Positions 1 to 64,000 of a stretch of 64,000 bases of DNA are shown piece after piece. How positions within the stretch are numbered: the stretch's first letter is position 1; every line of letters starts with the position of its first letter. Source of the DNA: Cenococcum geophilum (taxonomy: Eukaryota); contig CP158635.1 in the NCBI GenBank assembly GCA_050273025.1, positions 8,122,001 to 8,186,000 of the forward strand, in the 5' to 3' direction. Position numbers and translations under genes: made by a program. The notes below the pieces were generated by a model. That model was not told where the DNA came from and did not search any database. It saw only the letters and a program-made list of their open reading frames with translations.

Positions 1-1052
1 TCTCTAACTCTATATACTTATTTAAGTCTTAGTACGGTTTACTAAAAGTTATAGACGCGAATATAGACCTATATGGAACCCCTATCCTTAACCCCCTTAA
101 ACCTTAAACCTCTTTAGACCTTTTGCAGAAACCTTTTACCCTCCTATAAACTATTACGGACCTATTAATTGATTTTACGGACCGTTATAAGACCTCCCCC
201 ACCCGTTATAAGCTGCTACTACCCGCTACGCACCATACTATACTATAATATGGCAGATATTAGCAAGCAAGTTAGTAAAGGTTAAAAGAAGTAGAGATAA
301 GGAGTTAATATTACGTCTATAAACGATGTTAACAACTATATTAGTTTTAAAATCCTTAAATATAAATACTTTAAGCTTATAAATAACGACCTATAGGAGT
401 AATACTAGGAAGACTTTGCGAACTTTATGGAAGCTATTCTTAAGGCCTGTAACCCTATTACTATTTGTAAACTATAAACCCTTTTATATAACTAAGGTGT
501 ATAGGTTAAAAGGAATAAATAAGTTACTGTTGTATAGTCCTTATATAATATAATACACGAAAAGGACTAAATAGAATAGACTAAAGAGGAAATCCTAGAC
601 TAGTTCTAAGAAACTAAGGAACTCTTTACTTCTTCTAAACTTAATATAATTGCTAGCCTTATACCTAACCTACTTAACTAAATTCGTCCTATAAACTTAA
701 GCGGCTTTAGACTTAACCTTATTGGCTAAAATATACCCTACTCTTAAGTTATAGATTATAATACCCCTATAAACCAAAATATGGACTAAATTACCCCCGC
801 TATTTAAGTCACAGACCTATAAGCTATATATCCGCAAGCTATAGATCTATAAGTTATAGATCTATAATCTACCTAAGTAAAGACCTATAGTAAGGAGCTA
901 GCTAACCTAGCTAAGCTCTATACTAACAAATCTAAGTATAGCGGTGAAAATAATAATTTTAACTTTAAACTAACTATCTTTACGGACCTTTGCTAGAAGG
1001 CCGATATTTTTAAATAAGAGTTTAGCTAAGCCTACTCTACTATACTGCGCGG

Positions 1053-1279
1053 TATTACGGCACTGGCAGAACTTGGCAGAACTACGCACCGGCAAGTTGC
1101 CACAGATTGCCGTATATTGCGGTCACGTGACGCGAAGATCGTATATAGCTTCGAGCGGCGCTCCCCTTCTTCTCCTTTCCTTTCTTTAGCTTTAGATTCT
1201 CGTTTATAGACAATCCAATTATATAGGCTTGCACGTCCCTCATACCGTGCTCATGCCTCAATTAACTAAGTTACTAACA
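1053..1279 (+). repeat. 5' LTR of Gypsy-1
   Basis: T(G>A)TTACGGCACTGGCAG...TAACA, a direct repeat of 6806-7032. Confidence 0.95.
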
Positions 1280-4200
1280 TTATCTAAAGCTCACTCTACT
1301 CTTTCTTCCTAAGAAGGAACTTAAATATATCTATAAGAACACAGAATAGGACCCTAAGGACATTACTAGGACCACAAGGATAGGACCTAAAAGAAAAGAA
1401 TAGAACCCTAAGGAAAGGACCTATAAGACACGCACAGACTAGAACCCCTAAAGAAATTACCCGGAATTACCTAACACCCCTACTACCATGCTATAAACCA
1501 CAGCAGCAGGTAAAGCAGCTATAGGACCCTTAAATACTTTAGATAAAGAAACAATTAACGTTTTAACCCCCTAGGCGGAGCTTGCGGCTGCCAATACTAA
1601 AATTAAATAATTGCGAAAGCTGCTTAAAGCCAGAGATACCCCTATATCTAATAATAAGTCATTATTAAACAACTAAAGACTTACTATAGTCCTTTAGGCC
1701 CTATCCTAGCGCCTTAGTAGATCTACTAAGGCCTATATAGCACCGAAGCGGTCAGTAAAGGTCGCGGACCCCCTACTACTTATAAACAGAACCGACCCTA
1801 TATTTAATAATTAGAAGCTCTAATTATAAGATAAGCTTAAAGTTAATATAGACCACTTCCCTAACGCCTAAGCCAGAATGGCCTATATTTTCGGCCGTAC
1901 TGGCGGAAACGCCTAGACGCATTTACGCCTACAATACACTAAAGACTTAGCAGACCCCTTTATCTCTAAAGAAGAAATAATTAAATACTTATCTTCTATT
2001 TATAAGGACCCTTTTAAAGTATGAAACGCCTACCTTAGCTATAAAAGCCTAAATATAAAAACAACGGAGACCTTTTTAGCCTTCTAAACCTGCTTTTTAC
2101 ACCTAGCCGGACAGGCCTAGATCCCCTAGGAAGACCTACTACCAGACCTCTTTAATAAGCTTACCCTAGACCTATAGCGGGCCGTATTACTAGCTTATAC
2201 TACGGTATAGACGTTAAAGGAACTTACGGACTATTGCCTAGCTATTAACTAAGGCCTCTATTAAATTAAGGCACGTGCTAATTGGCTAAAAACTAGAAAC
2301 CTTACAAACTAGGCCATGAGTACTATAAGTACGGCCTATAGTGCCCCGGTATAATCGGCAACTCCTATAGCTAACCCGGCAGCTAGCCGCGCAGCTACCC
2401 CTACTATAAGCCTAGTGTACACCCGGCCTATATATAGCGACCCCTATATATAGGCCCTTAGCAATTAAGGAGCTTACTTTTTATACGGTTAAATAGGCCA
2501 CCTTATAAGGAACTGCCTAATAAAGGCAAGGACAAACGAGGTCCTATTAATTTAGGAGGACAGTACGGAGCTAGAAAAAGAGGAACCTTAGAGGAAGACT
2601 CCTCTCTAGGGTTAAAAGGGATTAATATGTCATATATTAATCTGGGTCAGCTAGTTAGTAGAAAAAGCTGCACTATCCCTTATACTTTATTTCGCAATAG
2701 ATATTAAGTTTTAACCTCTACTTTAGCTAACTTAGGAGTAAATGCCTTTACCTTAATTAATATAAAGTGCGCTGCAAAACTAGCTAACTTTTTAAATGTA
2801 CCCCTTAAAGAACTACCTAAACTAATCCCTATTTGCGGTTATAACGGACGGATAGGGCCACCTATTATAACTATCTTGCGGATTTACCTCCGCGTTAACG
2901 GACAAAGGTAGTATAACATCCCCTTTCTTATTACGGACTTAGGAAGCCACGATATAATCTTAGGAAGAAAATAGCTAGCCTATTTAGGCTTATAGCTTAA
3001 AGTACAGAGTAGACGGCTTATCTGGCCCAAAACTCTACCCCCAACCCCTTCCTTTATAAAAGAAATCAGCATTATAATAGAAAACCTCATACGGCCCTAG
3101 ATTAATACCATTTACTAGGCCGATGCTATGCGCAGAGACTAGGCCTTTAAGAAGGACGTATAGCTTAACCCGTAACAGATCTATATACTACGCCGCCCCC
3201 AAACTACCTATATTACGCCACCCACACTAAAGACCTAGGAAGTCGGTAATAACCTAGCTAAATTCCCTATAGAGAACCCTATAAAGCTATAAAGGAAAGC
3301 TAGGGATATCGGACGCTACACTAAACTAATAGATAGGAAGGATAACTTACGGAAAATGGAATGTAAGCTAAGGAAGACTATAAACCCTATACCGCAAACT
3401 ACGGCCTAACGGACGCCAAAGAAACCTACAGACCTCCCACTAGTTAATATCTACTATATTAGCGCTATAGGATTCTACTAGAACCTAGTTTAGCCTAATA
3501 TAATTACCTTTATAACTAGCCTATATAAAATTAACTGAATAATTAAGAAAAAGGAAAGTAAGCTTAGTGGATAGGAAAGCGGGCTTATGGATAAAGAACT
3601 AGTAGAGTAAAAACTGCCCAATCGACACCAGAAATTTAAGGACGTATTCTTTAAGGCAGCGTCTAACATGCTTCCACCCCACTAATTATATAACTATAAG
3701 ATTAAGATCAAGCAAGACAAGGGAAGCACCCTTAGCTTTAGCCCTCTCTACCTATAGTCTATTGCCGAATTATAGGCCATAAAGCAGTACCTTATTAATA
3801 ACTTAAATAAGGGCTTTATCAAGCCTAGCCAAGCCCCTTTTAACTTACCTATTCTCTTTATTAAAAAGCTAAATAGAGGACTACGCTTCTGTATTAACTA
3901 CTATAAGCTAAATAATATAACCTACAAGAACCGCTACCCGCTGCCCTTACTTAATAAGACTCTTACCCAAATAAGTAAAGCTAAGGTTTTTATAAAGCTC
4001 GATATCCGCCAGGCCTTTTACCAAATTAGGATAGACCCCGGGTTTAAGGATCTTACTACATTCTAGACCTATTACAGGACGTATAAATATAAGGTACTTC
4101 CTTTTAGACTAACTAACGGACTAGCTATATACCAGCGGTATATAAATAATGTACTCTTTAACTACCTTAACGACTTCTATACGGCCTATCTAGATAATAT

Positions 4201-6805
4201 TATAATCTATTCGGAGAATAAACTGGAATATAAGGAGCACGTTTATAAAGTCCTATAACGGCTCTGCGAAGCTGGCCTCTAGGCCAATATTAAGAAGTTG
4301 GAATTTAGTGTTAAGTGTACAAAGTACCTAGGTTTTATTATTAGCATGGACGGAATTAAGGCTAACCTAGAGAAAACGACCGTAATTAACTAGTGGACGC
4401 CCCCTTGGACTATAAAGGGGGTGCAATTATTTTTAGGTTTCTGTAACTTCTACTAATATTTTATTAAAAACTACAGTAGGATCACCCGGCCTTTTAACCG
4501 CCTTACTAGGAAAGACCAGCCCTTTTACTTTAACGCCATATATATACAGGCCTTTAATAAGCTTAAAAAACGGCTAGTGTTGGCCCCCCTACTTGCCTAC
4601 TTTAACCTAGAACAGCCCTTAATGCTAGAAACTAATGCCTTAGACGGCGTAATAGCCGGTGTTTTTTCCTAGAAGCAACCGGACGGAGAATGGCACCCTA
4701 TCGTATACTATTTAAAGACTATAATAGATGCTGAACTAAACTACCACATCTATAATAAAGAAATGCTGGCTATTATCTCTAGCTTTTAGCACTGGCGTAT
4801 ATAGCTAGAGGGAACCCCTAAACCTATTAAAGTAGTATTAGATCATAAGGCCCTAGAATACTTTATAATAACTAAGGCCCTTACGGCCCAGTAGGCACGC
4901 TAGGCAGACGTCCTATCTTAGTTTAACTTCTTAATTATATATAGACCAGGCGCTATAAACCGTGCGGATACTCTTACTAGGCGCGAATAAGACCTAGGTA
5001 ACTATATAGCTGCGAAGATCTTATTATAGACCTAGACGCTACTATAACCAGAGCACCTTAACCCCCGGATATAGGCAAAACTAAGTATAGACCCCTTAGG
5101 CGCTAAGATGTATCCTATTAACCCTTTAGGACTTGACTTAATCGACAAATTGCTATAGATAAACTATATGGCCCCTTCTCTATAGGAGTACCGTAAAAAG
5201 GCAAAGAACGTTACTAGCCTATAGTCCCTCGAAAATGGATTACTTAAGTATTAGGAATAGCTAGTAGTGGTAAAGAAACAGAACTTATGGACTCGGCTTA
5301 TTGCTAAAGCACATACCTAGGTCTCTACGGCCTACCCTAGAAAGAATAAGACCCGTAGGATTATTGGCGACCGCTACTACTGGCCTAGAATAGTTATAAA
5401 TATTAACCGCTATATATGGAACTGCAATAACTACTATAGGTCTATAATCCCACAAGATAAGACCCTAGGACTATTAAAACCCCTCCTAATACCCAACCGC
5501 CCCTAGCAATATATCTCTATAGACTTTTATAAGCTACCTCCAGACCGTGACGGATATAATATAGTTATAATCCTAGTTAACCGCTTTAGCAAGCGCCCGT
5601 TCTTAATTCCCTATTACAAAAATATTAATGCTAAAGAGGCAGCCTAACTATATATTTACTACGTCTACCAAATTTACGGACTACTAGATACTATTATATC
5701 TAACCACGGGCCACAGTTTATATTAGCCTTTTGGAATAAGTTTACCCAAATCCTAGGCATTAAGCTAAAGCTTTCTACGGCATATCACCCCTAGATAGAC
5801 GGTTAAATAGAGATTATAAATTAATACTTGGACCAGAGACTCCGGCCTTTCGTTAACTACTTCTAGGATAACTAGGCCGAACTGTTACCCTTAATAGACT
5901 ACGCCCAAGCGACCCTACCCCATAACTTTACCAGATTTGCCCCTATTTAACTAGAAATAGGTTACCTACCCCACATAAGCTTTAACTGGGAAAGACTAAA
6001 AGGGCCCCAGACTATACGCGAAAAACTATCTTATAAGGAAGCCTAGCAGTACGCTAAGCGCTTAGAAGAAGCCTAGAAAGTAGCCCATATAAACCTAGAA
6101 AAGGCTTAGAAATTAATGGAATAGTAGGCAAATAAGTATAGGCGCGAGCCTAACTTTACTATAGGCGATATAGTCTAGGTTACAATAAAGAACTAGAAGA
6201 CAGAACGGCCTAGCCATAAGCTGAACTATAAGGTGGTAGGACCGTATAAGATTCTTAATAAAGTAGGCAACTCGTACAAGGTTAAGCTCCTAAACTTAAT
6301 TAAAGTCCACCCTATCTTCTTACCGGATAAGCTATAGAAAGCTATAAATAACCTACTACCCGAATAAAAGAATAAACCTCCCCTACTAATTTAAGTTAAT
6401 AACAATAATAAATAGGAAATTAAAGAAATACTGGCCTGTAAACTTATAAAGGGAACGTTAAAGTATCGTATTAGTTAGAAAGGATATAACCCGGACCCTA
6501 CTTAGTACCCTATATAGAACTTTATAGGTAGCCCCTATAAGCTTTAGGAGTTCTATAGCCGTTACCCTAATAAACCCGGACCGCTAAAGTACCTAGATAA
6601 GTAGATAGAATGCTAGCATAATAAAAATAATAAGCTACTAGAAGAACATAAGGACAAAAACACCCTAGAAATTTCTTAGTTATATAAGGTGTTAAGATAT
6701 CTAGGAACTTCAACCGGCGGTTAAAGTTGTCTAATTGGTTAGATTCTCTTGCTAAGACTTTTAGCGGCAAAGCCTAAGGGCAGGCTTTTTTAGAGGGGGG
6801 GATAA

Positions 6806-7032
6806 TGTTACGGCACTAGCAGAACTTGGCAGAACTACGCACCGGCAAGTTGCTACAGATTGCCGCATATTGCGGTCACGTAACGCGAAGATCGTATATA
6901 GCTTCAAGCGGCGCTCCCCTTCTTCTCCTTTCCTTTCTTTAGCTTTAGATTCTTGTTTATAGACAATCCAATTGTACAGGCTTGCACGTCCCTCATACTA
7001 TGCTCATGCCTCGATTAACTAAGTCGCTAACA
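6806..7032 (+). repeat. 3' LTR of Gypsy-1
   Basis: TGTTACGG...GCTAACA, preceded by the PPT and followed by the TSD. Confidence 0.95.
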
Positions 7033-7796
7033 CGCGGCCTAGTACTTAACTACTACTACACTAACCTTAAGAGCAACCCCCTTAGTGTCCCCTTTAATAA
7101 GCTATATAAAGCTACCTATAACTACTTTAAAGGACTAGAATATAGGCGTAATATCCTTACCTAATGGAATGCGACTAAGCTACGGACCGTAATTAATAAA
7201 AACACTAAAAAATCGACTATAGAGTGCCTGCAAATTCTTATTAAAGACCTCTGGCACCTATAGTACGGCCTTAACGCTAAGCTTTAAACAGACGACTTCC
7301 TATATAATAAACTTATTACGGCCTACTAGGAAGTAGAGCCCTATAAATACACCTACTATAAGCCTATAGATACCTTAGCTGGCCTTATTAATAATCTATA
7401 CTCCTCTATTATAACCTATAAAGTCTTAAACCTACTAAGTAGCACTTAAGCCTTTATTATAGATATTTAATATCTATAAATAAACTTAGACGTCTACTTT
7501 ACAGACCGCCGCTACTGCTAGTAGCACCTATACTAACCAAGTCCTACCTATAACCCCTGCAGCAACCCCTACATCAGGAAATTTTTTTTGGGGCTCGTTG
7601 TTGCGGTTTGCGGCAAATTGCCACAAACCGTACGGTTGCGGCAGGTGGATATGGTTAATAGCAATTTGCGTAAAACGCACGTTTTGCAACAAGTTTGCAG
7701 CACCCTAATAGTAATTTGCGCGTTTTATAACAAATTTACAGCACCTAATAGCAAATTACGGCAAAATGCTACCCTATAAATAAATAGTGCGCAAAC

Positions 7797-7925
7797 TGTA
7801 CGAATTGTACGAATTGTAAAAACTATACGAATTGTACGAATTGTACGAATTGTACGAATTGTACGAATTGTACGAATTATACGAATTGTACGAATTGTAC
7901 GAATTGTACGAATTGTAAAAACTGT
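7797..7925. repeat. 9-bp minisatellite (TGTACGAAT)n
   Basis: Directly visible tandem array. It gives the spurious TIRTIR ORF on the minus strand. Confidence 0.95.
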
Positions 7926-8097
7926 ATAAATTGTAACTATATAAATTATAATTATATTATATAATAACCAAATTATCACATATTTCCATAGATTTCTGTA
8001 GTATACTTTTAAATATATTTATATTATAACTATATAAAATGTAGAGCTATCTACTTTAGGCGTTAAGGGGAAGCCTCTCGCGGAGGCTCTAAATTAT

Positions 8098-8132
8098 CTG
8101 CCTACTTACCTGCCTGCCTACCTGCCTGCCTA

Positions 8133-8183
<51 letters not shown>

Positions 8184-8196
8184 ACCTACCTGCCTA

Positions 8197-8231
<35 letters not shown>

Positions 8232-8310
8232 ACCTACCTGTCTGTCTGTCTATACCTACCCGCCTATACCTACCTATCTGTGCCTACCTGTCTGTGCCTA
8301 CCTGTCTATG
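8098..8310. repeat. (CCTG)n/(CCTA)n microsatellite
   Basis: Directly visible. Confidence 0.95.
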
Positions 8311-8379
8311 TCACCTTGATTTGATCGATCAATCGAATCGTTTATCGTATTCGCTGGCTGGTCGTTCGAACGGTTGTCG

Positions 8380-8755
8380 TGTGGCTCTGGCGACGGTCGT
8401 GTGGCGATAACGACGGTCGTCTGGCTCTAACGGTCGTCTAGCTCTGGCGACGGTTATCTGGCTCCGGCGACGGTCGTCTAGCTCTAACGACGGTCGTCTG
8501 GCTGACGGTTGTCTAGCTCTGGCGACGGTCATCTAGCTCCGGCGACGGCCGTCTAGCTCTGACGACGGTCGTCTAGCTCTGACGACGGTCGTCTAGCTCT
8601 AGCGACGGTTATCTGGCTCCGGCGACGGTCGTCCAGCTCTGGCGACGGTTATCTGGCTCCGGCGACAGTCGTCTGGCTCTGACGACGGTCGTCTGGCTCT
8701 GACGGTCGTCTAGCTCTGGCGACGGTCGTCTGGCTCCGGCAACGGTTGTCTGCTG
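8380..8755. repeat. ~21-bp minisatellite (GACGGTCGTCTRGCTCYGGC-type unit)
   Basis: Directly visible degenerate tandem array. Confidence 0.9.
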
Positions 8756-8920
8756 GCTGTCGTTCTGGTGTCTTCCTAGGTAGGGAGGATGTAAGGAAGG
8801 GTAAAAAATGAGGTGGCTACCTAGGTGTATATAGGGGGTATACTTGGCAGAGGCACGTGTAGAGGCTATCGGGAATATAGCGGGGACCCGATAGTAGTGT
8901 GTCGCGCGCACACACACAAA

Positions 8921-9856
8921 GGCTTTGTGTAGAGCTTCGTGTAAAGCCTCCGTATGCAGAGCTTCGCGCAGAGCCTCGTGTAGAGCTTCGCGTAGAGCCT
9001 CGTGTAGAGCTTCGCGCAGAGCCTCGTGTAGAGCTTCGCGCAGAGCCTCGTGCAGAGCCTCTATATGTAGAGCTTTGTGTAGAGCTTCGTAGAGCTTTAT
9101 GCAGAGCTTCGTGTAGAGCTTTATATAGAGCTTTGTGCAGAGCTTTGTGTAGAGCTTCGTGCAGAGCCTCTGTACGTAGAGCTTCGTGTAGAGCTTCGTG
9201 TAGAGCTTCGTGTAGAGCTTCGTGTAGAGCTTCGTGTAGAGCTTCGTGTAGAGCTTCGTGTAGAGCTTTGTGTAGAGCTTCGTGCAGAGCTTCGTATAGA
9301 GCTTCGTGTAGAGCCTCGTGCAGAGCCTCTGTACCCAGAGCTTTGTGTAGAGCCTCGTGTAGAGCCTCGTGTAAAGCTTCGTGTAAAGCTTCGTGCAGAG
9401 CTTCGTGTAGAGCTTTGTGTAGAGCCTCTGTACGTAGAGCTTCGTGTAGAGCATCGTGCAAAGCTTCGTGTAGAGCATCGTGCAAAGCTTCGTGTAGAGC
9501 TTCGTGTAGAGCTTCGTATAGAGCCTCGTGCAAAGCTTCGTGTAGAGCTTCGTGTAGAGCTTCGTGTAGAGCTTCGTGTAGAGCTTCGTGTAGAGCTTCG
9601 TGTAGAGCTTCGTGTAGAGCTTCGTGCAGAGCTTCGTGCACGAATTCGTGTAGAACTTTGTGTAGAGCCTCGTGCAGAGCCTCTGTACGCAGAGTTTTGT
9701 GTAGAGCCTCGTGTAAAGCCTCGTGCAAAGCTTCGTGTAGAGCTTCGTGTAGAGCTTCGTGTAGAGCTTCGTGCAGAGCTTTGTGCAGAGCTTCGTGCAG
9801 AGCTTTATGTAAAGCCTCATGCAGAGCTTTGTATAGAGCCTCATGCAGAGCCTCTG
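8921..9856. repeat. 12-bp minisatellite (GTGTAGAGCTTC)n
   Basis: A ~930-bp array with variant units. It is the source of the (EALH)n, (TKLY)n and (CRAS)n ORFs. Confidence 0.95.
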
Positions 9857-10122
9857 CATTAGGAAATTTTTTTTTAGGCATATTGTTGCAAGCGAAAATT
9901 GGGGTCTGCAAAACCTGCGTAAGTCGCAATTTTGGTAATTTATAGCGATTTGCAGCAATTTGCTACAAACACATAGATAAGGCAGGCGCGTGCATAGGTA
10001 GCCTATGTATTTGTAGCAAATTGCTACAAATCGCCGCAAATTGCCAAATTTGCGACTTACGCAGGTTTTGCAGACCCCGATTTTCGTTTGCAACAACGTG
10101 CCCAAAAAAAAATTTCCTGATG
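9857..10122. repeat. 266-bp foldback (MITE-like) forming the right end of the TIR element
   Basis: Arms 9857-9976 and 10003-10122 are inverted copies (~120 bp) differing mostly by transitions. The internal arm starts with a third TIR copy, CATTAGGAAATTTT. Confidence 0.9.
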
Positions 10123-13100
10123 TATATAAAAGTATACCCCTATAGATAAACAAGCCAGAAATACTTTATATGTAGTAAGGAAGGATATTAGTCTATAAGG
10201 TATACCTAGGAAAAACGTAATAGGTCTAAGAAGAGATTTAATAAATAGATTAGCTAGTTTATCTTAGAATATAAAAGAGAGAAAGAAGAGAAGCCCCCTA
10301 ATAAGTTAATAGAAGCCCTTATAATTAACTTTAACCTAAATAACTAGGAATAGGAGACCCTAGAGATATTTCTAACTACTTTTAGACCTTTTACGGATAG
10401 CTAAGCCTTTAATATTACAATTATATTAGCCGACCGTTCCTTTATATACTTAGTTATACCCAAAAACTATTCCGTAAGTACCCCTATTATAGATATTATA
10501 GATTATAAGCAGGACCTATTTGTATATATTACTACAGAACGCTATACCCCTAAGGAATTTTATGGTGTTATAATTAACATAGGCGCCTCTAAGAAGTCTA
10601 CTATAGGCTATGGACAATACCTTATATATAGGACCACCGCAAATAATAATACGGACATTAATATTATATAAACTGGGGCTATAAACGTCCAATTCGGCAT
10701 TAGCTTAACTATATTAATTAAATTAGTTATAGTTAAGACCCTAATTAGCCTAGTTAACTTCTATATAGTAAAAGCAGACACCTCTTTTTTACTTTGCCTT
10801 GCGGATATAGATAGGTTATAGGTTTACTATAATAATATTACGGATACCTTAATCGGCCCCGCAACTGCCCTAGGAAGTAAGTATATTACCCTACTAATTA
10901 TATAACGATTTAGACACCCGTTTCTTATATAGGGAGAGACTTTATAGACCTATATTTAGGAATCTTTTAACTATAACCCGTGCTACCTTACTAGTATAGA
11001 GATCCACTATCTATACTACCGTTTTGGCTACCTATTAGCCAAAAAGCTATATAGAGTCCTTAAACACTCTAGACACAACAATATTAATAAGAAGGCAGTT
11101 AATTACCTAACTAAATACTACTCCTTTTACCAGAAATACGGACGTTCCCTAGGCTAATTTAAGTTCACCCTTTATAAGGACCTTAACTTTAACCACTTAG
11201 TATATGTAGACATTATATATATTAACGGCAGCCTAGTATTATATATAATTAACGAGGTAACCCGCTACTAAGCCGCCTGTTGGTTACAAAATATATCTAT
11301 AAAGTATACTTAGGATATTTTACGGACCTGCTGGATTAATACGTATATTAGACCTCCTAAGTATATTACCTACAACACTAATAGGAACTTTATTAGCAAG
11401 AAATTCTAGCAGTATGCTATAGCCATAGCTATATTAACAAAAGCTGTTCTAGTTAAGGCGTATTAGTCTATTAGGCTTATTAAGTAAGCTTACCTAGCTC
11501 TATAAAAAGCTTATTAGATTATTACGGACGAGTATAAGGATATCTAAAAGGAACTAGCTTTATAGATGGCCGTAAAAGCCGTTAATAACACCGCTAGCCC
11601 TAACGGACTAGTACCTACCCTCTTGGTTTATAGAGCCTACCTAAGGATAAGCAACCTAGGCCCCTCTACCCTATCTATTACGGAACGAGCAGCTACAATA
11701 TAGAAGGCAATGGCCGAAATAGTCAAATTATAGGCCAAATAAACTATTAATAACGCCCTATACTACCGCAACGGACCTAATACAACCTTAGTATATAACC
11801 TCCTACTTAACTCTAAAGTCCTTATATAGTGTAAAAGTGGCAGCTAGAATGGACCCTATTACCTACTAGCCGTAGAAAATAAGACGTGCTGCGTATAGCT
11901 TCCTAGCGGGCTAACTAGCTTCAGAAGTACGTCCGTAAAACCCTACTTTCGATTAAAAAATACCTATAACGTTAAACTAGATAAACTGGAAGTACCCCCA
12001 CCTACCTTAGAAGTCCCCTAGGAACTTACTAAACCCGCTAAACCTACTATAAAGCGTAGCCAAAGACGCCCCTAAAAGTATCCCGTAACTAAGAACCCTA
12101 TAATAAAGAATTACCTAACCTCCATAGGTATATCCGTAAAATAATCTCTACCTACGGATATATCAGTCCTAGTATAGGAAACCCCTTTTACGGACTTATA
12201 GCGTAAAGAGATTAACGGACTACTTAAAAAGGGCGTCTTTATGGTTATAACAAAAAAAGATATTCCGCAAGGCGTCCGTATATTCAACTTACGCTTTATT
12301 AATAAGATTAAGCACCCTAGTACTAATAAAGCTTTTAAGAAATTAAGGCTTATTATATAAGCTTATAACAACTAGGGAAAGGACCTAATTCTTACGCAAT
12401 CGCCTATAATTTAATAAGTTAGTTAATAGATTATACTTATACTTATGCCTAGACTATAGTAAACTAAACCCGTAGCCCTTTACTTACGGGACATCTCACA
12501 AGCCTACGTGCAGTTAAATACCTACCTAAGTAGGGACATCTTTATATAACCACCCTATAAGCTTAACCTATAACTAAAAACAATTTTATAGGTTATAAAA
12601 CCTCTTTATAGGGTACTAGAAGCTAGAAACCATTAATTTAAGATATACTACTAGTACCACGTTAGTAAACTTAAAATAAAACAGTTAACCTATAACCCCT
12701 GCCTCCTATACAGCCCATTAAACAGCTTAGTATTATTAAACTCTAAATAGACAATACCCTATTCCTAGTAGACTAGACCTTTACGGACACTAAAGAAACT
12801 AAACTATAAAAGGCTAAGTTCTTAGTAAAGCCGCAAGAGTAGTCAACTAAGTAGAATCCGATTAAGTTTAATAGAGGCCTAATTATATAAAAGGGCAACC
12901 TAATTAAGCTAACTTAGAAACGCTAAGCTTAAAACCTAAAGCCCGTTATAGCAAAGCCTATAGACCTTACTAGCTCCTACGGAGAGACCTATAAGACTAT
13001 AAATATAAAGAACTAATACGTTGCATAGCGTGCAAGAGGCGCCTATATTGCTATAGTCTATTAACCCAAATCTACCTACAATTTATCCTTTGCGGCCCAG

Positions 13101-14186
13101 GCAGTAAATCTATAAAAAGAAAATATTAAGTAGCTTAATAAGTGCATTTAGTAGCAAATTGACAATATAGTAAGGAAACTTACTTTTATACCACTAGACC
13201 TAAGTTCCCTTAGCTTACTAGCATTTATAAACGCCTCCTTTACTAATAATAGGGACCTATTATCGTAAATCGGCTTTGTAATCGTACTTATAGACTATAA
13301 TTAGGACGTAAATATACTGCACTAGTCTTTAATTAAGTGTAAATAAGTAACCCGCAGTATACTAGCCTCTAAACTATATATACTAGCTTATAGCTTTAAT
13401 ATAGCAGCTGCAATTAAATTAACGGTCTAGAAGATTCTACAACTAGAGTAGTTACCCCTGGTTTTATACACCAATTTAAAGTCCCTCTATGACTACCTAG
13501 TTAAACTAGGTACAATATAAGAGAAGAGGCTTATAGTCAACCTAATGTGCTTATATTAGGCCTACAAACAATATAAAATTGCGGAGGTTAAATAAATTAG
13601 TGGCGGAAATAACCTAGCAGACGCTATAACTAAGGCAAAGCCGTATTAAGCCCTTAAAACCCTAATTAACACAAATAAGCTTAACCTAAAAGTTATAAAA
13701 TAGGTAGAATGGGACTAACGGAGTACCTATAGTACGCCTATGGCCCGTTAAAAGGCCGTACGGCTTATTATACGGCCTATTCTACGGACTATAAGTTATT
13801 AGGTAGAAAACGGTAGAAAGCTATAATAGAACTTAGTGGACTTACGTAACCTGCCAAATTCTACTATATTCTGCCACAGAAGTTAAATCCACTAATTATA
13901 ATTTTCCATGCCAGGCACGGAAAATCGCTATTAGCTCGCTTAGCACTAGCGTCTTAGCGGCCCTTAAGATCTAACTTATGGCTCGTCTACTGCCCGTTAA
14001 AAGGCTGTATGGTTTATTTTACGGACCATAAGTAGGACTTACGGCTAGCTTAGGGCACCGTTTGGAAGGCAGCCTAGAAGGCACCTTGGGAGGAGTTTCC
14101 TATATATTTTCTTATATATTTTATAGTTCTATTAAGGCAATTACGGAGGCTATATATAAGTGGTTTTATTTTCTAAGTACCGCTAG

Positions 14187-14412
14187 TGTATAATTATAGC
14201 ACCTAGTATATAAACGCGTAAATACGCGTTCGTGCACTAACCACCTACGTGCTAACTAATTAGGGGGGAGGCGCGTTAGTATATAGACCACGTAGTCTAC
14301 CTTAATAGAATTAACAGTCACCATCCAAACAAGCATACAATACTACACGTATTTCGTGCCCGTGGATACGACTTACTTGTGCTATTAAGTTAGTACGAAC
14401 ATTAATATAACA
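14187..14412 (+). repeat. Probable 3' LTR of Copia-A
   Basis: TG...CA ends, position downstream of RNase H and the 3' UTR, and a preceding GCTAG as in the Copia-B junction. The partner LTR is not in the window. Confidence 0.6.
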
Positions 14413-14442
14413 GATTCTTTAAGTATTTATATCCTTAGCTAT

Positions 14443-14670
14443 TATTAGTATACTTTAACAACGTGCAGAATATATATATCACAATAATATATACTATGCG
14501 GTGTTGTAGGTAGATCTTGTCTTTCAATACGAAGAAGGGTGAGGAACTTAAGGTTCCTTACCACGCTAGTGCCGCGGCGACACGTGATGGCAACTTGCCT
14601 TATGTAACGGCAACTTGCCATACGTAACGGCAATTTGCCTCCTATTGCAATGCAATATATTCTAGCTACA
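14443..14670 (-). mobile_element. Solo LTR related to the Copia-B LTR
   Basis: T(G>A)TTAG...CTACA flanked by the 5-bp TSD GCTAT (14438-42, 14671-75). The core CCACGCTAGTGCCGCGGCGACACGT...GCAACTTGCC is shared with LTR 59194-59401. Confidence 0.85.
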
Positions 14671-15316
14671 GCTATATATATTACAGCCCTATATCTATAA
14701 TATTAAGGGGGGAGATACGGCGTCGTAAAAGATAAGTTAGGGGCCATTCGGTTATACCTCTATATCCAATATGGAGGCTCCATATTTAACCAAAACGGAG
14801 CTTAAATCTAAATATAAGGTGGTCGTTCGGTAAATATAACGACTTTTAAATATGGAGCTCCTCCATATCGGTAAGTGCGTCAAATTTGCAAGCTATACTA
14901 TATACGGTAGTTAAAATAAGGTTCTTGGCACCGTTTCAATATGTTGCCTTCGAGCCTCCGTTCCATATTCCATACCAATAGGGGGGTTTCGATAAACCGT
15001 TAAAAGGTATCTGTTAGAAGGTAATTCAACTTAAACCGAGCAATCAGTCAGCGATTTGCACGTACTAGTATTATATAGTTAGTAAGGTCTTTTAACAGAG
15101 TTAATTCTTAGTAAACTATAGAAGTTCTAATGAAAATATTTAACGGAACTTTAAGCCTATATAACACTTTATTTACTACATCAATTACCCTTATATTTAC
15201 TACAGTTTATTATTACCGCTATACCTTCTAATCCTATCTATAAGGAAGGCCGAATAGCTAATTTAGTAGAGCAAATGCGACGTAAAGCTAGTGCTATTTA
15301 TACCCCGCCTAACCGA

Positions 15317-18300
15317 TATAACGGAACCTTATAGCAGGAACTACAATAGGTTCTGTTAATGGGCTAGGTGTATAGGAAATGCAAAGACAGTAGTTAACAA
15401 CGTAATAATAACTAGTGGAGTAGTTGCCTAATAGATTAACTCTAATTATATTCTAAGAATTACTATAAGGAAGGAACTATCTAGGTAGGGACTAAGGGTC
15501 CTTAAATACACAACCATACTCCTATAAAATTCTCCTTATACGTAATATACGTGTTATATATATTATACGTATTATACACCGCGTATACTGCGTATACTAC
15601 GTATAACATTATATAACTCGCTTACTACTCTTCGTTATATAGTTCTACGGGTTCTATCCTAGACTATGCCTATATTAACTAACTAGCTTTTTTTAACTCT
15701 TCTCTAAGTAGTTATAATATTGTACTTAAAGCGTTCGTAACACTATCTCCCTCCTCTCTATCTTCGTCCTTAAAGATACCTAATATCTCTAAGTTATTTA
15801 CTAAAGGTGTAATATCCGTCTAATTAATTTAGTTAATATTGTTACTTATAATACCTAAAGCCTCTTTTTCTTTATAAGCGCAACGCCGTGCCCGCACTAT
15901 TGCTGTAATATTATCGCTTAGTGAAATAATACTATCTTCATGTTCTTGTTATTTAAAAGAGGGGTTAGTTTATATTACGTTAGCAAATCCTTTATCTTAA
16001 TAACCTTCTTCTTATTTAGAGTGCACTAAAATAAATATTTAATTGTCTTACGATGTTTATTCTACTTCTAACGCTAAATATACGCGTCTTATAACTCTTA
16101 ATAGTTTCTAAGTTCCCTAAGTAATTTGTTATAGGGTCTTATATTTAATTTGCTGCTATAAAGCTTAATAGTAAACTGTCCGTCGCCCTAGCGGAACTTT
16201 ATTATTTACGCGACGCTAAGAAGGAGGCCGCTAATACTTAATAACAGGCTCTTAATTCTCGTCTTGCTGCGTCTACTTGGTTAATTTATCTTAAGAAAGT
16301 TTATAAAAAGGTTTATTCTAAGGAGTGGAAACTTATAGAATAAGGTTTATAGGAACTTGGCGATAAAAGAACGGATTCTCTTCTAATAAAGAAGGAAACA
16401 ACTCTGTATAATTTGGCAGTCGCTCTTCTTAGGTCCCCCTTAGGTAACTTATTCTTTAGCGATTCCCCTTTATTAATGTTACCTAACCTTTTCTTTTCTA
16501 ATACTCCTATACCTTTCCTATAGCATTCTTTAGGTTTTCTAGTAGCTCCTAGGTAGTCTCGTTATAGCCTATCTACTTTACTTTATACTATGTTTTATCG
16601 TCTACGTCCTTATAACTAACGATCTTTAAAATTTGCTATTTATCTTCTTCCTATCCTTTATACGTGTCTGCCTCGTAGACTGGTAGCTTAATATTTCTAT
16701 ATGCTGGCTCTAGTATTATAATATACTGTATAGGGTAGATCTTTATCCTGGCTAGTAGATTTAACTTAAATATAACCAATGAAATTCTCTATATAATTTT
16801 AAAAGGTCCTAGTCTAATATAGTCCAACTTCTTACTTAGTTGTTAACTCTTGAAATTTTTATATAGTAGCCACACTTTATCTCCCTCCTTAAGATCTGGT
16901 CCCTTAGATCTTTTAGCATTATAGCACCTCTCCATTCTTTGCTGTACCACTTTAGCTATACTACTTGTCTTCTTTACTTAACGTGGCGATAATAATGTCC
17001 TTAGCTTATATCCGTAATTTGCTTTAAATAGTAATATACCCATTCCTTCCTATAGTGTTGCATTATATATAAACTATATAACTAGTAATAGTAATACCTA
17101 ATTGTTCTATATATGATTAACATAATGCCTTAGATACTATTCTAGTATTTAATTTAATCTTTCCATTTAACCGTCTGTCTGTAGATAATATGCGGTAAAA
17201 GTTACTATTTAAACTCCTTACTCTGCTAAGAATACTTTCTAAAATACTTCTATAAATCTTGGATCTCTGTCTAATATAATCTTACTTAGTACTCTATATC
17301 TTATAAACACTTCTTTAATATAGATTTTAGCGACATCTTCTGCTAATATTTCTTCTAAATATGCTATAAAGTATCCCCACTTTATAAGCTTGTCTACTAT
17401 TACTAAGATTACGTTATAATCTTATCCGGTAATAGGATCTCTTAACTTTAGTAACTTTATAATAAAATCCCATAATATGACCTCCTATGGTCTCTCTAGT
17501 ATTTTAACTAGTTATAGCCCTCTATATAGCTTATGCCTTATTAGTTTATTTCTTTAGCAATTTAGATATTCTTTTATAACTTACCTAGTTAATCCCCAGA
17601 TTCCATTAATAATATACTTCTCTTAAAGTCTTAACACTAAGCCTATAGCTCCGTTGTGTCCTTAAGTTAGTCCTTTATAAAATAACTTAATAAACTCTTT
17701 TATAATAGCCCTTAGCATATATATCGCTTCTTAATTTTCGTACTGCTCTAAGTCTAAATTCTCTGTTTGTGCGTCTAGGATCTTTTATATCTAATTACTC
17801 TCTAGTAATTTATAGATCTTCTCTTCTTATGTTACTATAATCTTTAGATAATTATATTTAATTAATCTATCTATATCCTTTCGCAGTAAAGCCCCTAATA
17901 GCTTTTTGTCGCTTTATAGTTTAGCCTTTTTACTTAAAGCATTTGCTTATACGTTCTCTAAACCCTTAATATACTAAATCTTAAAATGGTATTCTATAAG
18001 CATCTCAGCCCATCTAACCTATCTGTAATTAAGTTCTTTTGTTATTAGGAACCCCGTTAGGTTCTTATAATCTGTTTTAACTATAAATAGTTTCTCTATA
18101 CCTTATAAGAATAATCTCTATTCCCTTAATGCTATAACTATACCTAATAACTCCTTATTATAGATGTTATAGTTTAGTTCTAGTAGTATTATCTTTCAAC
18201 TATAATATGCCACTAGGTGCCATCTATCTTAATATTTTTTATAGAAAGTACGCTCCTAATGCATCTGTCTTAACTACTATCTCTAACTATGGCTAATAGA

Positions 18301-21300
18301 TCTTAAGAACTGGCTCCTAGGTAAACAACTATTTAATCCTCTTAAATAGTTCTCTTTATTCCTCTCCCTATGCCTATAGTTCTTCTTTCTTTATTAATCT
18401 TATAAATGGCTTAATATTCTTTAACTATTAAGCTATAAACCTTCTATAGTAATTACAGAACCCTAGAAATAACCTTAGCTGTATTATATTTTCTAGTTCT
18501 TACCAATTTACTATGGCCTCGATCTTTTTTAAATCTATACTAAGTTAGCCTAGTTTAATAATAAATCTAATAAAATTAGTTTTCCTAGTAAAGAACTTAT
18601 ATTCTTAATTACTACTAGTATCTATTCCTCTTATAGTCTCTTTAAAACCTATTTAACGTATTCTCTATATTCTTCCTTACTTATTAAGTAGATAATAATA
18701 TTATTAAGGTATACCATAACAAATTCATCCAAGTGTTCTCTTAATATATTATTAATACGCTTCTAAAACGTTGCTAGTGTATTTATAAGCCTAAATTATA
18801 TAACTAGTGGTTTATATAGTCCTTTCTTTAACCTAAAGGCTGCCTTTTATTTGTTGCCTTTCTTAATCCTAATCTAATGATACGCCTATCTTAGATCTAT
18901 CTTTGTAAAGATTTACGTATTACTAATCCTATCTTAGATTTTGCTAATTAAGGGTAAAGGATACCTATTGTCACAGTGCTGCAATAAAGTAGACTGAATA
19001 ACTACGTTGTGGTATAAAGAGGGGAAGAAGGTGGAAAGGGGGTATTGTATATAAATAGTAGGGCCGGCCGCTAAGTCGCTAGTAGTAGGCCAGCCAATAG
19101 TAGGGAACAGTATAAGACAGTATAAAACAGTATGCGTCAGGTTAGTGCCATAACAGTACTCCTCTCCCCCAAATGGTTTGGTCCCTAAACCGAATAGATA
19201 ACTTAAAAATAGGTAGTGTACGGGGTTGTCTATTTTCTACCGCAAAGATATTAGTTCCGCTTACCGCCCTTAACCGAGCTAATGGCGATTTTCTATACCA
19301 GGCATAGAAAATCCTAATTAGTTAGTTTAGTAAATAAGGTTAGCAGAACTCTATACCGCCACCTAAATCGGTCCGTATAGCATTTCTTAGCAAGAATTTG
19401 GCTAATTAGATAACTTTAACCGCTAGTTAAAGTTCTATAACATCTTAACCACCATAAATTTTAATACGGTGGTCGGCCGCGACCTTAGCGTGACTTTTCC
19501 TTATCTTATACCTAGTCTGAGGGTCTTAGCTTCTTAGGGTATTACTTATAAAAGCGCTATATAGCTTATTTATAACCCTTTAGGTTTTCCTCTAGCTGCT
19601 AGGTTATATCCTTATAATATTTCTATTTAATCTTATAAGTTAGGCCCTAGGGGTCTTTGTTGTGTACATTAAGGATTTTCTTAAACTCCTATTTATCTTC
19701 TATATTGCCGTTATTATTTCTCTCTATTACTCGTCCTTGTATATTACGGCGCTCTATAGTATTAATATTTGCTTAGCTAGGGATCTCTTTAGCAGCCTAG
19801 AGGCGGACCTTAGATATATAAAAGGATTTGTTTACTCGGATGTGGTCTAGGAGGTTTACTATAACTACCCCTTAGTATACTGCGAGTACGGGGTACAGGC
19901 CGTCCCATTTATTGTCCCATTTCTTCTTAGGTCTGTTTGTCTTTATATTTTTTAAGCTAACCATAACTATATTACCTTTATAGAATAACACGCTCTTATC
20001 CCTACGGGTATTAGCATTATCTTTATAGCGTTACTGTAAAATCCGGGCTAGGGCCTTAAGCTATATTAATATCCGCTTAAAGCAGTTAGCTATAAAGTCT
20101 ACGCGGAAGAACTCCTTCTTTACTTATACTAATAGTGTCGGTAGGCGGGGGCCAGTAGGCTCAATTTTAAGGTAAGGGTTAAAGCCATAGTTTGCAAAAA
20201 ATGGGGAGATGCCTATGCTCTTGTTAACTTGGTTATTTATAGCAAACTTAGTAAGCAGTAGGTAGTTAACCTAGTCGTCCTATATAAAGCTAATAAAAGC
20301 ATAAAGGTATTTATTTACGGCGGCGTTAATAATTTTAGTTTAGCCGTCCGTTTCTAGGTGCTAGGCTAAGCTTAGTCGCAAGGTTGTCTTAAGGCGTTTA
20401 CTTAGTTATTACTAGAAGTTGTTAATAAATTATATACCGTAATTAGAGATAATCGTGCTTAGTGCACCGTAGAGCTTATATACGTTGTTAATAAAGCTAT
20501 TAACTAACTCCTCTGTTAAGAGTCCTATTACTAGAATAAGATATCGCATTTTAGTTAGGCGGTCTATAATAATAAGGATATGTTTATATGCCTTACCGTA
20601 GCGTTAGTATACTGGCAGCGTTATAATATAGTTAATTAAGATATTGGTCTATAGGCGGGTAGGTAATTCTAGTAGCTTTAGGAAATTAGGTAGGGCAGAA
20701 TAGGGGGTCTTAGTATAAAAGCATAGGGCACAGTTTTTAATAAAGGTAGCCGTAAACTAGGAGATTCCTAGCTACTAGTATATTTAGTTTAAGAGGTTAA
20801 GAGTCTTAACCCGGCTAGGGTAACTAGTAGGGCCGCTGCTATAAGAGTAATAGGTAACTTTTAGGCGGAGGTCTAGGGCGTTAGGGACGAAGAGATGTTA
20901 GCGGAAGTAGATCTGTCTATTAATAATACTATATTCTAACTTATCGCAATAGAGTAATTTCCTAATTTTCTTTAGCTAACGGCGAGCTTTCCGATTACGT
21001 AAGGCTGCCACTATATCTCTTATAAGTTTGTTCTCCTAGTATCCTAGCTAAATTAACTTATCTAGTAACTTTTTAGCTATTTTGGGGTCTAGAGCGGCTA
21101 TAAACTCTGCGTTATTAGAGTTACGGGACCTATATAGTAATTCTTCTAAGATTATAGGGTTAACTTTCTAGGGCAGTATAATAACTTAGGCTCGGTAGCG
21201 GAGGCGTTTATTATTAGCGTCCTTAGGCCTTATTCCTAGTAGCTAGCTTAGGGCGTTAGGGAGCGTGGCTTTGCTGCTAGGTTTATATATAATTATAAAG

Positions 21301-24300
21301 TTAAACTATAAAAGGAACTCTACCTACTAGACTTGGCACTAGTTTAGCTGCTTAGTAGTTATAAACGTCTATAGGTTTTTATAGTTAGTAATAATTTTAA
21401 ACAGCTCCTTAGTCCCTTGCAGCTTAGGACGCTATTCCTCTAAAGCCTTAATAATAGCTAGGAGTTCTTTATTATAGATCTTATAGTTATATTTTAGCGC
21501 GGAGTGCTTTATAGAGAAGAATACGACTAGTCTTAATTTTCTGTTATTATTATATTAGGAAAGGACTCCGCTAAAAGCCTAATTTAATGCGTTTGTCTCT
21601 ACCACTGTTTTCTTTATATAGTTATAGTATGCTAGTACTAGTGCTAAAGTAAAGGCTCCCTTAAGGGCCTTAAATGATTTAGCTTATTCTAGTCCCTATA
21701 GCCATCCGATATCCTTCTTTAGAAGTTTTATTATAGGTGTAGCGATAGTAGAGTAGCCTTAGATAAATCGTTAGTAGAAATTCGCGAAGCCGAGAAATTG
21801 TTGTAGTTCTTTAATTAATGTTAGGTCCTTCTATTCCTATAAGGCCTATATCTTCTTAGGGTCTATAGTTATACTATTAGTTAAAATAATTAAGCCGAGG
21901 TATTTTATTTTAGTAGAGTAGAACTTAAACTTATTAATATTAATCTAAAGTCCAGCATTGCCGAGTTTTTAGATAACTTTATTTATATACTTAGTATACT
22001 TAGCGCGTGTTTTAGAAAAGATAAGGACGTTATTAAGGTAGGTAGTATAGTAGTTATTAAGGGTATTATATAGAATATAGTTAATATAGTTTTGGAACGT
22101 AGCGGGTGCGTTATAGAGGCTAAATAGTGTAATTAGTATCTTATAGAGTCTAAACCGGGTAATAAATACTATAAGCCACTTATAGCCCTCCGCAATCTAG
22201 ATCCGGTTAAATATAGCAATTATATTAAGTTTAGTAAAGTACTTAGCGCTATAAAGTACGTCAAGTGTCTCGTGGATTAGTGGCAGTAGGTATCAATTCT
22301 TAATAGTGACTATGTTTAGGCCTTGGTAGTTGTAATAAATTTATACACCGCCGCCAGGCTTAGCAGCGAGGAGGAGTGGTATAGTAGCTAGTGAGGTTAA
22401 TTCGCGGATAAAACCCTTATCTAGCATCTTATTAATCCACTTCTTTACATACCTAAGTTTAGCAGGTAAGAGTGGTTTATTTTTATAGTATGGGGCCTAG
22501 TTTCCAGGGGTGATCTCAATTTTATGGTCCTATAGTTAGTAAGGGGGCAGCTTATCTACGTTCTTAGGGAGGAAGTGCTTAATATATTTACTAAACTCCT
22601 TTAGTAGGCGTTATAGAATGTCTTTACGGGTTAATCCTGGTTTACCTTTTAGGAATTTTTTAACATTAGTATCGACTATCTTCCAATATAAAAGCTTGGG
22701 TTTAGTTTTTAGATTTATCTTAAGAAAGTTATAGAAATAGGGGGGGAGCGCTTTACGGGCTTCCTTTATTATATAGTTGCCTTCCACTAGCCAGCGGAAA
22801 GACCTTTCTAATAAGTTTAGTACTTCTATTAGGCCTATAGGCAGCTTTTTAAGCAGCTGTCGGTGCTTATCTTGTTTAACTAGTTCTACTAGCTCCGCTA
22901 TATAAATCCTTATTACCTTTACGTCTTTTTATTTATAGAACTAGGTAAAATTAATAGTATAGGTGCATTTAATATCGTCTAGGTTGGGGCGTATCTAGCT
23001 CTCCGGTGCTACGGCTAGGCTAGCATAGCTTAGTTAGCCTAGGGGGGCGAAAACGAGGCGGCGGCCCTATACAGTACGCGCGGGAGATAGGTGTAAGGTT
23101 AGGCATTATAGTGGCGCGGTTTCTATTATCTAGGTCTTAGTAGTTCTATAACCAGTCCTTACTATAACGCAAGCTGTAGTGTGTATATATAGCATATAGC
23201 TTAGTTTTAGGTGTTAGGCTAGGCGGCTGGGGTTTAAATAGTGCCTAGGTTAGGGTTGGTTTTTTAGTAGTAACGGCGCAAAGCGGACCTTCTTCCTTGG
23301 TCTCGGCAGGGCTGGCTAGCCCGTTATTTTAGTCTTAAGTGCTAGGTTAGTCCAGTCTTCTACTATCTCATTTCTTTATAGCTATACGGGCTCCCCTTTA
23401 TTAGGAACGTCTTCTACTATTAGGGCTTTGTATATAGTCCTAGGCACTAGGCTTAGTAGTACTAAGTGTCTATATAGGGCGTCCCTGCTAATGTTGGCTA
23501 TCCCCTATGGGAGGTAGTGCCTAGAGTAGTAGTCTAAGTTAAAGCGGATCTTAAGTTTCCTAAAGCTAGGACAGGGCTTATGCTTCTGAAGCTAGGGTAT
23601 GCCTAGAATAATTAGGGTAGCGGGCGAGAGTTTAGTAATAAAAAAGAGTATAGCTTTAGTATAGAGGCCAATTAATATTTGGGCGGTGAAGTAGTCCGTA
23701 ATAAGTGAAGTTTGGATACTATCTGCAAGGCGCAGTGGCCTAAGTGCTAGTAGCTTCTTGGTTATAACGTTATACTTTCTTATAATAGACTCTACGTTAG
23801 CAAATGCTATTATGGTACTACTAGAGTCTACTAGGCTTACTATATTAATATAAACTTAGGGGTATAGGTTACGTAATAAGGAGAGTTAGGTTTAAATAAG
23901 GATTAATTTCTTATTACTATTTACTAATTTAAGATTAAGTAGCAGTTTACTAATAGAAAGGACTAATTAATCTAGTAATAGGGACCTAATCTTCTCGTCT
24001 TTCTCCTTATATAGTTTAAACCCTTAGGCGCAACTTAGTCTAAAGGTTTGCCTTTTAATGACTGGGGTACGGGGCTATCTTAGTGGGGCAGTCTAGTGTC
24101 CGTCTAGCTGGCGGTGTTTATCTCTGTTTTAGTCGGGGTATAGGAAGATAATACCTCACTAATAACGTAGCCGTGTTCGTATTCGCTAGCGCGAAGTCAC
24201 TAATGCTAGGCGTTATTAATGGGTTAGGCTCCTATATAGGGTATAGTTTGGAGTAACTAAGCCGTAGGGTTAAAGGGGGGGGGTCGTCTGCCGCGGCTAT

Positions 24301-27300
24301 AATAGGCTCCGTGGTCGCCGTGTCTATAATAGACTCTACAGTCGCCGCGTCCGCGGTTATTTATTTATGTCGTTTAACGGGGTAGCATTAGGACTAGGTT
24401 TGCTATCTTAGCGGGGTTATAGGTATCCTTTTAGTGGCTAGGTAGGCTATAGGCAAGGCGTAATCTATTATTAACGCGGCGCTTATGCTCCGTGTCTAAG
24501 ATTCTATTAAGGTCTATAGGTTCTCTAGTTACTACTAGGGTTAGGGTTAATATAGGGGTAGGGGCTTAGGCAGGTAGGTGGTGGTTAGCGTTCTTCTTAA
24601 GGTTGGCTTGGTGTATATAGTTCGCGAGGTTCTTAGCGAATATATCTATCTACTTGCTTTAACCTATATAGTTACTATTATTAATTTTATGGGCCAGTTT
24701 AAGTACCAGCTCTTCTATTTTCGGAGAGATAAACTTTTAGAGTAGGTCCACCTTCTATTCGTCTGTCTTCTTAGCGTAGACTATTAGCTTGTTAAGCTCT
24801 TCCTTTTAGGACTAGTAATTACGCTTACCTTAGGGGAAATAATTAAGCTTGTTCTTTGCGACCTAGGTTATGTTAAGGACCTTATAGTAGGCAGTAAGGT
24901 CTTTAAGCATATCTTCCTTAGTAGGCCATTTCCATGTAGATATATTGTTTAGGTTCTTATGTATAAGCTTTAGGCCCTGCTTAATAAACTTATAAGCCTT
25001 ATCCTCTAGTATATCCGAGATATAAAGGATCTGGGACTGAACTATATTAAAGTAGTTCTAGTCCCAGTTAAAGACTCCCTTAATCTTAATGTGCTAGGTC
25101 TTAAAATTAGCTTGTTATTCTAGCGGGGTGCCTTTTCCGCTAAATATTGGCGGGTCTTTAGATCTCCGTTTTTTCTGCTAGGTTACTACTATTATTATAG
25201 GGGTTAATTATTTTAGAACGGTAATAGTCTCTGCCTAGGAGTTAATAGTTCCTATCTAAGAAGCGATAAGGGCACTAAGGTTTTTATTAGCTTTCTTGTT
25301 AGCGGTATTTATATTATATATATACTATAGTCCTACTTTAATATTGTTAAGGAACTTATTGGTATAGTTAATAAGGGTAAGGTAAGCTTTGCTAGGCTTA
25401 AAGGTCTTAGGGTATAGTAGGGAGCGGCGGATTGTCCACGCGATATTAGGGTATATCTCTGTAAATAGGTCTGCGAAAATATCGCGGGGGTTCTAGGTTT
25501 TGGCCATTTTGGCATTATTAGTGTTACCCATCTAGGCGCTAAGTAAAAACTAAGGATTATTCTAGGACTGTGCTAGGGACGTGTTGGTTTTAGCAAAGGC
25601 GTGTATAGGTCGCGATTGCTCTAGGGCGGAGGTTAATTAGCTAGGGTATAGGGAATTAGTGATTGCGATGGGGCGCAAATTAAAGATACCATAAACTGTC
25701 ACAGTGCTGCAATAAAGTAGACTAAATAACTACGTTATAGTATAAAGAGGGGAAGAAGGTAGAAAGGGGGTATTGTATATAAATAGTAGGGCCGGCCGCT
25801 AAGTCGCTAGTGGTGGGCTAGCTAACAGTAGGGAACAGTACGAGACAGTATGAAACAGTATACGTCAGGTCAGTGCCGTGACACCTATCCTTTTAAATAA
25901 TGCTGTTTAACTATCTATAGTTAATGCATAGCCTAAGTTTTCTATTCTTCTTTAGTATAAATAGTACTGGATATCCTACTAATAACTATAATAGTCTAAT
26001 GTATCCCTTTTAAAGATTTTCCTAGATAAACTCCTTAAGTGCCTATAACTCTTTTTCTGTTAACTTATAAGTTAGGTAAAACCTTAAACTTATTTTTAGT
26101 TCTAACTCTATCTTATAGTCCTATACTATATAATCTAACAGCTTTTTACTTTCTGGTAACTATAGCTTCTTACTATACTTGTGGTATCTCTTTAGTATAT
26201 AACTTAATCCCTAATTAGTCTCCTTATATATCGCTCTAACTTAGTACTATACTAACTTAGTTTATTATCGCATCTTATATTATTATATATCCCTAATATT
26301 AACTTAACCTATAATCCAATTAATCTTTAGATTATATTTCTATAACTAAGGCATTCCTAATACTGCCTTATTATTCCCTAATAGTAATATATTAAAAGAC
26401 ATCTCGACTTATCTCCCTTTAATGGTTATTTAAATTGGTCCTGTTTTAAGATTAATAATACTTCCTCCGTAGGCTATTAGATTTCCTAAAATTGTTACTA
26501 ATAGATAAGGGTGCTCCTTTTGCCTATATAGTAGCCCCATCCTTTTAACTGCTATTAGTAAGATATAGTTTCTTATTGCTCTACTATCTACTAATGCTTT
26601 AAACTGTTAATTTTACTAATTAACTTTTAAATTTAGGTGTTGTTTTTAAATTCCTTTAAGGGTCTAAGGCTCTACTACTAGCTCCTTTTAGTTCTATAGG
26701 CCTCTACTTTTCCTAACTATTAGCTGCTTAATTCTATTGCGCTTAACTCACTCTTTAGCTAGTGCTTAGTTTGCTTTTTATCTTTAATATACTATAGATA
26801 GGTGTTCTCTAAATATTCCTACTATTGTCGTCTATCTAGGTATTCCTCCGTAAGGAATCTTCCTAGTTAAAGTATTAAGTCCCCTAACTCCTAAACTTTT
26901 ATTAGATGCTAGCCGTGTATATACTTAACATTTCTATACTATTGCTTATCTAGCGCCTAATATATCCTTATAGGGTATTTCCAGTTTTTCTCTTTTGGAT
27001 TCTTATGTATCTTATATATATTATCTACACATATAATCTATAATAGTGTATAGTATGCTATGTGCTTTAGGTTAACTCTTAACTCATCTTTATCCTTAAG
27101 TTTAAACCTCTATTATGTTAATCTAAATATTATAACTTTATTCGCAGGTACTAAGACGTATCTCTCGCTTTTCTAGTCCTCTAATCGTTCCTTTAAATCC
27201 TTTAATATTATAATTAAGGCTCCCTTAATATAATTTATTGCTTTTTCTATAATTAGGTAGTCTTAGATAACTCTTTTATCTAACTATATATAGAAATCTT

Positions 27301-30186
27301 CCTACTTATTATTGCGTTGTTATCTATACTACTTTTAGTACAGCTGCTAGAGTATATACGGCTTATCCATAAGGAAGTATCTTCTTATTGCTGTGTTATA
27401 ACAGCCTTTTATATATCGTTCCTTAAACCTAGTTAGAATCCCTAAATCCTCTTTGTTTTCTAGTTCGGTAAGCCACTTAGCTTTTAGTATACCTACTCTT
27501 AGCCTATTAGTAATTCTTTATATAGGTGCTCTGTCCTTTATACAACCTAGTATGCTAGATCTTATATCTAGTTTCTTTTCTTGCTATATAAGGATTCTTG
27601 CTCTAAACTTATTTATAGTTTTTTTTGGTTTATATCTTGCAATTAGATCCTTAAAGTTCTCTTACTTTTTAATTACTATATTAACTTTTTAATCTTTAGG
27701 TTAAATACTGCGTTTGTCTAGTAAGTCTTCTAAGTTTATATATCTATCTCCTAATCTAACTGCTGTTTATATTATAGATTTTCTAATCTATAAAGAAGCT
27801 CCTTGCCTCTTACTTATAGGTGTTTTAATTCATACTCCGAATTCTTAACCCTTTAGATTATTTAACCCTAAGCTTACTTCTTTCTTAAGCTACGCTCCAG
27901 CCTTAGTTTAACTAGGCTTTATTAGTGTCCTTATCTTATCTTAAGAGTCCTAGATCTTACTTATCTTATCTTAAGAGTCTTATACCTTTAGGAAACTTCG
28001 TCCTAAGCTTATTTGTATATTACTAAACTAAGCTATTACTCTATCCTATTGGTTTTTGTCCGTTATAGGTCCTTAAGCATGCCTTATCTTATCTTAAAAA
28101 TCTTAAGCCTTTAGCCTTTTACCTTTATTAAGTGGTAAGCTAGCACTAGCAGTCGTCTGCTTGCTTAATTGTCTTTAGATATTACTCCTTCTGTCTTATA
28201 AAGCAATAGATACTGTATCCAACGATATTATAATGCCCGTTACTGAACCTTACTCTATAGTAGTCTTAGTCTCTACCTCTATTGCGTTATTAAGATTTAG
28301 ATACCCCTAGTTAGTTCCTTTACTATCCTTATTACTATTAATTAATAAGTACTCCAACTCTATTGTTATTGTTACTAATTATTATCCGTATATTACTATA
28401 ATATCTTAATCTAGCTTATAGAGTTGATTTTATTTTTTTGTCTAACTCTCTAGTTCCTTTAAGTCCTCTTAACTCTAGCTCCTATAGCTAATAGCTTATA
28501 CCGTACTTAGCGTCTTTATAAATTCAGCATGCGTTATTATAATAAAACACAAAACTTCTAATTAAACATTCTTTTATTCCTTATAGTATACTATTATCCC
28601 TCTATATGTATGTATTATATACTACTGGTCTAGTTCCCTTTACTATATAATAACTCTAACTACTTTTATAGTCTCTAGTAAAATAACCCTATTTTCCGCA
28701 ATTTATATAAGCTCTATCTTTAAACTATTACTTTTATTATAGAGTCCGCTCAAACATCTTCTGCTACTAAGATCCTTAGTTTAGCCTATGCTCCCTAGTT
28801 CTATAATTACTTAATCCTTAACCTCTAGGTTTCTATAGTTTCTTACTCTATCTCTTATAGGTTTCTTTAGTACTACTTAGGTCTATTAGCTCTGCGCTAT
28901 ACTATATTTTCTAATTTAGCTTAGGTTGTTACGTGCTTTACGTCTTATATAATTATAAAACTCTATTCTAACCTCTCTTAGTCTGTTCCCTTTAGTAAAT
29001 CCTATTATTAATCTTTATTACTTAATCTATTAGTTCCCTTAGGGTGTCCATATCTTCTATTAGGATAATTGCGTCCTAGACTTTAGCCTTAAGTCCCTAT
29101 TTATACTGTGCTATAAGCGCCTTATTATTCCACTTAACTTATATTACTAATGTTTAAAACTGCGTTATATACTTAATTGCTAAGGTTCGCTATATAATGT
29201 CTTAGAGTTTTCTTTCCGCTATAGTCGTTGCCTCTAGGTCTCTAAATATTTATATAAGTCGTTTTACAAATCCATTCTAGCTTAAAAACATAAACTATAC
29301 CTCTTAGTTCGTAGTTATTATTCCATTTACTTGTATTTCTATAAGGTAAAGCTTAAACTATTTAAGTGCCCTTTCTGTTAAGAATAGTCCTGCATACGCT
29401 ACTTAATCCATAGGTATTGCCAGCTTTACTCCCTTCTATGCTACCTTAAAGTGTATTTATGTAAGGAATCCCTTAAGCTTTAATCTTTCTCCTAAGAATC
29501 TTTTAATTAATAGTAACTTAACCTTTGCTGCGCCTATCCCGTTAATCCTATTTTTAAGTATCGCATTATTTTCTATTAACCGGTTAACTATTTCTTATAA
29601 TTGTCCTACCGTTATAGGTTATTGCGAGTCAGTATCCGCTATACTAGTGTTACCCCCTAACCTTAAAGTAGTTGCCGCCATTAATAGCGTCGTAGTGGCT
29701 GCTTTTGGTAGTATGTTGTTCGACTTCCTATATTTAATACTATAACCGTAGTAGTAATTATATAACGGAACCTTATAGTAGGAACTACAATAGGTTCTGT
29801 TAATAGGCTAGGTGTATAGGAAATGCAAAGATAGTAGTTAATAACGTAATAATAACTAGTGGAGTAGTTGCCTAATAGATTAACTCCAATTATATTCTAA
29901 GAATTACTATAAGGAAGAAACTATCTAGGTAGGGACCAAGGGTCCTTAAATACACAACTGTACTCCTATAAAATCCTCCTTATACATAATATACGTGTTA
30001 TATATATTATACGTGTCGTATACCGCGTACACTACGTATACTGCGTATAACATTATATAACTCGCTTACCACTCTTTATTATATGGTTCCACGGGTTCTA
30101 TCTTAGACCGTGCCTATATTAACCAACTAGCTTCTTCTAACTCTTCTCTAAGTAGTCGTAACATCGTACTTAAAGCGTTCGTAATA
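15317..30186 (-). mobile_element. RIPed Ty3/gypsy chromovirus (Gypsy-2, ~7.95 kb without Gypsy-3)
   Basis: 426-bp LTRs at 15317-15742 and 29761-30186. TSD ACCGA/ACCAA (one G>A). Minus-strand PPT GAGAGGAGGGAGATAG next to 15742. Degenerate long gag, PR, RT, RNase H, IN and chromodomain (YKVKWxGYxETTWEP-like near 16550). Confidence 0.93.
18969..25883 (-). mobile_element. RIPed Ty3/gypsy chromovirus (Gypsy-3) nested in the RT of Gypsy-2
   Basis: 187-bp LTRs at 18969-19155 and 25697-25883. TSD CCTAT (18964-68, 25884-88). Minus-strand PPT GGGGGAGAGGAGTAC. The insertion splits the host RT motif KDR|YPLP. Gag-PR-RT-RH-IN-chromodomain remnants are present. Confidence 0.95.
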
Positions 30187-31279
30187 ACCAAGCAAACTAA
30201 CCCCTTAATATCGCTTAATAAACTTACGATAAAGTTAAGCAAGTAGAGCATCGCCTAAAAGCTTCTAAATAGCTATCTAAATAGCCATCTAAACAGCTGC
30301 ACTGGACTAGATGGGGTCCTAATAAACCAAAGTTAAGTGGCAATAAGGATAACTACGGGTAGAGGAAGAAGACTTATATAAAATTATTTAAAAAAAAAAG
30401 GCGCTAGTTAAACTAGCAGCTAATATCTACTATATAGACTTAAATCGTCACAAAAAGGATAAATTCTAGAAGATTTTAGTACGTAAGCGACAATTAGCTA
30501 AAGGCCCTAATTATAATTAGAATATAGTAAAGAGTTTCTTTTATAGAGAGATAAGGGAGCAAAGAATAGAAGTAGCAGAAGACGATACCTCTAGTAAAGA
30601 AATCCGGTAAAGTGATTACTACTCTTATCTTAATATCTTTATTAAGCGCGATAATATTATATCTAACCCTTTTAAAAGACGTACCTAAACGCTTAAGTAG
30701 CTAGCTGCGAAGGAACAAACAAGGGCCAATCTTTATTAGCACTTAGGGGAGAAGTATTATATAGGTAAGGTTTTTAATGGCGATAAGAATAAAGATACTG
30801 CTAGTTAGTATATAGATACTAAGGGGGGTAAAAGAAGTACTAAGAAAGGCTCTACTTCTTCCGCTTAAAGCCAGAAGCACTAGCAAACTAGTTAAATAGT
30901 GGCTTATAGTATATAAGATCTAGCTACTACTAGTAAACGCTTAGCTAAAACTCTTGCGGCCGCCTTTAGGGAGTCTTATATAGTAGCTGCTTAACTACCT
31001 ACAGAATCTATTACCCGCGACAAACTTAATAAAAAGCTTTACTAGCTAGATAATATAAATTAGCAGCGCTTAGAAGCCATAAAAAGAAGGTAGAAGAAGT
31101 AGCAGAACGAGCTTATACGTATACTTAGTTCACTACTTACTAGGGGCGCGGGAAAGGAAGGTAGTGGGCAGTAAGGTAGTGAGGAAGGTAGTAAGGAAGT
31201 TAACAACAAGGGTAAGGTTTAAATGTCACGATATATAACGTAGTTATTCTCTAGTATAGATAAAGAATAAGAGGAAAAT

Positions 31280-31538
31280 TGTAAGGCAGTATTGCTAGGG
31301 CGTATGGTAGGGAGCAGGCAAGCCAAGCATAAGTCACATAGGGAGTCGATGGAAGAGGACGATATGGTAAAGAGTAGGCAATAGCCTCATACGGAGAGAG
31401 ACGAACCGATGAGGAGGGAAGGGCTGCAAGCCCGAGGTGCTTATAAGGCGGTGCCAAGGGCTAGCCAAAGGCTAGCCTTGGCGACCCCTAAGAGCCCCTA
31501 GGCGATGCAGCCGAGTAAAGGCCAAAATAACCCTTACA
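31280..31538. mobile_element. Solo LTR (259 bp)
   Basis: TGTAAGG...CCTTACA termini and 5-bp TSD AAAAT (31275-79, 31539-43). Confidence 0.9.
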
Positions 31539-31624
31539 AAAATCTTAGTATATATACTAGCAAAAGAGACCTTATTCGCCTCTTTATCTCTAGCCTATAA
31601 TAGAGAATAGAAATAAGCTTAATT

Positions 31625-33435
31625 TAACCTTTACTAACTTTATCCTCTTTCTACCTTTTACTAACGTATGTGATGGGGTTATAAAGGTGACCCTAGTTAT
31701 AACCGATTTGAAAATCAAAATTTACCAAAATGCTGATTTGGTGGTAAATAATTAGTAAAAGCTATTATAAATTATCGCATCATCCTTCCTGCGAATCCTT
31801 TGGTAAGCAGCTTCTTCTACTGCCCTCTTATCGGTCTCCTAAAGTTGTATAATTAAAGCTGTAGCTGTAGCTGTAGCGGCGGCTGCGGAGGACTCTTCCG
31901 CCCGCTTTTGGAGCGGTTAATTGTTTCCATGCCTTAATATACGCTAGGTAGACTCTAGGATACGTTACGTGGGCCGCAAAATACGCACCTGTGCTTGCGC
32001 GTACGCTAGTTTAAAACTTCCTAGGCTTTTGCACAAGCTTCGGCGCCTTTATAAAGATTTTTTTTCGCTAGGCCGTTAAAGCTGCTTATAGACGATCTTT
32101 TGTATCTAGAGCACTTGGCCAGCAAGGCATGGCTTTAAGTTCTGCGCAAGGAAGTAAGGAGAAAAGTTGATGTGTTGATGTTCAAAGCGGCAGTATATTT
32201 AGCTACCCTAAATAAGAAGGCGGTAATGTAAATCGGTCATAACTAGGGTCACCTTCATAACCCCATCACATACGTTACTCCTTATCCTTACTAAATAAAT
32301 ATATACCTAATAACGGTGGTAACAAACTAAACGTTCTAGATATTTAATTCTGCCCTTATAAATATATTTAACAGTTATAAAGAAATAAAAAAGCCGGTAT
32401 ATAGTAGCTAATAGGGTATAAACTAACCTCTAAGACTTAAAAATGGGTAAGCAGTTTAAAGAGCGATTTTACTCTACTAAAGCTATGTTTAACAATAATC
32501 CGCCTAATTAAAAGCCACTAATTAAGAGCTTGCTAACTTAGTATAATTATTCCTCCTTTAGGCTTTTTATACGGTCCTAATACTCCCTACTAAGACCTAA
32601 AAGCAGCATCCCTATATATAAAGCGCTCTTAGCCTTCTAGCAGATATCCTAGTAGATCTTATAGCTTCGCACTAAGGCTGACTTTAATAGCTAGCGTAGT
32701 ATTACCGCCAGTAAAAGGAAGACTAGTAAAGACCGCGCTAAATAAACCGTTAGGTAGGATAATCGCGAGGTATCCTAGTAAGTATTATTTCTTATAGCTA
32801 CTCTAAAATAGAGTTTATTCTTCCTTACCAGGACAGCAGATTTAAACCTCTATTCTGTTAATAAAGCTAAAGATAGAAGCCTTACTAAGTTAGCTTCTGA
32901 TTACCTTAGTATACAAATTTATTTATTTAGGCAATATTAACTACCTATCCATCTTAATCCTTTTACCCTACCTCTTTATTATATTATCTAAAACGCCGTT
33001 CTAAACCCGCAATAGCCACGGCTGGCTTATTCTAAAGAATATTATAATATATCTAAACAATATAGGATGGGCAGAGCGCCAGAGGAAGACAAAGAGTAAT
33101 TCTTTAGGTAAGCTTGTTAATGCGTTTAGCCAGCCAAAACGTAGATTAATAGCGAACTTAGTAGGTAGATTAATCTGCCGTGTAAGCTCTTTAACCTCTA
33201 CTTTAGTAAAGCGGGTAAAGAACTTAAAATACTTATTATTTAGGCCTTCTTCCTCTTCTGGCGCCTATACGTTAATAAGCTTTTATATAGGACTAAGTCT
33301 CTTTAAGGGCTTCCATAGCCACACTAGTTGAGCTTTATTAGAGGCAGCTATAGCGGCAGCAAGCGCGTTAGCGTTATTCATCTGCAATAGCTAAGCTGCA
33401 GCAGCAAAGAACATGCGACGTTCGAGCCCATCCAT
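31625..33435 (-). pseudogene. Harbinger-type DDE transposase (DDE_Tnp_4-like) remnant
   Basis: ATG at 33435. RIPed motifs IF(S/G)FI(N/D)(R/G)xEVxIC(C/R)PG, xYKKxxxLGYLAIILP(N/D)G and YIxGDAA. The C-terminal tail is interrupted by the pogo derivative. End coordinate approximate. Confidence 0.75.
31664..32275 (-). mobile_element. Internally deleted pogo/Fot1-type Tc1/mariner element (612 bp)
   Basis: 46-bp TIRs ACGTATGTGATGGGGTTATGAAGGTGACCCTAGTTATGACCGATTT (2 G>A differences) and TA TSD. Minus strand keeps the start (MPxxPSA.. at ~32130) and the end of a transposase-like ORF. Confidence 0.88.
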
Positions 33436-34278
33436 AGCTCTACTAAGAAGGATATTAATATGGTGGTGAGGCGGCAGCAGTAGTAGTGGGTTCGGTAAAA
33501 TTAACCGTTTAATTCGCTTTTTATCGAAACCCCTTTTGAACAAAGCGTTGATTAATTACGCTTGACGTAAGAGTAAGCGCTAGTACGCACTAAATTATAG
33601 TTCTATCTTCCAACAGATACCTTTCAACGGTTCATCGAAACCCCCCTAATATGGAGCTCTCGTATACGCGCCAAAGTAACGACTTTTGTGATATGGCGAC
33701 TCCACACACCCCGATCGCGATACTGCTGTCGCATTTATAAGCCTTACCTAATGTTATTATTTTAACCTTTGTAATCGCAATGAGCTTATTTCTGGGGGGT
33801 GTCCGTACTCGGCATACTGATATATGGCGGGGAACAAAGTGGACGTCACAGTTGCTCTACGGCCACGAGCAACGACTCGTAAATCTGACTCGTATGAGGC
33901 CCGAGGTGTTTAAGAAGCTTCTCGATTGGGAGTCGCGATAGAGGTCTGGTGGCGGAGAGGGGCTCACTCGAATCGCTCACCGACGTCAATCACGGGTTGT
34001 GCGAAGCCAAATCTGGAGCCTCATATGGAGGCTTACCGAACGATCGACTCATTTACAGATTCAAATGAGCCAGTGCAGTAGCCGCCACCAATTACAAAAC
34101 GGGTGACACTAAAAGGCGCACGGATTGAATAAATATGATATGGAGCCAATTTGCAACCGAACGTACCCTTAGATTTTAAACGGAATCTAGATTTTCGCGA
34201 TTTTGGCTGATTTTGGTAGATTTTGGCTACAACGCGACCGACGACCTATATCCAACTTTTTATATAATATAGCTATGA

Positions 34279-35406
34279 AAAGGAACACCAAAATCGAGAT
34301 CCGACCCATACTGTCCTATGGGGGTTCCTTTCCGTCTTATTCTTGTCCGCACGGTCAAGCTAAGAGTGAGGATCTCGTCTGTTACTGATGCAGCGGCGTT
34401 ACGTCGTGGCTAGAGGGGTCTCTGAATACTTAACCCTTGACGCCGTCAGAACAGCAGAGTTTTCACGGGTCTTGGCGCAAGACCCAGTCAACAAGACGAC
34501 TCCATAAAATCGGCCTTTGCACCCCCACGCGGTGGAGCCCGGGAACCTAGTATGCAACTATTGGCGTTCTATCTAGATCGTGCCAATAGACTACTAGAGC
34601 GAACGCAGAGACGTGCGTACGGCTGTGCGGCGCCGGCGCTGCGACGTAGTAGTAGTGCGAAAAGTCTTCTGCTGGGAGGGTGAGCCCCAGCGAAAGACCT
34701 ATAAGTACGACTACTATGTCTCCACGTATACGTCTGGTACACCTGAAGTACGGCAACTAAACCGGCGTCCCCCCCTACCTCCTATACGAATACCTACACG
34801 ACCAAACGAGCCGCATGCAGCGACCGACGAGCCGTAAGCAGCGACTGAACACCTTATACGCCCTAGGAGGTCTGTGATGAGCCTCTCATTCCCCACTCTA
34901 CCCGACAGCCTGGACTTACCTACGCGGTATTCTGTCTCCCTCTACGTCTCGAAGCCCAGCTAGGTTGCAGGAGGTAGGTTGTAGGGGACCTAGGTTGGGG
35001 CCCTAGGACAAGACACCTAGTATATTCGTCCCGCTGTTCCTTTGGGGTGGAAATCATGCTGCAAGCAGGAGGACTATAGGCGTATGCACGCTAGGGTATT
35101 TAAATAGGGGCGGAAGGGCAGGATTACAAATTTTTTACGGCAATTATATCTAATAGGAAGCATGGTACGAAAGGCAGACAGGGCAAGATAGGCAATCAGG
35201 ACACCCCCGTACGGGGGTCTCAGAGCAGCGACCTAAAAGGTATTTTTCCTCCCGTTGATGTAGTACGGGCGTGCTACCTAGAGGGGTACACCCTGTATTA
35301 CCACTCACGTTCGCCTTGGAGGTTTTTTGTATCTATATCACGGTAGTAGTCTGCATGGACTCGCAAGAGGACCGCATCAGACGTAAAACAAGAATCAAAT
35401 TAAAAG
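34279..35406 (+). mobile_element. Candidate SINE-like / retroposed structured non-coding element (1128 bp)
   Basis: Exact 14-bp direct repeat TAATATAGCTATGA at 34265-78 and 35407-20. GC-balanced interior rich in hairpins. A 3' stem-loop is followed by the A-rich tail AAAACAAGAATCAAATTAAAAG. No long ORF. Confidence 0.6.
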
Positions 35407-35749
35407 TAATATAGCTATGATATAGTTATTAGATATAAAGATAGAGATAATAAAGAGCTTCTACCTATAGTATTTTTAAGATAATTAGACATTAAAAAAG
35501 GGACGAGTGTATTTTATAGTGCTCGGCTACCACCAAAGCTGGGACAATAAGCTGTGGAAAATTTACTTGGATAAGGAGCAGTATGCCCGTCACAATAATC
35601 CACCGAAGGTCTGATTTATGAGACAACAATTTCCCCGCGTGAACAATAATGATGACAGACGAAGCCCAGTTGGGATGACGAGCTCAACGCCACTCTAGCT
35701 ATCCCGAATCCCTCTGCTTCTTTTGGACTCCCTGGTCATATAACATACA

Positions 35750-37493
35750 ATGGAGCTGCTAGATCTCTGCTACGACGTCTTGATCCGCATTCTTCAAGAA
35801 TTGGAGCCGCAAGAATTGGCCCGCTGTTCGAGCTGTTGCCGAAGCTTCAACACTTTCATAAGGGGTAATCGGCGGCTGTTTAGAGTACTTTATCTGCAGA
35901 GATTCGTATGTTAAATGCATCCAGTACTCTGATGTCTCTGATGCTTGGTAGGACGACCCACGCCGGCATGCAGCGGATGCGGAGCCGCACTGGGAGAAGG
36001 AGCTCCCAATTCTTGTAAAATGCCAAAAAATCCTCCAATCTGATGATTTTGATGCCAAGGTAAGCCAACTCATAGAGCATTTGTCTTCCCAGTGGCTTAC
36101 AGTCACGTTAGATACGGCATTTCGACTTCCTGACCAGCGCCGTGGAAAGTCTTCTCAAAACTTCATCGGACAGTTCCCGACCCTCTCTAAACATCTCCTT
36201 CCTCTCAGACCTATTCAAATTACAAAAGAATGTCGACGCGTTCCTCTGCCGATCCTCCCTCTTCTCTCGTGCAGGGACCGACCGGCAAACTCCAGCCAGC
36301 ACAGAAGAGCAACGGCAACTAAGCGCAAAGCTCCACTGCCATTACGGCAACCCTGTCGATCCTGTCGGTCGACGGTCCTTCTCCACACATCCATACGCAC
36401 GCTCATACGTCTACGACCTACGCAACTATACGGATAAGACAGAATGGGGCCCCTTCCGCATGGATGGGTCGCTGTTCGTTGATTGGGAAATGGTCGAAAC
36501 CATCATGATCGTGCTGGCGTATAATATGCGGATCTTTAGCGAGCGCACTGGCGGCCGCTTCAAGCCTGTATGGGAGATACCGTTTGATGGTGTCGCGAAT
36601 AACAGCTTCAGTGCAACATATCCGCTGGCTCTGCCGGAGGAACCAGACATACCACTGCAGGCAAGGGATCCGTTTAATATTTCTGGCACGTGGATGCGGG
36701 TGAGTGATGATATCTAGTGTTGTCAGTTTCAAACTCCTCTGCTAATTCAACCAGGTTGTCTGCTTCCTAGGTATCTGAGACTTTACCCTTTGAGGTCAAT
36801 TCGCATTTAACGCTCTGCAGACTACAACGACCTCTACGCCTTTAACTTCGCCAATTCACCGGTCGCCAGCGACGAACCCAGGATCCCACTCTACACGGAA
36901 GAAGCAATCCGGCTCATCATCATGAAGCTTAAAGTGACCAAAATCGAGGCCCCGGGCCGCTTCGACAACCCCTCCTTACCAATCGTGCATTTCAGCGGCT
37001 CCTCGCGTTCGCTCGACGCGTTATGGGACCCTAACGCCAACTCTCGTATCAAGGGTCCGTTCCCCCCTCCCCCATTCATCCACCCGACCAAGCTATGCTA
37101 ACTAATATTACACAGGCCGTGTCAGGCTGACGTCAGAAGGCGAAGTACGCTGGACTACCGTTTCAATATTCTACGGGTACGATGCTTCACCCCCCTTTAC
37201 CCCTCCTGCCAACAACGCGAACCAAACCTTTCTTTGAACAGCAATCAGCTGACTCCGCTTATAGTGGTGAAGAACGGTGGCGCAGCGAAGGCGTGCAAGT
37301 CGGCGGGATCCGCTCCAAGCGCGGCGTCGTTGGGACGTGGTTTGACAAGGACTATGACGTACATGGCCCGGTCGGCCCAACCGCGTTCTGGAAGCTGAGC
37401 GACCGGACTAAGAAGGTCGGCTCTGTAGACTCGGATTCAGGGTCAGAGCTCGAAGTTGAGGCGGAATCGGATTCAGAGTCAGATTCATCATGA
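35750..37493 (+). CDS. Fungal F-box domain protein, 7 exons (35750-35905, 35952-36059, 36112-36699, 36755-36770, 36821-37054, 37116-37176, 37265-37493)
   Basis: N-terminal F-box [37 protein letters not shown] introns give a continuous frame through [40 protein letters not shown] and [10 protein letters not shown], followed by an acidic tail. Confidence 0.9.
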
Positions 37494-37786
37494 TGTACAC
37501 ACGCGCACGAGCTATGACGAAATTTCCAGGCTAACTAGATAGGGGTGCAGGGGAGGATGCGATGCTGATATATAATATCTGCTATCAAAGTTTTCCATGA
37601 CGGCGTTCTTTAGGAAAAGGGGAGTTCAGGTGTTTCTATATCTATATCTAGCCACCCGCAACCACAAATATAGTCCCGCGACCCTTCTCCCAACCCGAGC
37701 CCCCCGGTCGCCTCGCCCCCCTTTGACCGCTTCGCGCCGGTTTTGACAACCACATCGCCCCCGCCCACCCCTAACCGCCCACCTCC

Positions 37787-39733
37787 TCACGCCGGAATCA
37801 ACCCAACCTGAGCCCCGTGAAAACTCTCAAACGTCAACCTCACCTCCTCCACAAACTCCCCCACTGGATCCCTACACTCCACCCCCTGAAACCCCCTCGC
37901 CAACCTCGCAAGCACATACTAAATCTCGCTCCTGGCAAGCTGCTGCGCCGGACAGTGGCGCGGCCCGCCGCTGAAGGGCACGAAGTCCCAGATGGGCCGC
38001 AGGGTGGCCCAGCGCTCGGGGCGGAAGCGGTCGGCGTAGGGGTGGAAGGTCGGTGCGGTGTAGCGCGTAGATGCTCATGCTAACAGTGTCGCCGGGGAGG
38101 AGGAGGAGCATGGTTATGCCGTAGGGTCCGCCGCCGGTGGGGACGGTGCGGCGGAGGCAGGTGCGGGAGTTGTTGGCGACGATGGGGTGGAGGCGGAGGC
38201 CTGGGGGCTTTCAGCCTGCATTTTGGAGGGTATTCCTGGCTTTGTTATCTGGTGGTGTTCAGGGCAAGGAGGTGGGGAGGAGGTGGGAGGAAGGAGGGAG
38301 GGGATGGAGGAGGTAGAGATGAAAGAGGTAGCGAAGCAGAGCACGAATCTTAAACAGCAAACTCACTCTCATTAACCGCCTATCTCAGATACGTCAGGCT
38401 CTTCAACTCTTCGAATATCACCGGCGCATCCCCGAGCCCCAGCACCTCCTCCCTCGGCCTCGCCCCACACCGCCGGATGCCGCGCCAGATCGAACACGAT
38501 GCTCGTCAGCGCAATCGCCGGGCCGTCATGCGCCGCAAGGAACACATTCAGCAGCTCCTGCCGCACCGCATCGCGGTCCCCCGTCCACTTCGCCAGCTCG
38601 TGGGCCAACACATACCGTTCGCCGCCGACATCGCCGCCGAGCAGCTTCCCGCCGCCGCCGCTTTCCAGCTCCTCCTCCTGGCCGGACTCCTTCTCCACGC
38701 TTCCCGGCTCGGCGCCGCCCTGCTACTGCTGCTGCTTGGCGGCGGCCTCCTGCCGCTGAGCCCCCTCGAAGGCCCGTCGACGCGCTGCTGCGTCCAGGCG
38801 TTGACGTAGCGGCACGCGTCGCGGAATCTGCTGTCGTGGTGGAGGAAGCGCAGGCAGCCGAGGAAGAAGCGCACGCCGACGCCCGATTTGGCGAAGTTGA
38901 AGCATTCGAAGAATTTGATGTTTTCCGGGGGGTCGGAGTGGGGTGAGTTGATGGATTCGCCGAAGATGAACTCGGAGGATGAGTCGAGGATCTGGAGGGT
39001 GGGGGGGGGGGGGGGGGGGGGGCTCTTAGCTGGGCTGGAGTTTGCTGGAATAATCGTGCTGCTGGGCTCCTGCTTTGGGAGGGTGGGATTGACTAGGGGA
39101 GAAGAAGAAGAAGAAGAAGAAGAAGAAGACGGGGAGGTGTTGCATCGAGTCTAAATAGCAGTAAGCAGACGCGCCAGCTTAGCAAACAAGGGCTTCAGAC
39201 CCACCGTCTCCCCATTCGTCGGAATCCGCTCATCATCCTGCCCGCATGGACTTCGAAGTTCTGCAACGACTCGAGATTCCTCCGTGCAAAGGTCGGCTGT
39301 ATGAGCCCGCGGCTCCGCTTCCAGCGCGACCCGTCCGAGCTAATGATGCCGTGGCCGAGCAGCGGCTCCGTTGACATGTACCGCGTGGCGCCGATGCCGA
39401 ACGAGTCCATGTTGGTCGCGAACACGGCTTGGATGTTGCACACCGCGATCGTCGACACGACTCGGCTGCTGAAGGGACGGGATTGGAATGTGTTGCCGTA
39501 GCGGGCGTGGTTGGCCTGGTTGAACCGCATACGGCGGTGCTTGCGGGTTGTGCGGAAGAATTGCAAGATGAGGTCGATGCCGAAGATGGGGTCTTTTTGC
39601 GGGAGAGAGGGCGGTGGGAGGCAACCATACTTGTGGAAAGCGAGGTAGTGGTAGAAGCGGGATTGGAGGACTAGAAATGTTTTGTAGAGGGAGGGCAACG
39701 AAGAAAAGGGAGATTGCGGTAGTGAGAGGGCAT
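37787..39733 (-). pseudogene. Cytochrome P450 (CYP52-like clan) pseudogene
   Basis: Motifs DPIFGID, LLGHGIISSDGSRWKRSR, I-helix LNVFLAAHDG, LRLHP, FRPERW and heme motif [10 protein letters not shown] lie in different frames. Several frameshifts, and in-frame TAGs near 38380 and 37920. Confidence 0.85.
39000..39128. repeat. Poly-G run and (GAA)n microsatellite inside a P450 intron
   Basis: A G run of ~22 nt from 39001 and a GAA repeat at ~39099-39128. Confidence 0.9.
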
Positions 39734-40384
39734 GGTGATTGGAGGTTGCAGATTGGAGGTGACAGATTGGAGGTGACAGATTGGAAGCGAGTAGAAAGAA
39801 GTGGAAGAAAGTGAGAGGCTCGAATTGGCAGGGCACGAATGAAGCTGAAAAACTACACATAAACCCCCTCCAAAGGTGGTTGTCACAAAGGTTGCGGCAC
39901 GGCATTAGTGAAGTTGCAAGGATGGGCAAGGTCGGTAATAGGACCTGGTCACTTCGCTTGCTCCACGGACTTTAACGATTTCATCCCTGTACGTACTGCA
40001 ACCGTGGAATATTAGACCGGTCCCTCTGGAGTATTAGGATTGTCGAACCACCTACCGTACGTGGCTAGCGGAAGATCTAGTATACTATAAATTTTATGAA
40101 CTCTTTTTTAATATAAAGCTCTTATACAGTTATAAATATGTAGATTTTATTAACCTTAATACGTCTACTAAGAGTAGAAAAAGAATATACTTAATATTAC
40201 ATGGGTAGGCCTAAGGTAGTTAGCCTTACTATAGGCACTAAAACTTTAGCTACACCTTATATAGCAAGTGTTTTAATGGTAGCGTATATCCACCAGTCCA
40301 CCATCCACCTTCTTGGCGGGAGTTGCGCGAGCCTTATATAGGAGCCAGGCAGGGGTTAAATAAGCGCCATCCCGACCCGGATAC

Positions 40385-43300
40385 GTGTATGTATATATAT
40401 ATATTCTATTATGGCCATGCACCATCTAGGGTATAGGCCGTTACAGAGCGCTAACTAAATACTTCCTGCTATTAATATGCTTGCTCTAGTTTAGAAGCCA
40501 ACTATAAGAACTATATATCTATTACCTAACACTATGCTTAACTAAGGAAAAAATAAAGGAAAGTAATATGTTACTATTAAAGAAAGTTAAAGTTTAGAGG
40601 CGAGCCTAAGTAAGTAGTTTTTAATGCCTTGTGTCTATAGGGCTATTCTAGCATTATACGCTTCTTAATTAGCAACGTACTAGTAGAGGCACGTGTAGAG
40701 GAGGCTCGCGGTGTATTCGGTTAGATAATTAAAGGAGGAATTCTTAAGAGTCTTTACTTATTAATATCAGCTTTTATACTCTCTATATCTTATATACTTA
40801 GGTATAAATATCCAGTCTCCTTTATAAATTTAATTATAGCTTTAACTACGCTAATGTCTGGCTTCTAGCGCTTAATTAGGCCGTTAATATTCCTACCTCC
40901 TTCTTATCTGCGTAAGTAGCCTCCTAATATATATAATAGATCCCTAAATTAATCTCTATATTACTCTCTTAGTTTAATCCTTTACTACGCCCACCTCCTA
41001 TAAGAGAAGAGGAAGTGCTATATTAACTTTATAAGCTTATAGTTACATAACGCCATCTCTAATGCATTAATTTTGTGGAGATATTCCTTTAGAAATAACT
41101 TACTGGTCCGTAGCTATATAAGGATAATAGCTTCTAAGCTAATTAGCTGCTAGTATAATCCTACAGCCTTTCTAAGGTAGAGTGCTGCGTTAATCTTCCT
41201 TATAAACTTACCTGTATTAGATCTTCCTAATAAAAGCAGTTCTGTTATTATTTTAGCTCTTTTTAAGGCTTGCGTCACAAGGTACTATAGGAGGCCGTCT
41301 TTCTATAGTGGCTCCTCGCTCTCTAGTCTTATTGCTGCTTTAATAAGCTTATTGGCCTTTTTATTTTTTATAAATCCTAAGTAGCCTAGAATCTAGTATA
41401 GCGTAATATTGTTTAGCTAAAGCTTTTTTAAAATCTTTGTGACTATTTCCTAGTAGGCTCTAGCCCTCTAGCTCTATACTAATAGTAACGCTAATTATAA
41501 GTTAGAGAATATTCTTATACTAGATATAGGTATTAGAAAACCTACTTAGTTAACAGCCGTGTATATAGGGTCCTATGGCCAGTTAGCTGCCTTGCTAATT
41601 GCTAAAAGCTCTATAAGGTAGGCGTCGGCCTAATTAGAGCTCACTACCGTTTTTAAAAGTGTTGCTTTAGATAGCGTAGCATATACACTAACTCCTGCCC
41701 TACTATTGCGCACCGATGTATTAATGTATATATTAACCTACCCTAGCTTATAGTCTTTAATAATAGCTTGAGTATAATCTTCGTCCTTATATATTACTAT
41801 ATTAGGCTTAGCTATTTACGGCGGGCATGTATATGGTTTAACCTTTAGCACCCTATTTACCTAGACATCCTTATATATCTTTACTGTCCTCTAAAGCGGC
41901 AATTGGTGCCGTCTATAGAGCCTCTGTCTTTAAATCATCTAATAAGGATATAATTTGCCTAGTTTATAGATTAATACCTAAAACGCAATAGCCTGGTTAC
42001 GCAGCCTTTACTTAAGAGGGAGTAAGCCGGCTTCTACTTTTGCTATTAGTAGGGCAATAAAGCGGAACCCCCTAATAATAGCTTATGCCGTAATCCTCTG
42101 CGCCTACTAAAGGAGCTATATTAACTCTTATATTATAAGTAGGTACTATATTAGTAACACGTAGTCTATTACTAGTAGGACTAAGCTCTTAGCTAGCTGC
42201 TTAACGCTCTTAAACTATAGTCCCTTTAATCTGCGTAACGCTAGCGCTACCTTAGTGGCTTTACCTACCTTATCTATTAGGTACGCCTTAAACCGTAGCT
42301 CCTTATTAAGAATTACCCTAAGGATTTTAACTTCCTAAGTTAGGGGGATCCCTTTTCCTTTAAATTGGAGCGGCGTGGTAGTATCCCTACCTACTTCTTT
42401 ATATCTAGTAAGGTAGATAAATAACGTTTTCTTCGCTTTAAATTGGGCTCTACTAGTCCTCTCCTATTTCTCAAGCATTGGTATAATCTTACCCTAGATA
42501 ATCTGCGTATTTTCCTCCGCCGTAGGGCCTATAACCTATACTGAGTAGTCGTTAATAAAGGCTATAGAGCTGCTATTTCTAGGTGCGCTTTATATAAGAT
42601 CCGCATTAAAGAATAGAAAGAGTATTAGGGCTAGTGCTAATCCCTATAGGAGACCCGCCTGCGGGAGCGCCTATACCTCTAATATATATCCGTTAACTAG
42701 GATATAGGCTTAATAGTTTATATAAAAGTCCTACACCTATTATATAATCGTCTAAGGTATCTATCGCTACTATAATCTCCTAATTTCCGGCTCTATAGCC
42801 ATATTATTATACGCACCCTTAATATTAAATAATACTAAAGATAGCGTCTTCTTTCCTCTTTATGCTCTAAATACGTCCTTATAGAGATATAATAGCGTAT
42901 ATATTATTAACCTTTACTTTCTAGCTCTAAAGTGCGTCTTAGGTAGTAGGCTATATTCCTCTACTAGGTATGCTATCCTCTCCGCCACTAGCGATTTAAG
43001 TGCTTTTCCTAGTATTGGGAGAAAAGAGATCGGCCTATAGTTATTTGCTACTATATAGTCCCCCCGCTTTAGCTTCTATAGCGGTATAATCTTTACTACC
43101 TTTTATTCCTAGGGTACCTTTCCTATCTTAAGTAATTTGGTAAAGAGAGTGGTAATTTTACCACTTAGTATGGGCCACAGCTCTTGCCACACCCTGGCTA
43201 GTAGGCCGTCCCTTTTAGGAGCCTTATTTAGGCTAGCCCTAAACACAGCTACCTTGACCTCATGTTTGGTGATAGGCTCCTACGGCAATTAGTTGTAGCT

Positions 43301-46107
43301 AGTTATAGCTTCCTCCTCTTATTTACACGGCGGTAGGACCGGAAAGAATACCTAGAGTAGTTCTCTTGCAATATTATAGTTCTCTGTAATAACTTCTCCC
43401 TATCCTCCATCCTTCTTAATTAGTAGTATTCTAGCGAACGCGGATATAGCCTACAGATTGAGGTATTTCGACGCTTTTTATATATTATTACTATTACTAA
43501 GGAATTCGTCCTAATAGAGCTTCCTATATCGCTGAATAGTCCTATAGAAGAGCTTCTTTACTCTTACTATAATATTACGTAGCTTAGGGTCATCCCTTCC
43601 TTGCCTCCGCATCGCGCTATTTCTGTTTCTTTAGTATATATATAACTTCCTTAGCGTTATAAGGTCTTCGTTCCACCATCTTTTTATATACAGTGATAGT
43701 CTAGCCCATTAGCAGTGTGCTTTAAGGGCTTTATTAACCTACCTATTAAGGTAGTTAACCATTTTGTCTATATCTTCTATAGGGAATCCTATCTCTTTCT
43801 ATTACTCTATATCTTCTTATATCTTATCCTAATTTGCATTTTTAATAAGTAGCCTCTCCTAGCTCTCCTGCGTATCTATATTAACCTAAAAGCTAGTATA
43901 GATAGCTCTATAGTCTAATCTGTACTTATACTTCTAAATAGCGCACTTTACTAGTTTACTCGCTAGGCCCAGGGTTGCAAGTATAAGGTTAATTATTAAT
44001 ATTCGCCCTATATTGCTTTTAAACGTAGGTATTCTTACTAAAAGTAGGCTTTAGAGTAACCGGTCCGCCATAAAGTTAATAATTGGCGCGCTTTCTTCCT
44101 GCGTTAATGTGGTACTAATATAACTTCCTCCCCATAGCGGATTATGCCAATTAAAGTCACCTGCAATTACTACCTTAGTGTGTAGGTCGCGTAATAGTTC
44201 ACCTTAGATTAGCCTATTAATTATCTCCAGTTTACTAGAGAGCTCCTCTAGGTTCTCTTCCTTAGTTCTCCTTAAATATCTATCTAGAATATATACTAAT
44301 ATAATTATAAGTCTCCTTTAGCTAACGTGCGCTACTACCGCCGTAATATCTGCTAAATCTACCTACAGCTATATAGCTGCCAGCTCTCTAGATACCCAGA
44401 TATATAACCTAACTAGGGAATACTACTACTGCCTGCCCATTAGGACGAACCTTATCCACTAGGGATTTAAGCCAGCTAGCACCACTTCCCCATCTAAGAG
44501 AAAGCAGTAAGGCTCCTGGCCTAAAATAAAGTAGAAGTCTGCTAGCGCTTTATTATTATATAGCGCATACTACGCCTCCCTATACTTCTTTATATTCGCC
44601 TAGAGGATCTAAAGTTCTCTATTTATAGCGCTATTATATAAGAATCCTATCTATCTCTTTTCTGTATACTAGGTATTTACGGTATAAGGCTTAGTAAGGA
44701 CCCTAGCAGTTTACATAGTATAGATTTACCATCTTATACTAGAGATAGCCTTCCCGCCTATATATTTTGCATATATTAGGTCGCGTACAGTCTCTAGCCC
44801 TATATTTAAACCTTTTGTATTTATAGTATATTATAGGGGTATATCGCTCCTTAAATGGTAATATAATAATCGCGCCTCCCCTAAATAATACGTTGTTTAA
44901 CGTAAGCAGCTTCTCTACATCCTCCTTTATTGCCACTTTAATAATCACTAACGCGTGCTAGCCGCGCGGCCTTAGTTATCCTAGCTATCTCATTATATAT
45001 ACCTTTACCCTATTCTCTACCCTAAAGCACTCTATAGCTAACTTACTTACTTTTCTACTATTAATATCTATCGCTAAAGGTACTTTAACCCAGTCCGCCT
45101 TAACCATATACCACTTAGGTCTAATAAGCCTCGCCCTAGGGATATGCGGTTTAAGCCATTAAGCAATTATCTACCTAAACACAGCTTCTTTATCTTTTTC
45201 CACTAAAAATCTAATAATGCTCGCGCTGTCGCTTATTCGCTATACGCGGAAGTCCTTAAGTATAGCTCCTATAAGCCCCTTAACATCCTTTATACCTTAC
45301 GCAATGGTTTACTTTACTACTTTAGTAGTAGCTACCCTCTCTATTACCTCTAAACCTGCTCGGCTAACGTCTATTACTAGCTGCTAATTGGGTTCCTTGG
45401 GGTTCCTAGCGCTTATTATTTGTGGTAAGGTTATCTCTAACCCTGCCGTGCCTTTACTAGCCGCTACCGATGCCTATAATTGTGTTAGAGCTAAGGGAGT
45501 GTTTAGTTACGCTTATAAGGACCAAATAGCCTTTTAGAGTTTAGCGTTTTACTTTTTAAGGCTTTGCTATTTCAATTTAATATCTACAAAGTTATTTCTA
45601 ATGCTCTTAATAATACTATTCTGGTTTATAATAATGTTGCTCTACTATACTATAGTTTCTTTAAGGCTTTCAATAAGTTGATAAAATTCATTATAATTAA
45701 TACCTCCTCCTTTACGTTCGGGTAAGGTAGAGACTCTTACTATAGGGAATAGAGGCAGTATATGCTATGTAGCTTGTAGTCCGGTTTATAGTGCGGTTGT
45801 CTACTGTTCAAACTATACTAATATTTAGGCTCGTGTCCTCAGCGACTACTAGGCCTCTTACACCTTCGCGCTCGGTTTCTTTATACGTCTTAGTAGAGCT
45901 GCTAGCGGGTCCAGAGGCAGTGTTGCTGATACGCGTTCAGGGGTCAAAGCAGCCATCGGGGCTCCGGGGCTTCGTTCGGTGGGCCGCAGGGGCCGCCTTG
46001 TAGCGGGAACTAGCTAAACAAAAGACTAGGATTTAATTAAAAGAATGTCCGAGATAAATATCCTCCTCTTTCAAAAGTTCTATCCGGGGTCAGTAATACA
46101 AGGGGGT
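40385..46107 (-). mobile_element. Near full-length RIPed Tad1-like LINE (ORF1 Zn-knuckle; ORF2 APE-RT-RNase H)
   Basis: Minus strand: CCHC knuckle remnants ~44650-44830, APE motif AGDFNxHxPLWGG ~44130-44170, RT GLPxG..L.LILF and AF(I/V)(N/D)DY ~42545-42660, RNase H ~41350-41740. Tail AATAGAATA(T/C)ATA..CATAC at ~40385-40410. Probable TSD CC(G/A)ACCCGGATA at 40372 and 46108. Ends approximate. Confidence 0.88.
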
Positions 46108-46454
46108 CCAACCCGGATACAAGGGTGTGGCCGGTACAGGTCGGCCGCCCTCCCTGCTAGGACGGTCGAGGTGTTAGAAACTCATAATACTTTGTCCAGG
46201 TGTATCTCGTTAGCTTCGTTAAAAGTCGTGGAGAAAAGTAGGGGGGCTGTGTTGTCGCATGTCGTACGAGTGAAGATGATCATGGCGAGCGAAAGACTGA
46301 GAAGATACTTTGAAAAATAAACTTTTTGTAATAAAAGGTTTTATTAATGGATGGAAGTCTGGCGAACGAGGAAGTGGCCATGTGTCAAGGTACAGCTCTC
46401 TCTCAGGCTCAAGGCCCGCCAAAGAAGACCCGACAAAAGCCACCCCGTCACTAG

Positions 46455-46565
46455 AGTCAGCTGAAGACCCGGTGCATTATCTAGCCGAGTATGAAATACT
46501 TGTTTGTAGGGAGCACGGTGGTGCGCTAAACTGGAGCAGCTATCTGGGAGACCACCATTTATGGC
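46455..46565 (+). pseudogene. Short gene fragment resembling DUF3505/OrsD-like Zn-binding N-terminus
   Basis: Translation EDPVHYLAEYEILVCREHGGAL..HH resembles the YLxEYxxLxCxxC/H..H..H pattern. No continuation. Confidence 0.4.
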
Positions 46566-46773
46566 AGTCAAGGACGCCCGCAAACGAAAGTCCCGAAACA
46601 AAGGTACGGCTAGCTTAAGCATAGGAAGCCGAATGGTGTGCAACTTATAGGAAGCGGCTTAAGCCGCGCATTGGCAACGAGTATGAGAGGTTCACATGGG
46701 ATGCGATATGAACGCATTCGTGACTGAAGCTTGCAAGCAACTGTTTATTGGATGGAACTTGGAGGCGCATATA

Positions 46774-46860
46774 TCCCTTCCAACGGTACAATTCGTCCTA
46801 TCAATTCTATTGGCTGGCTCTTATCGATAATGGTAGGACGAATTGTACCGTTGGAAGGGA
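46774..46860. mobile_element. 87-bp MITE
   Basis: TIR TCCCTTCCAACGGTACAATTCGTCCTA(T/C)CA with an inverted copy ending 46860, and TA TSD. Confidence 0.85.
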
Positions 46861-47039
46861 TACACTGCGGCAGTTCCATGTCTATTGAGCTCTCATCGAT
46901 CTTTCCGAATTAAGATCACCCTACGACCTACGCTACGTCATATATTGTCCCTCCCACTTGTCATTCCCATTATCTTATATGCTTTACTATCTTCTTAATC
47001 GCTCCACACCATCGCGCTAAGAAACCACTTAGGCATATC

Positions 47040-48793
47040 CTAATTCCAACCAAGGGAATTCTCAGCCGGAACAGGAGTTGAGATCTGCCGTCGTCGTATA
47101 GCATGTCCGTTGCTTCCTCCACTGCCACGGGTATCACGGCTTCCAGGAGAAGATTGTCCAGGACGACCGCTAGGCATCCAAGCAGCACCACCAGCCATTG
47201 ATTCATAGGTATAGTAACTGGCACTAGACACCAAGTTCGACCGTTGGTGCTTCTTGTTCCTATACCTGCGCGCAACGAGGAACATGGCAACACCGCATGC
47301 TATCGCACCTATGGTAGCTCCCGTAGCAATCCCTACACTAGTAAGCATAACTTTGCGGTTAATATTCATGTCCTTACATATCGTACCTCCAATGCCGTAT
47401 TTATTGGGTTCTGTGCTTAATAGAACAAATAGTTGGGTTGGCTCAACTTTGCCAGCAAGCGTTAATCCGTTGACAGTACGGATCTGGTTGCCATCGCTGT
47501 TAGCTAGGAGATACGAGACGTCACTTGAAAGTTCCCAGGTGAAAGAGGACAGAACTGGAATAGGAGTTACGCCAGTGGGAGTAGAAATTGGTGCTATTGG
47601 TTCAGATGTAGGGTTAGTCAGTCCTACGCCGCTGCTTAGAACGGCGCCGTTGAGAGACGGAATAACTTGAGTGGGCTGAAGCACGGAAGACGGCTGGGAG
47701 ACCAGAGAGGATACAAGTGACAGAATAGACATGCTCTCTAAGGTTGTAATAGGGGCTGGACCGGAAGCTATTGGTGAGTCTGTTAATCTAGATGCTGTCA
47801 TATATCTAACGACGGTTCCGGGAGTAGGTTGAAATATAGGTGGTAATTCCAACGAGACCTGAGCATGATTAGGCTCGCTCTCTGATGTTAGAATAAATGT
47901 CGCGATTGTTTCAAGGAGGCCGCTGGTTAAGCTTAAAGATGGTATAATGCCGGCGCCAGATGGGGCTAGAATAGTAGCGGCAAGACCTCCAGCAGATCCA
48001 ATAGAATTGGCGACAGAACTAGGAGCAACGGTGGGAAATTGAATACCTCCTGTAGAGCTTCCCCTAAGAGCCGAAGTTATCTGCAGAGCGATTTTACCTG
48101 TACCTTGGGAAGGAGATAAATCGATTATGCTTGTGAAGGGAGCAGGAGAGCTGGATGTCCCCAATACGTGGGTCTTGGGAAGAAAAATGGTGGAAAAAGT
48201 AGTGCGCCCTGGATTGAGGACGCCATTTTCGTGAGAAGACAGAGGCGAGAGACTTTTCGAGACTTGTGATGGCTTAACGTTGGTTTCTGCGATATCGCTT
48301 CCACGACTTGGTTGAATGGCAGCATTTATAGATAAACGAATAGCTGCGTTATCAAATTGGCCGATAGTAGGTTGGGTAAGCTTAACCGTCGTAACGGGTA
48401 TTCTGGATTTTTGATTTGAACAACGCGGAGGCTCTGGCAAGCCTGCCTCGAGGGCCTCAGTGCAACCTTTGCTGGATTCGTTCTCCTATGCAAGTCAACA
48501 TAGACTAATAGACATCCTAGTATCGCAATTATGTTGTCTACCTCACTGCAGTACGCTAGGAAGTCTTTCTCAGCCGTCCACTTCGCTAGTTTGGCCATGC
48601 AGCGCCCATCCGTCCAACTAGCGTATCCGAACCAGAGTGCTAGCGTGGGTAAGAATATAACACCTATTGCCTTAAGCCAGCGTAGTATAGTCTTTCTTAG
48701 GCGTAGCAGGATCCTTGAACGGGTCTTTTTGGGTCTCGATATCCTGCCTGCATGGCGGGGCTTACGTTTCGGTCGTGTGCTGGATCTAATCAT
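47040..48793 (-). CDS. Two-TM Ser/Thr/Pro-rich membrane protein with an Msb2-type signalling-mucin TM and cytoplasmic tail (exons 48793-48542, 48485-47040; ~565 aa)
   Basis: A GT-AG intron at 48541-48486 joins the two listed ORFs in frame. Basic N-terminus plus TM (IGVIFLPTLALWFGY) plus AKWTAEKDFLAYC motif, then a long S/T/P-rich region, TM VGIATGATIGAIACGVAMFLVARRY, and C-terminus RRQISTPVPAENSLGWN, matching the characteristic ISxPVxAENSLGWN end of filamentous-fungal Msb2. Confidence 0.8.
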
Positions 48794-48891
48794 ACCTTCT
48801 GATTAGGTGGGGGAGCGAAGAGATCTAGGCTGCCTGCGGTTACTTCTTTAAAGTTGGGTGGGTTTAGGGGCTTAGAGGACGCGAATTTATA

Positions 48892-50267
48892 CAAGGGGGC
48901 CTCATGAGCGGGCTGCTCGCCCTCCCTGCTAGCGCTGGCGTGGCTTTAGCCATATGTAGCGTATGAATAATCCACAGAAGCCACTAGAATACACCAGACT
49001 AGCTAGATAACATATAAAACAACGGCAGGGGGGCCTTATATCTTGTATTACAAAAATACTAAATCTTATACGCCGGCAGCGAGGCTACTATCCACTAAAA
49101 ATCTAATACCCAATTCTTTGAGATCTAGGCACCCGTCTTTCTTACCGTGAGCGTAATATTGCTTATTTCCTCTCTTAATACGCTAGTTGGAATCACTAAA
49201 GGATTAGTGCCTCCCTTAGTATACCTTACAGAACTATATTAAATTCTCTCTAGAATCCATAGACCCCTTAAAAGCAGAGGGGAAGGAAGCCGAATATTAA
49301 TACCCCAGCATAACAGCGTCTAATTGTATAAGCAAAGTAGGACCGTTGGCACCGACAGAAATCCTTTAAGGAGATTACATTTCTTAAGGGAATCTCTGCC
49401 TGTAAGCGATCTTTATATAAGGCCTTTAAAAAGGAGGGCTACTTCCGCCGCGTTGTAACAGAGAAGCCCCTTATTACGCCTAAATAACGAGAGGCCCGTC
49501 TTAAATAGGCCTATTCTTATCTAGAATGGACTCCTAAGATGTGGGCAGCAGTAATTTAAATAGATAAAGCGTCTATTTAAACCGGTGGAGGCCAGATTTT
49601 TATTACTAGAAGCGCCGAGGAGAAATATAATATTAATTGCTGTGTCCCTAAATTTAGGGGGTATTCAAGCTAGATAATCTACGGTAGTATTTCCCATAGG
49701 AATAAGGGACCTTTAGTTATTTTTAAAAAGGACTAGTTAATTAAGCTAGGATACAAGAAAAAGACGATAAATGGCAACGTCTACCGTACCTATATATACC
49801 CCAAAATTAAGACTTTTATATAGGAATTATGGCAGATACTATAATACCAGCCTATCCTTATAGAGGATAATGCCTTAATTTACTTAGTAAAAGTAACGCG
49901 CCTTGCTTAGGAACAGAACGGCATGCTAGTAATAGAATGGCCAGCAAATTCTCCTAATTTAAATCTAATTGAGAATATCTGGAGGCTGTTAAAGGGGAGG
50001 ATATAACGCCGGTTCCCTAGAATAAATGACAAAGTATAGCAGTACGCTGAGGAGGAATGGGAGAAGCTCAAACCTAAAGAATTCGAAAAGTATACAGGCA
50101 ATATAAGGGAGCGCTGCTTGGCTGTAATTGATGCAGATGGCGGCCCAACGAAATATTAGTAATTGGTTACTGAATAAGCACTGTTTTCATGTGGCGATGT
50201 GGCAATTGTAAGCACTAACGGAGGCGCTAGCAGGGAGGGCGAGCAGCCCGCTCATGAGGCCCCCTTG
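48892..50267 (+). mobile_element. Tc1-family (DD34E) transposon, RIP-inactivated
   Basis: Perfect 44-bp TIRs CAAGGGGGCCTCATGAGCGGGCTGCTCGCCCTCCCTGCTAGCGC and TA TSD. Transposase remnant ~49070-50159 with EDNA..WPANSP(N/D)LNxIENIW (34 residues between D and E) and GGPTKY*. Confidence 0.95.
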
Positions 50268-50536
50268 TAATCGTTCGGTTAGCGTTGTGGCTTAAGACGA
50301 AACAAGCCCTAATGCACTGCTCCCGACAAGGCATAGAGGAAAAAGAAAGAACTTAAAGGACATTTATGGTCGAACTCCACCATCCCATGCCTTAGAGAAG
50401 AGAGAGCTGTTATTCAAGGTCACAAAACATGGGCCTAGGATTTTAGAGGATCACCTGCAGGCAATTGCGGATTCCTTAAAATTTAGGAAATGATGGGTTA
50501 GAACTATATTTTAAACACCATCTTATTAAGTTTCTA

Positions 50537-50853
50537 TCCCATGCGCCGTTGAGGCGTACGCCAAAAGAGGCCCGTGCGGGAACACCAAAACTTTTCACAC
50601 GCTCCTCCAAGGACTCAATTCGGCTGTGCTCTATGCAATATACCCCTCTACAAAGAAGGACTTGCTGGCAGGAATACCTCAGCCTAATCAGGACACGATA
50701 GAGTCAGTTATATATCAAGTTTGAGCTTTATTATAATGATTTAGAGCCTTAATTTATTGATCAAATTCACGGCTCATTTCGCGAAGACACGATTCAATCT
50801 AGAGACTCTGATTGGTTCGCTTGTGCGTACGCCTTTCTCAACGGCGCATGGGA
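50537..50853. mobile_element. 317-bp MITE
   Basis: TIRs TCCCATGCGCCGTTGAG(AAAG)GCGTACGC and TA TSD (50535-36, 50854-55). Confidence 0.8.
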
Positions 50854-51035
50854 TAGCCAAATCCTTGCATTTAGGATTAGGTATTCTCTTAAACTGCACC
50901 TGCACTGAACTGCTAGTCTCTTCCCTTCGCCGTATTCTTTGAGCGCCGCTTAGATTGCGATAGCATAGTAACCGTTATATACCAAAGTTTCCTGTAATAT
51001 CTGATCTCCCGTTATAATATCTTTCTCTCCGATTT

Positions 51036-51272
51036 TGTTACGGCACTGGCAGAACTTGGCAGAACTTGGCAGAACTACGCACCGGCAAGTTGCCACAGAT
51101 TGCCGCATATTGCGGTCACGTGACGCGAAGATCTTATAAAACATCGAACGGCGCTGCTCTTCTTCTCCTTTCCTTTCCCTAGCTTTAGATTCTCGTTTAT
51201 AGACAATCCAATCGTACAGGCTTGCGCGTCCCTTTTGCCGTGCCCATGCCTCGATTGACTGAGTCGCTAACA
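51036..51272 (+). mobile_element. Solo LTR of the Gypsy-1 family (237 bp)
   Basis: Aligns with LTRs 1053-1279 and 6806-7032, with one extra 10-bp GGCAGAACTT unit. TSD GATTT (51031-35, 51273-77). Confidence 0.95.
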
Positions 51273-51798
51273 GATTTAAGGTTCTTGATAATCTTTACTT
51301 GCTCTTTCTTGTAAAACAGCTAAGCTGCATAAGCATGCTTACCGGTGATATCTAACGGTAATTAAACTAATTTAGCACTGGATGTCGCTACTGCAAGTAG
51401 GGAGGGCGGCCGACCCGCTCCGGCCACACCCTTGTAGGTGTTGTAGCAGGTGGTTCTCCGGAAAAACCGGTCTATTCCCGTGCGGTCGCTAGCGAAATCG
51501 GCTTCTTATGAAGGTTTCGCCCGAAATGGCTAGCGCTGCGGCCAAACCCTGGTAAGAAGGTCTGGGGTAGGGCATCCACGACAATCCACGCTGGAGCTTG
51601 GGCCACAAGCGGGCGTGTCTGTCCCTCGGGACGATCATAGAGCTGAGAAGCACCATAATAAAGGACGCGCTTTTGTTCTGTAAGTTACGAGCACCACGAT
51701 CGTACTCAACTAGCAAAGATGTCTGAAATGCAAAGCTAATATTCTACTAGTACTTCCATATTAGATGAACGTTCTTCTCGGACGTCTACCGCTGTCTC

Positions 51799-54700
51799 AT
51801 GAGCGACAGCCTTGCCGACGCCGCGATGGCGCATCCTCCTCGAACACACGAAGATTACCAAATCGGAGTCATATGCGCCTTGGCAACTGAGAAGGCCGCT
51901 ATGGTAGCGATGCTGGACGAAACTTACCCTAAATTAAAGAAGGAAAACGGCGATGAGAACGAATACACACTAGGTAGAATTGGGGTTCACAATGTCGTTA
52001 TTGCTTGCCTCCCAGCTGGCTTAATGGGAAATGGTCCTGCCGCTATTGTCGCAAACAATATGCGACGAAGCTTCCCAATCAAATTCGGCCTTATGGTCGG
52101 CGTTGGTGGTGGTGTTTGGAGCAAGAAAGATGATATTCGTCTTGGAGATGTCGTTGTCAGTCAACCCACAGGGGCTCATGGTGGGGTGGTGCAGTGGGAT
52201 TTTGGAAAGACGGGAAAAGGCGGGAAATTTCAGCGGACTGGCTCCCTGGATAAACCACCACCGGTGTTACTGCACGCGTTGCAGGAGTTGAGGACGTTTG
52301 ATCTTACAGACGGTGTTGATATTGTAGGGTCTCTTTCGTTCATGGTTCGGAACAAGCCGCGAATGGGCCGGACCTATCGATATCAAGGGGAAGATCATGA
52401 CCAGCTGTTCGAGGCCACCTATGACCACGAAGGTGACGAGACGTGCGATGAGTGCGACCCTAAGTTGATTGTGCAGAGACCGGCCCGCGAAGACTCTACT
52501 CCCAGGATACACTACGGGAACATCGCATCTGGGAACGAGGTGATGAAGCATGGTACTACTCGAGATAAAATAGCTAAGGAAGAAGGCGTAGTTTGTTTCG
52601 AGATGGAGGCAGCTGGACTGATAGACAATTTTCGGTGTCTTATGATCAGAGGAATTTGTGACTATGCGGATTCGCACAAGAACAAAATATGGCAACCTTA
52701 TGCTGCGGCCACAGCGGCAGCATTCGCTAGAGCGCTTCTTGGTTTTATCGATGAACAGGAAGTGATCAAGACGCCTCGTGAGTACATTCTTCTGCTAAAT
52801 ATCAATCTACATGTGGCATATCTTGTGTTTTCAAGATTGTATTCTCTAAAGAAAATAGTGTCATTGCCATCCTTTGTGAAGATGTGAGATATTCAGCACA
52901 TGTCATGCATTTTGTGACGTAACTTCTGTGTATTATAACTAATTCTAAGTTAGTACCTCTAAAACCACTCAGGGTGCTACCTTTTGGTCGCAACAAAGAT
53001 TTCGTTGGCCGCCAGTCTCAGTTAGATCGGCTGATCAATATTTTATATACTGAGGATACCCAGGAAGACTGTCAACGTGTAGCTCTAGTAGGCCTTGGTG
53101 GCGTTGGGAAGACCCAAATTGCCTTAGAGTGCGCCTTTAGGCTCCAAAAGATTCTTCCAGTGCTCTCCGTGTTTTGGGTCCGGGCTAGTGACACAACGAG
53201 TTTCGATAATGCGTTTCGCGAAATTGGGCAGCAACTCAAGATTCCCGGACTTGAGGACGATAAAGCAGACGTCAAAATATTAGTCAAGACTAAGTTGTCC
53301 CAAGAAAGCACAGGGAAATGGCTTATGATTATGGACAACGCGGATGACTTCGAAATATTCTATCACAATGACAACAAAGACAGCGGATCCGGTGCATTAT
53401 CTGAGTATCTTCCTTTCAGTCCTCTGGGCGCGATTCTCTACACGACTCGGGATCGTGAGGCTGCTACAAGATACGCTGGCTCAAATGTGATTGATATAGA
53501 CGAGATGGACGATGAAGAATCCAGGAAGCTCCTTGAACGAAGTCTTCAAAACAAACAACTCATCGAAGATAAGGACGGTACAATCAAACTACTGAAATTA
53601 CTTGTCAATCTTCCACTTGCAATAATGCAAGTGGCCGCATACTTAAACGCCAAGAGTAGCACCATCGCTGAGTATCTCAGAATCTATGAAGAGAGCAGTG
53701 ATAATGTTATCAAGTTGTTAGGCAAGGACTTCGAGGATATAAGGAGATATCCGGGTATGAAGAACCCAGTTGCTACGACCTGGCTTATTTCCTTCGAGCA
53801 AATCCGAATCCGAGATCCTTTAGCAGCGGACTATATGGCCTTTATTTCTTGTATCAAAGGGCAAGATATTCCCTTGGACCTGTTGCCTCTAGCTTCTAAA
53901 TTCGATAAGACAGAGGCACTTGGCACCTTAAAAGCCTTTGGGTTTATTAAAGAACGCCTCAGCGGGATATCATATGATATGCATCGATTGGTTCATACGG
54001 CAATGCAAAATTGGTTAAAGCTTAAGGACGATTTAAGAAATTGGAACCAGAAGGCTTTACAGCAAATAAACGACATTTTTCCATGGCCGAAGCATGAAAA
54101 CAGGGCTGTATGGATGAAATACCTTCCTCACACGGAGACTATTATTACTTCTATAGACCTTTTAGGTGGAGTAGAGCTACCGCCGATGTTGCTACTTAAA
54201 TTAGCAGAATGCTATCGTATTGCAGGCAACTATTCAAAAGCCGAGCTGCTAGGCCGGCAGACGCTGCAGCTTAAGGAGAAGGTGCTCGGGAAGGAGCACC
54301 CAGACACGCTCGGGATCATAATGGGCGTTGCATCATCGCTCTGCCAGCAAGGGAAGTTCGTAGAGGCCGAGGTCCTACACCAACAGACGCTGCAGCTTAA
54401 GGAGAAGGTGCTCGGGAAAGAGCACCCAGACACGCTTGCGAGCATGATGGGCCTTGCATCATCACTCTACCAGCAAGGGAAGCTCGTGGAGGCCGAGGGC
54501 ATATACCAACAGACGCTACAGCTTAAGGAGAGGGTGCTCGGGAAAGAGCACCCAGACACGCTTGCGAGCATGATGGGCCTTGCATCATCGCTCCGTTCGC
54601 AAGGGAGGCCCGCAGAGGCCGAGGCCCTACACCGGCAGACGCTGCAGCTTAAGGAGAAGGTGCTCGGGAAAGAGCACCCAGACACACTCGCGAGCATGAT

Positions 54701-55733
54701 GGGCCTTACAATATCGCTTAACCATCAAGGGAAGTTCGTAGAGGCCGAGGCCCTAGGCCGGCAGGCGCTGCAGCTTAAGGGGAAGGTGCTCGGGAAAGAG
54801 CACCCAGACACGCTCGGGAGCATAAATAACCTTGCATCATCTCTCTACCAGCAAGGGAAGTTCGTAGAGGCCGAGGCCCTACACCGGCAGGCGCTGCAGC
54901 TTAAGGAGAAGGTGCTCGGGAAAGAGCACCCAGACACGCTCGGGAGCATAAATAACCTTGCATCATCTCTCTACCAGCAAGGGAAGTTCGTAGAGGCTGA
55001 GGCCCTACACCGGCAGGCGCTGCAGCTCAGGGAGAAAGTACTCGGGGAAGAGCACCCAGACACCCTCGCGAGCATGATGAGCCTTGCATCACCACTCCAC
55101 CAGCAAGGGAAGTTCGTAGAGGCCGAGGCCCTAGACCGGCAGGCGCTGCAGCTTAAGGAGAAGGTGCTCGGGAAGGAGCACCCAGACACGCTCGCAAGCA
55201 TGATGGGCCTTGCATCATCGCTCCGTTCGCAAGGGAAGTTTATAGAGGCCGAGGCCCTAGACCGGCAGACGCTGCAGCTTAAGGAGAAGGTGCTCGGGGA
55301 AAAGCACCCAGACACGCTCACGAGCATAAATAACCTTGCATTATCTCTCTACCTGCAAGGGAAGTTTATAGAGGCCAAGGCCCTACACCGGCAGACGCTG
55401 CAGCTTAGGGAGAAAGTACTCGGGAAAGAGCACCTAGACACCCTCGCGAGTATAAATAACCTTGCATTATCGCTCCGTTTGCAAGGGAAGTTCGCAGAGG
55501 CCGAGGCCCTAGACCGACAGACGCTGCAGCTTAAGGAGAAGGTGCTCGGGAAAGAGCACCTAGACACGCTCGGGAGTATAAATAACCTTGCATCATCTCT
55601 CTACCAGCAAGGGAAGTTCGTAAAGGCCGAGGCCCTACACCGGCAGGCGCTGCAGCTTAGGGAGAAAGCACTTGGGAAAGAGCACCTAGATACCCTCGCG
55701 AGCGTAATAAGCCTTATATTACTACTCTACTAG
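51799..55733 (+). CDS. Fungal NLR (STAND) immune receptor: PNP_UDP_1 effector + NB-ARC + TPR repeats (exons 51799-52777, 52954-55733; ~1252 aa), C-terminus shortened by a RIP-type stop
   Basis: PNP_UDP motifs IGVICAL, GLMVGVGGG, DIRLGDVVVS, FEMEAAG and IRGICDYADSHKNKxWQxYAA. A phase-1 intron GTGAGT...TTAG restores frame. P-loop GLGGVGKT, Walker B WLMIMDNAD, MHRLVH, and 12 highly similar 42-aa TPRs (LGKEHPDTL). Confidence 0.92.
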
Positions 55734-56230
55734 TAATAGAAGTTTATAGAGGCTAAGGCCCTAAACCGGCAGGCGCTATAGCTTAGAGAGAAAGTACTTA
55801 GGAAAGAGTACCTAGATACCCTCGCGAGTATAAATAACCTTATATTATCTCTTTATTAGTAAGGGAAGTTTATAAAATCCGAGTCTCTATACTGGTAGAC
55901 TTTATAGCTTAAAAAGAAGGTGCTTAGGAAAGAGTACCTAGATACGCTTAGGAGTATAAATAACTTTATATTATCTCTCTATTAGTAAGGGAAGTTTATA
56001 GAAGCTAAATCTCTACTAGCAGACTCTGCAGCTTAGGGAGAAGGTACTTAGAAAAGAGTACTTAAATACGCTTATAAGTATAAATAACCTTATAATATCT
56101 CTTTATTAGTAAAGGAAGTTTATAAAGGCTAAGGTTCTATACTAGTAGATACTATAGCTTAAGAAGAAGGACCTAATAGAGCTTAAATAACCTTACACCA
56201 TTGCTTTACTAGTAAGGGAAGTTTATAGGG
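54236..56230 (+). repeat. 126-bp tandem TPR-coding array: 12 units in frame plus 3-4 RIP-destroyed units after the stop
   Basis: The unit recurs every 126 bp. Units beyond 55733 keep the pattern but with CAG>TAG, CAA>TAA and ATG>ATA changes. Confidence 0.93.
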
Positions 56231-56745
56231 GCCTTAAGAGTATTAGCGGTTTTATATTTAGGGAGACTTTTTATTAAACGCAAAATAGGGTTATAAAAGA
56301 AGGACTTATATATAGATTAAACTATAAAGAAAAGAGACTATTTATATATAAAATGGTGGCGAAGGTTAACGTTAACAATAACAACTGTTGCGTCATTGCC
56401 ACCTTAATTAACACTTTTATATATAATATATTATTTTCTTTATAAATCTATTTTATAGAGGGCTAAGGGGAATATACCTTTATAGAGTTTAAAACTGCTA
56501 CCTAATTTCTAGTATTATTATAATAATTGTGCACTATTTACGTAATAAGTAGCGAGATATTTACCTTAGGAGTTACTCGGTTACAATATGGAGGTTTTAG
56601 ATTTAGTTTATAATCTATTAATTTGGAGTAATTTTGTCTATATAGTTACCGCTTATAAAACGCTAGAATATTAGCAACTTTATTATATATAGCTTCTAAA
56701 ATAGAGCTTTTGGCGTTATTTTAATATAGAGCTTAAAACTCTATA

Positions 56746-56865
56746 ACGTATATAATAGGGTTATAAAGGTAACCTTAGTTATAACTAATTTAAAAATTAA
56801 AAATTGCTAAACTATTAATTTAGTAATAAATAATTAGTAAAAGTCATTATAAGTTATTACATTAT
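56746..56865. mobile_element. Heavily RIPed one-ended fragment of the pogo family seen at 31664
   Basis: TA-ACGTATATAATAGGGTTATAAAGGTAACCTTAGTTATAACTAATTT aligns with the 31664 TIR and subterminal sequence. No right end found. Confidence 0.65.
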
Positions 56866-57353
56866 TAGTAAAAAGTCTTAAAGCTATAAATATATATATA
56901 ATAGAGTCTATATAAAGTTCAATTTTTAATATTTTAGTTAGAGCTATTAGTGGAAAGTAACTAGACTATAGAGGTCCCTAATAAAAGTTTTTATATCTTT
57001 CTAATTAGGAAGTTTTAGAAATAATAATACTTATTTTTACTTATTATATTTTTATATTATATCTTATTAAGTATAAATTAAAAATCTAATAAGAATTTTT
57101 TATTATATATATAGTATTAGGCTAGTGAATTAATCTTTAAAGTTTGCGTGCCTTAATATATACTAGGCAGACTTTAGTATACGCTATATAGGCTATAAAA
57201 TATACACCTATGCTTACGTATACGTTAGTATAAAACTATTAGGGACCTTTATAACGTTATAGGCTTTTATATAAGGTTTGGCGCTTTTATAAAGACTTAC
57301 TATTTATTAGGCTATTAAAGTATAATAGAACTAGCCTAGTTACAATAGGAACG

Positions 57354-59193
57354 TATTAGTGAAACACTTAACAGACGAATTCTAACACTTTGTCCAAATT
57401 CTGCCAAATTCTACTAGCTTAATTAACTTCTGCTAAGTTCTACCAGATCTATTAAATTTTACTAAAGTCTGTTAAAGACTGCGTGTATATATACGCACGC
57501 ATTAACCACTAAGCCCCTAACTATTTAATTATATAATTCTCTTATTATTCCTTTCTCTTCTTTACGTAATATCTTGTTTTTAGCGAGAGCTATATACCCT
57601 TAGATTTAGATAAAATTTATATTATTCCTTTAAATCTTTCCTAAAGTCTCTTCGCGCCCTTATATTATATTATATTAAAATAATTACTATTAAAATAGTA
57701 AACGAACTTAAACCTACCGCGTTAACTATAAGCATTATAGCCCTAGTTAGGGAACAGTTAACTATAATATAACAGTCCTTTATGGATGCTTTGGCCTAAC
57801 AGTAAGCGATATTAAAAGTTTAGCACTAGTAATTAATAGAAGTAATCTATAAAGAACTCCGTAACCTTAAAGCACTTATATTAAAGACCTTAATAGTAAT
57901 ACCTATAAATAAAATTAAAATAACTATATATAAACCCGGCCCATTAAATATAAACCCTAAACTAGTAATAGTAGCTTAACCTATACTTATAACGAACCTA
58001 ATACCTACTATAAAATTTAAAAAGCTCCCTAACCCTCTAATATTTAATAGAAATTAAAATAACCTACGTCCCTTTATAACTAAGCTCCGTCTTAAACTTT
58101 TAATAAACTATAATTAATGTTCTACTAAAGCTAGCAAGATTAGCTATAAAATATCTTATTTAAATAAAGACGCTATATAAACTATAGACTTATTCTTCCG
58201 TAATAGCACCTTTATTAATTTTAAAATCTTTATCTCTCTACTATAATAAATATATAATAACGCCAGCTATAAATATATAGCTATTACTAAACTTAAAAAC
58301 CTATAATAACGGAACCGAGACTTTACTAGCTTCTTTTTGGAAATTTTAGGCCTTATTAGTAAACTAGATTAGAATAAAGCCGCTAGAGTTACTGCTCTCT
58401 ATTAAGCTATTTTAGATAAAATTAAAGTATAGTTAGTAGGTAGAGAACTACTAAAGGACTTACCTAAATTTGCTATAATATATTAACAAATTAATAAGGA
58501 CCTTTAATATAACAAATAGACTTATTTCCTAAAGCTAACTATACCTTACATTTAAAACTTTATAAAACCGGTATATACCCTAAAGCGCGATCCGTCTTTA
58601 AAACTAAAAAGCCCTATATACGACCCTATAGACCTTAACACTACTTAATCCTATATACCCTTAGGAATTAATAAATAAAGAATACAAGCTGTAAATAGAG
58701 AATGCTTTAGATATAGAAAAAAGGGATATATTTAAAGAAATTACTAAACTTACCCTTTTAAAAAAGTCTAACGTAGTTTTTCTTAGTCTTTAAATTATAC
58801 TTATTCTATAAATTATACTTAGTCGCTATAAAGTATTTTACTTTTAGTTAATTTAGAAAACAAATCGTCTTAAGGCTAAGTTATGCCTTAAGATAAAAAG
58901 TAGAAGAGTATAAGTATCTAGGCTCTTTTAGCGCTAATATATAATATAACTCCCTTAATATACTTAGCAAAATTTAAATACTTAGAAAATAGAAAAAAGT
59001 ATAAATCCTTATAAATAGTAGAGCTATTAGTATAGGCTTTATTAATATAAACTATGTAAAAACTTAACGCTTAAATTTAAAGAAACTTAATAAGCCCTAA
59101 GGCCTATAAGGCTTTAATAGTAAGCCTTTAATATATAGTAAATTAACGTACTACGCTCTTATAAAGATATAAATAGGCAAATACCTTAAATAT
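57354..59193 (+). mobile_element. 5' part of a heavily RIPed Ty3/gypsy element (Gypsy-4: LTR, gag, protease), interrupted by Copia-B
   Basis: Gag-like KLPxPxxFxG..LRPFxTKLRLKL (~58020-58100), knuckle remnant near 58700, protease-like L(I/V)(N/D)S(R/G)A near 59010. LTR start approximate. Confidence 0.65.
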
Positions 59194-62100
59194 TGTTGGT
59201 CACATAGGGTGACTCACCAATAACGACTACTCGAGTAGGTTACAGTGATGTTGGTTAATAAAGCTTATTAATTAGAAAAGAGGAAGGGCGAGGAGCTTAA
59301 GGCTCCTCGCCACGCTAGTGCCGCGGCGACACGTAATGGTAACTTGCCATCACGTGACGGCAATTTGCCGTATATAACGGCAAATTACCTTATTCCCGAC
59401 ACTAGCAACTCTTCTTTTATAGTTGCCCTCTATATATAAATACTACTTAACTATTATAACAAATATAGATCCTCCTTACTTACTATTACTATTATAATAT
59501 AAGTCTCGCTGTCCCAAAATTTACCTCTTAGCACGTGGTGCTTTCTTACTAAGGAGTTATAGGTAGACATCGTGTTAGGGCCGTTAGGGCCGCCAAGGCG
59601 CTAGCTATAAGCAAGCTAATAGCAATTTTCTATACCAGGTATAGAAAATCCTAATTGGCTAGTTAAAATCAGGGTTTATAAAGCGTTATACTCTTACTCC
59701 CTTTTAACCCAACCTTTAACTTATATACGTAAAGTATTTATGTTAATAAACACTTCTAAAGCCTTATTTGGGTTTGCCTTCGTCATTACATCTACTAGGT
59801 TATCTTAACCGTTAATCTATTAAATTTTAAAGAGTTCTCACCCTTCATAGGATTAATGAAGTGCTATAATATTAATTATAAGGCGCTTCTCCTTTATAGT
59901 ACTAAGCTTAACTAAGCATTTATAAAGGGAGTATAAGTTAGTATATACGATTATAGGGATAACGGGAAGTTCAAGTCGATCTATAATTATCTTTAGGGTA
60001 GTTCTAATTGCAATTGCTATATTAACTCCGCCAACCATTTTATATATCTCTAATACTAGAACGCTTTAAGTAACGCGCTTACTCTTAGTTAAGCTCTAAT
60101 AGATAAGATTGCCGTAGATTATAAAGTTATTCTCTCTAGTAGATTCATTTGCGATAATAATCTTATATCCTAGCTAGAAGCTAAAATCTTTATTATTTAT
60201 AAATAATCTATTAACAAATATAAAGAGCTTAGCAGTAGGAAGATTAATAGGCACGTAGAGTAGTCCCTAGTTAAGATAGTTCATTTACTAGGAGAGACGC
60301 TTATTTAGGGCAAGGACGTTATCCTTAGTTAGTTCCTAGTATTAAGCGGCAACAGAGAGATTAAATAAAGCCTTAGGTTAACAAATAGAAGCGATATAAG
60401 CTCTATAAGCGCGTTACTCTATATATCCTTATTTTGGAGAATTAACGTTAATAATATTAATCTTCTTGCCTTAACCCTTCTGGCATAAAGCAATGGAATC
60501 CTTATTTAGGGAGAGGACACATCTATTAAAGAGTAATAGTGTTATTAAATTAAGCATTTCCTTTAGCTTTACTATAAGATTTGCCTTTACTAGCTCGTCT
60601 TCTTTAAGAGCTAAGAATTAGTTATCTCCTAAGATAATTATATTATTAATTTATATGCCAATAATTCTAAATAGAGTTTCCGTAGTTATAATAAGGAAGT
60701 ATAGATTAAATATAAAAGTAGTCATCAAAAGCTTCTCTTTATAGTGCTTGCTATAGGTAGCCTACCAGTAAGTTCCTACCTCTGCAATTCCATATAATGG
60801 CTTAAGCATAACCATAATTATATCTTCGGAATATTAGTGGCGAATTTACTCTAAAAGGTATACTAATATTAAGCGCTAAAGGTACGTCTCTAATTAGGTA
60901 TAGGCCTAAGTAATATCTCACAGATAGACCGCCATTTTATTCTTTATTAGGGAGAGAGCTAGTGCAACAATAACTCGCTAACTAGCTTATTAAATTATAG
61001 GAGATTATATAAGAATTACCTCCTTACTATTGTTATTATAGCCTTAAATAACAAGCCTTAATTTCTTAAATAGGGCGTTAGTAGCTTTGCCTTTAATCTC
61101 GTTAACTATTCTTAACTTAAAGATATAAACTTTATTAAACTTAGTAGGGTTATACTTCTTAAACTTAAAGACTCCTCTTGCGATAAGACCATCGATCTCT
61201 TGCTTATTAGATACTTAGAAAGGAGCTCCTAAAGTTATAATATAACCTTCCTTTTAGAGCTATTTTACAAGTTTAAAGTTAGCCTTCTCCTTAGCTGTTA
61301 TAAAGGCCATTAATAGCTTAACTCTATTCTCGATGGCAGCAATAAATTACTCTTTAAAATTAATAAGATATTAGTAATTTCGTAATCCCTTCAGGCGACC
61401 TCTACCGCATTATAGTTGCGGCGTATCTACTACAATTATATTAGGATTGTGGTCGCCTTCTAGAGCACGTTAATCGTGGCTCTCCTTTAAGGCATCTTTT
61501 ATGGTATCCTGCAAAGGCTTAGAACTATTATCTTTATAATAAGGCTTAATAACAGTTAAACGGAATTAAGTGGGTCTATAAGGCATCTAAATAGTATAAG
61601 TTTAACTATTAACTATAATAAGTTAATATAGGCCTAACCATCCTCCCTTTTTACGCTATACGCGTACCTTAGACTAAAGTGGCAGATCAAGCGTAGTTAA
61701 GGTATTTAGGCCATTTCTTATTCCTAGTGCATTATTAACCTGGCGTATAGCGTAGAGACGTTATACCTCTTTTATTGCCTTACAAATAGCCTTAGCTTAT
61801 TATATAACAGAGGGAGATAGTAAAGAATTATTAGTTATTTAAGGGTAGGCGCTAAAGACTAGCAATGTAGGTATAAGTCTATCTGGGCCAGTGGAATCGT
61901 TAATAGCTTTAACAGCTATTTACAAGGTAAGTTCTTCGCTAGCATCCTCTAGTTCTAAAGAAATAATCTTATATACGCAGTATAATAGCGTATAGTATTA
62001 TTTTACTTTTCTAACACTATTATATGCCTTAATAGGGACTTCCTTAACCTTAATTGCTATTACCTTTATCTATTATCGGAACTCCATAGATAAGAAGTTC

Positions 62101-64000
62101 TTTTCTATATTATAAACGATTTAATTAGGGGGTCCTAAGTAGACATTAATCTAGCATAATTATAGGGTATCCTATGCGTTTCTAGCTAATATATCCTTTA
62201 AGAAACGTGCGGCTTAGAAGGAGGTTAAGAAGTTAATAACTTAAAGTACTAGCTTGCCGCTAAGATATATAACGTCAATAATAATATAAAAGTTAAAGTC
62301 GTAGTTATCTTTAAGGGTAAACTTAAATCGGCTAGGGGACTTCTAGTTCATTTAGCAGTAGTGGCAGTACTTTATAAGATACTTAATTACCTTAACCTTA
62401 ACTTTATAGCCTACTCACTAAAGAACCCTAAGCAATTAATAAACGGATAGGTAGTTAAAACAATAGTATAGTTAGCGTAACTCTAACTTAGTTAAATAGC
62501 TCTAAGCAACACTCCTTTCTAGTTATTAAAGGAGCAGCTAAAGGTAACCCCACTTATATATAATAGGCACCTAATTGTCTCCCTACACAAGCATATTCTT
62601 AAGGTTGTTAAGTTTAACGCCTAATTTATCTATATTCCTAATACAGAATAGAAACAGAGTGTTTACGGGAATAATATGGAAAGTAATATATCCTAAGGGG
62701 GTTTAGACCCTAATTATACTAAGAGAAATCGCGGTACCCTTGCTAAAACGTATTATATATTAGCCTGCCGTTAATTAGTTAATCTAGATAAAAGTATTAA
62801 GTTATTAAAGGGCTTAAACTTAAGGTTCTCCTACTATAGATACTCCTGCGGCTCCAGTATCTGGCATAATACTATAGAAGATATTCGCCAAGTATCTATT
62901 ATTAAAGGAGAACGTAAAGCTCTCCTTTAGCTTATTAAAGATATTTAACTTTATAGTAAAATGGAGCATAGATTAGTTATTAAGAATAGTAACGGTTTGT
63001 ATACCATCTACCTTACTATACTTAGTAAAGTATTAGTCAGGTAAGTAATCCTCAATTTCCATATCTATAAGGAGCTATTTAGCCTTATTAACCTTACCCT
63101 TAAGATCTTCTACGCCTTTATATTAAACCAGAAAGCTTTAGAAGTAAGCCGTAGTAGCCTTATAATTTCCAACATTTCTTATACTTTAGCGAAACTTATT
63201 ATATGCCTCCTTTCGCTTATTAAGAGAATACCTAGTTAACCAGCAATTCGGTTTCTTACAAACATAGCATTTCTTCTAGCAATTACTTTAAAATGAACCT
63301 CTATAAGAACCTCCACCTTTACCTTATAGTTATTAATTATACCCTCTACCGTATTACCTACTACGGCCACTATATATTTAATCAGTCCAGTTATAGTTAT
63401 ATTAGTTAGGCGGGTTAATTAAAGTAAGTTAGAGTTAGGCGTTAAATTGCTATACTTTTTAAAAGCGTAAAGTAGTACTAATAGAAGATCTTAATTGGGC
63501 ATATACTCCTTTATAAGTATTTACAGGATTAAAGAGAGTAAGGTTATATTCTTTAACGCCTTAGCATGCGCTAATAACTTAATTACGTAGGCTGAAATCC
63601 TCTTAATATAATTTAAATAAACCACGCTAAATCGTCTAAAGTTAATTAAAGAGCTTTTAAAGATAATTAAGCCGAGGGACACCTAGGTTTATAGCAATAA
63701 TCCTTAAAAAGGTAGTCTCTCTCTATTCTAACATATACTACTACTTATTCTCTTCTATTTTAAAGTAGTATCTTAACATATATATCATGCGGTTAAAATT
63801 ATATCCTTTTCCTACTAAACAATCATAATAAAAGGTACTAGCTCGGCCCTTAAGCATAACAGAATAAGCGTTATAGTATTAATTAGACTCTATTCCTACC
63901 TTCTAGCAATAGTTATAGAAGATACATAGTTTTAAATTAAAAACATTATATAATTCCCTACTAAACTTCTTCTCCTAATCCGAGTAGAGCTTCGTAAGCT
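59194..64000 (-). mobile_element. RIPed Ty1/copia LTR retrotransposon (Copia-B), 5' end beyond window
   Basis: 3' LTR 59194-59401 (minus strand TGTCGGG...CCAACA) preceded by purine-rich AAAAGAAGAG. Minus-strand gag knuckle CYVCKKPNCW (~63250), protease MPDTGAAG (~62860), integrase, RT and RNase H in copia order. Confidence 0.88.

Follow-up and report, generated by a model that had tools for sequence, protein, structure and literature searches.

A LINE-mobilised retroposon of Cenococcum geophilum that likely captured the head of a WEIRD-like RNA and thereby disabled its own HDV-like ribozyme

We analysed a 64,000-nt stretch of Cenococcum geophilum DNA (the window), and judging from its sequence one insertion in it is a composite of two sources: positions 34279-34496 come from a non-coding RNA that we call B, and positions 34497-35406 from a SINE-like family that we call S. 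The reading we prefer, and consider quite likely, is that a ribozyme-headed retroposon mobilised by LINEs captured the head of B, and that the capture disabled the ribozyme that now lies inside the element. Such a head swap would be a new twist on known chimeric retroposons. It would also be a route to refounding a SINE family, with a captured passenger-RNA head disabling the SINE's own ribozyme at the join. Table 1 gives the features.

Table 1. Features of the composite element and its flanks, in window positions.
Positions	Strand	Feature	Basis or remark
34265..34278	+	Target-site duplication (TSD), 5' copy	Exact repeat; last 2 nt possibly element-derived microhomology
34279..34378	+	B-derived head, pseudoknot with HDV-like helix order; P1 34279-86/34324-31, P2 34295-302/34370-77	
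within 34279..34378	+	Hairpins of the B head: 34305-10/34317-22 and P4-like 34335-65	
34379..34496	+	Rest of B-derived head: long stem 34379-34454, hairpin 34467-34485, linker	Identity to B starts
34495..34504	+	Join; replaces the SINE's first three G's	10-mer also inside B near position 730; 5-nt microhomology overlap with SINE start
34497..34610	+	HDV-like ribozyme fold of headless SINE family S, probably inactive; two P1 mismatches including +1; catalytic-C equivalent 34600	Relaxed descriptor match
34611..35340	+	Non-coding family S body; conserved stems 34664-34698 and 35203-35218; 25-nt motif 35156-35180 common with LINE 3' UTR	
35341..35406	+	LINE-type 3' stem-loop (35349-35382) and A-rich tail	Tail likeness to LINE 3' ends; covariation across SINEs and LINEs
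35407..35420	+	TSD, 3' copy	Exact repeat

Boundaries, copies and LINE-type mobilisation

The element is flanked by an exact 14-bp direct repeat, as the initial annotation had reported, and the repeat encloses 1128 bp. Its final GA may equally be the 5' end of the element, which puts the true duplication at 12-14 bp. Every stem listed in that annotation is present, and we agree that there is no credible ORF, as ATG-initiated frames of more than 50 aa are absent and stop-to-stop frames do not exceed 80 aa. The pseudoknot helix 34295-34302/34370-34377, the HDV-like fold and the composite origin had been overlooked.

The segment had also been called hairpin-dense, but the folding statistics do not bear this out. 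For its first 996 nt z is -0.65 and 5 of 20 shuffles fold equally well, and z reaches -2 or lower in only two of 18 windows of 120 nt with starts from 34261 to 35281 (34621-34740 and 35221-35340). Across the element, folding is no better than in shuffled controls, an outcome that the annotation had itself named as counting against its reading. Despite the lack of a whole-element excess, compensatory changes among copies back several single stems; here we discounted apparent compensation at sites in the context of repeat-induced point mutation (RIP). The genome looks like that of a filamentous ascomycete affected by RIP, to judge from its TAG/TAA-riddled LINE copies, its TpA-rich repeats and the spliced F-box gene described below.

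A whole-element search of the C. geophilum genome returned 52 matches from the 40 scored of 529 candidates. Among the full-length head-bearing copies with both ends available (46, from this genome and metagenome loci), 43 have a TSD of 12-21 bp with a mode of 14. We came across no allele with an empty site. The check on copy number and TSD variation proposed earlier thus gave a multi-copy, dispersed family with duplications of variable length. The tail had been described as A-rich, which is correct for the window copy, but most other copies end in (TAA)n.

The proposed comparison with resident LINEs was also positive. The last 57-92 nt of the family tails are 73-78% identical to the 3' ends of four LINE loci (L072, L070, L075 and L066), and the terminal stem covaries in step between SINEs and LINEs. 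This was the best likeness among 20 LINE loci, out of 150 scored EN matches, and a near-identical tail was absent from these loci. Domain searches of three sampled LINE loci confirmed EN and RT, although one of the three showed just RT in the frame tested. Because the TSDs are 12-21 bp long and the tail resembles that of resident LINEs, LINE-driven insertion holds; the earlier proposal of target-primed insertion is supported by the multi-copy state, the variable TSDs and the LINE-like 3' stem-loop and tail.

With dispersed copies, a LINE-like 3' end carrying a simple-repeat tail and no coding capacity, the element has the properties of a SINE-like, LINE-mobilised retroposon. It does not have the Pol III head of a classical SINE, derived from tRNA, 5S or 7SL. 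We found no tRNA within the 64-kb window, so there is no tRNA head, and Rfam gave only sub-threshold chance matches, none near the gathering score, in the region and 18 related loci. The description as a long SINE-like element without a tRNA head was therefore apt. A truncated LINE reduced to its 3' UTR would not account for the element either, as likeness to LINE 3' UTRs is limited to the ~90-nt tail and the 25-nt motif.

A minus-strand LINE copy of 5.6 kb, 83% identical to locus L068, lies in the window at 40386-45967. The youngest LINE family that we sampled (L061-L065, L067, L079 and L080), which encodes RNase H and ends in a poly(A)-type tail, is the partner in none of the 66 B junctions described below.

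The HDV-like fold of family S and the join

Using the sequence at window position ~34497 as a query gave 269 candidates. We examined 33 headless loci and found a TSD at 20; in 14 of the 20 the element begins directly with GGG. The start of S folds as an HDV-like double pseudoknot, with a P1 of 7 bp, a P2 of 6 bp, a P3 of 3 bp, a 7-nt loop, a 2-bp P1.1, a P4 and a C before P2', so P1, P1.1, P2, P3, P4, the L3 motif and the J4/2 C of HDV-like ribozymes are all found at the 5' end of the family. Our descriptor (nested double pseudoknot, L3 motif, J4/2 C) matched strictly in 13 of 36 headless copies, a count that RIP-type mutation depresses even in this group, and in none of 56 head-bearing ones; allowing one P1 mismatch raised the headless count to 17 of 36. 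There were no matches in 5.12 Mb of shuffled window or in 200 shuffled 5' ends. In 17 hand-picked plus-strand S copies, P3 and P1.1 are invariant and there are 15 two-sided changes, all in P4 (0/500 shuffles), although kinship among copies can inflate this covariation and some of the changes are at RIP-type sites. S copies thus appear to start at a predicted HDV-like cut site, where the fold and the 5' boundary are observed and cleavage is presumed from them.

In the window copy the same fold is internal, and two P1 mismatches, one of them a C at +1, take the place of an intact P1 with a paired purine. The first three bases are GGG in 28 of 36 headless copies and CGA, TGA, CAA or TAA (CGA or its RIP form) in 54 of 56 head-bearing copies. 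In R2 and other HDV-like ribozymes, P1 mismatches go with loss of cleavage, as far as the available text of PMC3774820 goes. Given the split in strict matches and the replacement of the first three bases by the join, the inner ribozyme is probably disabled in head-bearing copies, and a cutter disabled by the join itself would let the head persist. The headless and head-bearing ribozymes make a natural comparison pair.

The occurrence of the join 10-mer within B, together with the five-base overlap, suggests a microhomology switch followed by a deletion. We saw no intermediate with a longer B part ahead of S among the copies.

RNA B, its junctions and its head

Nucleotides 1-216 of the element are 87-91% identical to the starts of B copies. 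B is non-coding, 1.07-1.14 kb long, and has one fixed 3' end point. The insertion had been suggested to be a retrocopy of an unknown structured RNA, and this is right for the initial ~218 nt, derived from WEIRD-like RNA B, but not for the remainder. Of the 66 B 3' ends that we collected (36 from the C. geophilum genome and 30 from metagenomes), our script assigned 51 to LINE loci; two of these in fact join internal B, and 49 join LINEs of five families at scattered positions. The script left the other 15 without a partner, and inspection by eye showed SINE sequence at four of them. Three junction sites recur twice. After B's terminal G, the first base past the join is C in 39 of the 66 (background 22%, p 1.5e-10), and a candidate explanation for this bias is that a terminal C of B would pair with the end of the cDNA. 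TSDs flank the B chimeras L094 and L159, and none was found for L202. The B-derived head is common to the B chimeras and to SINE types A and C.

This arrangement is known from Magnaporthe grisea, where MINE is described as a ~1.1-kb non-coding RNA, WEIRD, with a fixed 3' end, joined to variably shortened LINEs or SINEs. MINE and WEIRD-Mg-SINE have 10-20-bp TSDs and are transcribed, and the available part of the account gives no solo source gene (PMC2104539). Copies of B resemble MINE in each respect, being full-length non-coding RNAs of ~1.1 kb with a fixed 3' end, variably truncated LINEs and TSDs. A base bias at the junction is also common to both, GCC in MINE and a first C after the terminal G here. 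The window element does not carry a full-length passenger RNA, as it retains ~216 of ~1070 nt. There are further differences from the Magnaporthe elements as described there: the WEIRD-SINE fusion is single-copy with full-length WEIRD, whereas ~218 nt of B head a dispersed family; and B joins five LINE families. A ribozyme goes unmentioned in the MINE account as available, and we liken B to WEIRD by architecture alone. The nature of WEIRD-like RNAs was left open in that text (PMC2104539), and B offers a handle on it. In C. geophilum such RNAs look like a set of kindred non-coding RNAs whose structured heads are interchangeable and whose 3' end is fixed.

We rejected several identities for B and its joins. 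B as an rDNA spacer had no match to one 10-kb rDNA unit. As a tandem or circular unit it gave no tail-to-head matches in C. geophilum DNA, a result that leaves room for circles of RNA, and a viral origin had no matches in viral contigs. Trans-splicing or group I reverse splicing was set aside because, by eye, there is no AG/U enrichment upstream of the B-LINE junctions.

In six loci (L152, L127, L167, L184, L120 and L141) complete B 3' ends are joined to SINE copies or internal B, giving multi-part structures like the tripartite Magnaporthe element. Metagenome contig L154 (1312 nt) has a B-type head behind ~370 nt of non-RIP-looking sequence, with a ~30-nt apparent insertion in the post-P1 linker. 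The upstream sequence has no match in the C. geophilum genome, and the contig could lie near the source gene of B or be a truncated insertion. Another metagenome contig, L168 (1126 nt), is almost exactly one head-bearing element and transcript-like, with a 145-codon ATG frame at 291.

The junctions bear on whether the element could be an internally deleted LINE, a 5' UTR fused to a 3' UTR as in R2 SIDEs or NARTc. At one locus (L069) a LINE endonuclease does follow the head, and the element's tail is similar to LINE 3' ends. However, this locus is a B-LINE chimera, and LINEs of five families, truncated at many different points, carry the same head in front. In the other 19 LINE loci the head is absent, and none of them has a strict ribozyme match. 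We find a deleted LINE very unlikely as the origin of the element; it is largely refuted for the head and could still hold for family S if a LINE outside our sample has the S ribozyme at its 5' end.

The captured head has the helix order P1-P2-P3-P1'-P4-P2', as in HDV, a topology seen in 0 of 2000 shuffles. It does not have the HDV core: between 34279 and 34378 the L3 motif, the GG that would form P1.1 after P1 and the C before P2' are all missing, a 6-bp hairpin is in place of the 3-bp P3, and the HDV descriptor found no match. Across 133 heads P2 is almost invariant, while in P1 one G-C pair is replaced by A-U in 21 copies and one pair is broken in 12; the only real compensatory change in the head is in P1. 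A mutual-information scan was uninformative about pairing, as its top pairs trace subfamily structure. In a related passenger RNA, G, which is 65-80% identical over B 556-868, a canonical HDV-like fold takes the head position (a match in 5 of 8 loci), so B bears a different head in the same place. An internal region of 250-300 nt is common to B and G loci L264-L266 and L268-L270, which end in ...CCTG where B ends in ...CTGG. These likenesses suggest one superfamily with exchangeable heads.

Conceivably the B head could cleave itself, as a ribozyme of a type not yet described that combines HDV-like topology with a different catalytic core; such a ribozyme would have replaced the canonical ribozyme in one WEIRD-like lineage and then displaced the SINE's own by head capture. 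The helix order and the canonical fold at the same position in G fit this idea. So does the 9-bp P1, which starts at a G directly past the TSD in many copies, and so do two RNA-library contigs that span the 5' junction, which means that read-through occurs. However, the core elements listed above are missing, Rfam is silent, and the 5' ends of head-bearing copies are ragged: G is first in 19 of 43, and the exact four-letter P1 start is found in 3 of 43, as against an exact start in 14 of 20 in family S. A capped transcript would likewise yield a 5' G and an A-run. We regard a new ribozyme here as unlikely. Candidate roles for the head are those of a promoter, of a protective fold and of a ribozyme not known so far, and an internal promoter with a protective pseudoknot is favoured over self-cleavage.

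Proposed origin, related systems and expression

In the origin that we prefer, the element is a non-autonomous retroposon that would be copied by the endonuclease and reverse transcriptase of resident LINEs recognising the 3' stem-loop and (TAA)n, as the TSDs and the tail likeness suggest. An older SINE-like S would have started at the HDV-like cut site, with the ribozyme freeing S from read-through transcripts. During reverse transcription the enzyme may then have switched from S RNA to the WEIRD-like hitch-hiker RNA B through the 5-nt microhomology, and most of the B part would have been deleted to leave ~218 nt. The join presumably broke P1 of the S ribozyme, so that the new head stays uncut, and the composite would then have spread as its own family, dispersed copies with the fixed join being what we observe. 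The head most likely supplies a transcription start, 5' protection or both.

Headless S resembles the R2 and R2/R1 SIDEs (PMC3414825) and NARTc (PMC3185411), as far as these are described in the available texts: it begins exactly at a ribozyme fold, ends like a LINE, is flanked by TSDs and lacks an ORF. It differs from SIDEs and NARTc in its fungal host and in that no LINE with the S 5' end was found among 20 loci; the window copy differs further in that its ribozyme is internal, broken in P1 and behind a second head (PMC3414825, PMC3185411). Fungal variants of the HDV ribozyme with a G-C pair at the cleavage site have been shown to cleave, and family S shares with them the HDV-class fold and this G-C pair. 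The available part of that text does not link them to retroposons, and the B head falls outside the three deviations that it lists (PMC5640933). The parts of our element therefore have precedent, in so far as these sources go, in MINE chimeras, ribozyme-headed non-autonomous elements (PMC3414825, PMC3185411, PMC6765202) and fungal HDV ribozymes. A literature search, with most subscription journals outside its scope, turned up neither a ribozyme-headed SINE from a fungus nor a case of head capture in which a ribozyme is disabled.

RNA libraries contain the family in abundance, as 61-73% of the element's words are present in each of 20 runs from 17 studies, and 14 of these runs are recorded as RNA. 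In three runs available as contigs only, one recorded as RNA and two presumed to be, contigs with 0-1 differences to the window copy have depths of 127, 336 and 12, against 306, 385 and 10 for a spliced F-box mRNA, contig depth being a poor measure of expression and blind to starts. Depth over 33000-33450 is near zero in these runs. In stranded raw reads from one run of a diverged strain, reads over the body have the orientation of the F-box gene and there is almost no coverage of the head, so the conservation of the head could reflect a recent origin.

Abundance in RNA would also suit a retrocopy of a cellular non-coding RNA or of a circular, viroid-like replicon, as would the lack of an identified solo source gene for B and the head in L154 behind sequence absent from the C. 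geophilum genome. Against this, Rfam and the rDNA unit were negative, and the composite amplifies as a unit with a fixed LINE-type tail. The viroid-like or circular origin raised in the initial annotation found no backing in genomic tail-to-head junctions of B or in viral contigs, and the element lacks the long terminal repeat and Rfam hammerhead of a retrozyme. We consider this origin very unlikely.

Another repeated, transcribed sequence adjoins the element upstream at 33453-34170, with loose ends at 34169 marking the boundary; its frame at 33741-33938 has no match in Pfam. The F-box gene, which is spliced and expressed, lies on the plus strand at 35609-37500 and begins ~200 bp downstream of the insertion. 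It has a micro-exon of ~12-16 nt near 36755-36770, seen in ~100 reads.

Follow-up and report, generated by a model that had tools for sequence, protein, structure and literature searches.

The segment between positions 46120 and 51434 of the window, by which we mean the whole 64-kb stretch of Cenococcum geophilum DNA analyzed here, is in our judgment, held with moderate confidence, a single Tc1-family element that is non-autonomous and belongs to the Pack or transduplicating type. Between its TIRs lie ~3.3 kb of non-transposon, gene-derived DNA from two families (one labelled PF27810, the other OrsD), including a complete-looking cargo gene with ~0.7 kb of upstream and ~0.8 kb of downstream DNA. 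Two MITEs, a Tc1 and an LTR element that survives as a solo LTR inserted into this unit later, and a LINE came to lie at its left edge (Table 1).

Table 1. Features of the TIR-bounded segment and its surroundings, in window coordinates
Feature	Position	Strand	Details
Ancestral left flank	40044..40384		Metagenome contig L001, reverse-complement 5664-6000, 74-87%
RIPed non-LTR retrotransposon (LINE), directly left of the element	40385..46106	-	Exo_endo_phos_2, RVT_1
Second copy of the LINE's 12-13-bp target duplication	46107..46119		First copy 40372-40384, 11/13 identical
TA adjoining left TIR, half of target-site duplication	46118..46119
Left TIR, outer element	46120..46158	+	39 nt
ORF with truncated OrsD/DUF3505-like fragment	46310..46618	+	~50 aa of homology
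Small MITE	46772..46862		32-nt inverted arms, 97%; TA-flanked; multi-copy
Cargo gene	47040..48793	-	481-codon open frame 47043-48485; candidate intron 48486-48541; candidate exon 1 48542-48793
Nested RIP-damaged DD34E Tc1	48890..50269, own TA included	+	TIRs 46/46
Second MITE-like repeat	50534..50856		20-nt perfect TIRs; multi-copy
Solo LTR (TG..CA)	51036..51272	+	5-bp duplication GATTT at 51031-51035 and 51273-51277
Right TIR, outer element	51396..51434	-	39 nt
TA adjoining right TIR	51435..51436
Ancestral right flank	51437..51474		blastn, window 51434-51474 vs L001 reverse-complement 5998-6038, 95%
Degenerate third TIR-like sequence	51534..51554	-	18/21 to right TIR, then TA
NLR-type gene (context, outside the element)	51799..55733	+	PNP_UDP_1 N-terminus, 12 TPR_10 repeats

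Terminal repeats of the outer element

The original prediction of a TA-flanked pair of 39-bp inverted repeats around 46120-51434 is confirmed both by an inverted-repeat search of the window and by blastn. With the TA included, the arms (46118-46158 and 51396-51436) measure 41 nt and are 90% complementary, and blastn aligns 46120-46158 with 51434-51396 at 35 of 39 positions (89.7%); TA stands immediately outside both tips. The 17-mer at the tip has exactly two sites in 64 kb, plus one site with three mismatches at 51538-51554, and three matches were reached in none of 100 shuffles. A scan tolerant of RIP transitions finds no further copies of the outer TIR in the window, and each of five block shuffles also gave none. 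The third TIR-like sequence listed in Table 1 is possibly the end of an older relative. An 11-nt copy of the tip is also present 21 nt upstream.

Aligned over 51 nt, the outer TIR and that of the nested DD34E Tc1 are 71% identical. Colinearity of the two, which had been proposed, holds in detail: CAAGGG, GAGCGGG and CGCCCTCCCT lie at identical offsets in both, and the core CGCCCTCCCTGCT is confined, within the window, to the four termini of the outer element and the nested Tc1. Comparison by blastn of the left end, the right end and the nested Tc1 reveals no subterminal similarity. The outer TIR pair is real, lies far beyond chance and is related to the nested Tc1 TIRs; judged by their shared motifs, the two sets of repeats are of the same TIR family.

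The interior and its later insertions

The nested Tc1, which lies 97 bp upstream of the cargo ATG, carries many RIP-type stops. When these are read as X, its translation matches DDE_3 (2.8e-8) and HTH_Tnp_Tc3_2 (1.6e-4, below the model cut-off), and 34 residues separate the second catalytic D, in EDNA, from the E of IENIW; by this spacing and these two domains, we class it as a DD34E Tc1. The outer segment lacks a transposase of its own, as predicted: Pfam families occur in none of the 12 frames over 46120-47042 and 50270-51435, the cargo ORFs are equally without a Pfam match, and blastn detects no similarity between the outer element and nested Tc1 DNA beyond the TIR cores, and so no remnant of it.

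The DUF3505-like fragment expected near the left end was recovered indirectly. The ORF at 46310-46618 has no direct Pfam match itself, and it matches proteins P0045 (1e-6) and P0048 (8.6e-5), both of which match Pfam OrsD (PF12013). The two MITEs and the GATTT-flanked solo LTR were likewise located where an interior of this kind had been described. The bin containing the small MITE (46716-47379) has a depth of 1492 against ~75 for single copy, with 17 loose ends at 46796 (X5); the variants listed between 50579 and 50811 in the second MITE each occur in 5 to 27 X1 contigs; and the depth over the solo LTR is extremely high, loose ends falling at both 51036 and 51272. Elsewhere in the window, a pair of LTRs belonging to this family occupies 1055-1279 and 6808-7032. 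Here, X1 is a sequencing run, probably of the source sample, and X5 and X6 are contigs from two further studies.

Without the nested Tc1, the segment has a TpA/ApT ratio of 1.03 and a composite index of 1.12, against 1.73 and 0.55 in the LINE. The nested Tc1 and the LINE are RIPed and the rest of the segment is un-RIPed, in line with the largely un-RIPed state first noted and as expected for single-copy DNA. The distance of 364 bp to the NLR-type gene also holds, counted from the right tip to the ATG at 51799.

Reconstruction of the insertion site

A 23-nt word from the right flank led us to L001, in which sequence resembling 40044-40384 is followed, gapless and with one TA between, by sequence resembling 51434-51474. 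In the window, this ancestral TA is split by two insertions, the LINE and the TIR-bounded segment. The LINE, whose (TA)n tail lies at 40385 and whose depth is hundreds of times the single-copy level in the X1/X5/X6/X9 contig comparison, parts the outer element from its ancestral left flank, and 46107-46119 is the sole ancestral left-flank sequence that still adjoins the left TIR. Since the flanks are contiguous in L001, and the LINE with its duplication fills the gap on the left, the outer TIR tips abut one ancestral TA. The comparison supports a single insertion of 46120-51434 at one TA, over an L001 homology of only ~375 bp.

That ~375 bp is all that L001 and the window share: among window ORFs of at least 50 aa in 33000-40400 and 51400-56600, none matches L001 besides the shared piece, which may lie inside an older Tc1-like MITE. 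By alignment, L001 is an uninterrupted homologous sequence and at most a candidate for the orthologous locus. The empty site that the original prediction called for is thus represented by an uninterrupted homologous site, with a single TA joining both flanks. Synteny of the cargo with the same neighbors in relatives lacking the TIRs, named there as a refuting outcome, was not observed, with L001 as the one related sequence.

The junction in L001 also bears on the other refuting outcome named at the outset, that the two TIRs come from separate truncated elements. If the two TIRs were the ends of independent or rearranged elements, the DNA between them would be resident host sequence. The TA at each tip is uninformative on this point for Tc1, the TIRs differ at four positions, and the third degenerate TIR-like sequence 100 bp downstream, together with the 11-nt tip copy upstream, implies a complicated site history. 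Against this, contiguity of the outer flanks across one TA in L001 is unexpected for two insertions 5.3 kb apart, and the cargo is not beside these flanks in L001. Because both tips adjoin one ancestral TA, two separate truncated elements are very unlikely; the single-TA junction contradicts them, and we regard the reading as largely refuted and extremely improbable.

Two observations concern the LINE itself. A TIR-like stretch in its tail (~40426-40475) scores 21, where the highest of 500 random LINE windows reached 20, a borderline value. Four joints in X1 (40475 to 46121, 40496 to 46134, 46079 to 50222 and 46076 to 48907) have sides of 27-39 and were set aside as probable repeat artefacts.

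The cargo gene

The cargo had been described as an intact, spliced gene of 565 aa with a signalling role, a description that survives in part. The 481-codon frame is open; the 565-aa model is possible, by way of a predicted 56-nt intron that is one of 38 in-frame candidates and has a weak donor, GTAGAC. The word "signalling" proved too strong, as no Pfam family is matched and the Atlas leads (Tda7p, WSC and Mid2/MTL1-like) are all below 0.9.

The predicted protein is Ser/Thr-rich, with a C-terminal transmembrane segment and tail. Its C-terminal 108 aa are 63% identical (E 4e-27) to a family in Melanomma, Amniculicola, Westerdykella and Bimuria. In pairwise comparison, it retains a 30-aa trace of that family's extracellular domain, most of the conserved domain being missing. 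Sixteen of its 18 protein-database matches bear the precomputed label PF27810.1; our Pfam search matched neither the cargo nor three homologues so labelled, the PF27810 model being apparently absent from the set searched. Exon 1 has one close match and no wider homologues, and one relative, P0004, at 88% identity, has an internal deletion. On these similarities, we place the cargo in a Pleosporales membrane-protein family as a diverged paralogue, and the loss of most of the extracellular domain suggests that it may be decaying.

This homology helps to weigh a second alternative, in which the cargo is an element-borne gene lineage or was brought by another, unrecognized carrier nested in the Tc1 shell. 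Such an origin would fit the lack of homologues beyond near-identical sequences for exon 1 and the Ser/Thr-rich body, and it has a parallel in Pyrenophora tritici-repentis, where an extra ORF is described as traveling with an element in 46 copies (PMC3538342). The transmembrane segment and tail, however, show clear homology to genes of several Pleosporales genera. Most homologues, moreover, are recorded on one or two contigs each, with one on 21, and the gene region is single-copy, with no inner TIR/TSD pair around it. We consider an element-borne origin very unlikely.

Copy number and occurrence in other strains

In X1, one contig covers the cargo region, at single-copy depth, and no second cargo copy that could be parental was found there at 85% identity or above. 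Independent X1 contigs cross the left junction (46053-46799, without differences) and the right tip (51400-54000), which excludes misassembly and nothing more, since X1 is probably the source sample. Across X5 and X6, the cargo is ~99% identical overall, with 9 other letters in 1165 in the X5 contigs and 23 in 1228, plus 48 gap letters, in the X6 contigs. One X5 contig (record 11, 46768-47305) contains the cargo and the nested MITE together, so the composite is common to strains. The cargo diverges by 0.8% in X5 and 1.9% in X6, against ~2.0-2.9% for the flanks, a gap too slight and irregular to speak for a recent arrival.

The right end behaves differently from the cargo. Fits stop at 51433 and 51435, with unlike sequence beyond, in 18 and 24 X1 contigs, and right-tip fits stop in the same manner in 18 contigs of X5 and 18 of X6; because so many contigs diverge at these positions, the right end is a dispersed repeat with different flanks. 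One X9 contig of 1479 nt fits the right flank from 51434 on, so its break falls exactly at the TIR tip; for its other 574 letters, no fit on the stretch is listed. Depth in X9 is 0 over 47380-48707, and zero cover does not mean absence. The X1, X5, X6 and X9 contig rows listed include no second copy of the entire composite, and none of the sequences compared is an autonomous element with exactly these ends.

A further alternative is filling in situ, in which this TA first received a short, MITE-like Tc1 derivative, into which double-strand-break repair or ectopic conversion later copied the 3.3 kb of gene DNA on site, and the cargo never moved as part of the element. The single-copy state of composite and cargo in X1, the want of a second outer-TIR copy in the window and the divergence of the TIRs at 4 of 39 positions all suit this course of events, as does the dispersal of the right end alone, which short common family members would produce. 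Yet no short version was seen at the site, and the X5 contigs with cargo and nested MITE indicate a composite shared between strains. Entry of non-transposon DNA, besides, normally needs Pack-forming repair, which makes local filling a variant of the main reading rather than another object. We rate it as unlikely, although it is the likeliest of the alternatives.

A proposed course of events

Under the preferred reading, that of one Tc1-family element with captured cargo, we envisage the following steps:

(i) Host DNA would have entered while an excised or broken Tc1-type element was being repaired, or through joint mobilization of neighboring ends.

(ii) The unit and its cargo may then have been cut and pasted by a DD34E transposase acting in trans by way of the shared TIR motifs.

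(iii) The unit would now be immobile or rarely mobile, given that it is single-copy and that its two TIRs disagree at 4 of 39 positions, against 46 of 46 identical in the nested Tc1. On these data, the composite is a single copy, probably old and immobile.

A bolder version holds that the element is a member of a still-active, Tc1-derived family of gene shuttles in this fungus, the dozens of contigs that share its right end being siblings with other cargos. We regard this as decidedly unlikely. If true, whole genes would be moved within and between strains in RIP-rich, NLR-bearing compartments, where the un-RIPed single-copy state would let cargo genes survive.

Comparison with known gene-carrying elements

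Small cut-and-paste transposons that carry whole genes are well documented in plants and thinly in fungi, where attention so far has gone to the very large Starships and to carriers of the hAT type, ToxhAT among them. Starships span tens to hundreds of kb, and their movement depends on a DUF3435 tyrosine recombinase, the "captain", at one end; hAT transposons make a target duplication of 8 bp. We considered membership in the Starships, the cargo-carrying mobile elements of fungi (PMC9156397), and rejected it, as the element measures 5.3 kb, has Tc1-type TIRs and shows no DUF3435 in the ORFs and frames scanned with Pfam. ToxhAT, a 14-kb hAT-type element that carries ToxA in Pleosporales (PMC6737239), is alike, as far as its description allows comparison, in being a DNA-transposon shell around a host-relevant gene in that order; it differs in superfamily, in its larger size and in having been horizontally transferred.

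The Pack-TYPE elements described by Gisby and Catoni (2022; PMC8903248), which include Pack-Mariner of rice, are closer. As characterized there, they share with our element the non-autonomous state, TIRs of a known superfamily, a TA duplication, an interior of chromosomal gene DNA that in some cases derives from two or more loci, and low copy number. Pack-Mariner is described from plants, with Stowaway-type TIRs and captured pieces of a few hundred bp (PMC8903248), whereas the present element resides in a fungus, has DD34E Tc1-type TIRs and contains a full open reading frame of ~1.75 kb with flanks.

Within fungi, the nearest precedent is the transduplication by a Tc1/Mariner element in Pyrenophora tritici-repentis, with 46 copies, reported by Manning et al. 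(2013; PMC3538342), in a host of the same order, Pleosporales, as the cargo homologues here. The claim that fungal Tc1 Pack elements are much less documented therefore needs qualification by this 2013 account. In the Pyrenophora family, 31 of 46 members are given as nearly identical, with "both coding regions" (PMC3538342); set against that description, our element is a single copy without a transposase and contains an entire gene together with flanking DNA, a fragment of a second gene and four insertions that nested in it later.

The locus offers a compact case, with clean boundaries, an insertion site reconstructed to the base and a cargo present in the strains of two other studies, and it may bear on the part played by Tc1 shells in the turnover of accessory genes in repeat-rich compartments with fungal NLR genes. 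Gene capture by Tc1/Mariner elements has already been published for Pyrenophora and rice, as those sources describe it, and the locus extends this known phenomenon rather than opening a new one.

Boundaries and insertion site of the outer element

The segment between 46120 and 51434 (the outer element) is a TIR-bounded unit that lacks a transposase, contains gene-derived DNA of two families and occupies one TA. Four insertions later entered this unit, and its left edge became the site of a LINE insertion. The inverted repeat had been placed exactly in the original prediction: a repeat search of the window recovered arms at 46118-46158 and 51396-51436 (41 nt including the flanking TA, 90% complementary), and the 39-nt TIR pair is 89.7% identical by blastn. 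The 64-kb window contains the 17-nt TIR tip twice, with one further site at three mismatches, and three matches were reached in none of 100 shuffles. A scan of the window tolerant of RIP transitions found no further copies of the outer TIR, nor were any found in five of five block shuffles.

Features of the outer element and the LINE to its left
Feature	Position	Strand	Remarks
LINE, near full-length, RIPed, 5.7 kb	40385-46106	minus	Exo_endo_phos_2 and RVT_1; (TA)n tail at 40385
Right side of LINE	46107-46119		tccaacccggata, then left TIR, 5.3-kb segment, right TIR
Outer element	46120-51434		ends of CAAGGGTGTGGCCGG type
Right junction of outer element			ta|ggtgttgtagcagg
OrsD (formerly DUF3505) fragment, ORF	46310-46618		~50-aa match to two Pfam OrsD proteins
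Small MITE	46772-46862		TA on both flanks; multi-copy in runs
Cargo gene, open frame	48485-47043	minus	481 codons
Cargo gene, candidate intron	48486-48541	minus	56 nt
Nested Tc1	48890-50269		TIRs of 46 nt, perfect
Second repeat	50534-50856		20-nt TIRs; multi-copy in runs
Solo LTR	51036-51272		GATTT on either side

The LINE is flanked by a target duplication of 12-13 bp (40372-40384 and 46107-46119, 11 of 13 identical), such as LINE insertions leave. The LINE itself lies at hundreds of times the single-copy depth in all four sequencing runs that we compared with the window. An 11-nt copy (10 of 11) of the outer TIR tip, including the TA, lies at 46097-46107, which is 21 nt upstream of the left TIR itself, and coincides exactly with the 5' junction of the LINE; it could be template-switch filler, a footprint-like remnant or chance.

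With the LINE taken out, the flanks beyond both TIR tips join at one TA, as predicted by one Tc1-type insertion. A 23-nt word from the right flank, searched against the metagenome collection, found a single contig, L001, whose reverse complement aligns to 40044-40384 (74-87%) and then without a gap to 51434-51474 (95%), with the junction ...CCAACTCGGGTA|GGTGTTGTAGCAGG...; the left flank in the window reads ...cccgacccggata, its last base being 40384. This comparison supports a single insertion of the outer element at one TA. The alternative of two separate truncated elements, each contributing one TIR, is very unlikely, as L001 joins both outer flanks across one TA.

Window ORFs from either side had no match in L001 except the shared piece itself, and L001 carries TACAAGGGG-type tips around that piece: between 5601 and 6354 of its reverse complement, TACAAGGGG tips at 5601 and 5724 and ...CCCCCTTGTA ending at 6354 enclose the piece. 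L001 therefore provides an uninterrupted homologous sequence rather than a proven orthologous locus. The tip at 5601 resembles the TIR of the Tc1 nested in the outer element, so that other organism also has members of this broad TIR family, and the shared piece possibly lies inside an older MITE of it. The limited homology leaves the inference on the boundaries unweakened.

Contigs of the probable source sample (run X1) span the left junction (46053-46799, no differences) and the right tip (51400-54000). In run X9, a 1479-nt contig matches only from 51434 rightwards, its remaining 574 letters matching nothing listed, which places a break at the TIR tip. Among the matches listed, 42 contigs of X1, 18 of X5 and 18 of X6 cease to match at 51433/51435 and are dissimilar beyond it, which makes the right end a dispersed repeat; no left-end counterpart occurs among the matches listed.

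Relation to the nested Tc1

The expected colinearity of the outer TIRs with those of the nested Tc1 was borne out, with 71% identity across 51 nt and the CAAGGG tip, GAGCGGG and CGCCCTCCCT at equal offsets. With its RIP-type stops read through, the nested Tc1 matches the Pfam family DDE_3 and, below the cut-off of that model, HTH_Tnp_Tc3_2 within one frame, and the second D and the E are 34 residues apart, as counted in the read-through translation. Its closest database transposases are 75% (a 299-aa protein) and 48% (361 aa) identical. At many sites in 49168-50084 where the nested Tc1 has T/A, most other genomic copies in the four runs have C/G, which implies less RIPed copies elsewhere in these genomes.

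A third, degenerate TIR-like sequence lies 100 bp downstream of the outer element (51534-51554, minus strand; 18 of 21 to the right TIR, then TA), and may represent one terminus of an older relative that was the target of the outer-element insertion.

Interior and cargo gene

Most of what had been described inside the TIRs was recovered. The 12 reading frames covering 46120-47042 and 50270-51435 gave no match to a transposase or any other Pfam family, and by blastn the interior had no similarity to the nested Tc1 past the TIR cores, nor did the left and right subterminal regions have any to each other. The predicted DUF3505-like piece, two MITEs and solo LTR are all present (see table), the first of these being, as judged from its homology, a gene fragment. 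The claim that the segment is largely un-RIPed also held: without the nested Tc1, its RIP indices are 1.03 (TpA/ApT) and 1.12 (composite), as against 1.73 and 0.55 in the adjoining RIPed LINE. Elsewhere in the window, 225-nt direct repeats (1055-1279 and 6808-7032; 94% identical, 5753 bp apart) probably represent the two LTRs of a RIPed LTR retrotransposon from the family to which the solo LTR belongs.

The cargo gene was predicted to be an intact, spliced gene of 565 aa with a signalling role. Its long frame is indeed open; the full length depends on joining this frame to an 84-codon exon (ATG 48793) through one of 38 in-frame candidate introns, with a weak donor. The signalling label is not established, since the cargo ORFs had no match in local Pfam and the Atlas leads (Tda7p, WSC, Mid2/MTL1-like) all score below 0.9. 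The protein is Ser/Thr-rich, with a transmembrane segment and tail at its C-terminus. Near-identical proteins (96% and 88%) occur in Logan assemblies only, the 88% relative having an internal deletion; the other 16 of 18 matches are from Pleosporales (Melanomma, Amniculicola, Westerdykella, Bimuria and unnamed) and align, with 46-65% identity, solely to the final 21-26% of the query. Against one such database relative (P0007), identity is 63% across the C-terminal 108 aa, and the conserved extracellular domain of the family is reduced to a trace of 30 aa; the exon-1 ORF has one close match in the protein database and no others. The cargo thus reads as a diverged paralogue of a host gene family, and is possibly decaying.

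In X1 a single contig covers the cargo region and its depth (74.9) is that of one copy, so a parental copy of at least 85% identity is absent. Cargo contigs came from two separate studies as well, differing at 9 of 1165 letters in X5 and at 23 of 1228 in X6, the latter with 48 gap letters in addition; one X5 contig spans the small MITE and the 3' region of the gene.

Neighbouring sequence

The NLR gene that adjoins the outer element on the right contains an array of 126-bp TPR_10 repeats (54098-56233), with units 79-87% identical up to ~55800. Its last TPR_10 units turn AT-rich and show transition-type changes, the ORF stopping at 55733; the distal repeats seem to be under erosion by RIP. Left of the LINE, a GC-rich island contains a 236-aa ORF (39195-39905, minus strand) whose cytochrome P450 match falls below threshold (21.8 bits, cut-off 22.8); the ORF is probably an exon or fragment. 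Dense tandem-repeat arrays with units of 8, 9, 12 and 20 nt occupy 7767-9900, where two overlapping minus-strand ORFs (416 and 354 aa) overlie the 12-nt block.

Proposed origin and comparison with known systems

A Pack-Tc1 element had been proposed, and three of its components stand: the single insertion, the missing transposase and the gene cargo with its homologues. Under this reading, host DNA would have been gained while a Tc1-type element underwent repair, or via joint mobilisation of neighbouring ends, a route proposed for plant Pack-TYPE elements (PMC8903248), and the unit would have been moved in trans by a DD34E transposase recognising the shared TIR motifs. Alternatively, the cargo may have entered a short element by copying at the present site and stayed there ever since; this in-situ copying is the main rival, and the present data fit both readings. 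We hold the Pack-type reading of 46120-51434 to be moderately probable.

Pack-Mariner elements are reported in rice (PMC8903248), and in Pyrenophora tritici-repentis, which belongs to the Pleosporales, 46 copies of a Tc1/Mariner transposon with a sequestered ORF are reported (PMC3538342); ToxhAT (PMC6737239) and Starships (PMC9156397) are described as fungal cargo carriers of other kinds. The outer element differs from these systems in that it has no transposase, carries a whole gene together with its flanks, and has an insertion site that can be reconstructed to the base. Gene carriage by Tc1/mariner-type elements is already known, and to it the outer element adds an example.

Follow-up and report, generated by a model that had tools for sequence, protein, structure and literature searches.

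This locus raises the question of what a fungal gene encodes when its product ends like the surface sensor Msb2 and begins like a different protein, and whether such a gene is expressed and maintained. No sensor of host and substrate at the surface of filamentous fungi has been studied more closely than Msb2, which is regarded as a single-copy mucin bearing a signal peptide. Cenococcum geophilum is a tree-root symbiont and a dominant ectomycorrhizal fungus. We analysed a window of 64,000 nucleotides of its genome (contig CP158635.1, positions 8,122,001 to 8,186,000), and positions below refer to this window. A first-pass annotation had placed on the minus strand, at 47040..48793, a gene in which an Msb2 tail was fused to an unrelated signal-anchor module, and had proposed that the gene lay in a mobile element. 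Literature searches on Msb2-like proteins and paralogues, and on Cenococcum with Msb2, turned up no account of such a protein.

Gene structure and transcription

The coordinates and the strand of the gene were correct, and its features are listed in Table 1.

Table 1. Positions of the gene, its parts and the upstream element in the window
Feature	Position	Strand	Description
Gene	48793..47040	minus	ATG at 48793, stop 47042-47040
5' UTR	48794..48848	minus	Contig ends in three RNA runs
Exon 1	48542..48793	minus	84 codons: basic N-terminus, TM1, first half of Cys loop (WTAEKDFLAYC)
TM1, predicted signal-anchor span	48614..48679	minus	About residues 39-60; conserved in the two-span Cys-loop family
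Intron 1	48486..48541	minus	56 nt, GT..AG, phase 0; position conserved across the two-span Cys-loop family
Exon 2	48485-47040	minus	One 481-codon open frame
Exon 2 start	48417..48485	minus	Second half of Cys loop (GC...L.PP.C)
Ser/Thr/Pro-rich ectodomain	47400..48416	minus	About 339 residues, no detectable domain
Msb2-derived juxtamembrane stretch, TM2 and cytoplasmic tail	47043..47399	minus	119 residues
Optional intron 2	47333..47386	minus	54 nt, GT..AG
TM2 core	47271..47330	minus	Kyte-Doolittle at least 1.6 at residues 467-489 of the 565-residue product
3' UTR	46733..47039	minus	RNA contigs end at 46733-46813
Degenerate Tc1/mariner-like element	48892..50267		44-nt perfect inverted ends, TA at 48890-48891 and 50268-50269

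The gene is a real and transcribed gene of C. geophilum. The transcript spans about 46733..48848, and contigs from three RNA runs (X1, X3 and X7) covered it from 46733, 46743 or 46813 to 48844 or 48848 with zero differences. The 5' ends were at 48844 in X3 and X7 and at 48848 in X1, and the X7 contig passed into adapter letters at 48844. No ATG was present in the 5' UTR sequence between 48848 and 48793. Sampled words of the gene were present at 86-89% in 20 of 24 listed RNA runs (18 studies), and the runs with the transcript included many root and fungal metatranscriptomes. None of 9.29 million raw reads from a further run, X21 (about 12% of that run), lay on the gene body. RNA depth was zero over 48966-49238, inside the Tc1 element, in each of the three contig runs. 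A depth of 4.09 in 48875-48965 was seen only in X3, and bins on either side showed some depth. A scan of the locus for bacterial-type promoters and terminators, which is not suited to a fungus, was empty.

The intron that had been predicted at 48541-48486 was confirmed. Its spliced joint was found in an X3 contig (depth 8.4 spliced versus 9.0 unspliced), and it was spliced out in both public gene models. It was also often retained, and two of the three contig runs (X7 and X1) kept it in their main contigs. When it is kept, the frame from the ATG at 48793 stops at 48326 after 155 codons, and no protein with an Msb2 tail would come from such transcripts. Intron 2 was spliced in a 2082-nt contig of X7, a 57-mer of X1 and model P0152, and retained in a 1675-nt contig of X3, a 111-mer of X1 and model P0156. 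Its splicing removes 18 residues just N-terminal of TM2 and keeps the frame. The product has 565 residues with intron 1 spliced and 547 if intron 2 is also out. The single open frame of exon 2 already joins the Msb2 tail to the second half of the module, so the mosaic is independent of any splice.

The exact-sequence cluster identified the protein as OCK98239.1 / XP_067507735.1 and XTI82583.1 of C. geophilum, annotated as hypothetical. The public models begin at an internal Met and are therefore without the first span. Protein id 674375 was not found in the 12 of 16 supplement files of PMC5023957 and the 10 of 11 of PMC5816826 that were searched.

The C-terminal part is of the Msb2 type

Profile comparison showed that the C-terminus was that of Msb2, as had been read from its sequence. 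Residues 363-481 of exon 2 matched a profile of 16 Msb2 C-terminal parts with an hhalign probability of 99.9% (E 1.9e-36, 62% identity). The single span and the conserved cytoplasmic tail of Pezizomycotina were both present, with 29 of 35 conserved columns kept, including the complete terminal AENSLGWN. Columns were counted as conserved when at least 90% conserved among 136 Msb2-family proteins. These columns were kept more than others in the comparison with P0005 (29/35 vs 41/73, Fisher p 0.009). AF2 placed the TM2 helix at residues 384-411 of exon 2.

A protein search gave 18 matches. Precomputed Pfam annotation was '-' for P0003 and P0004, and all 16 more distant matches carried PF27810 (Atlas name MSB2_C). 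In a further search, PF27810 was found on all of the 120 relatives listed out of 208 matches, and the relative P0059 was named 'multicopy suppressor of a budding defect'. An Atlas search with the tail reached a best score of 0.89, which provides leads only. Identity of the tail to Pleosporales proteins was 54-65%. In the tail tree it grouped with Pleosporales-like Msb2 (SH-aLRT 82) on a stem of 0.62 changes per column. The AU test did not reject a position as a deep paralogue (p 0.22), so the fusion may be young or old and may have happened once or twice.

The closest known proteins are filamentous-ascomycete Msb2 mucins, the carriers of PF27810 (MoMsb2, FoMsb2 and MsbA). The window protein shares with them the juxtamembrane stretch, the single span, the tail ending in AENSLGWN and a long Ser/Thr/Pro-rich extracellular region before the span. 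However, these proteins have a signal peptide, where the window protein has a basic segment, TM1 and a Cys loop, and they have a Hkr1-Msb2 homology (HMH) domain, which was undetectable here. The window product is also short (565 residues versus about 650-1800 for full-length Msb2 relatives), and its tail evolves quickly. Listed Msb2 relatives with a true N-terminus opened with a signal-peptide-like leader, while many rows were fragments or had other starts. The module motif was found in none of the listed relatives longer than 600 aa. An end-to-end alignment with Msb2 was not seen, and only the last 119 residues aligned.

The ectodomain and the HMH domain

Residues 108-446 had the composition of a mucin region, with 26.8% Ser+Thr and 36.6% Ser+Thr+Pro. 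No tandem repeats were found in it, and a Pfam search gave no match. The first-pass annotation had failed to see an HMH domain before the span, and two profile methods agreed. In hhalign, nothing upstream of exon 2 residue 363 matched Msb2. An HMM of 55 canonical HMH regions reported 128 of 300 shuffles but did not report residues 1-362 of exon 2 at all. The positive control P0161 scored 70.9 bits, and P0004 ranked 92 of 131 rows, the rest being P0161 and shuffles. A stretch FTWEL..ANSDGNQI resembles the start of the HMH domain as a hint only (hhalign E 0.072, probability 0.8%), and the same weak alternative alignment set residues 299-345 on the HMH start. At low stringency, hhalign extended into the ectodomain with near-zero confidence. 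The AF2 model of exon 2, from an 11-row alignment, had a mean pLDDT of 31.5, and only the TM2 helix was modelled. The ectodomain was below 50 throughout, from an alignment too shallow to prove disorder.

The HMH domain binds the Opy2 CR domain in yeast, according to PMC13233613. In Magnaporthe, the HMH domain and the Ser/Thr-rich region of MoMsb2 were essential and the tail was dispensable for the phenotypes tested, according to PMC3024261. Since the HMH domain is missing, the window protein cannot act as a canonical Msb2 sensor. Yeast Hkr1 and Msb2, as described in the literature, resemble the window protein in overall build, with a mucin-like ectodomain, a single span adjoining the tail and a cytosolic signalling tail. 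In contrast, their HMH-dependent Opy2 binding is inapplicable to a protein without this domain.

The N-terminal module belongs to a two-span fungal family

The N-terminus appears to be a basic segment followed by a membrane span, as had been suggested. Its 38 residues have a net charge of +16 and are followed by a hydrophobic stretch. The best 19-residue Kyte-Doolittle mean of TM1 was 1.6, only at the usual threshold, for the window from residue 35. The cleavable signal peptide of Msb2/Hkr1 mucins was not recognised in the sequence, and the basic segment and predicted span stand in its place.

The WTAxKDF...C motif proved to be a true family signature, with 10 phmmer matches (E 3e-8 to 8e-4). 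W54, D62, L69, W72, K76, F78 and C82 were invariant in alignment A3. The module belongs to a wider fungal family, for which we collected 36 metagenome loci. Its layout is TM1, a Cys loop of about 60 residues split by a position-conserved intron, and TM2. The intron is in phase 0 directly after the C-x-x codons. In 30 of 36 loci GT fell at precisely this boundary, and in the remaining 6 it was at most a few bases away. By pattern, the exon-2 motif GC..A....L.PP was present in 33 of 36 loci. Exon 2 of the window gene opens with GCTEALEAGLPEPP, which fits this motif. In 20 loci TM2 follows the PP motif after 12-33 residues; the interval is 61 residues in L021 and reaches 326 in both L003 and L006. 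The window loop, at about 360 residues, departs from the short distance normal for the family, and L003 and L006 alone come near it. No model in the Pfam copy used here matched any family member tried. Some of the proteins have a cytosolic zinc finger as their C-terminal end. A word-index search of proteins of 437-2000 aa returned no fused forms of the module, which is weak evidence.

The window protein and the two-span family (L002-L036; Apiosordaria backusii KAK0726626.1) share the N-terminal cytosolic segment, TM1, the sequence W..D....LA.WT..KDF...C, the phase-0 intron, which falls between the same two codons, and the GC..A....L.PP motif that follows. However, in 20 loci of the family the loop is short, the cytosolic C-termini of the family are unrelated, and TM2 and the tail of the window protein are derived from Msb2. 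The mosaic proposal thus held for an Msb2 span and tail on an unrelated signal-anchor module without a detectable HMH domain. It did not hold for the novelty of the module, which is the standard N-terminal part of a widespread two-span fungal family.

A related arrangement was found in the 'DG[HR]C' subgroup (L003, L004 and L006). Exon 2 of L006 contains a true HMH domain (hhalign 98.1%, E 6.9e-14; HMM 70.9 bits). The start of exon 2 of the window gene and exon 2 of L006 were identical at 12 of 24 positions by BLASTP (E 7e-4). The subgroup shares with the window gene the module with two extra Cys (DGHC, PP.C) and a long Ser/Thr-rich ectodomain after it, followed by a second span. It differs in having a genuine HMH domain and in its span and 24-residue basic tail, which are not Msb2-like. 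The hhalign match of the L006 type to Msb2 was confined to residues 176-316. The window gene is the reverse of this type, with the Msb2 span and tail and no HMH domain. The L006 domain could not be placed in the HMH tree, where its branch was 5.5 changes per column long. The presence of an HMH domain behind the same module means that fusions of the module with Msb2 parts are not unique to the window locus. Judged from these sequences, the combination may be old.

The upstream Tc1 element

The Tc1 insertion that had been noted about 100 bp upstream is real. It lies 98 nt from the ATG and 44-48 nt from the transcript start, with inverted ends and a TA duplication. Its interior is stop-rich and its transposase frame destroyed, with a weak match to HTH_Tnp_Tc3_2 (E 0.088). 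A metagenome locus, L001, which is 93% identical, has the same two-exon gene and upstream flank with an empty Tc1 site. The gene is therefore older than the Tc1 element and was not built by it. The view that the gene sits within a mobile element found no support, as none of the repeats found delimits an element carrying it. A search for large bounding repeats around 45-56 kb found only scattered TE-like repeats, for example inverted arms at 12334-12425 and 60979-61070 (83%).

Selection and divergence

L001 was also used to examine constraint. At 93% nucleotide identity, L001 retained the intron and had open frames in exon 1 and over 238 codons of exon 2, and all coding indels were multiples of three and in frame. 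The dN/dS ratio was 0.26 for exon 1 (chi-square p 0.012) and 0.54 overall (p 0.029). The ectodomain, at 0.69, was indistinguishable from neutral (p 0.26). From these ratios, the gene seems to be under weak constraint.

The tail differed from that of the P0004 relatives at 22 of 109 positions (20%) and the ectodomain at 37 of 238 (15.5%). Derived tail changes were split 7 to 7 between the window and P0004 lineages. In the P0004 lineage, about 105 residues of the ectodomain are missing and the protein stops 17 residues short. A tail that diverges like the ectodomain, together with this loss of 17 residues, argues against strong current constraint on the tail.

Discussion

We consider it fairly probable that the gene is a mosaic side copy, that is, a transcribed gene for a double-anchored protein with the front of the two-span family and the back of Msb2. 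The protein would be anchored in the membrane at both ends. By the positive-inside rule, the basic N-terminus would be cytosolic and would be followed by TM1 and a small Cys loop. A Ser/Thr/Pro-rich ectodomain of about 340 residues, probably glycosylated and unstructured, would come next, and then the Msb2-type TM2 and the Msb2-type cytosolic tail. The front end comes from a widespread, undescribed two-span family of Pezizomycotina (loop normally about 60 residues), and the back end descends from a Pleosporales-like MSB2 gene. The fusion is older than the local Tc1 insertion, and a counterpart fusion in another fungus has kept the HMH domain and not the tail. We infer a fast-evolving side copy that would at most present an Msb2-like tail on the membrane. 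The weak constraint, and the fact that intron 1 is so often retained, point to low output and perhaps to decay still in progress.

Several of these observations would also be expected of a transcribed pseudogene in slow decay, open by recency, with little or no full-length protein and no function. The near-neutral ectodomain, the 20% divergence of the tail with equal shares in both lineages, and the deletion and premature stop in the P0004 lineage point in this direction. So do the retention of intron 1 in two of three contig runs, the Tc1 element close to the transcript start and the absence of the gene from the 3,676 regulated genes in Supplementary Data 10 of PMC5023957 (12 of 16 files searched). 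However, the 565-codon frame is intact in the window, the indels relative to L001 are all in frame, exon 1 has a dN/dS of 0.26, the splice sites of both introns are in use and the terminal Msb2 motif is intact. We regard a pseudogene as rather unlikely. The preserved ending and the conserved tail columns, kept preferentially relative to P0005, would also suit a working regulator of a Kss1/Fmk1/Pmk1-type MAPK pathway, the idea of the first-pass annotation. Its tail would bind the normal cytosolic partners, and the protein, lacking the HMH domain and tethered at both ends, would serve either as a decoy or as an alternative input immune to shedding. Transcription in many root and fungal metatranscriptomes favours such a role, as does the route by which yeast Msb2 reaches Ste20, via Bem1, according to PMC13233613. 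However, the tail was no better conserved than the ectodomain among close relatives and was truncated in one lineage, the Magnaporthe tail was dispensable for the phenotypes tested in PMC3024261, and output is limited by retention of intron 1. A working regulator is accordingly doubtful, in our view.

We also considered whether the gene could be the only MSB2 gene of the organism, as a highly derived orthologue. No canonical MSB2 of Cenococcum came to light, and no Cenococcum-named protein was found among the 18 matches of the protein search or the best 120 of 208 relatives. The one paper found to mention both Cenococcum geophilum and Msb2 was an amplicon survey, and the terms Msb2, Sho1 and mucin were absent from all 16 supplements of PMC5023957. 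However, since many well-known Pleosporales genomes are likewise missing from the match lists, the absence of Cenococcum names is weak evidence. PF27810 was carried by all 16 more distant matches and all of the best 120 of 208 relatives. Listed relatives with a true N-terminus have a signal-peptide-like start, and those above 600 aa are without the module motif. The Msb2 alignment is confined to the C-terminal end, and the front end places the protein in a different family, which coexists with Msb2 across fungi. On this evidence, a sole and derived MSB2 gene is very improbable, and the mosaic side copy is the reading that we prefer.

The results correct the gene model for an abundant forest symbiont. 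They also bring out a two-span family that is widespread, has an intron of conserved position and is missed by the Pfam copy used here. Should the gene be no more than a decaying one, its value is smaller, as an example of how TE-rich genomes still transcribe remnants of mosaic genes. A wider and speculative view, which we hold to be improbable at present, is that Pezizomycotina have an unrecognised class of double-anchored Msb2-like proteins. In these, a signal-anchor Cys-loop module would replace the signal peptide, and the ectodomain could not be released by a single cut. Lineages would keep different parts, namely the HMH domain in the L006 type and the span and tail in Cenococcum. Such proteins might provide parallel or antagonistic inputs to MAPK pathways, and the Cenococcum copy might tune sensing at the root interface. 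The two types form a natural domain-deletion series, a tail without the HMH domain and an HMH domain without the tail, both behind the same foreign anchor. With this series, what the tail does could be told apart from what the HMH domain does.

Gene structure, transcription and splicing

The reading frames bore out the gene span, the first intron and the 565-residue product of the joined exons that the first-pass annotation had claimed. By exact-sequence look-up, the protein fell into a cluster that includes two named Cenococcum geophilum records, OCK98239.1 / XP_067507735.1 (500 aa) and XTI82583.1 (482 aa). Intron 1 was spliced identically in both public models. Both started at an internal Met (residue 66; MAKLAKW...) and therefore lacked TM1, the first hydrophobic span, together with the basic N-terminus before it (48596-48793). 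This omitted part was included in the transcript and conserved across the family described below. The first AUG of the transcript was 48793, so the longer, family-conserved N-terminus was encoded. The 90%-identity cluster of the protein (P0003) also listed four 36-55-residue proteins named glycine C-acetyltransferase, with no visible similarity to it (P0153), which were probably a clustering artefact.

Features of the window gene and its surroundings (window coordinates)
Feature	Position	Strand	Details
Exon 1, 84 codons	48793-48542	-	ATG at 48793
Intron 1, 56 nt, GT..AG	48541-48486	-	between exon 1 and exon 2
Exon 2, single open frame of 481 codons	48485 to stop 47042-47040	-	follows intron 1
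Intron 2, 54 nt	47386-47333	-	additionally removed in the newer public model
Tc1 element	48892-50267		44-nt perfect inverted ends, TA on both sides
Second small insertion, 238 bp	51036-51273		separates the gene from its neighbour; missing from L001; repeat with two other window copies (1055-1279, 6808-7032; 86-94% identity)
Neighbour, two adjoining open frames	51769-55733	+	PNP_UDP_1 (E 1.2e-11), then NB-ARC and 12 TPR_10 repeats
Stop-free frame, 518 codons	8609-10165		12-nt tandem units; other frames open too, both strands; no Pfam match; CTGC-type and 9-nt microsatellites adjoin at 7767-8281
Open frame, 258 codons	39198-39971	-	weak cytochrome P450 match (E 1.1e-4, profile positions 12-117 only); 60% GC island; may be a gene fragment

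Transcription was monitored in RNA runs. Sampled words of 46800-49100 were found at 86-89% in 20 of the 24 listed runs (18 studies), which included root and fungal metatranscriptomes. Contigs covered 46813-48844 in run X3, 46733-48844 in X7 and 46743-48848 in X1, with zero differences from the window; of 9.29 million raw reads of run X21 (about 12% of the run), none fell on the gene. Depth was nil over 48966-49238, inside Tc1, in all three contig runs. In X3 alone, there was a low depth (4.09) in 48875-48965, where just 32 nt of a 383-nt contig matched; the unmatched ends of that contig looked like another copy of the Tc1 inverted end. The X7 contig passed into adapter letters at 48844. In contig depths, which give no splice ratios and from which rare forms are dropped, X3 showed intron 1 spliced (8.4) and unspliced (9.0) with intron 2 retained in a 1675-nt contig, the main contig of X7 retained intron 1 with intron 2 spliced (27.1), and X1 retained intron 1 in its main contig with intron 2 spliced (8.2) and unspliced (11.4). 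Splicing of the proposed intron 1 was thus seen in X3 and both public models, whereas the main contigs of X7 and X1 retained it.

The N-terminal module belongs to a two-span family

Exon 1 matched 10 proteins (phmmer, 1.84 billion representatives, E 3e-8 to 8e-4), including Apiosordaria backusii KAK0726626.1. All were short gene calls that read V straight after the C-x-x codons. A metagenome scan that used the alignment of the module (basic segment, TM1 and first part of a Cys loop) as query returned 36 loci. GT lay exactly at the C-x-x codon boundary in 30 loci and within a few bases in the other 6. An intron of 41-153 nt led in frame to GC..A....L.PP in 33/36 loci. A second hydrophobic span followed the PP motif after 12-33 residues in 20 loci and at a distance of 61 in L021; after it, members carried unrelated basic sequences on the cytosolic side. 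From these motif, intron-position and span counts, the members were predicted to form a hairpin in the membrane, whose Cys loop is about 60 residues long and is interrupted by an intron at a conserved position. No model of the local Pfam copy matched the members tried. Both Cys-loop halves were present in the window gene (…FLAYCSE, then ENESSKGCTEALEAGLPEPPRC). The proposal of an unrelated N-terminal module with a TM therefore held, but that of a new ectodomain did not, since the module was that of a family of 36 loci. Msb2 relatives listed with a true N-terminus had a signal-peptide-like opening, whereas the window gene had the module, whose motif was in none of the relatives above 600 aa among the matches listed.

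In one family member (L033:1115-1798), the C-terminus on the predicted cytosolic side was a fungal C2H2 zinc finger (PF24537, E 3.4e-10). The C-termini of L029 and L030 looked similar, and all three were candidate membrane-tethered transcription factors.

The C-terminal part is of Msb2 type and the HMH domain is not detected

A word-index search with exon 2 as query found two proteins that were close relatives and 16 that were more distant. The record name of one relative, P0059, was 'multicopy suppressor of a budding defect'. The 16 distant proteins aligned to the last 21-26% of exon 2 only (46-65% identity), and all carried PF27810 (Atlas name MSB2_C). Against a profile of their C-terminal parts, only exon 2 residues 363-481 matched (hhalign 99.9%, E 1.9e-36, 62% identity), which confirmed the Msb2-type end first recognized by eye. 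The window protein kept 29 of the 35 columns conserved at >=90% in 136 Msb2-family sequences, including the terminal AENSLGWN. In a tree of this region, it paired with the close relative P0004, and the pair, whose stem was long at 0.62 changes per column, was nested in a Pleosporales-like group (SH-aLRT 82); a tail position outside all classes was not rejected (AU test p 0.22).

The Hkr1-Msb2 homology (HMH) domain, which the first-pass annotation could not see before the TM, was indeed detected neither by hhalign against the Msb2 C-terminal profile upstream of residue 363 nor by an HMM of the HMH columns in 55 canonical proteins, which did not report exon 2 residues 1-362 at all. The positive control P0161 scored 70.9 bits with this HMM, and the P0004 ectodomain ranked 92nd of 131 rows, the remaining rows being control and shuffles. 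A FTWEL..ANSDGNQI stretch resembled the first HMH strand, with E 0.072 only, as an alternative hhalign alignment. Precomputed PF27810 was absent from P0003 and P0004. Residues 108-446 contained 36.6% Ser+Thr+Pro, without tandem repeats or a confident predicted structure.

A second lineage with the module and Msb2 parts

L003, L004 and L006 were near-identical contigs of one study series and were counted as one lineage. They fell in the window gene's subgroup (extra Cys in DGHC and PP.C), with 34-36% exon 1 identity and 12/24 residues common in the exon 2 openings. Their exon 2 was one frame of 390 codons. Besides the loop motif and a Ser/Thr-rich stretch it encoded a genuine HMH domain (hhalign 98.1%, E 6.9e-14); a span came next, and then a basic tail of 24 residues, which was not Msb2-like. 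This lineage kept HMH without the Msb2 tail, whereas the window gene kept the Msb2 span and tail without HMH. The module is therefore fused to Msb2 parts in two lineages at least, and the parts retained are complementary; a single old fusion followed by differential loss, or two captures independent of each other, may account for this.

Genomic surroundings

The Tc1 reported about 100 bp upstream of the ATG was found, with its inverted ends and TA duplication, at 98 nt from the ATG and 44-48 nt upstream of where the transcript starts. Its interior was riddled with stops, with a weak HTH_Tnp_Tc3_2 match only. A metagenome contig, L001 (2310 nt, 93% DNA identity), aligned over 48890-47771 and then directly to 50280-50537. 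This empty TA site meant that the insertion was younger than the gene. At 48885-48891, the TA duplication and flank gave TATAAAT, with the 5' ends of the transcript (48844-48848) about 45 nt downstream; L001, without Tc1, had CATAAAT there. The gene had also been placed inside a candidate mobile element; no repeats or recombinase delimiting a larger gene-carrying element were found in the window, which did not support this. The neighbour across Tc1 had a predicted fungal NLR-like architecture, and its TPR units were 126-nt tandem copies (79-87% identity, about 54100 to 56050). Most of the 64 kb had a GC content of 26-40%, and gene islands were at about 48-60%, which fits the repeat-rich genome of Cenococcum geophilum.

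Selection and status of the gene

The window gene was a real, expressed mosaic, in which a front of the two-span family and a mucin-like middle are joined to the span and tail of Msb2. According to a passage of PMC13233613, the CR domain of Opy2 is the binding partner of HMH in yeast, and a passage of PMC3024261 gives HMH and the Ser/Thr region as essential and the tail as dispensable in Magnaporthe. Lacking HMH, the window protein cannot serve as a canonical Msb2. That it is the sole, derived MSB2 orthologue was considered very improbable, a transcribed pseudogene unlikely, and a working decoy or alternative input somewhat more doubtful than the pseudogene. A canonical Cenococcum MSB2 was not found among the listed protein matches; as many well-known Pleosporales genomes are missing from these lists, little can be read into this.

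Retention of intron 1 ends the reading frame after 155 codons. L001 held exon 1, intron 1 and 238 exon 2 codons as far as its end, and all coding length differences were multiples of three. Synonymous and non-synonymous changes against L001 were 7 and 6 in exon 1 (dN/dS 0.26, chi-square p 0.012), 14.5 and 28.5 in the ectodomain part of exon 2 (0.69, p 0.26), and 21.5 and 34.5 together (0.54, p 0.029). P0004-type proteins, of the L001 lineage, were missing about 105 ectodomain residues, stopped 17 residues early and had R-to-M changes within the RRYRN box. Since the window and P0004 differed at 22/109 tail and 37/238 ectodomain positions, with derived tail changes 7 to 7 between the lineages, the tail was recognisable, under constraint not visibly stronger than on the mucin-like part. 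With reasonable though not high confidence, the window gene was considered most likely to be a side copy that evolves fast and whose output is uncertain.

What the first reader, a model, noticed from the sequence alone, without database searches (positions are those of the whole stretch)
55280..56230. NLR sensor array being trimmed by a directional RIP gradient
Seen: TPR units 1-8 are clean. Units 9-12 accumulate transitions (HPD>HLD via CCA>CTA, ATG>ATA). A CAG>TAG ends the ORF at 55733, and 3-4 further units are saturated with stops and merge into the AT-rich TE block. Inference: RIP, spreading from the neighbouring TE region or triggered by the near-identical repeats themselves, is editing the number and sequence of ligand-binding repeats while sparing the effector and NB-ARC domains. 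This would be a mutational route to NLR allele diversification or inactivation in addition to unequal crossing-over.
Basis: partly seen in the sequence, partly recalled or inferred. Interest (0 to 1): 0.75.

Follow-up and report, generated by a model that had tools for sequence, protein, structure and literature searches.

The report
RIP-eroded tail of a fungal NLR
The last four to five sensor repeats of a fungal immune-receptor-like gene have been turned into AT-rich junk by the fungal genome-defence mutator RIP, which fades out about 1 kb into the gene from a neighbouring dead transposon block; this is a clear example of a process already described.

Summary
A spliced, expressed PNP_UDP/NB-ARC/TPR gene (about 51810-55733, +) ends in a 126-bp tandem array of 16 units (54254 to about 56235). 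Units 1-8 sit at background level. From unit 9 onwards C>T and G>A changes rise steadily. The share of CpA/TpG sites hit is 6% in units 1-8, 12-38% in units 9-11, 62% in unit 12 and 75-88% in units 13-15. Reverse transitions and transversions do not rise. A CAG>TAG change at 55731-55733 ends the ORF. Units 13-16 carry stops, a 2-bp deletion and a 23-bp deletion. RNA contigs still run through them, so they now serve as 3'UTR. The downstream flank has strong RIP indices. It contains a Ty1/Copia polyprotein relic with 110 in-frame stops, 93 of which lie opposite Q, R or W in an intact relative. The best reading is RIP leaking from the repeat block into the gene's 3' end. RIP triggered by the array itself is not excluded. 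Both RIP leakage into genes and RIP acting on conserved NLR repeats are already in print, so this is a clean new instance and not a new mechanism. No allelic variation or ongoing trimming was shown.

The parts
51810..52777 (+). Exon 1: N-terminal PNP_UDP (nucleoside phosphorylase-like) effector domain. The start codon is not fixed (ATG at 51810 or 51827).
   Evidence: ORF 51769-52887. Pfam PNP_UDP_1, E 1.2e-11. RNA contigs begin at 51708 and 51770.
52778..52953 (+). Intron, 176 nt, GT..AG.
   Evidence: Read from the sequence. The joint 52777/52954 is seen in spliced contigs of runs X5 and X9 and in 13 raw RNA reads of X21.
52954..54253 (+). NB-ARC nucleotide-binding domain (Walker A GLGGVGKT) plus helical linker and a first, divergent TPR.
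   Evidence: Pfam NB-ARC, E 5.3e-13. Translation. Closest relatives are 92-94% identical. There are 12 window-specific amino-acid changes in 432 codons.
54254..55261 (+). TPR units 1-8 (126 bp each), at background mutation level.
   Evidence: CpA/TpG sites changed: 1-2 of 16 per unit. Mean pairwise nucleotide identity 0.866.
55262..55639 (+). TPR units 9-11, still coding but lightly hit (E>K, A>T, S>L, P>L missense changes).
   Evidence: CpA/TpG sites changed: 2, 6 and 3 of 16. 26/228 C/G sites changed against 33/608 in units 1-8, p 0.004. Translations.
55640..55765 (+). TPR unit 12, heavily hit. It contains the CAG>TAG stop at 55731-55733 that ends the ORF.
   Evidence: 10 of 16 CpA/TpG sites changed. 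ORF end. Alignment.
55766..56235 (+). Units 13-16: former coding repeats, now 3'UTR. They carry many stops, a 2-bp deletion at about 56015 and a 23-bp deletion at about 56180.
   Evidence: RNA contigs cover 55630-56290 (X5) and 55630-55948 plus 55994-56265 (X9), with 0 differences.
56236..56455 (+). AT-rich stretch behind the array, still covered by RNA contigs. It is probably the end of the transcript.
   Evidence: The X5 contig runs to 56290, and a depth-2 contig covers 56305-56455. There is no RNA depth over 56525-56926.
56300..59696 (.). AT-rich block (GC 0.20-0.35) with the RIP dinucleotide signature and fragments repeated elsewhere in the window.
   Evidence: Composite RIP index 1.06-1.55. 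56744-56865 matches 31662-31783, 57142-57237 matches 31923-32018, and 59280-59390 matches 14531-14640. Summed DNA contig depth is 215-31323, against 92 in the gene. No Pfam hit.
59697..63998 (-). Relic of a Ty1/Copia LTR-retrotransposon polyprotein, killed by point mutation only. It runs off the end of the window.
   Evidence: Best relative P0121: 69% identity, E 1.5e-169, RVT_2. One collinear tblastn match with 110 in-frame stops. Opposite them P0122 has Q 62, R 21 and W 10 of 110; P0121 has Q 36, R 13 and W 6 of 55.

Best explanation
Repeat-induced point mutation (RIP) was directed at the transposon-derived repeats downstream of the gene. It ran on past its target and into the 3' end of a PNP_UDP/NB-ARC/TPR NLR-type gene. 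RIP is the premeiotic C-to-T mutator of filamentous ascomycetes.

The mutational dose falls with distance over roughly 1 kb. The most susceptible sites (CpA/TpG) are near saturation in units 13-15, about half hit in unit 12, sporadic in units 9-11 and at background in units 1-8.

One such change (CAG>TAG) cut the sensor array from at least 16 units to about 11.7 units. The units behind it became untranslated 3'UTR and later picked up two small deletions. The shortened gene is still transcribed and spliced.

Shown: the footprint, the gradient, the stop, the transposon relic and the transcription.
Inferred: that the enzyme system is RIP, that the trigger was the flank, and the order of events.
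For: 1. Direction and type. The excess changes in units 9-16 are C>T and G>A (160), while all other changes (57) stay at background level. Reverse transitions number 4 in units 9-16 by the strict count.
2. Context. C>T hits 47 of 88 CpA sites, against CpG 21/72, CpC 9/64 and CpT 5/64. G>A hits 21 of 40 TpG sites, against 22/72, 21/88 and 14/120 for the other contexts.
3. Gradient toward the flank. It is also present within the non-coding tail, where selection cannot shape it (units 12-15, p 0.004).
4. One-sidedness. The 5' edge of the array, which abuts unique sequence, shows no such excess.
5. The most similar pair of units (5 and 6, 98% identical) is the cleanest. This argues against the array as the trigger.
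6. The flank. TpA/ApT is 1.4-1.9 and (CpA+TpG)/(ApC+GpT) is 0.2-0.68. It contains repeated fragments. It also contains a Copia relic without frameshifts in which 93 of 110 stops lie opposite Q, R or W.
7. Not an artefact. Independent DNA and RNA contigs agree with the window.
8. Precedent. RIP overrunning into adjacent genes is described for Neurospora, Leptosphaeria and Cladosporium (passages read).
Against: - The array is itself repetitive (mean 86.6% nucleotide identity over 1.4-2 kb). It therefore meets the similarity and length thresholds quoted for RIP (passage), and is not the single-copy neighbour of the classical leakage case.
- The nearest sequence shown to be repeated inside the window starts only at 56744, about 500 bp behind the array. 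The identified transposon starts at 59697.
- The rise is steepest between unit 11 and unit 12, close to the stop. Selection on the coding part may therefore have sharpened the profile.
- Units 10 and 11 share the same two CpA hits. This fits hot spots, but it also fits exchange of already mutated units.
- Neither the presence of RID/DIM-2 genes nor a sexual cycle could be checked, because no genome is held.
- CpG sites are hit at about 30%, which could include ordinary 5-methylcytosine deamination.
Confidence: 0.68

Rival explanations
1. RIP was triggered by the array itself, or by near-identical TPR units of paralogous NLR genes. All units were hit. The 5' units were later cleaned by unequal crossing-over or gene conversion, or kept clean by selection among progeny. 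The units behind the stop could no longer be rescued.
For: - Unit identity of 81-98% over more than 1.4 kb meets the thresholds quoted for RIP (passage).
- In Podospora, conserved NLR repeats are enriched in RIP-like polymorphisms, and repeats of RIPped pseudogenes look 'rescued' (passages).
- Units 5 and 6 are 98% identical, which shows recent unit turnover.
- Units 10 and 11 share the same two hits.
Against: - The load keeps rising toward the flank inside the non-coding tail. Neither selection nor rescue predicts this.
- Only the edge next to the AT-rich block is affected.
- All four strict RIP-type changes in unit 9 are missense, so no filtering by selection is visible there.
Confidence: 0.2
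2. This is not RIP. The tail is an old pseudogenised stretch that decayed by ordinary AT-biased mutation, or by deamination of methylated cytosines in heterochromatin spreading from the transposon block.
For: - The tail carries two deletions, so it has been non-coding for some time.
- CpG sites are hit at about 30%.
- The RIP machinery was not shown.
Against: - After subtracting the background of units 1-8, the excess in units 12-16 is about 113 C>T/G>A changes against about 10 of all other kinds.
- Reverse transitions are not raised.
- CpA/TpG sites are hit nearly twice as often as CpG.
- The adjacent Copia relic has 110 stops and no frameshift, which ordinary decay does not produce.
Confidence: 0.08
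3. The degraded units are an assembly artefact or a chimeric join.
For: Tandem arrays are hard to assemble. The number of clean units could not be verified with short contigs.
Against: One DNA contig spans 55630-56351 and continues into 56322-56773 with 0 differences. RNA contigs of two further studies cover 55630-56290 with 0 differences.
Confidence: 0.02

Closest known systems
RIP leakage from AT-rich repeat blocks into adjacent genes (Neurospora; Leptosphaeria maculans effector genes; Cladosporium fulvum)
   Same: A gene at the edge of a RIP-degraded transposon block carries C:G>T:A changes with CpA preference, including a stop codon, and the load falls with distance from the block. The phenomenon is described in passages read.
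   Different: The affected sequence is not single-copy. It is a tandem array, which supplies its own ancestral reference and allows the dose to be read unit by unit. The target is an NLR-type gene, not a secreted effector. The lineage is probably a Leotiomycete, judging by the nearest named relatives.
RIP acting on highly conserved repeats of fungal NLRs (Podospora NWD/HNWD genes)
   Same: The gene is an NLR with internally similar C-terminal repeats that bears RIP-type mutations. The idea that RIP hypermutates such repeats or inactivates such genes is stated in passages of PMC4986451 and PMC13449251.
   Different: In Podospora the repeats of RIPped pseudogenes are reported as nearly intact, while the rest of the gene is mutated. 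Here it is the reverse: the distal repeats are destroyed, and the effector and NB-ARC parts are spared. The repeats are TPR on NB-ARC, not WD40 on NACHT. Their mean amino-acid identity (77.5%) is below the 85% used to define high internal conservation.
PNP_UDP/NB-ARC/TPR class of fungal NLRs
   Same: The three-part architecture is confirmed by Pfam and by one spliced transcript. PNP_UDP is among the commonest N-terminal domains of fungal NLRs (passage).
   Different: The array is truncated by a mutational stop. No function is known for this gene or its close relatives.

Membership tests
Fungal NLR (STAND) protein, PNP_UDP/NB-ARC/TPR type | N-terminal effector-type domain | tested here: met
   PNP_UDP_1, E 1.2e-11, residues 32-314 of the exon-1 ORF.
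Fungal NLR (STAND) protein, PNP_UDP/NB-ARC/TPR type | Central NOD domain with a P-loop | tested here: met
   NB-ARC, E 5.3e-13. GLGGVGKT is read in the translation.
Fungal NLR (STAND) protein, PNP_UDP/NB-ARC/TPR type | C-terminal superstructure-forming repeats | tested here: met
   TPR_10, E 2.7e-152, 12 stretches. 126-bp period.
Fungal NLR (STAND) protein, PNP_UDP/NB-ARC/TPR type | All three parts on one transcript | tested here: met
   Spliced RNA contigs join 51770-52777 to 52954-54283.
Fungal NLR (STAND) protein, PNP_UDP/NB-ARC/TPR type | High internal conservation of repeats (over 85% amino-acid identity across at least 100 residues, as defined in PMC4986451) | tested here: not met
   Units 1-8 have mean amino-acid identity 77.5% (69-98%) and nucleotide identity 86.6%. 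Only units 5 and 6 reach 97.6%.
Fungal NLR (STAND) protein, PNP_UDP/NB-ARC/TPR type | Role in non-self recognition or regulated cell death | not testable with these tools
   No experiment was possible, and no characterised close relative appeared.
RIP footprint | One-directional C:G>T:A transitions | tested here: met
   Units 9-16 have 160 C>T/G>A against 57 other changes. Units 1-8 have 33 against 47. Reverse transitions: 4 in units 9-16.
RIP footprint | Dinucleotide preference (CpA>TpA and its complement) | tested here: met
   CpA 47/88 and TpG 21/40, against 8-31% for other contexts.
RIP footprint | RIP indices: high TpA/ApT, low (CpA+TpG)/(ApC+GpT) | tested here: met
   55501-56000: 2.23 and 0.47. 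Flank: 1.4-1.9 and 0.2-0.68. Gene body: 0.5-1.35 and 1.0-1.56.
RIP footprint | The target is repeated DNA inactivated by nonsense mutations from Q, R and W codons | tested here: met
   Copia relic: 93 of 110 stops lie opposite Q, R or W in P0122, and 55 of 55 in P0121. No frameshift.
RIP footprint | RID-type cytosine methyltransferase and a sexual cycle in the organism | not testable with these tools
   No whole genome is held for this window.
RIP leakage into a neighbouring gene | The affected sequence adjoins RIP-degraded repeats and the load decays with distance | tested here: met
RIP leakage into a neighbouring gene | The affected sequence is itself single-copy | tested here: inconclusive
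   There is no second copy of the gene or its units elsewhere in the window (0 outside hits among 25 blastn hits). However, the units are tandem repeats of each other, and the rest of the genome could not be searched.

The most novel reading that the evidence does not exclude
At borders of AT-rich repeat blocks, RIP overrun may act as a regular, distance-graded trimmer of NLR sensor arrays. It would shorten and recode the distal repeats and turn them into 3'UTR, while the signalling half of the protein stays intact and expressed. NLR genes parked at such borders would then gain heritable variation in sensor length and sequence at every sexual cycle. The tandem array would also serve as a natural dosimeter of how far RIP spreads: here half-saturation of CpA sites falls about 550 bp from the array end and background is reached by about 1 kb.
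Probability: 0.2. Interest if true: 0.55.

Novelty: new member of a known kind. Interest (0 to 1): 0.33.

Why it matters
Fungal NLR-like genes are thought to need rapid diversification. RIP has been proposed as one of its sources, but it is also a threat to such repeat-rich genes.

This locus shows in one sequence what RIP does to a sensor array next to a transposon block. It produces a smooth mutational gradient, missense recoding of still-coding repeats, a nonsense cut, and continued expression of the shortened gene. The clean units give an internal reference, so the locus yields a direct estimate of the reach of RIP into transcribed DNA (about 1 kb). This is rarely possible without outgroups.

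It does not change the current picture. It is a well-resolved example that could anchor a genome-wide or population test.

Tried and rejected
- Whole genome. None is held. I could not search for RID/DIM-2 genes, for paralogous arrays, or for the copy number of the flank.
- Pfam on X-read six-frame translations of 56230-64000, whole and in four pieces, gave 0 families. The transposon was identified only by the large protein search.
- Native 3' end of the ORF. I ran tblastn with the C-terminal tails of 55 of the 120 homologues against 56100-57200. No hit was better than E 0.08. Whether the array originally ended at unit 16 stays open. A possible 17th unit behind 56235 is not established.
- Read-through of the tail still scores as TPR_10 (E 1e-09) only through its first units, because the frame is lost after unit 14.
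- Allele comparison. Runs X1, X5 and X9 show the window's sequence with 0 differences in the listed pieces, so no alleles were seen.
- Diverged relative. Run X21 (raw RNA reads of a relative with many fixed differences) puts no reads on 55721-56122. Reads from other TPR genes make the array uninterpretable there.
- Direction of X21's differences. The window has A/T where X21 has G/C at 64 places, against 40 the other way (binomial p 0.024). These are unpolarised, include the array, and only 40 of 165 places were listed. I treat this as a hint only.
- The polarised test on the NB-ARC part found 6 C>T/G>A changes among 12 derived amino-acid changes. That is too few to show anything.
- HPD>HLD as a sign of damage. 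L stands at this position in 21 of 459 motif instances in the 120 homologues, against P in 422. It is therefore a recurrent variant and not proof of loss of function.
- Earlier findings of the scan: nothing on record in three look-ups.
- No tRNA genes in the window. No informative repeats in 56200-60000.

Full report
**What is there.** The window is mostly AT-rich DNA, with three islands of normal composition at about 8-10, 33-40 and 46-56 kb. The finding lies at the right-hand edge of the third island.

Two long open frames on the + strand (51769-52887 and 52923-55733) carry three kinds of domain:
- a PNP_UDP_1 domain (E 1.2e-11);
- an NB-ARC domain (E 5.3e-13);
- twelve TPR_10 repeats (E 2.7e-152).

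I read a 176-nt GT..AG intron at 52778-52953 from the sequence. It is confirmed by spliced contigs in two RNA runs and by 13 raw RNA reads in a third.

The gene therefore has the three-part architecture of a fungal NLR-type protein, and it is expressed. The nearest named relatives of the NB-ARC part are Leotiomycetes (Oidiodendron, Pseudogymnoascus, Tricladium, Hyaloscypha; 72-77% identity). Two unnamed proteins reach 92-94%.

**The array.** Tandem Repeats Finder reports a 126-bp period from 54254 to 56170, 15.2 copies. I cut 16 units and aligned them.

- Units 1-8 are on average 86.6% identical at the nucleotide level and 77.5% at the protein level. Units 5 and 6 are 98% identical.
- A 2-bp deletion lies at the joint of units 14 and 15 (about 56015).
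- A 23-bp deletion lies inside unit 16 (about 56180).
- No other copy of the gene or its units is found elsewhere in the window (0 outside hits among 25 blastn hits).

**The gradient.** I counted changes in two ways.

Strict count: only changes not seen in any other of the clean units 1-8.

| Class | Units 1-8 | Units 9-16 |
|---|---|---|
| C>T plus G>A, per unit | 1,1,1,4,0,1,2,3 | 4,3,3,10,13,20,17,10 |
| Reverse transitions, sum | 11 | 4 |
| Transversions, sum | 8 | 13 |

Count against the majority consensus of units 1-8.

| Class | Units 1-16 | Spearman with unit index |
|---|---|---|
| C>T plus G>A | 2,5,6,4,3,4,4,5,9,10,7,20,27,32,34,21 | rho 0.86, p 3e-5 |
| All other changes | 5,4,8,5,6,5,8,6,5,9,4,8,8,7,6,10 | rho 0.37, p 0.18 |

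The context is that of RIP.
- C>T hit 47 of 88 CpA sites in units 9-16, against 21/72 CpG, 9/64 CpC and 5/64 CpT.
- G>A hit 21 of 40 TpG sites, against 22/72, 21/88 and 14/120 for the other contexts.

Per unit, the number of the 16 CpA/TpG sites changed is 1,1,2,2,1,1,1,1 in units 1-8 and 2,6,3,10,14,13,12 in units 9-15. In the truncated unit 16 it is 8 of 13.

The less susceptible C/G sites keep rising up to the border: 10/60, 13/60, 19/60 and 22/58 in units 12-15. The trend test gives p 0.004. This last series lies wholly behind the stop codon, so selection on the protein cannot have shaped it.

Units 9-11, which are still coding, already exceed the background (26/228 against 33/608, p 0.004).

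**The stop and the tail.** The TAG at 55731-55733 aligns with the CAG of the YQQGK motif in the clean units. Units 12-14 read Y***K and Y**GK at this place. After unit 14 the frame is lost.

RNA contigs of two studies cover 55630-56290, and 55630-55948 plus 55994-56265, without a single difference from the window. A thin contig reaches 56455, and RNA depth is zero over 56525-56926. The spliced contigs lack the intron, so genomic DNA in these libraries is low. The degraded units are therefore transcribed as 3'UTR.

Contig depth behind the stop is 13.2 against 47.5 in the unique coding part in one run, and 5.4 against 13.5 in the other. Contig depth is a poor measure, and I draw no conclusion from it.

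**The flank.** From 55.5 kb to the end of the window the RIP indices are strongly positive: TpA/ApT 1.4-2.2, (CpA+TpG)/(ApC+GpT) 0.2-0.68, composite index 0.8-1.8. In the gene body the composite index is -0.7 to -0.06.

Short stretches of the flank recur elsewhere in the window, at 31.7, 31.9, 14.5, 19.3 and 12.4 kb. The summed depth of DNA contigs is 2 to 340 times that of the gene.

Pfam sees nothing in the X-read frames. A search of the large protein collection identifies 60201-61400 (-) as a Ty1/Copia reverse transcriptase (best hit 69% identity, E 1.5e-169, RVT_2).

tblastn with intact relatives gives one collinear match over 59697-63998, with 110 in-frame stops and no frameshift. Opposite the stops, P0122 has Q 62, R 21 and W 10 of 110, and the closer relative P0121 has Q 36, R 13 and W 6 of 55. 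These are the nonsense changes that C>T and G>A produce.

**Interpretation.** That a C:G>T:A mutator with CpA preference acted here is as good as shown. In a filamentous ascomycete, next to a transposon killed in this manner, that mutator is RIP. This step rests on established knowledge of RIP and not on a test of the enzymes, because no genome is held.

The open question is the trigger. I favour overrun from the flanking repeats, for three reasons:
- The load rises toward the flank even in the non-coding tail.
- Only the edge next to the AT-rich block is affected.
- The most similar units (5 and 6) are the cleanest.

Against this, the array is itself similar enough to count as a RIP substrate (thresholds quoted in the passage). 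The steep step between units 11 and 12 lies near the stop. Units 10 and 11 share the same two hits, which may mean hot spots or may mean exchange of mutated units.

The two deletions in the tail show that the truncation is not recent.

**The spared part.** The effector and NB-ARC parts are open and expressed. I compared them with three close relatives that agree with each other. The window has 12 derived amino-acid changes in 432 codons, of which 6 are C>T/G>A, 3 are reverse transitions and the rest are other kinds. This is no more than ordinary divergence.

**Comparison with what is known.**
- RIP overrunning into adjacent single-copy genes is described for Neurospora and was invoked for effector genes in AT-blocks of Leptosphaeria maculans (PMC3105345, passage read).
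- 'RIP leakage' has been mapped genome-wide in Cladosporium fulvum (PMC9453070, passages read).
- The conserved repeats of fungal NLRs are said to be prone to RIP, and RIP may act as a hypermutator there (PMC4986451, passages read).
- For Podospora this has been analysed at population level, including the possibility of leakiness into adjacent domains (PMC13449251, passages read).
- PMC12258605 finds only weak links between RIP and NLR number (passages read).

In Podospora the repeats of RIPped pseudogenes are reported as nearly intact. Here the distal repeats are the part destroyed. My three literature searches found no paper describing a unit-by-unit RIP gradient in a TPR array. That is a statement about these searches only.

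**Verdict.** The idea is already known. This is a clear new instance of moderate interest, useful mainly as a natural measure of how far RIP reaches into a transcribed gene.

Noticed in passing
window 59697-63998 (-): A Ty1/Copia polyprotein relic that stays collinear with intact relatives over about 1450 codons. It has 110 in-frame stops and no frameshift, so it was inactivated purely by point mutation. It runs off the end of the window.
   Followed up: yes
window 7797-9851: A GC-rich island (GC 0.49-0.56) inside AT-rich DNA that consists of short-period tandem arrays: 9 bp x15, 4 bp x38, 20/40 bp x19 and 12 bp x76. The long ORFs there in several frames are artefacts of the repeats, and their Pfam hits are low-complexity noise. 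This array has kept its G+C although it lies among RIP-like sequence.
   Followed up: partly
window 55388-55639 (units 10 and 11): Two adjacent units that derive from different native unit types carry the same two CpA>TpA hits (CCA>CTA and GCA>GTA). This fits either RIP hot spots or exchange of already mutated stretches between units.
   Followed up: partly
proteins P0001-P0120: At the proline of the LGxxHPDT motif, the 120 homologues have P 422 times, L 21 times and S 7 times, out of 459 instances. The two commonest replacements are those reached by a single C>T change. P0001, 94% identical to the window's protein, ends in a unit with HLD.
   Followed up: partly
window 51500-54500, run X21: Raw stranded RNA reads labelled as a related organism show a diverged copy of the gene, with many fixed differences. 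It uses the same intron. Some of its reads cover intron positions 52785-52839.
   Followed up: no
window 47040-48485 (-) and 39195-39971 (-): A 481-codon open frame with no Pfam family lies upstream of the NLR gene. A weak cytochrome P450 fragment (E 1e-4, below the curated cut-off) lies in the 33-40 kb island.
   Followed up: no
window 56313-56351 and 57394-57451: Many DNA and RNA contigs and reads match only these short stretches and then run on into unlike sequence (loose ends). This suggests short elements that are dispersed in many copies.
   Followed up: no
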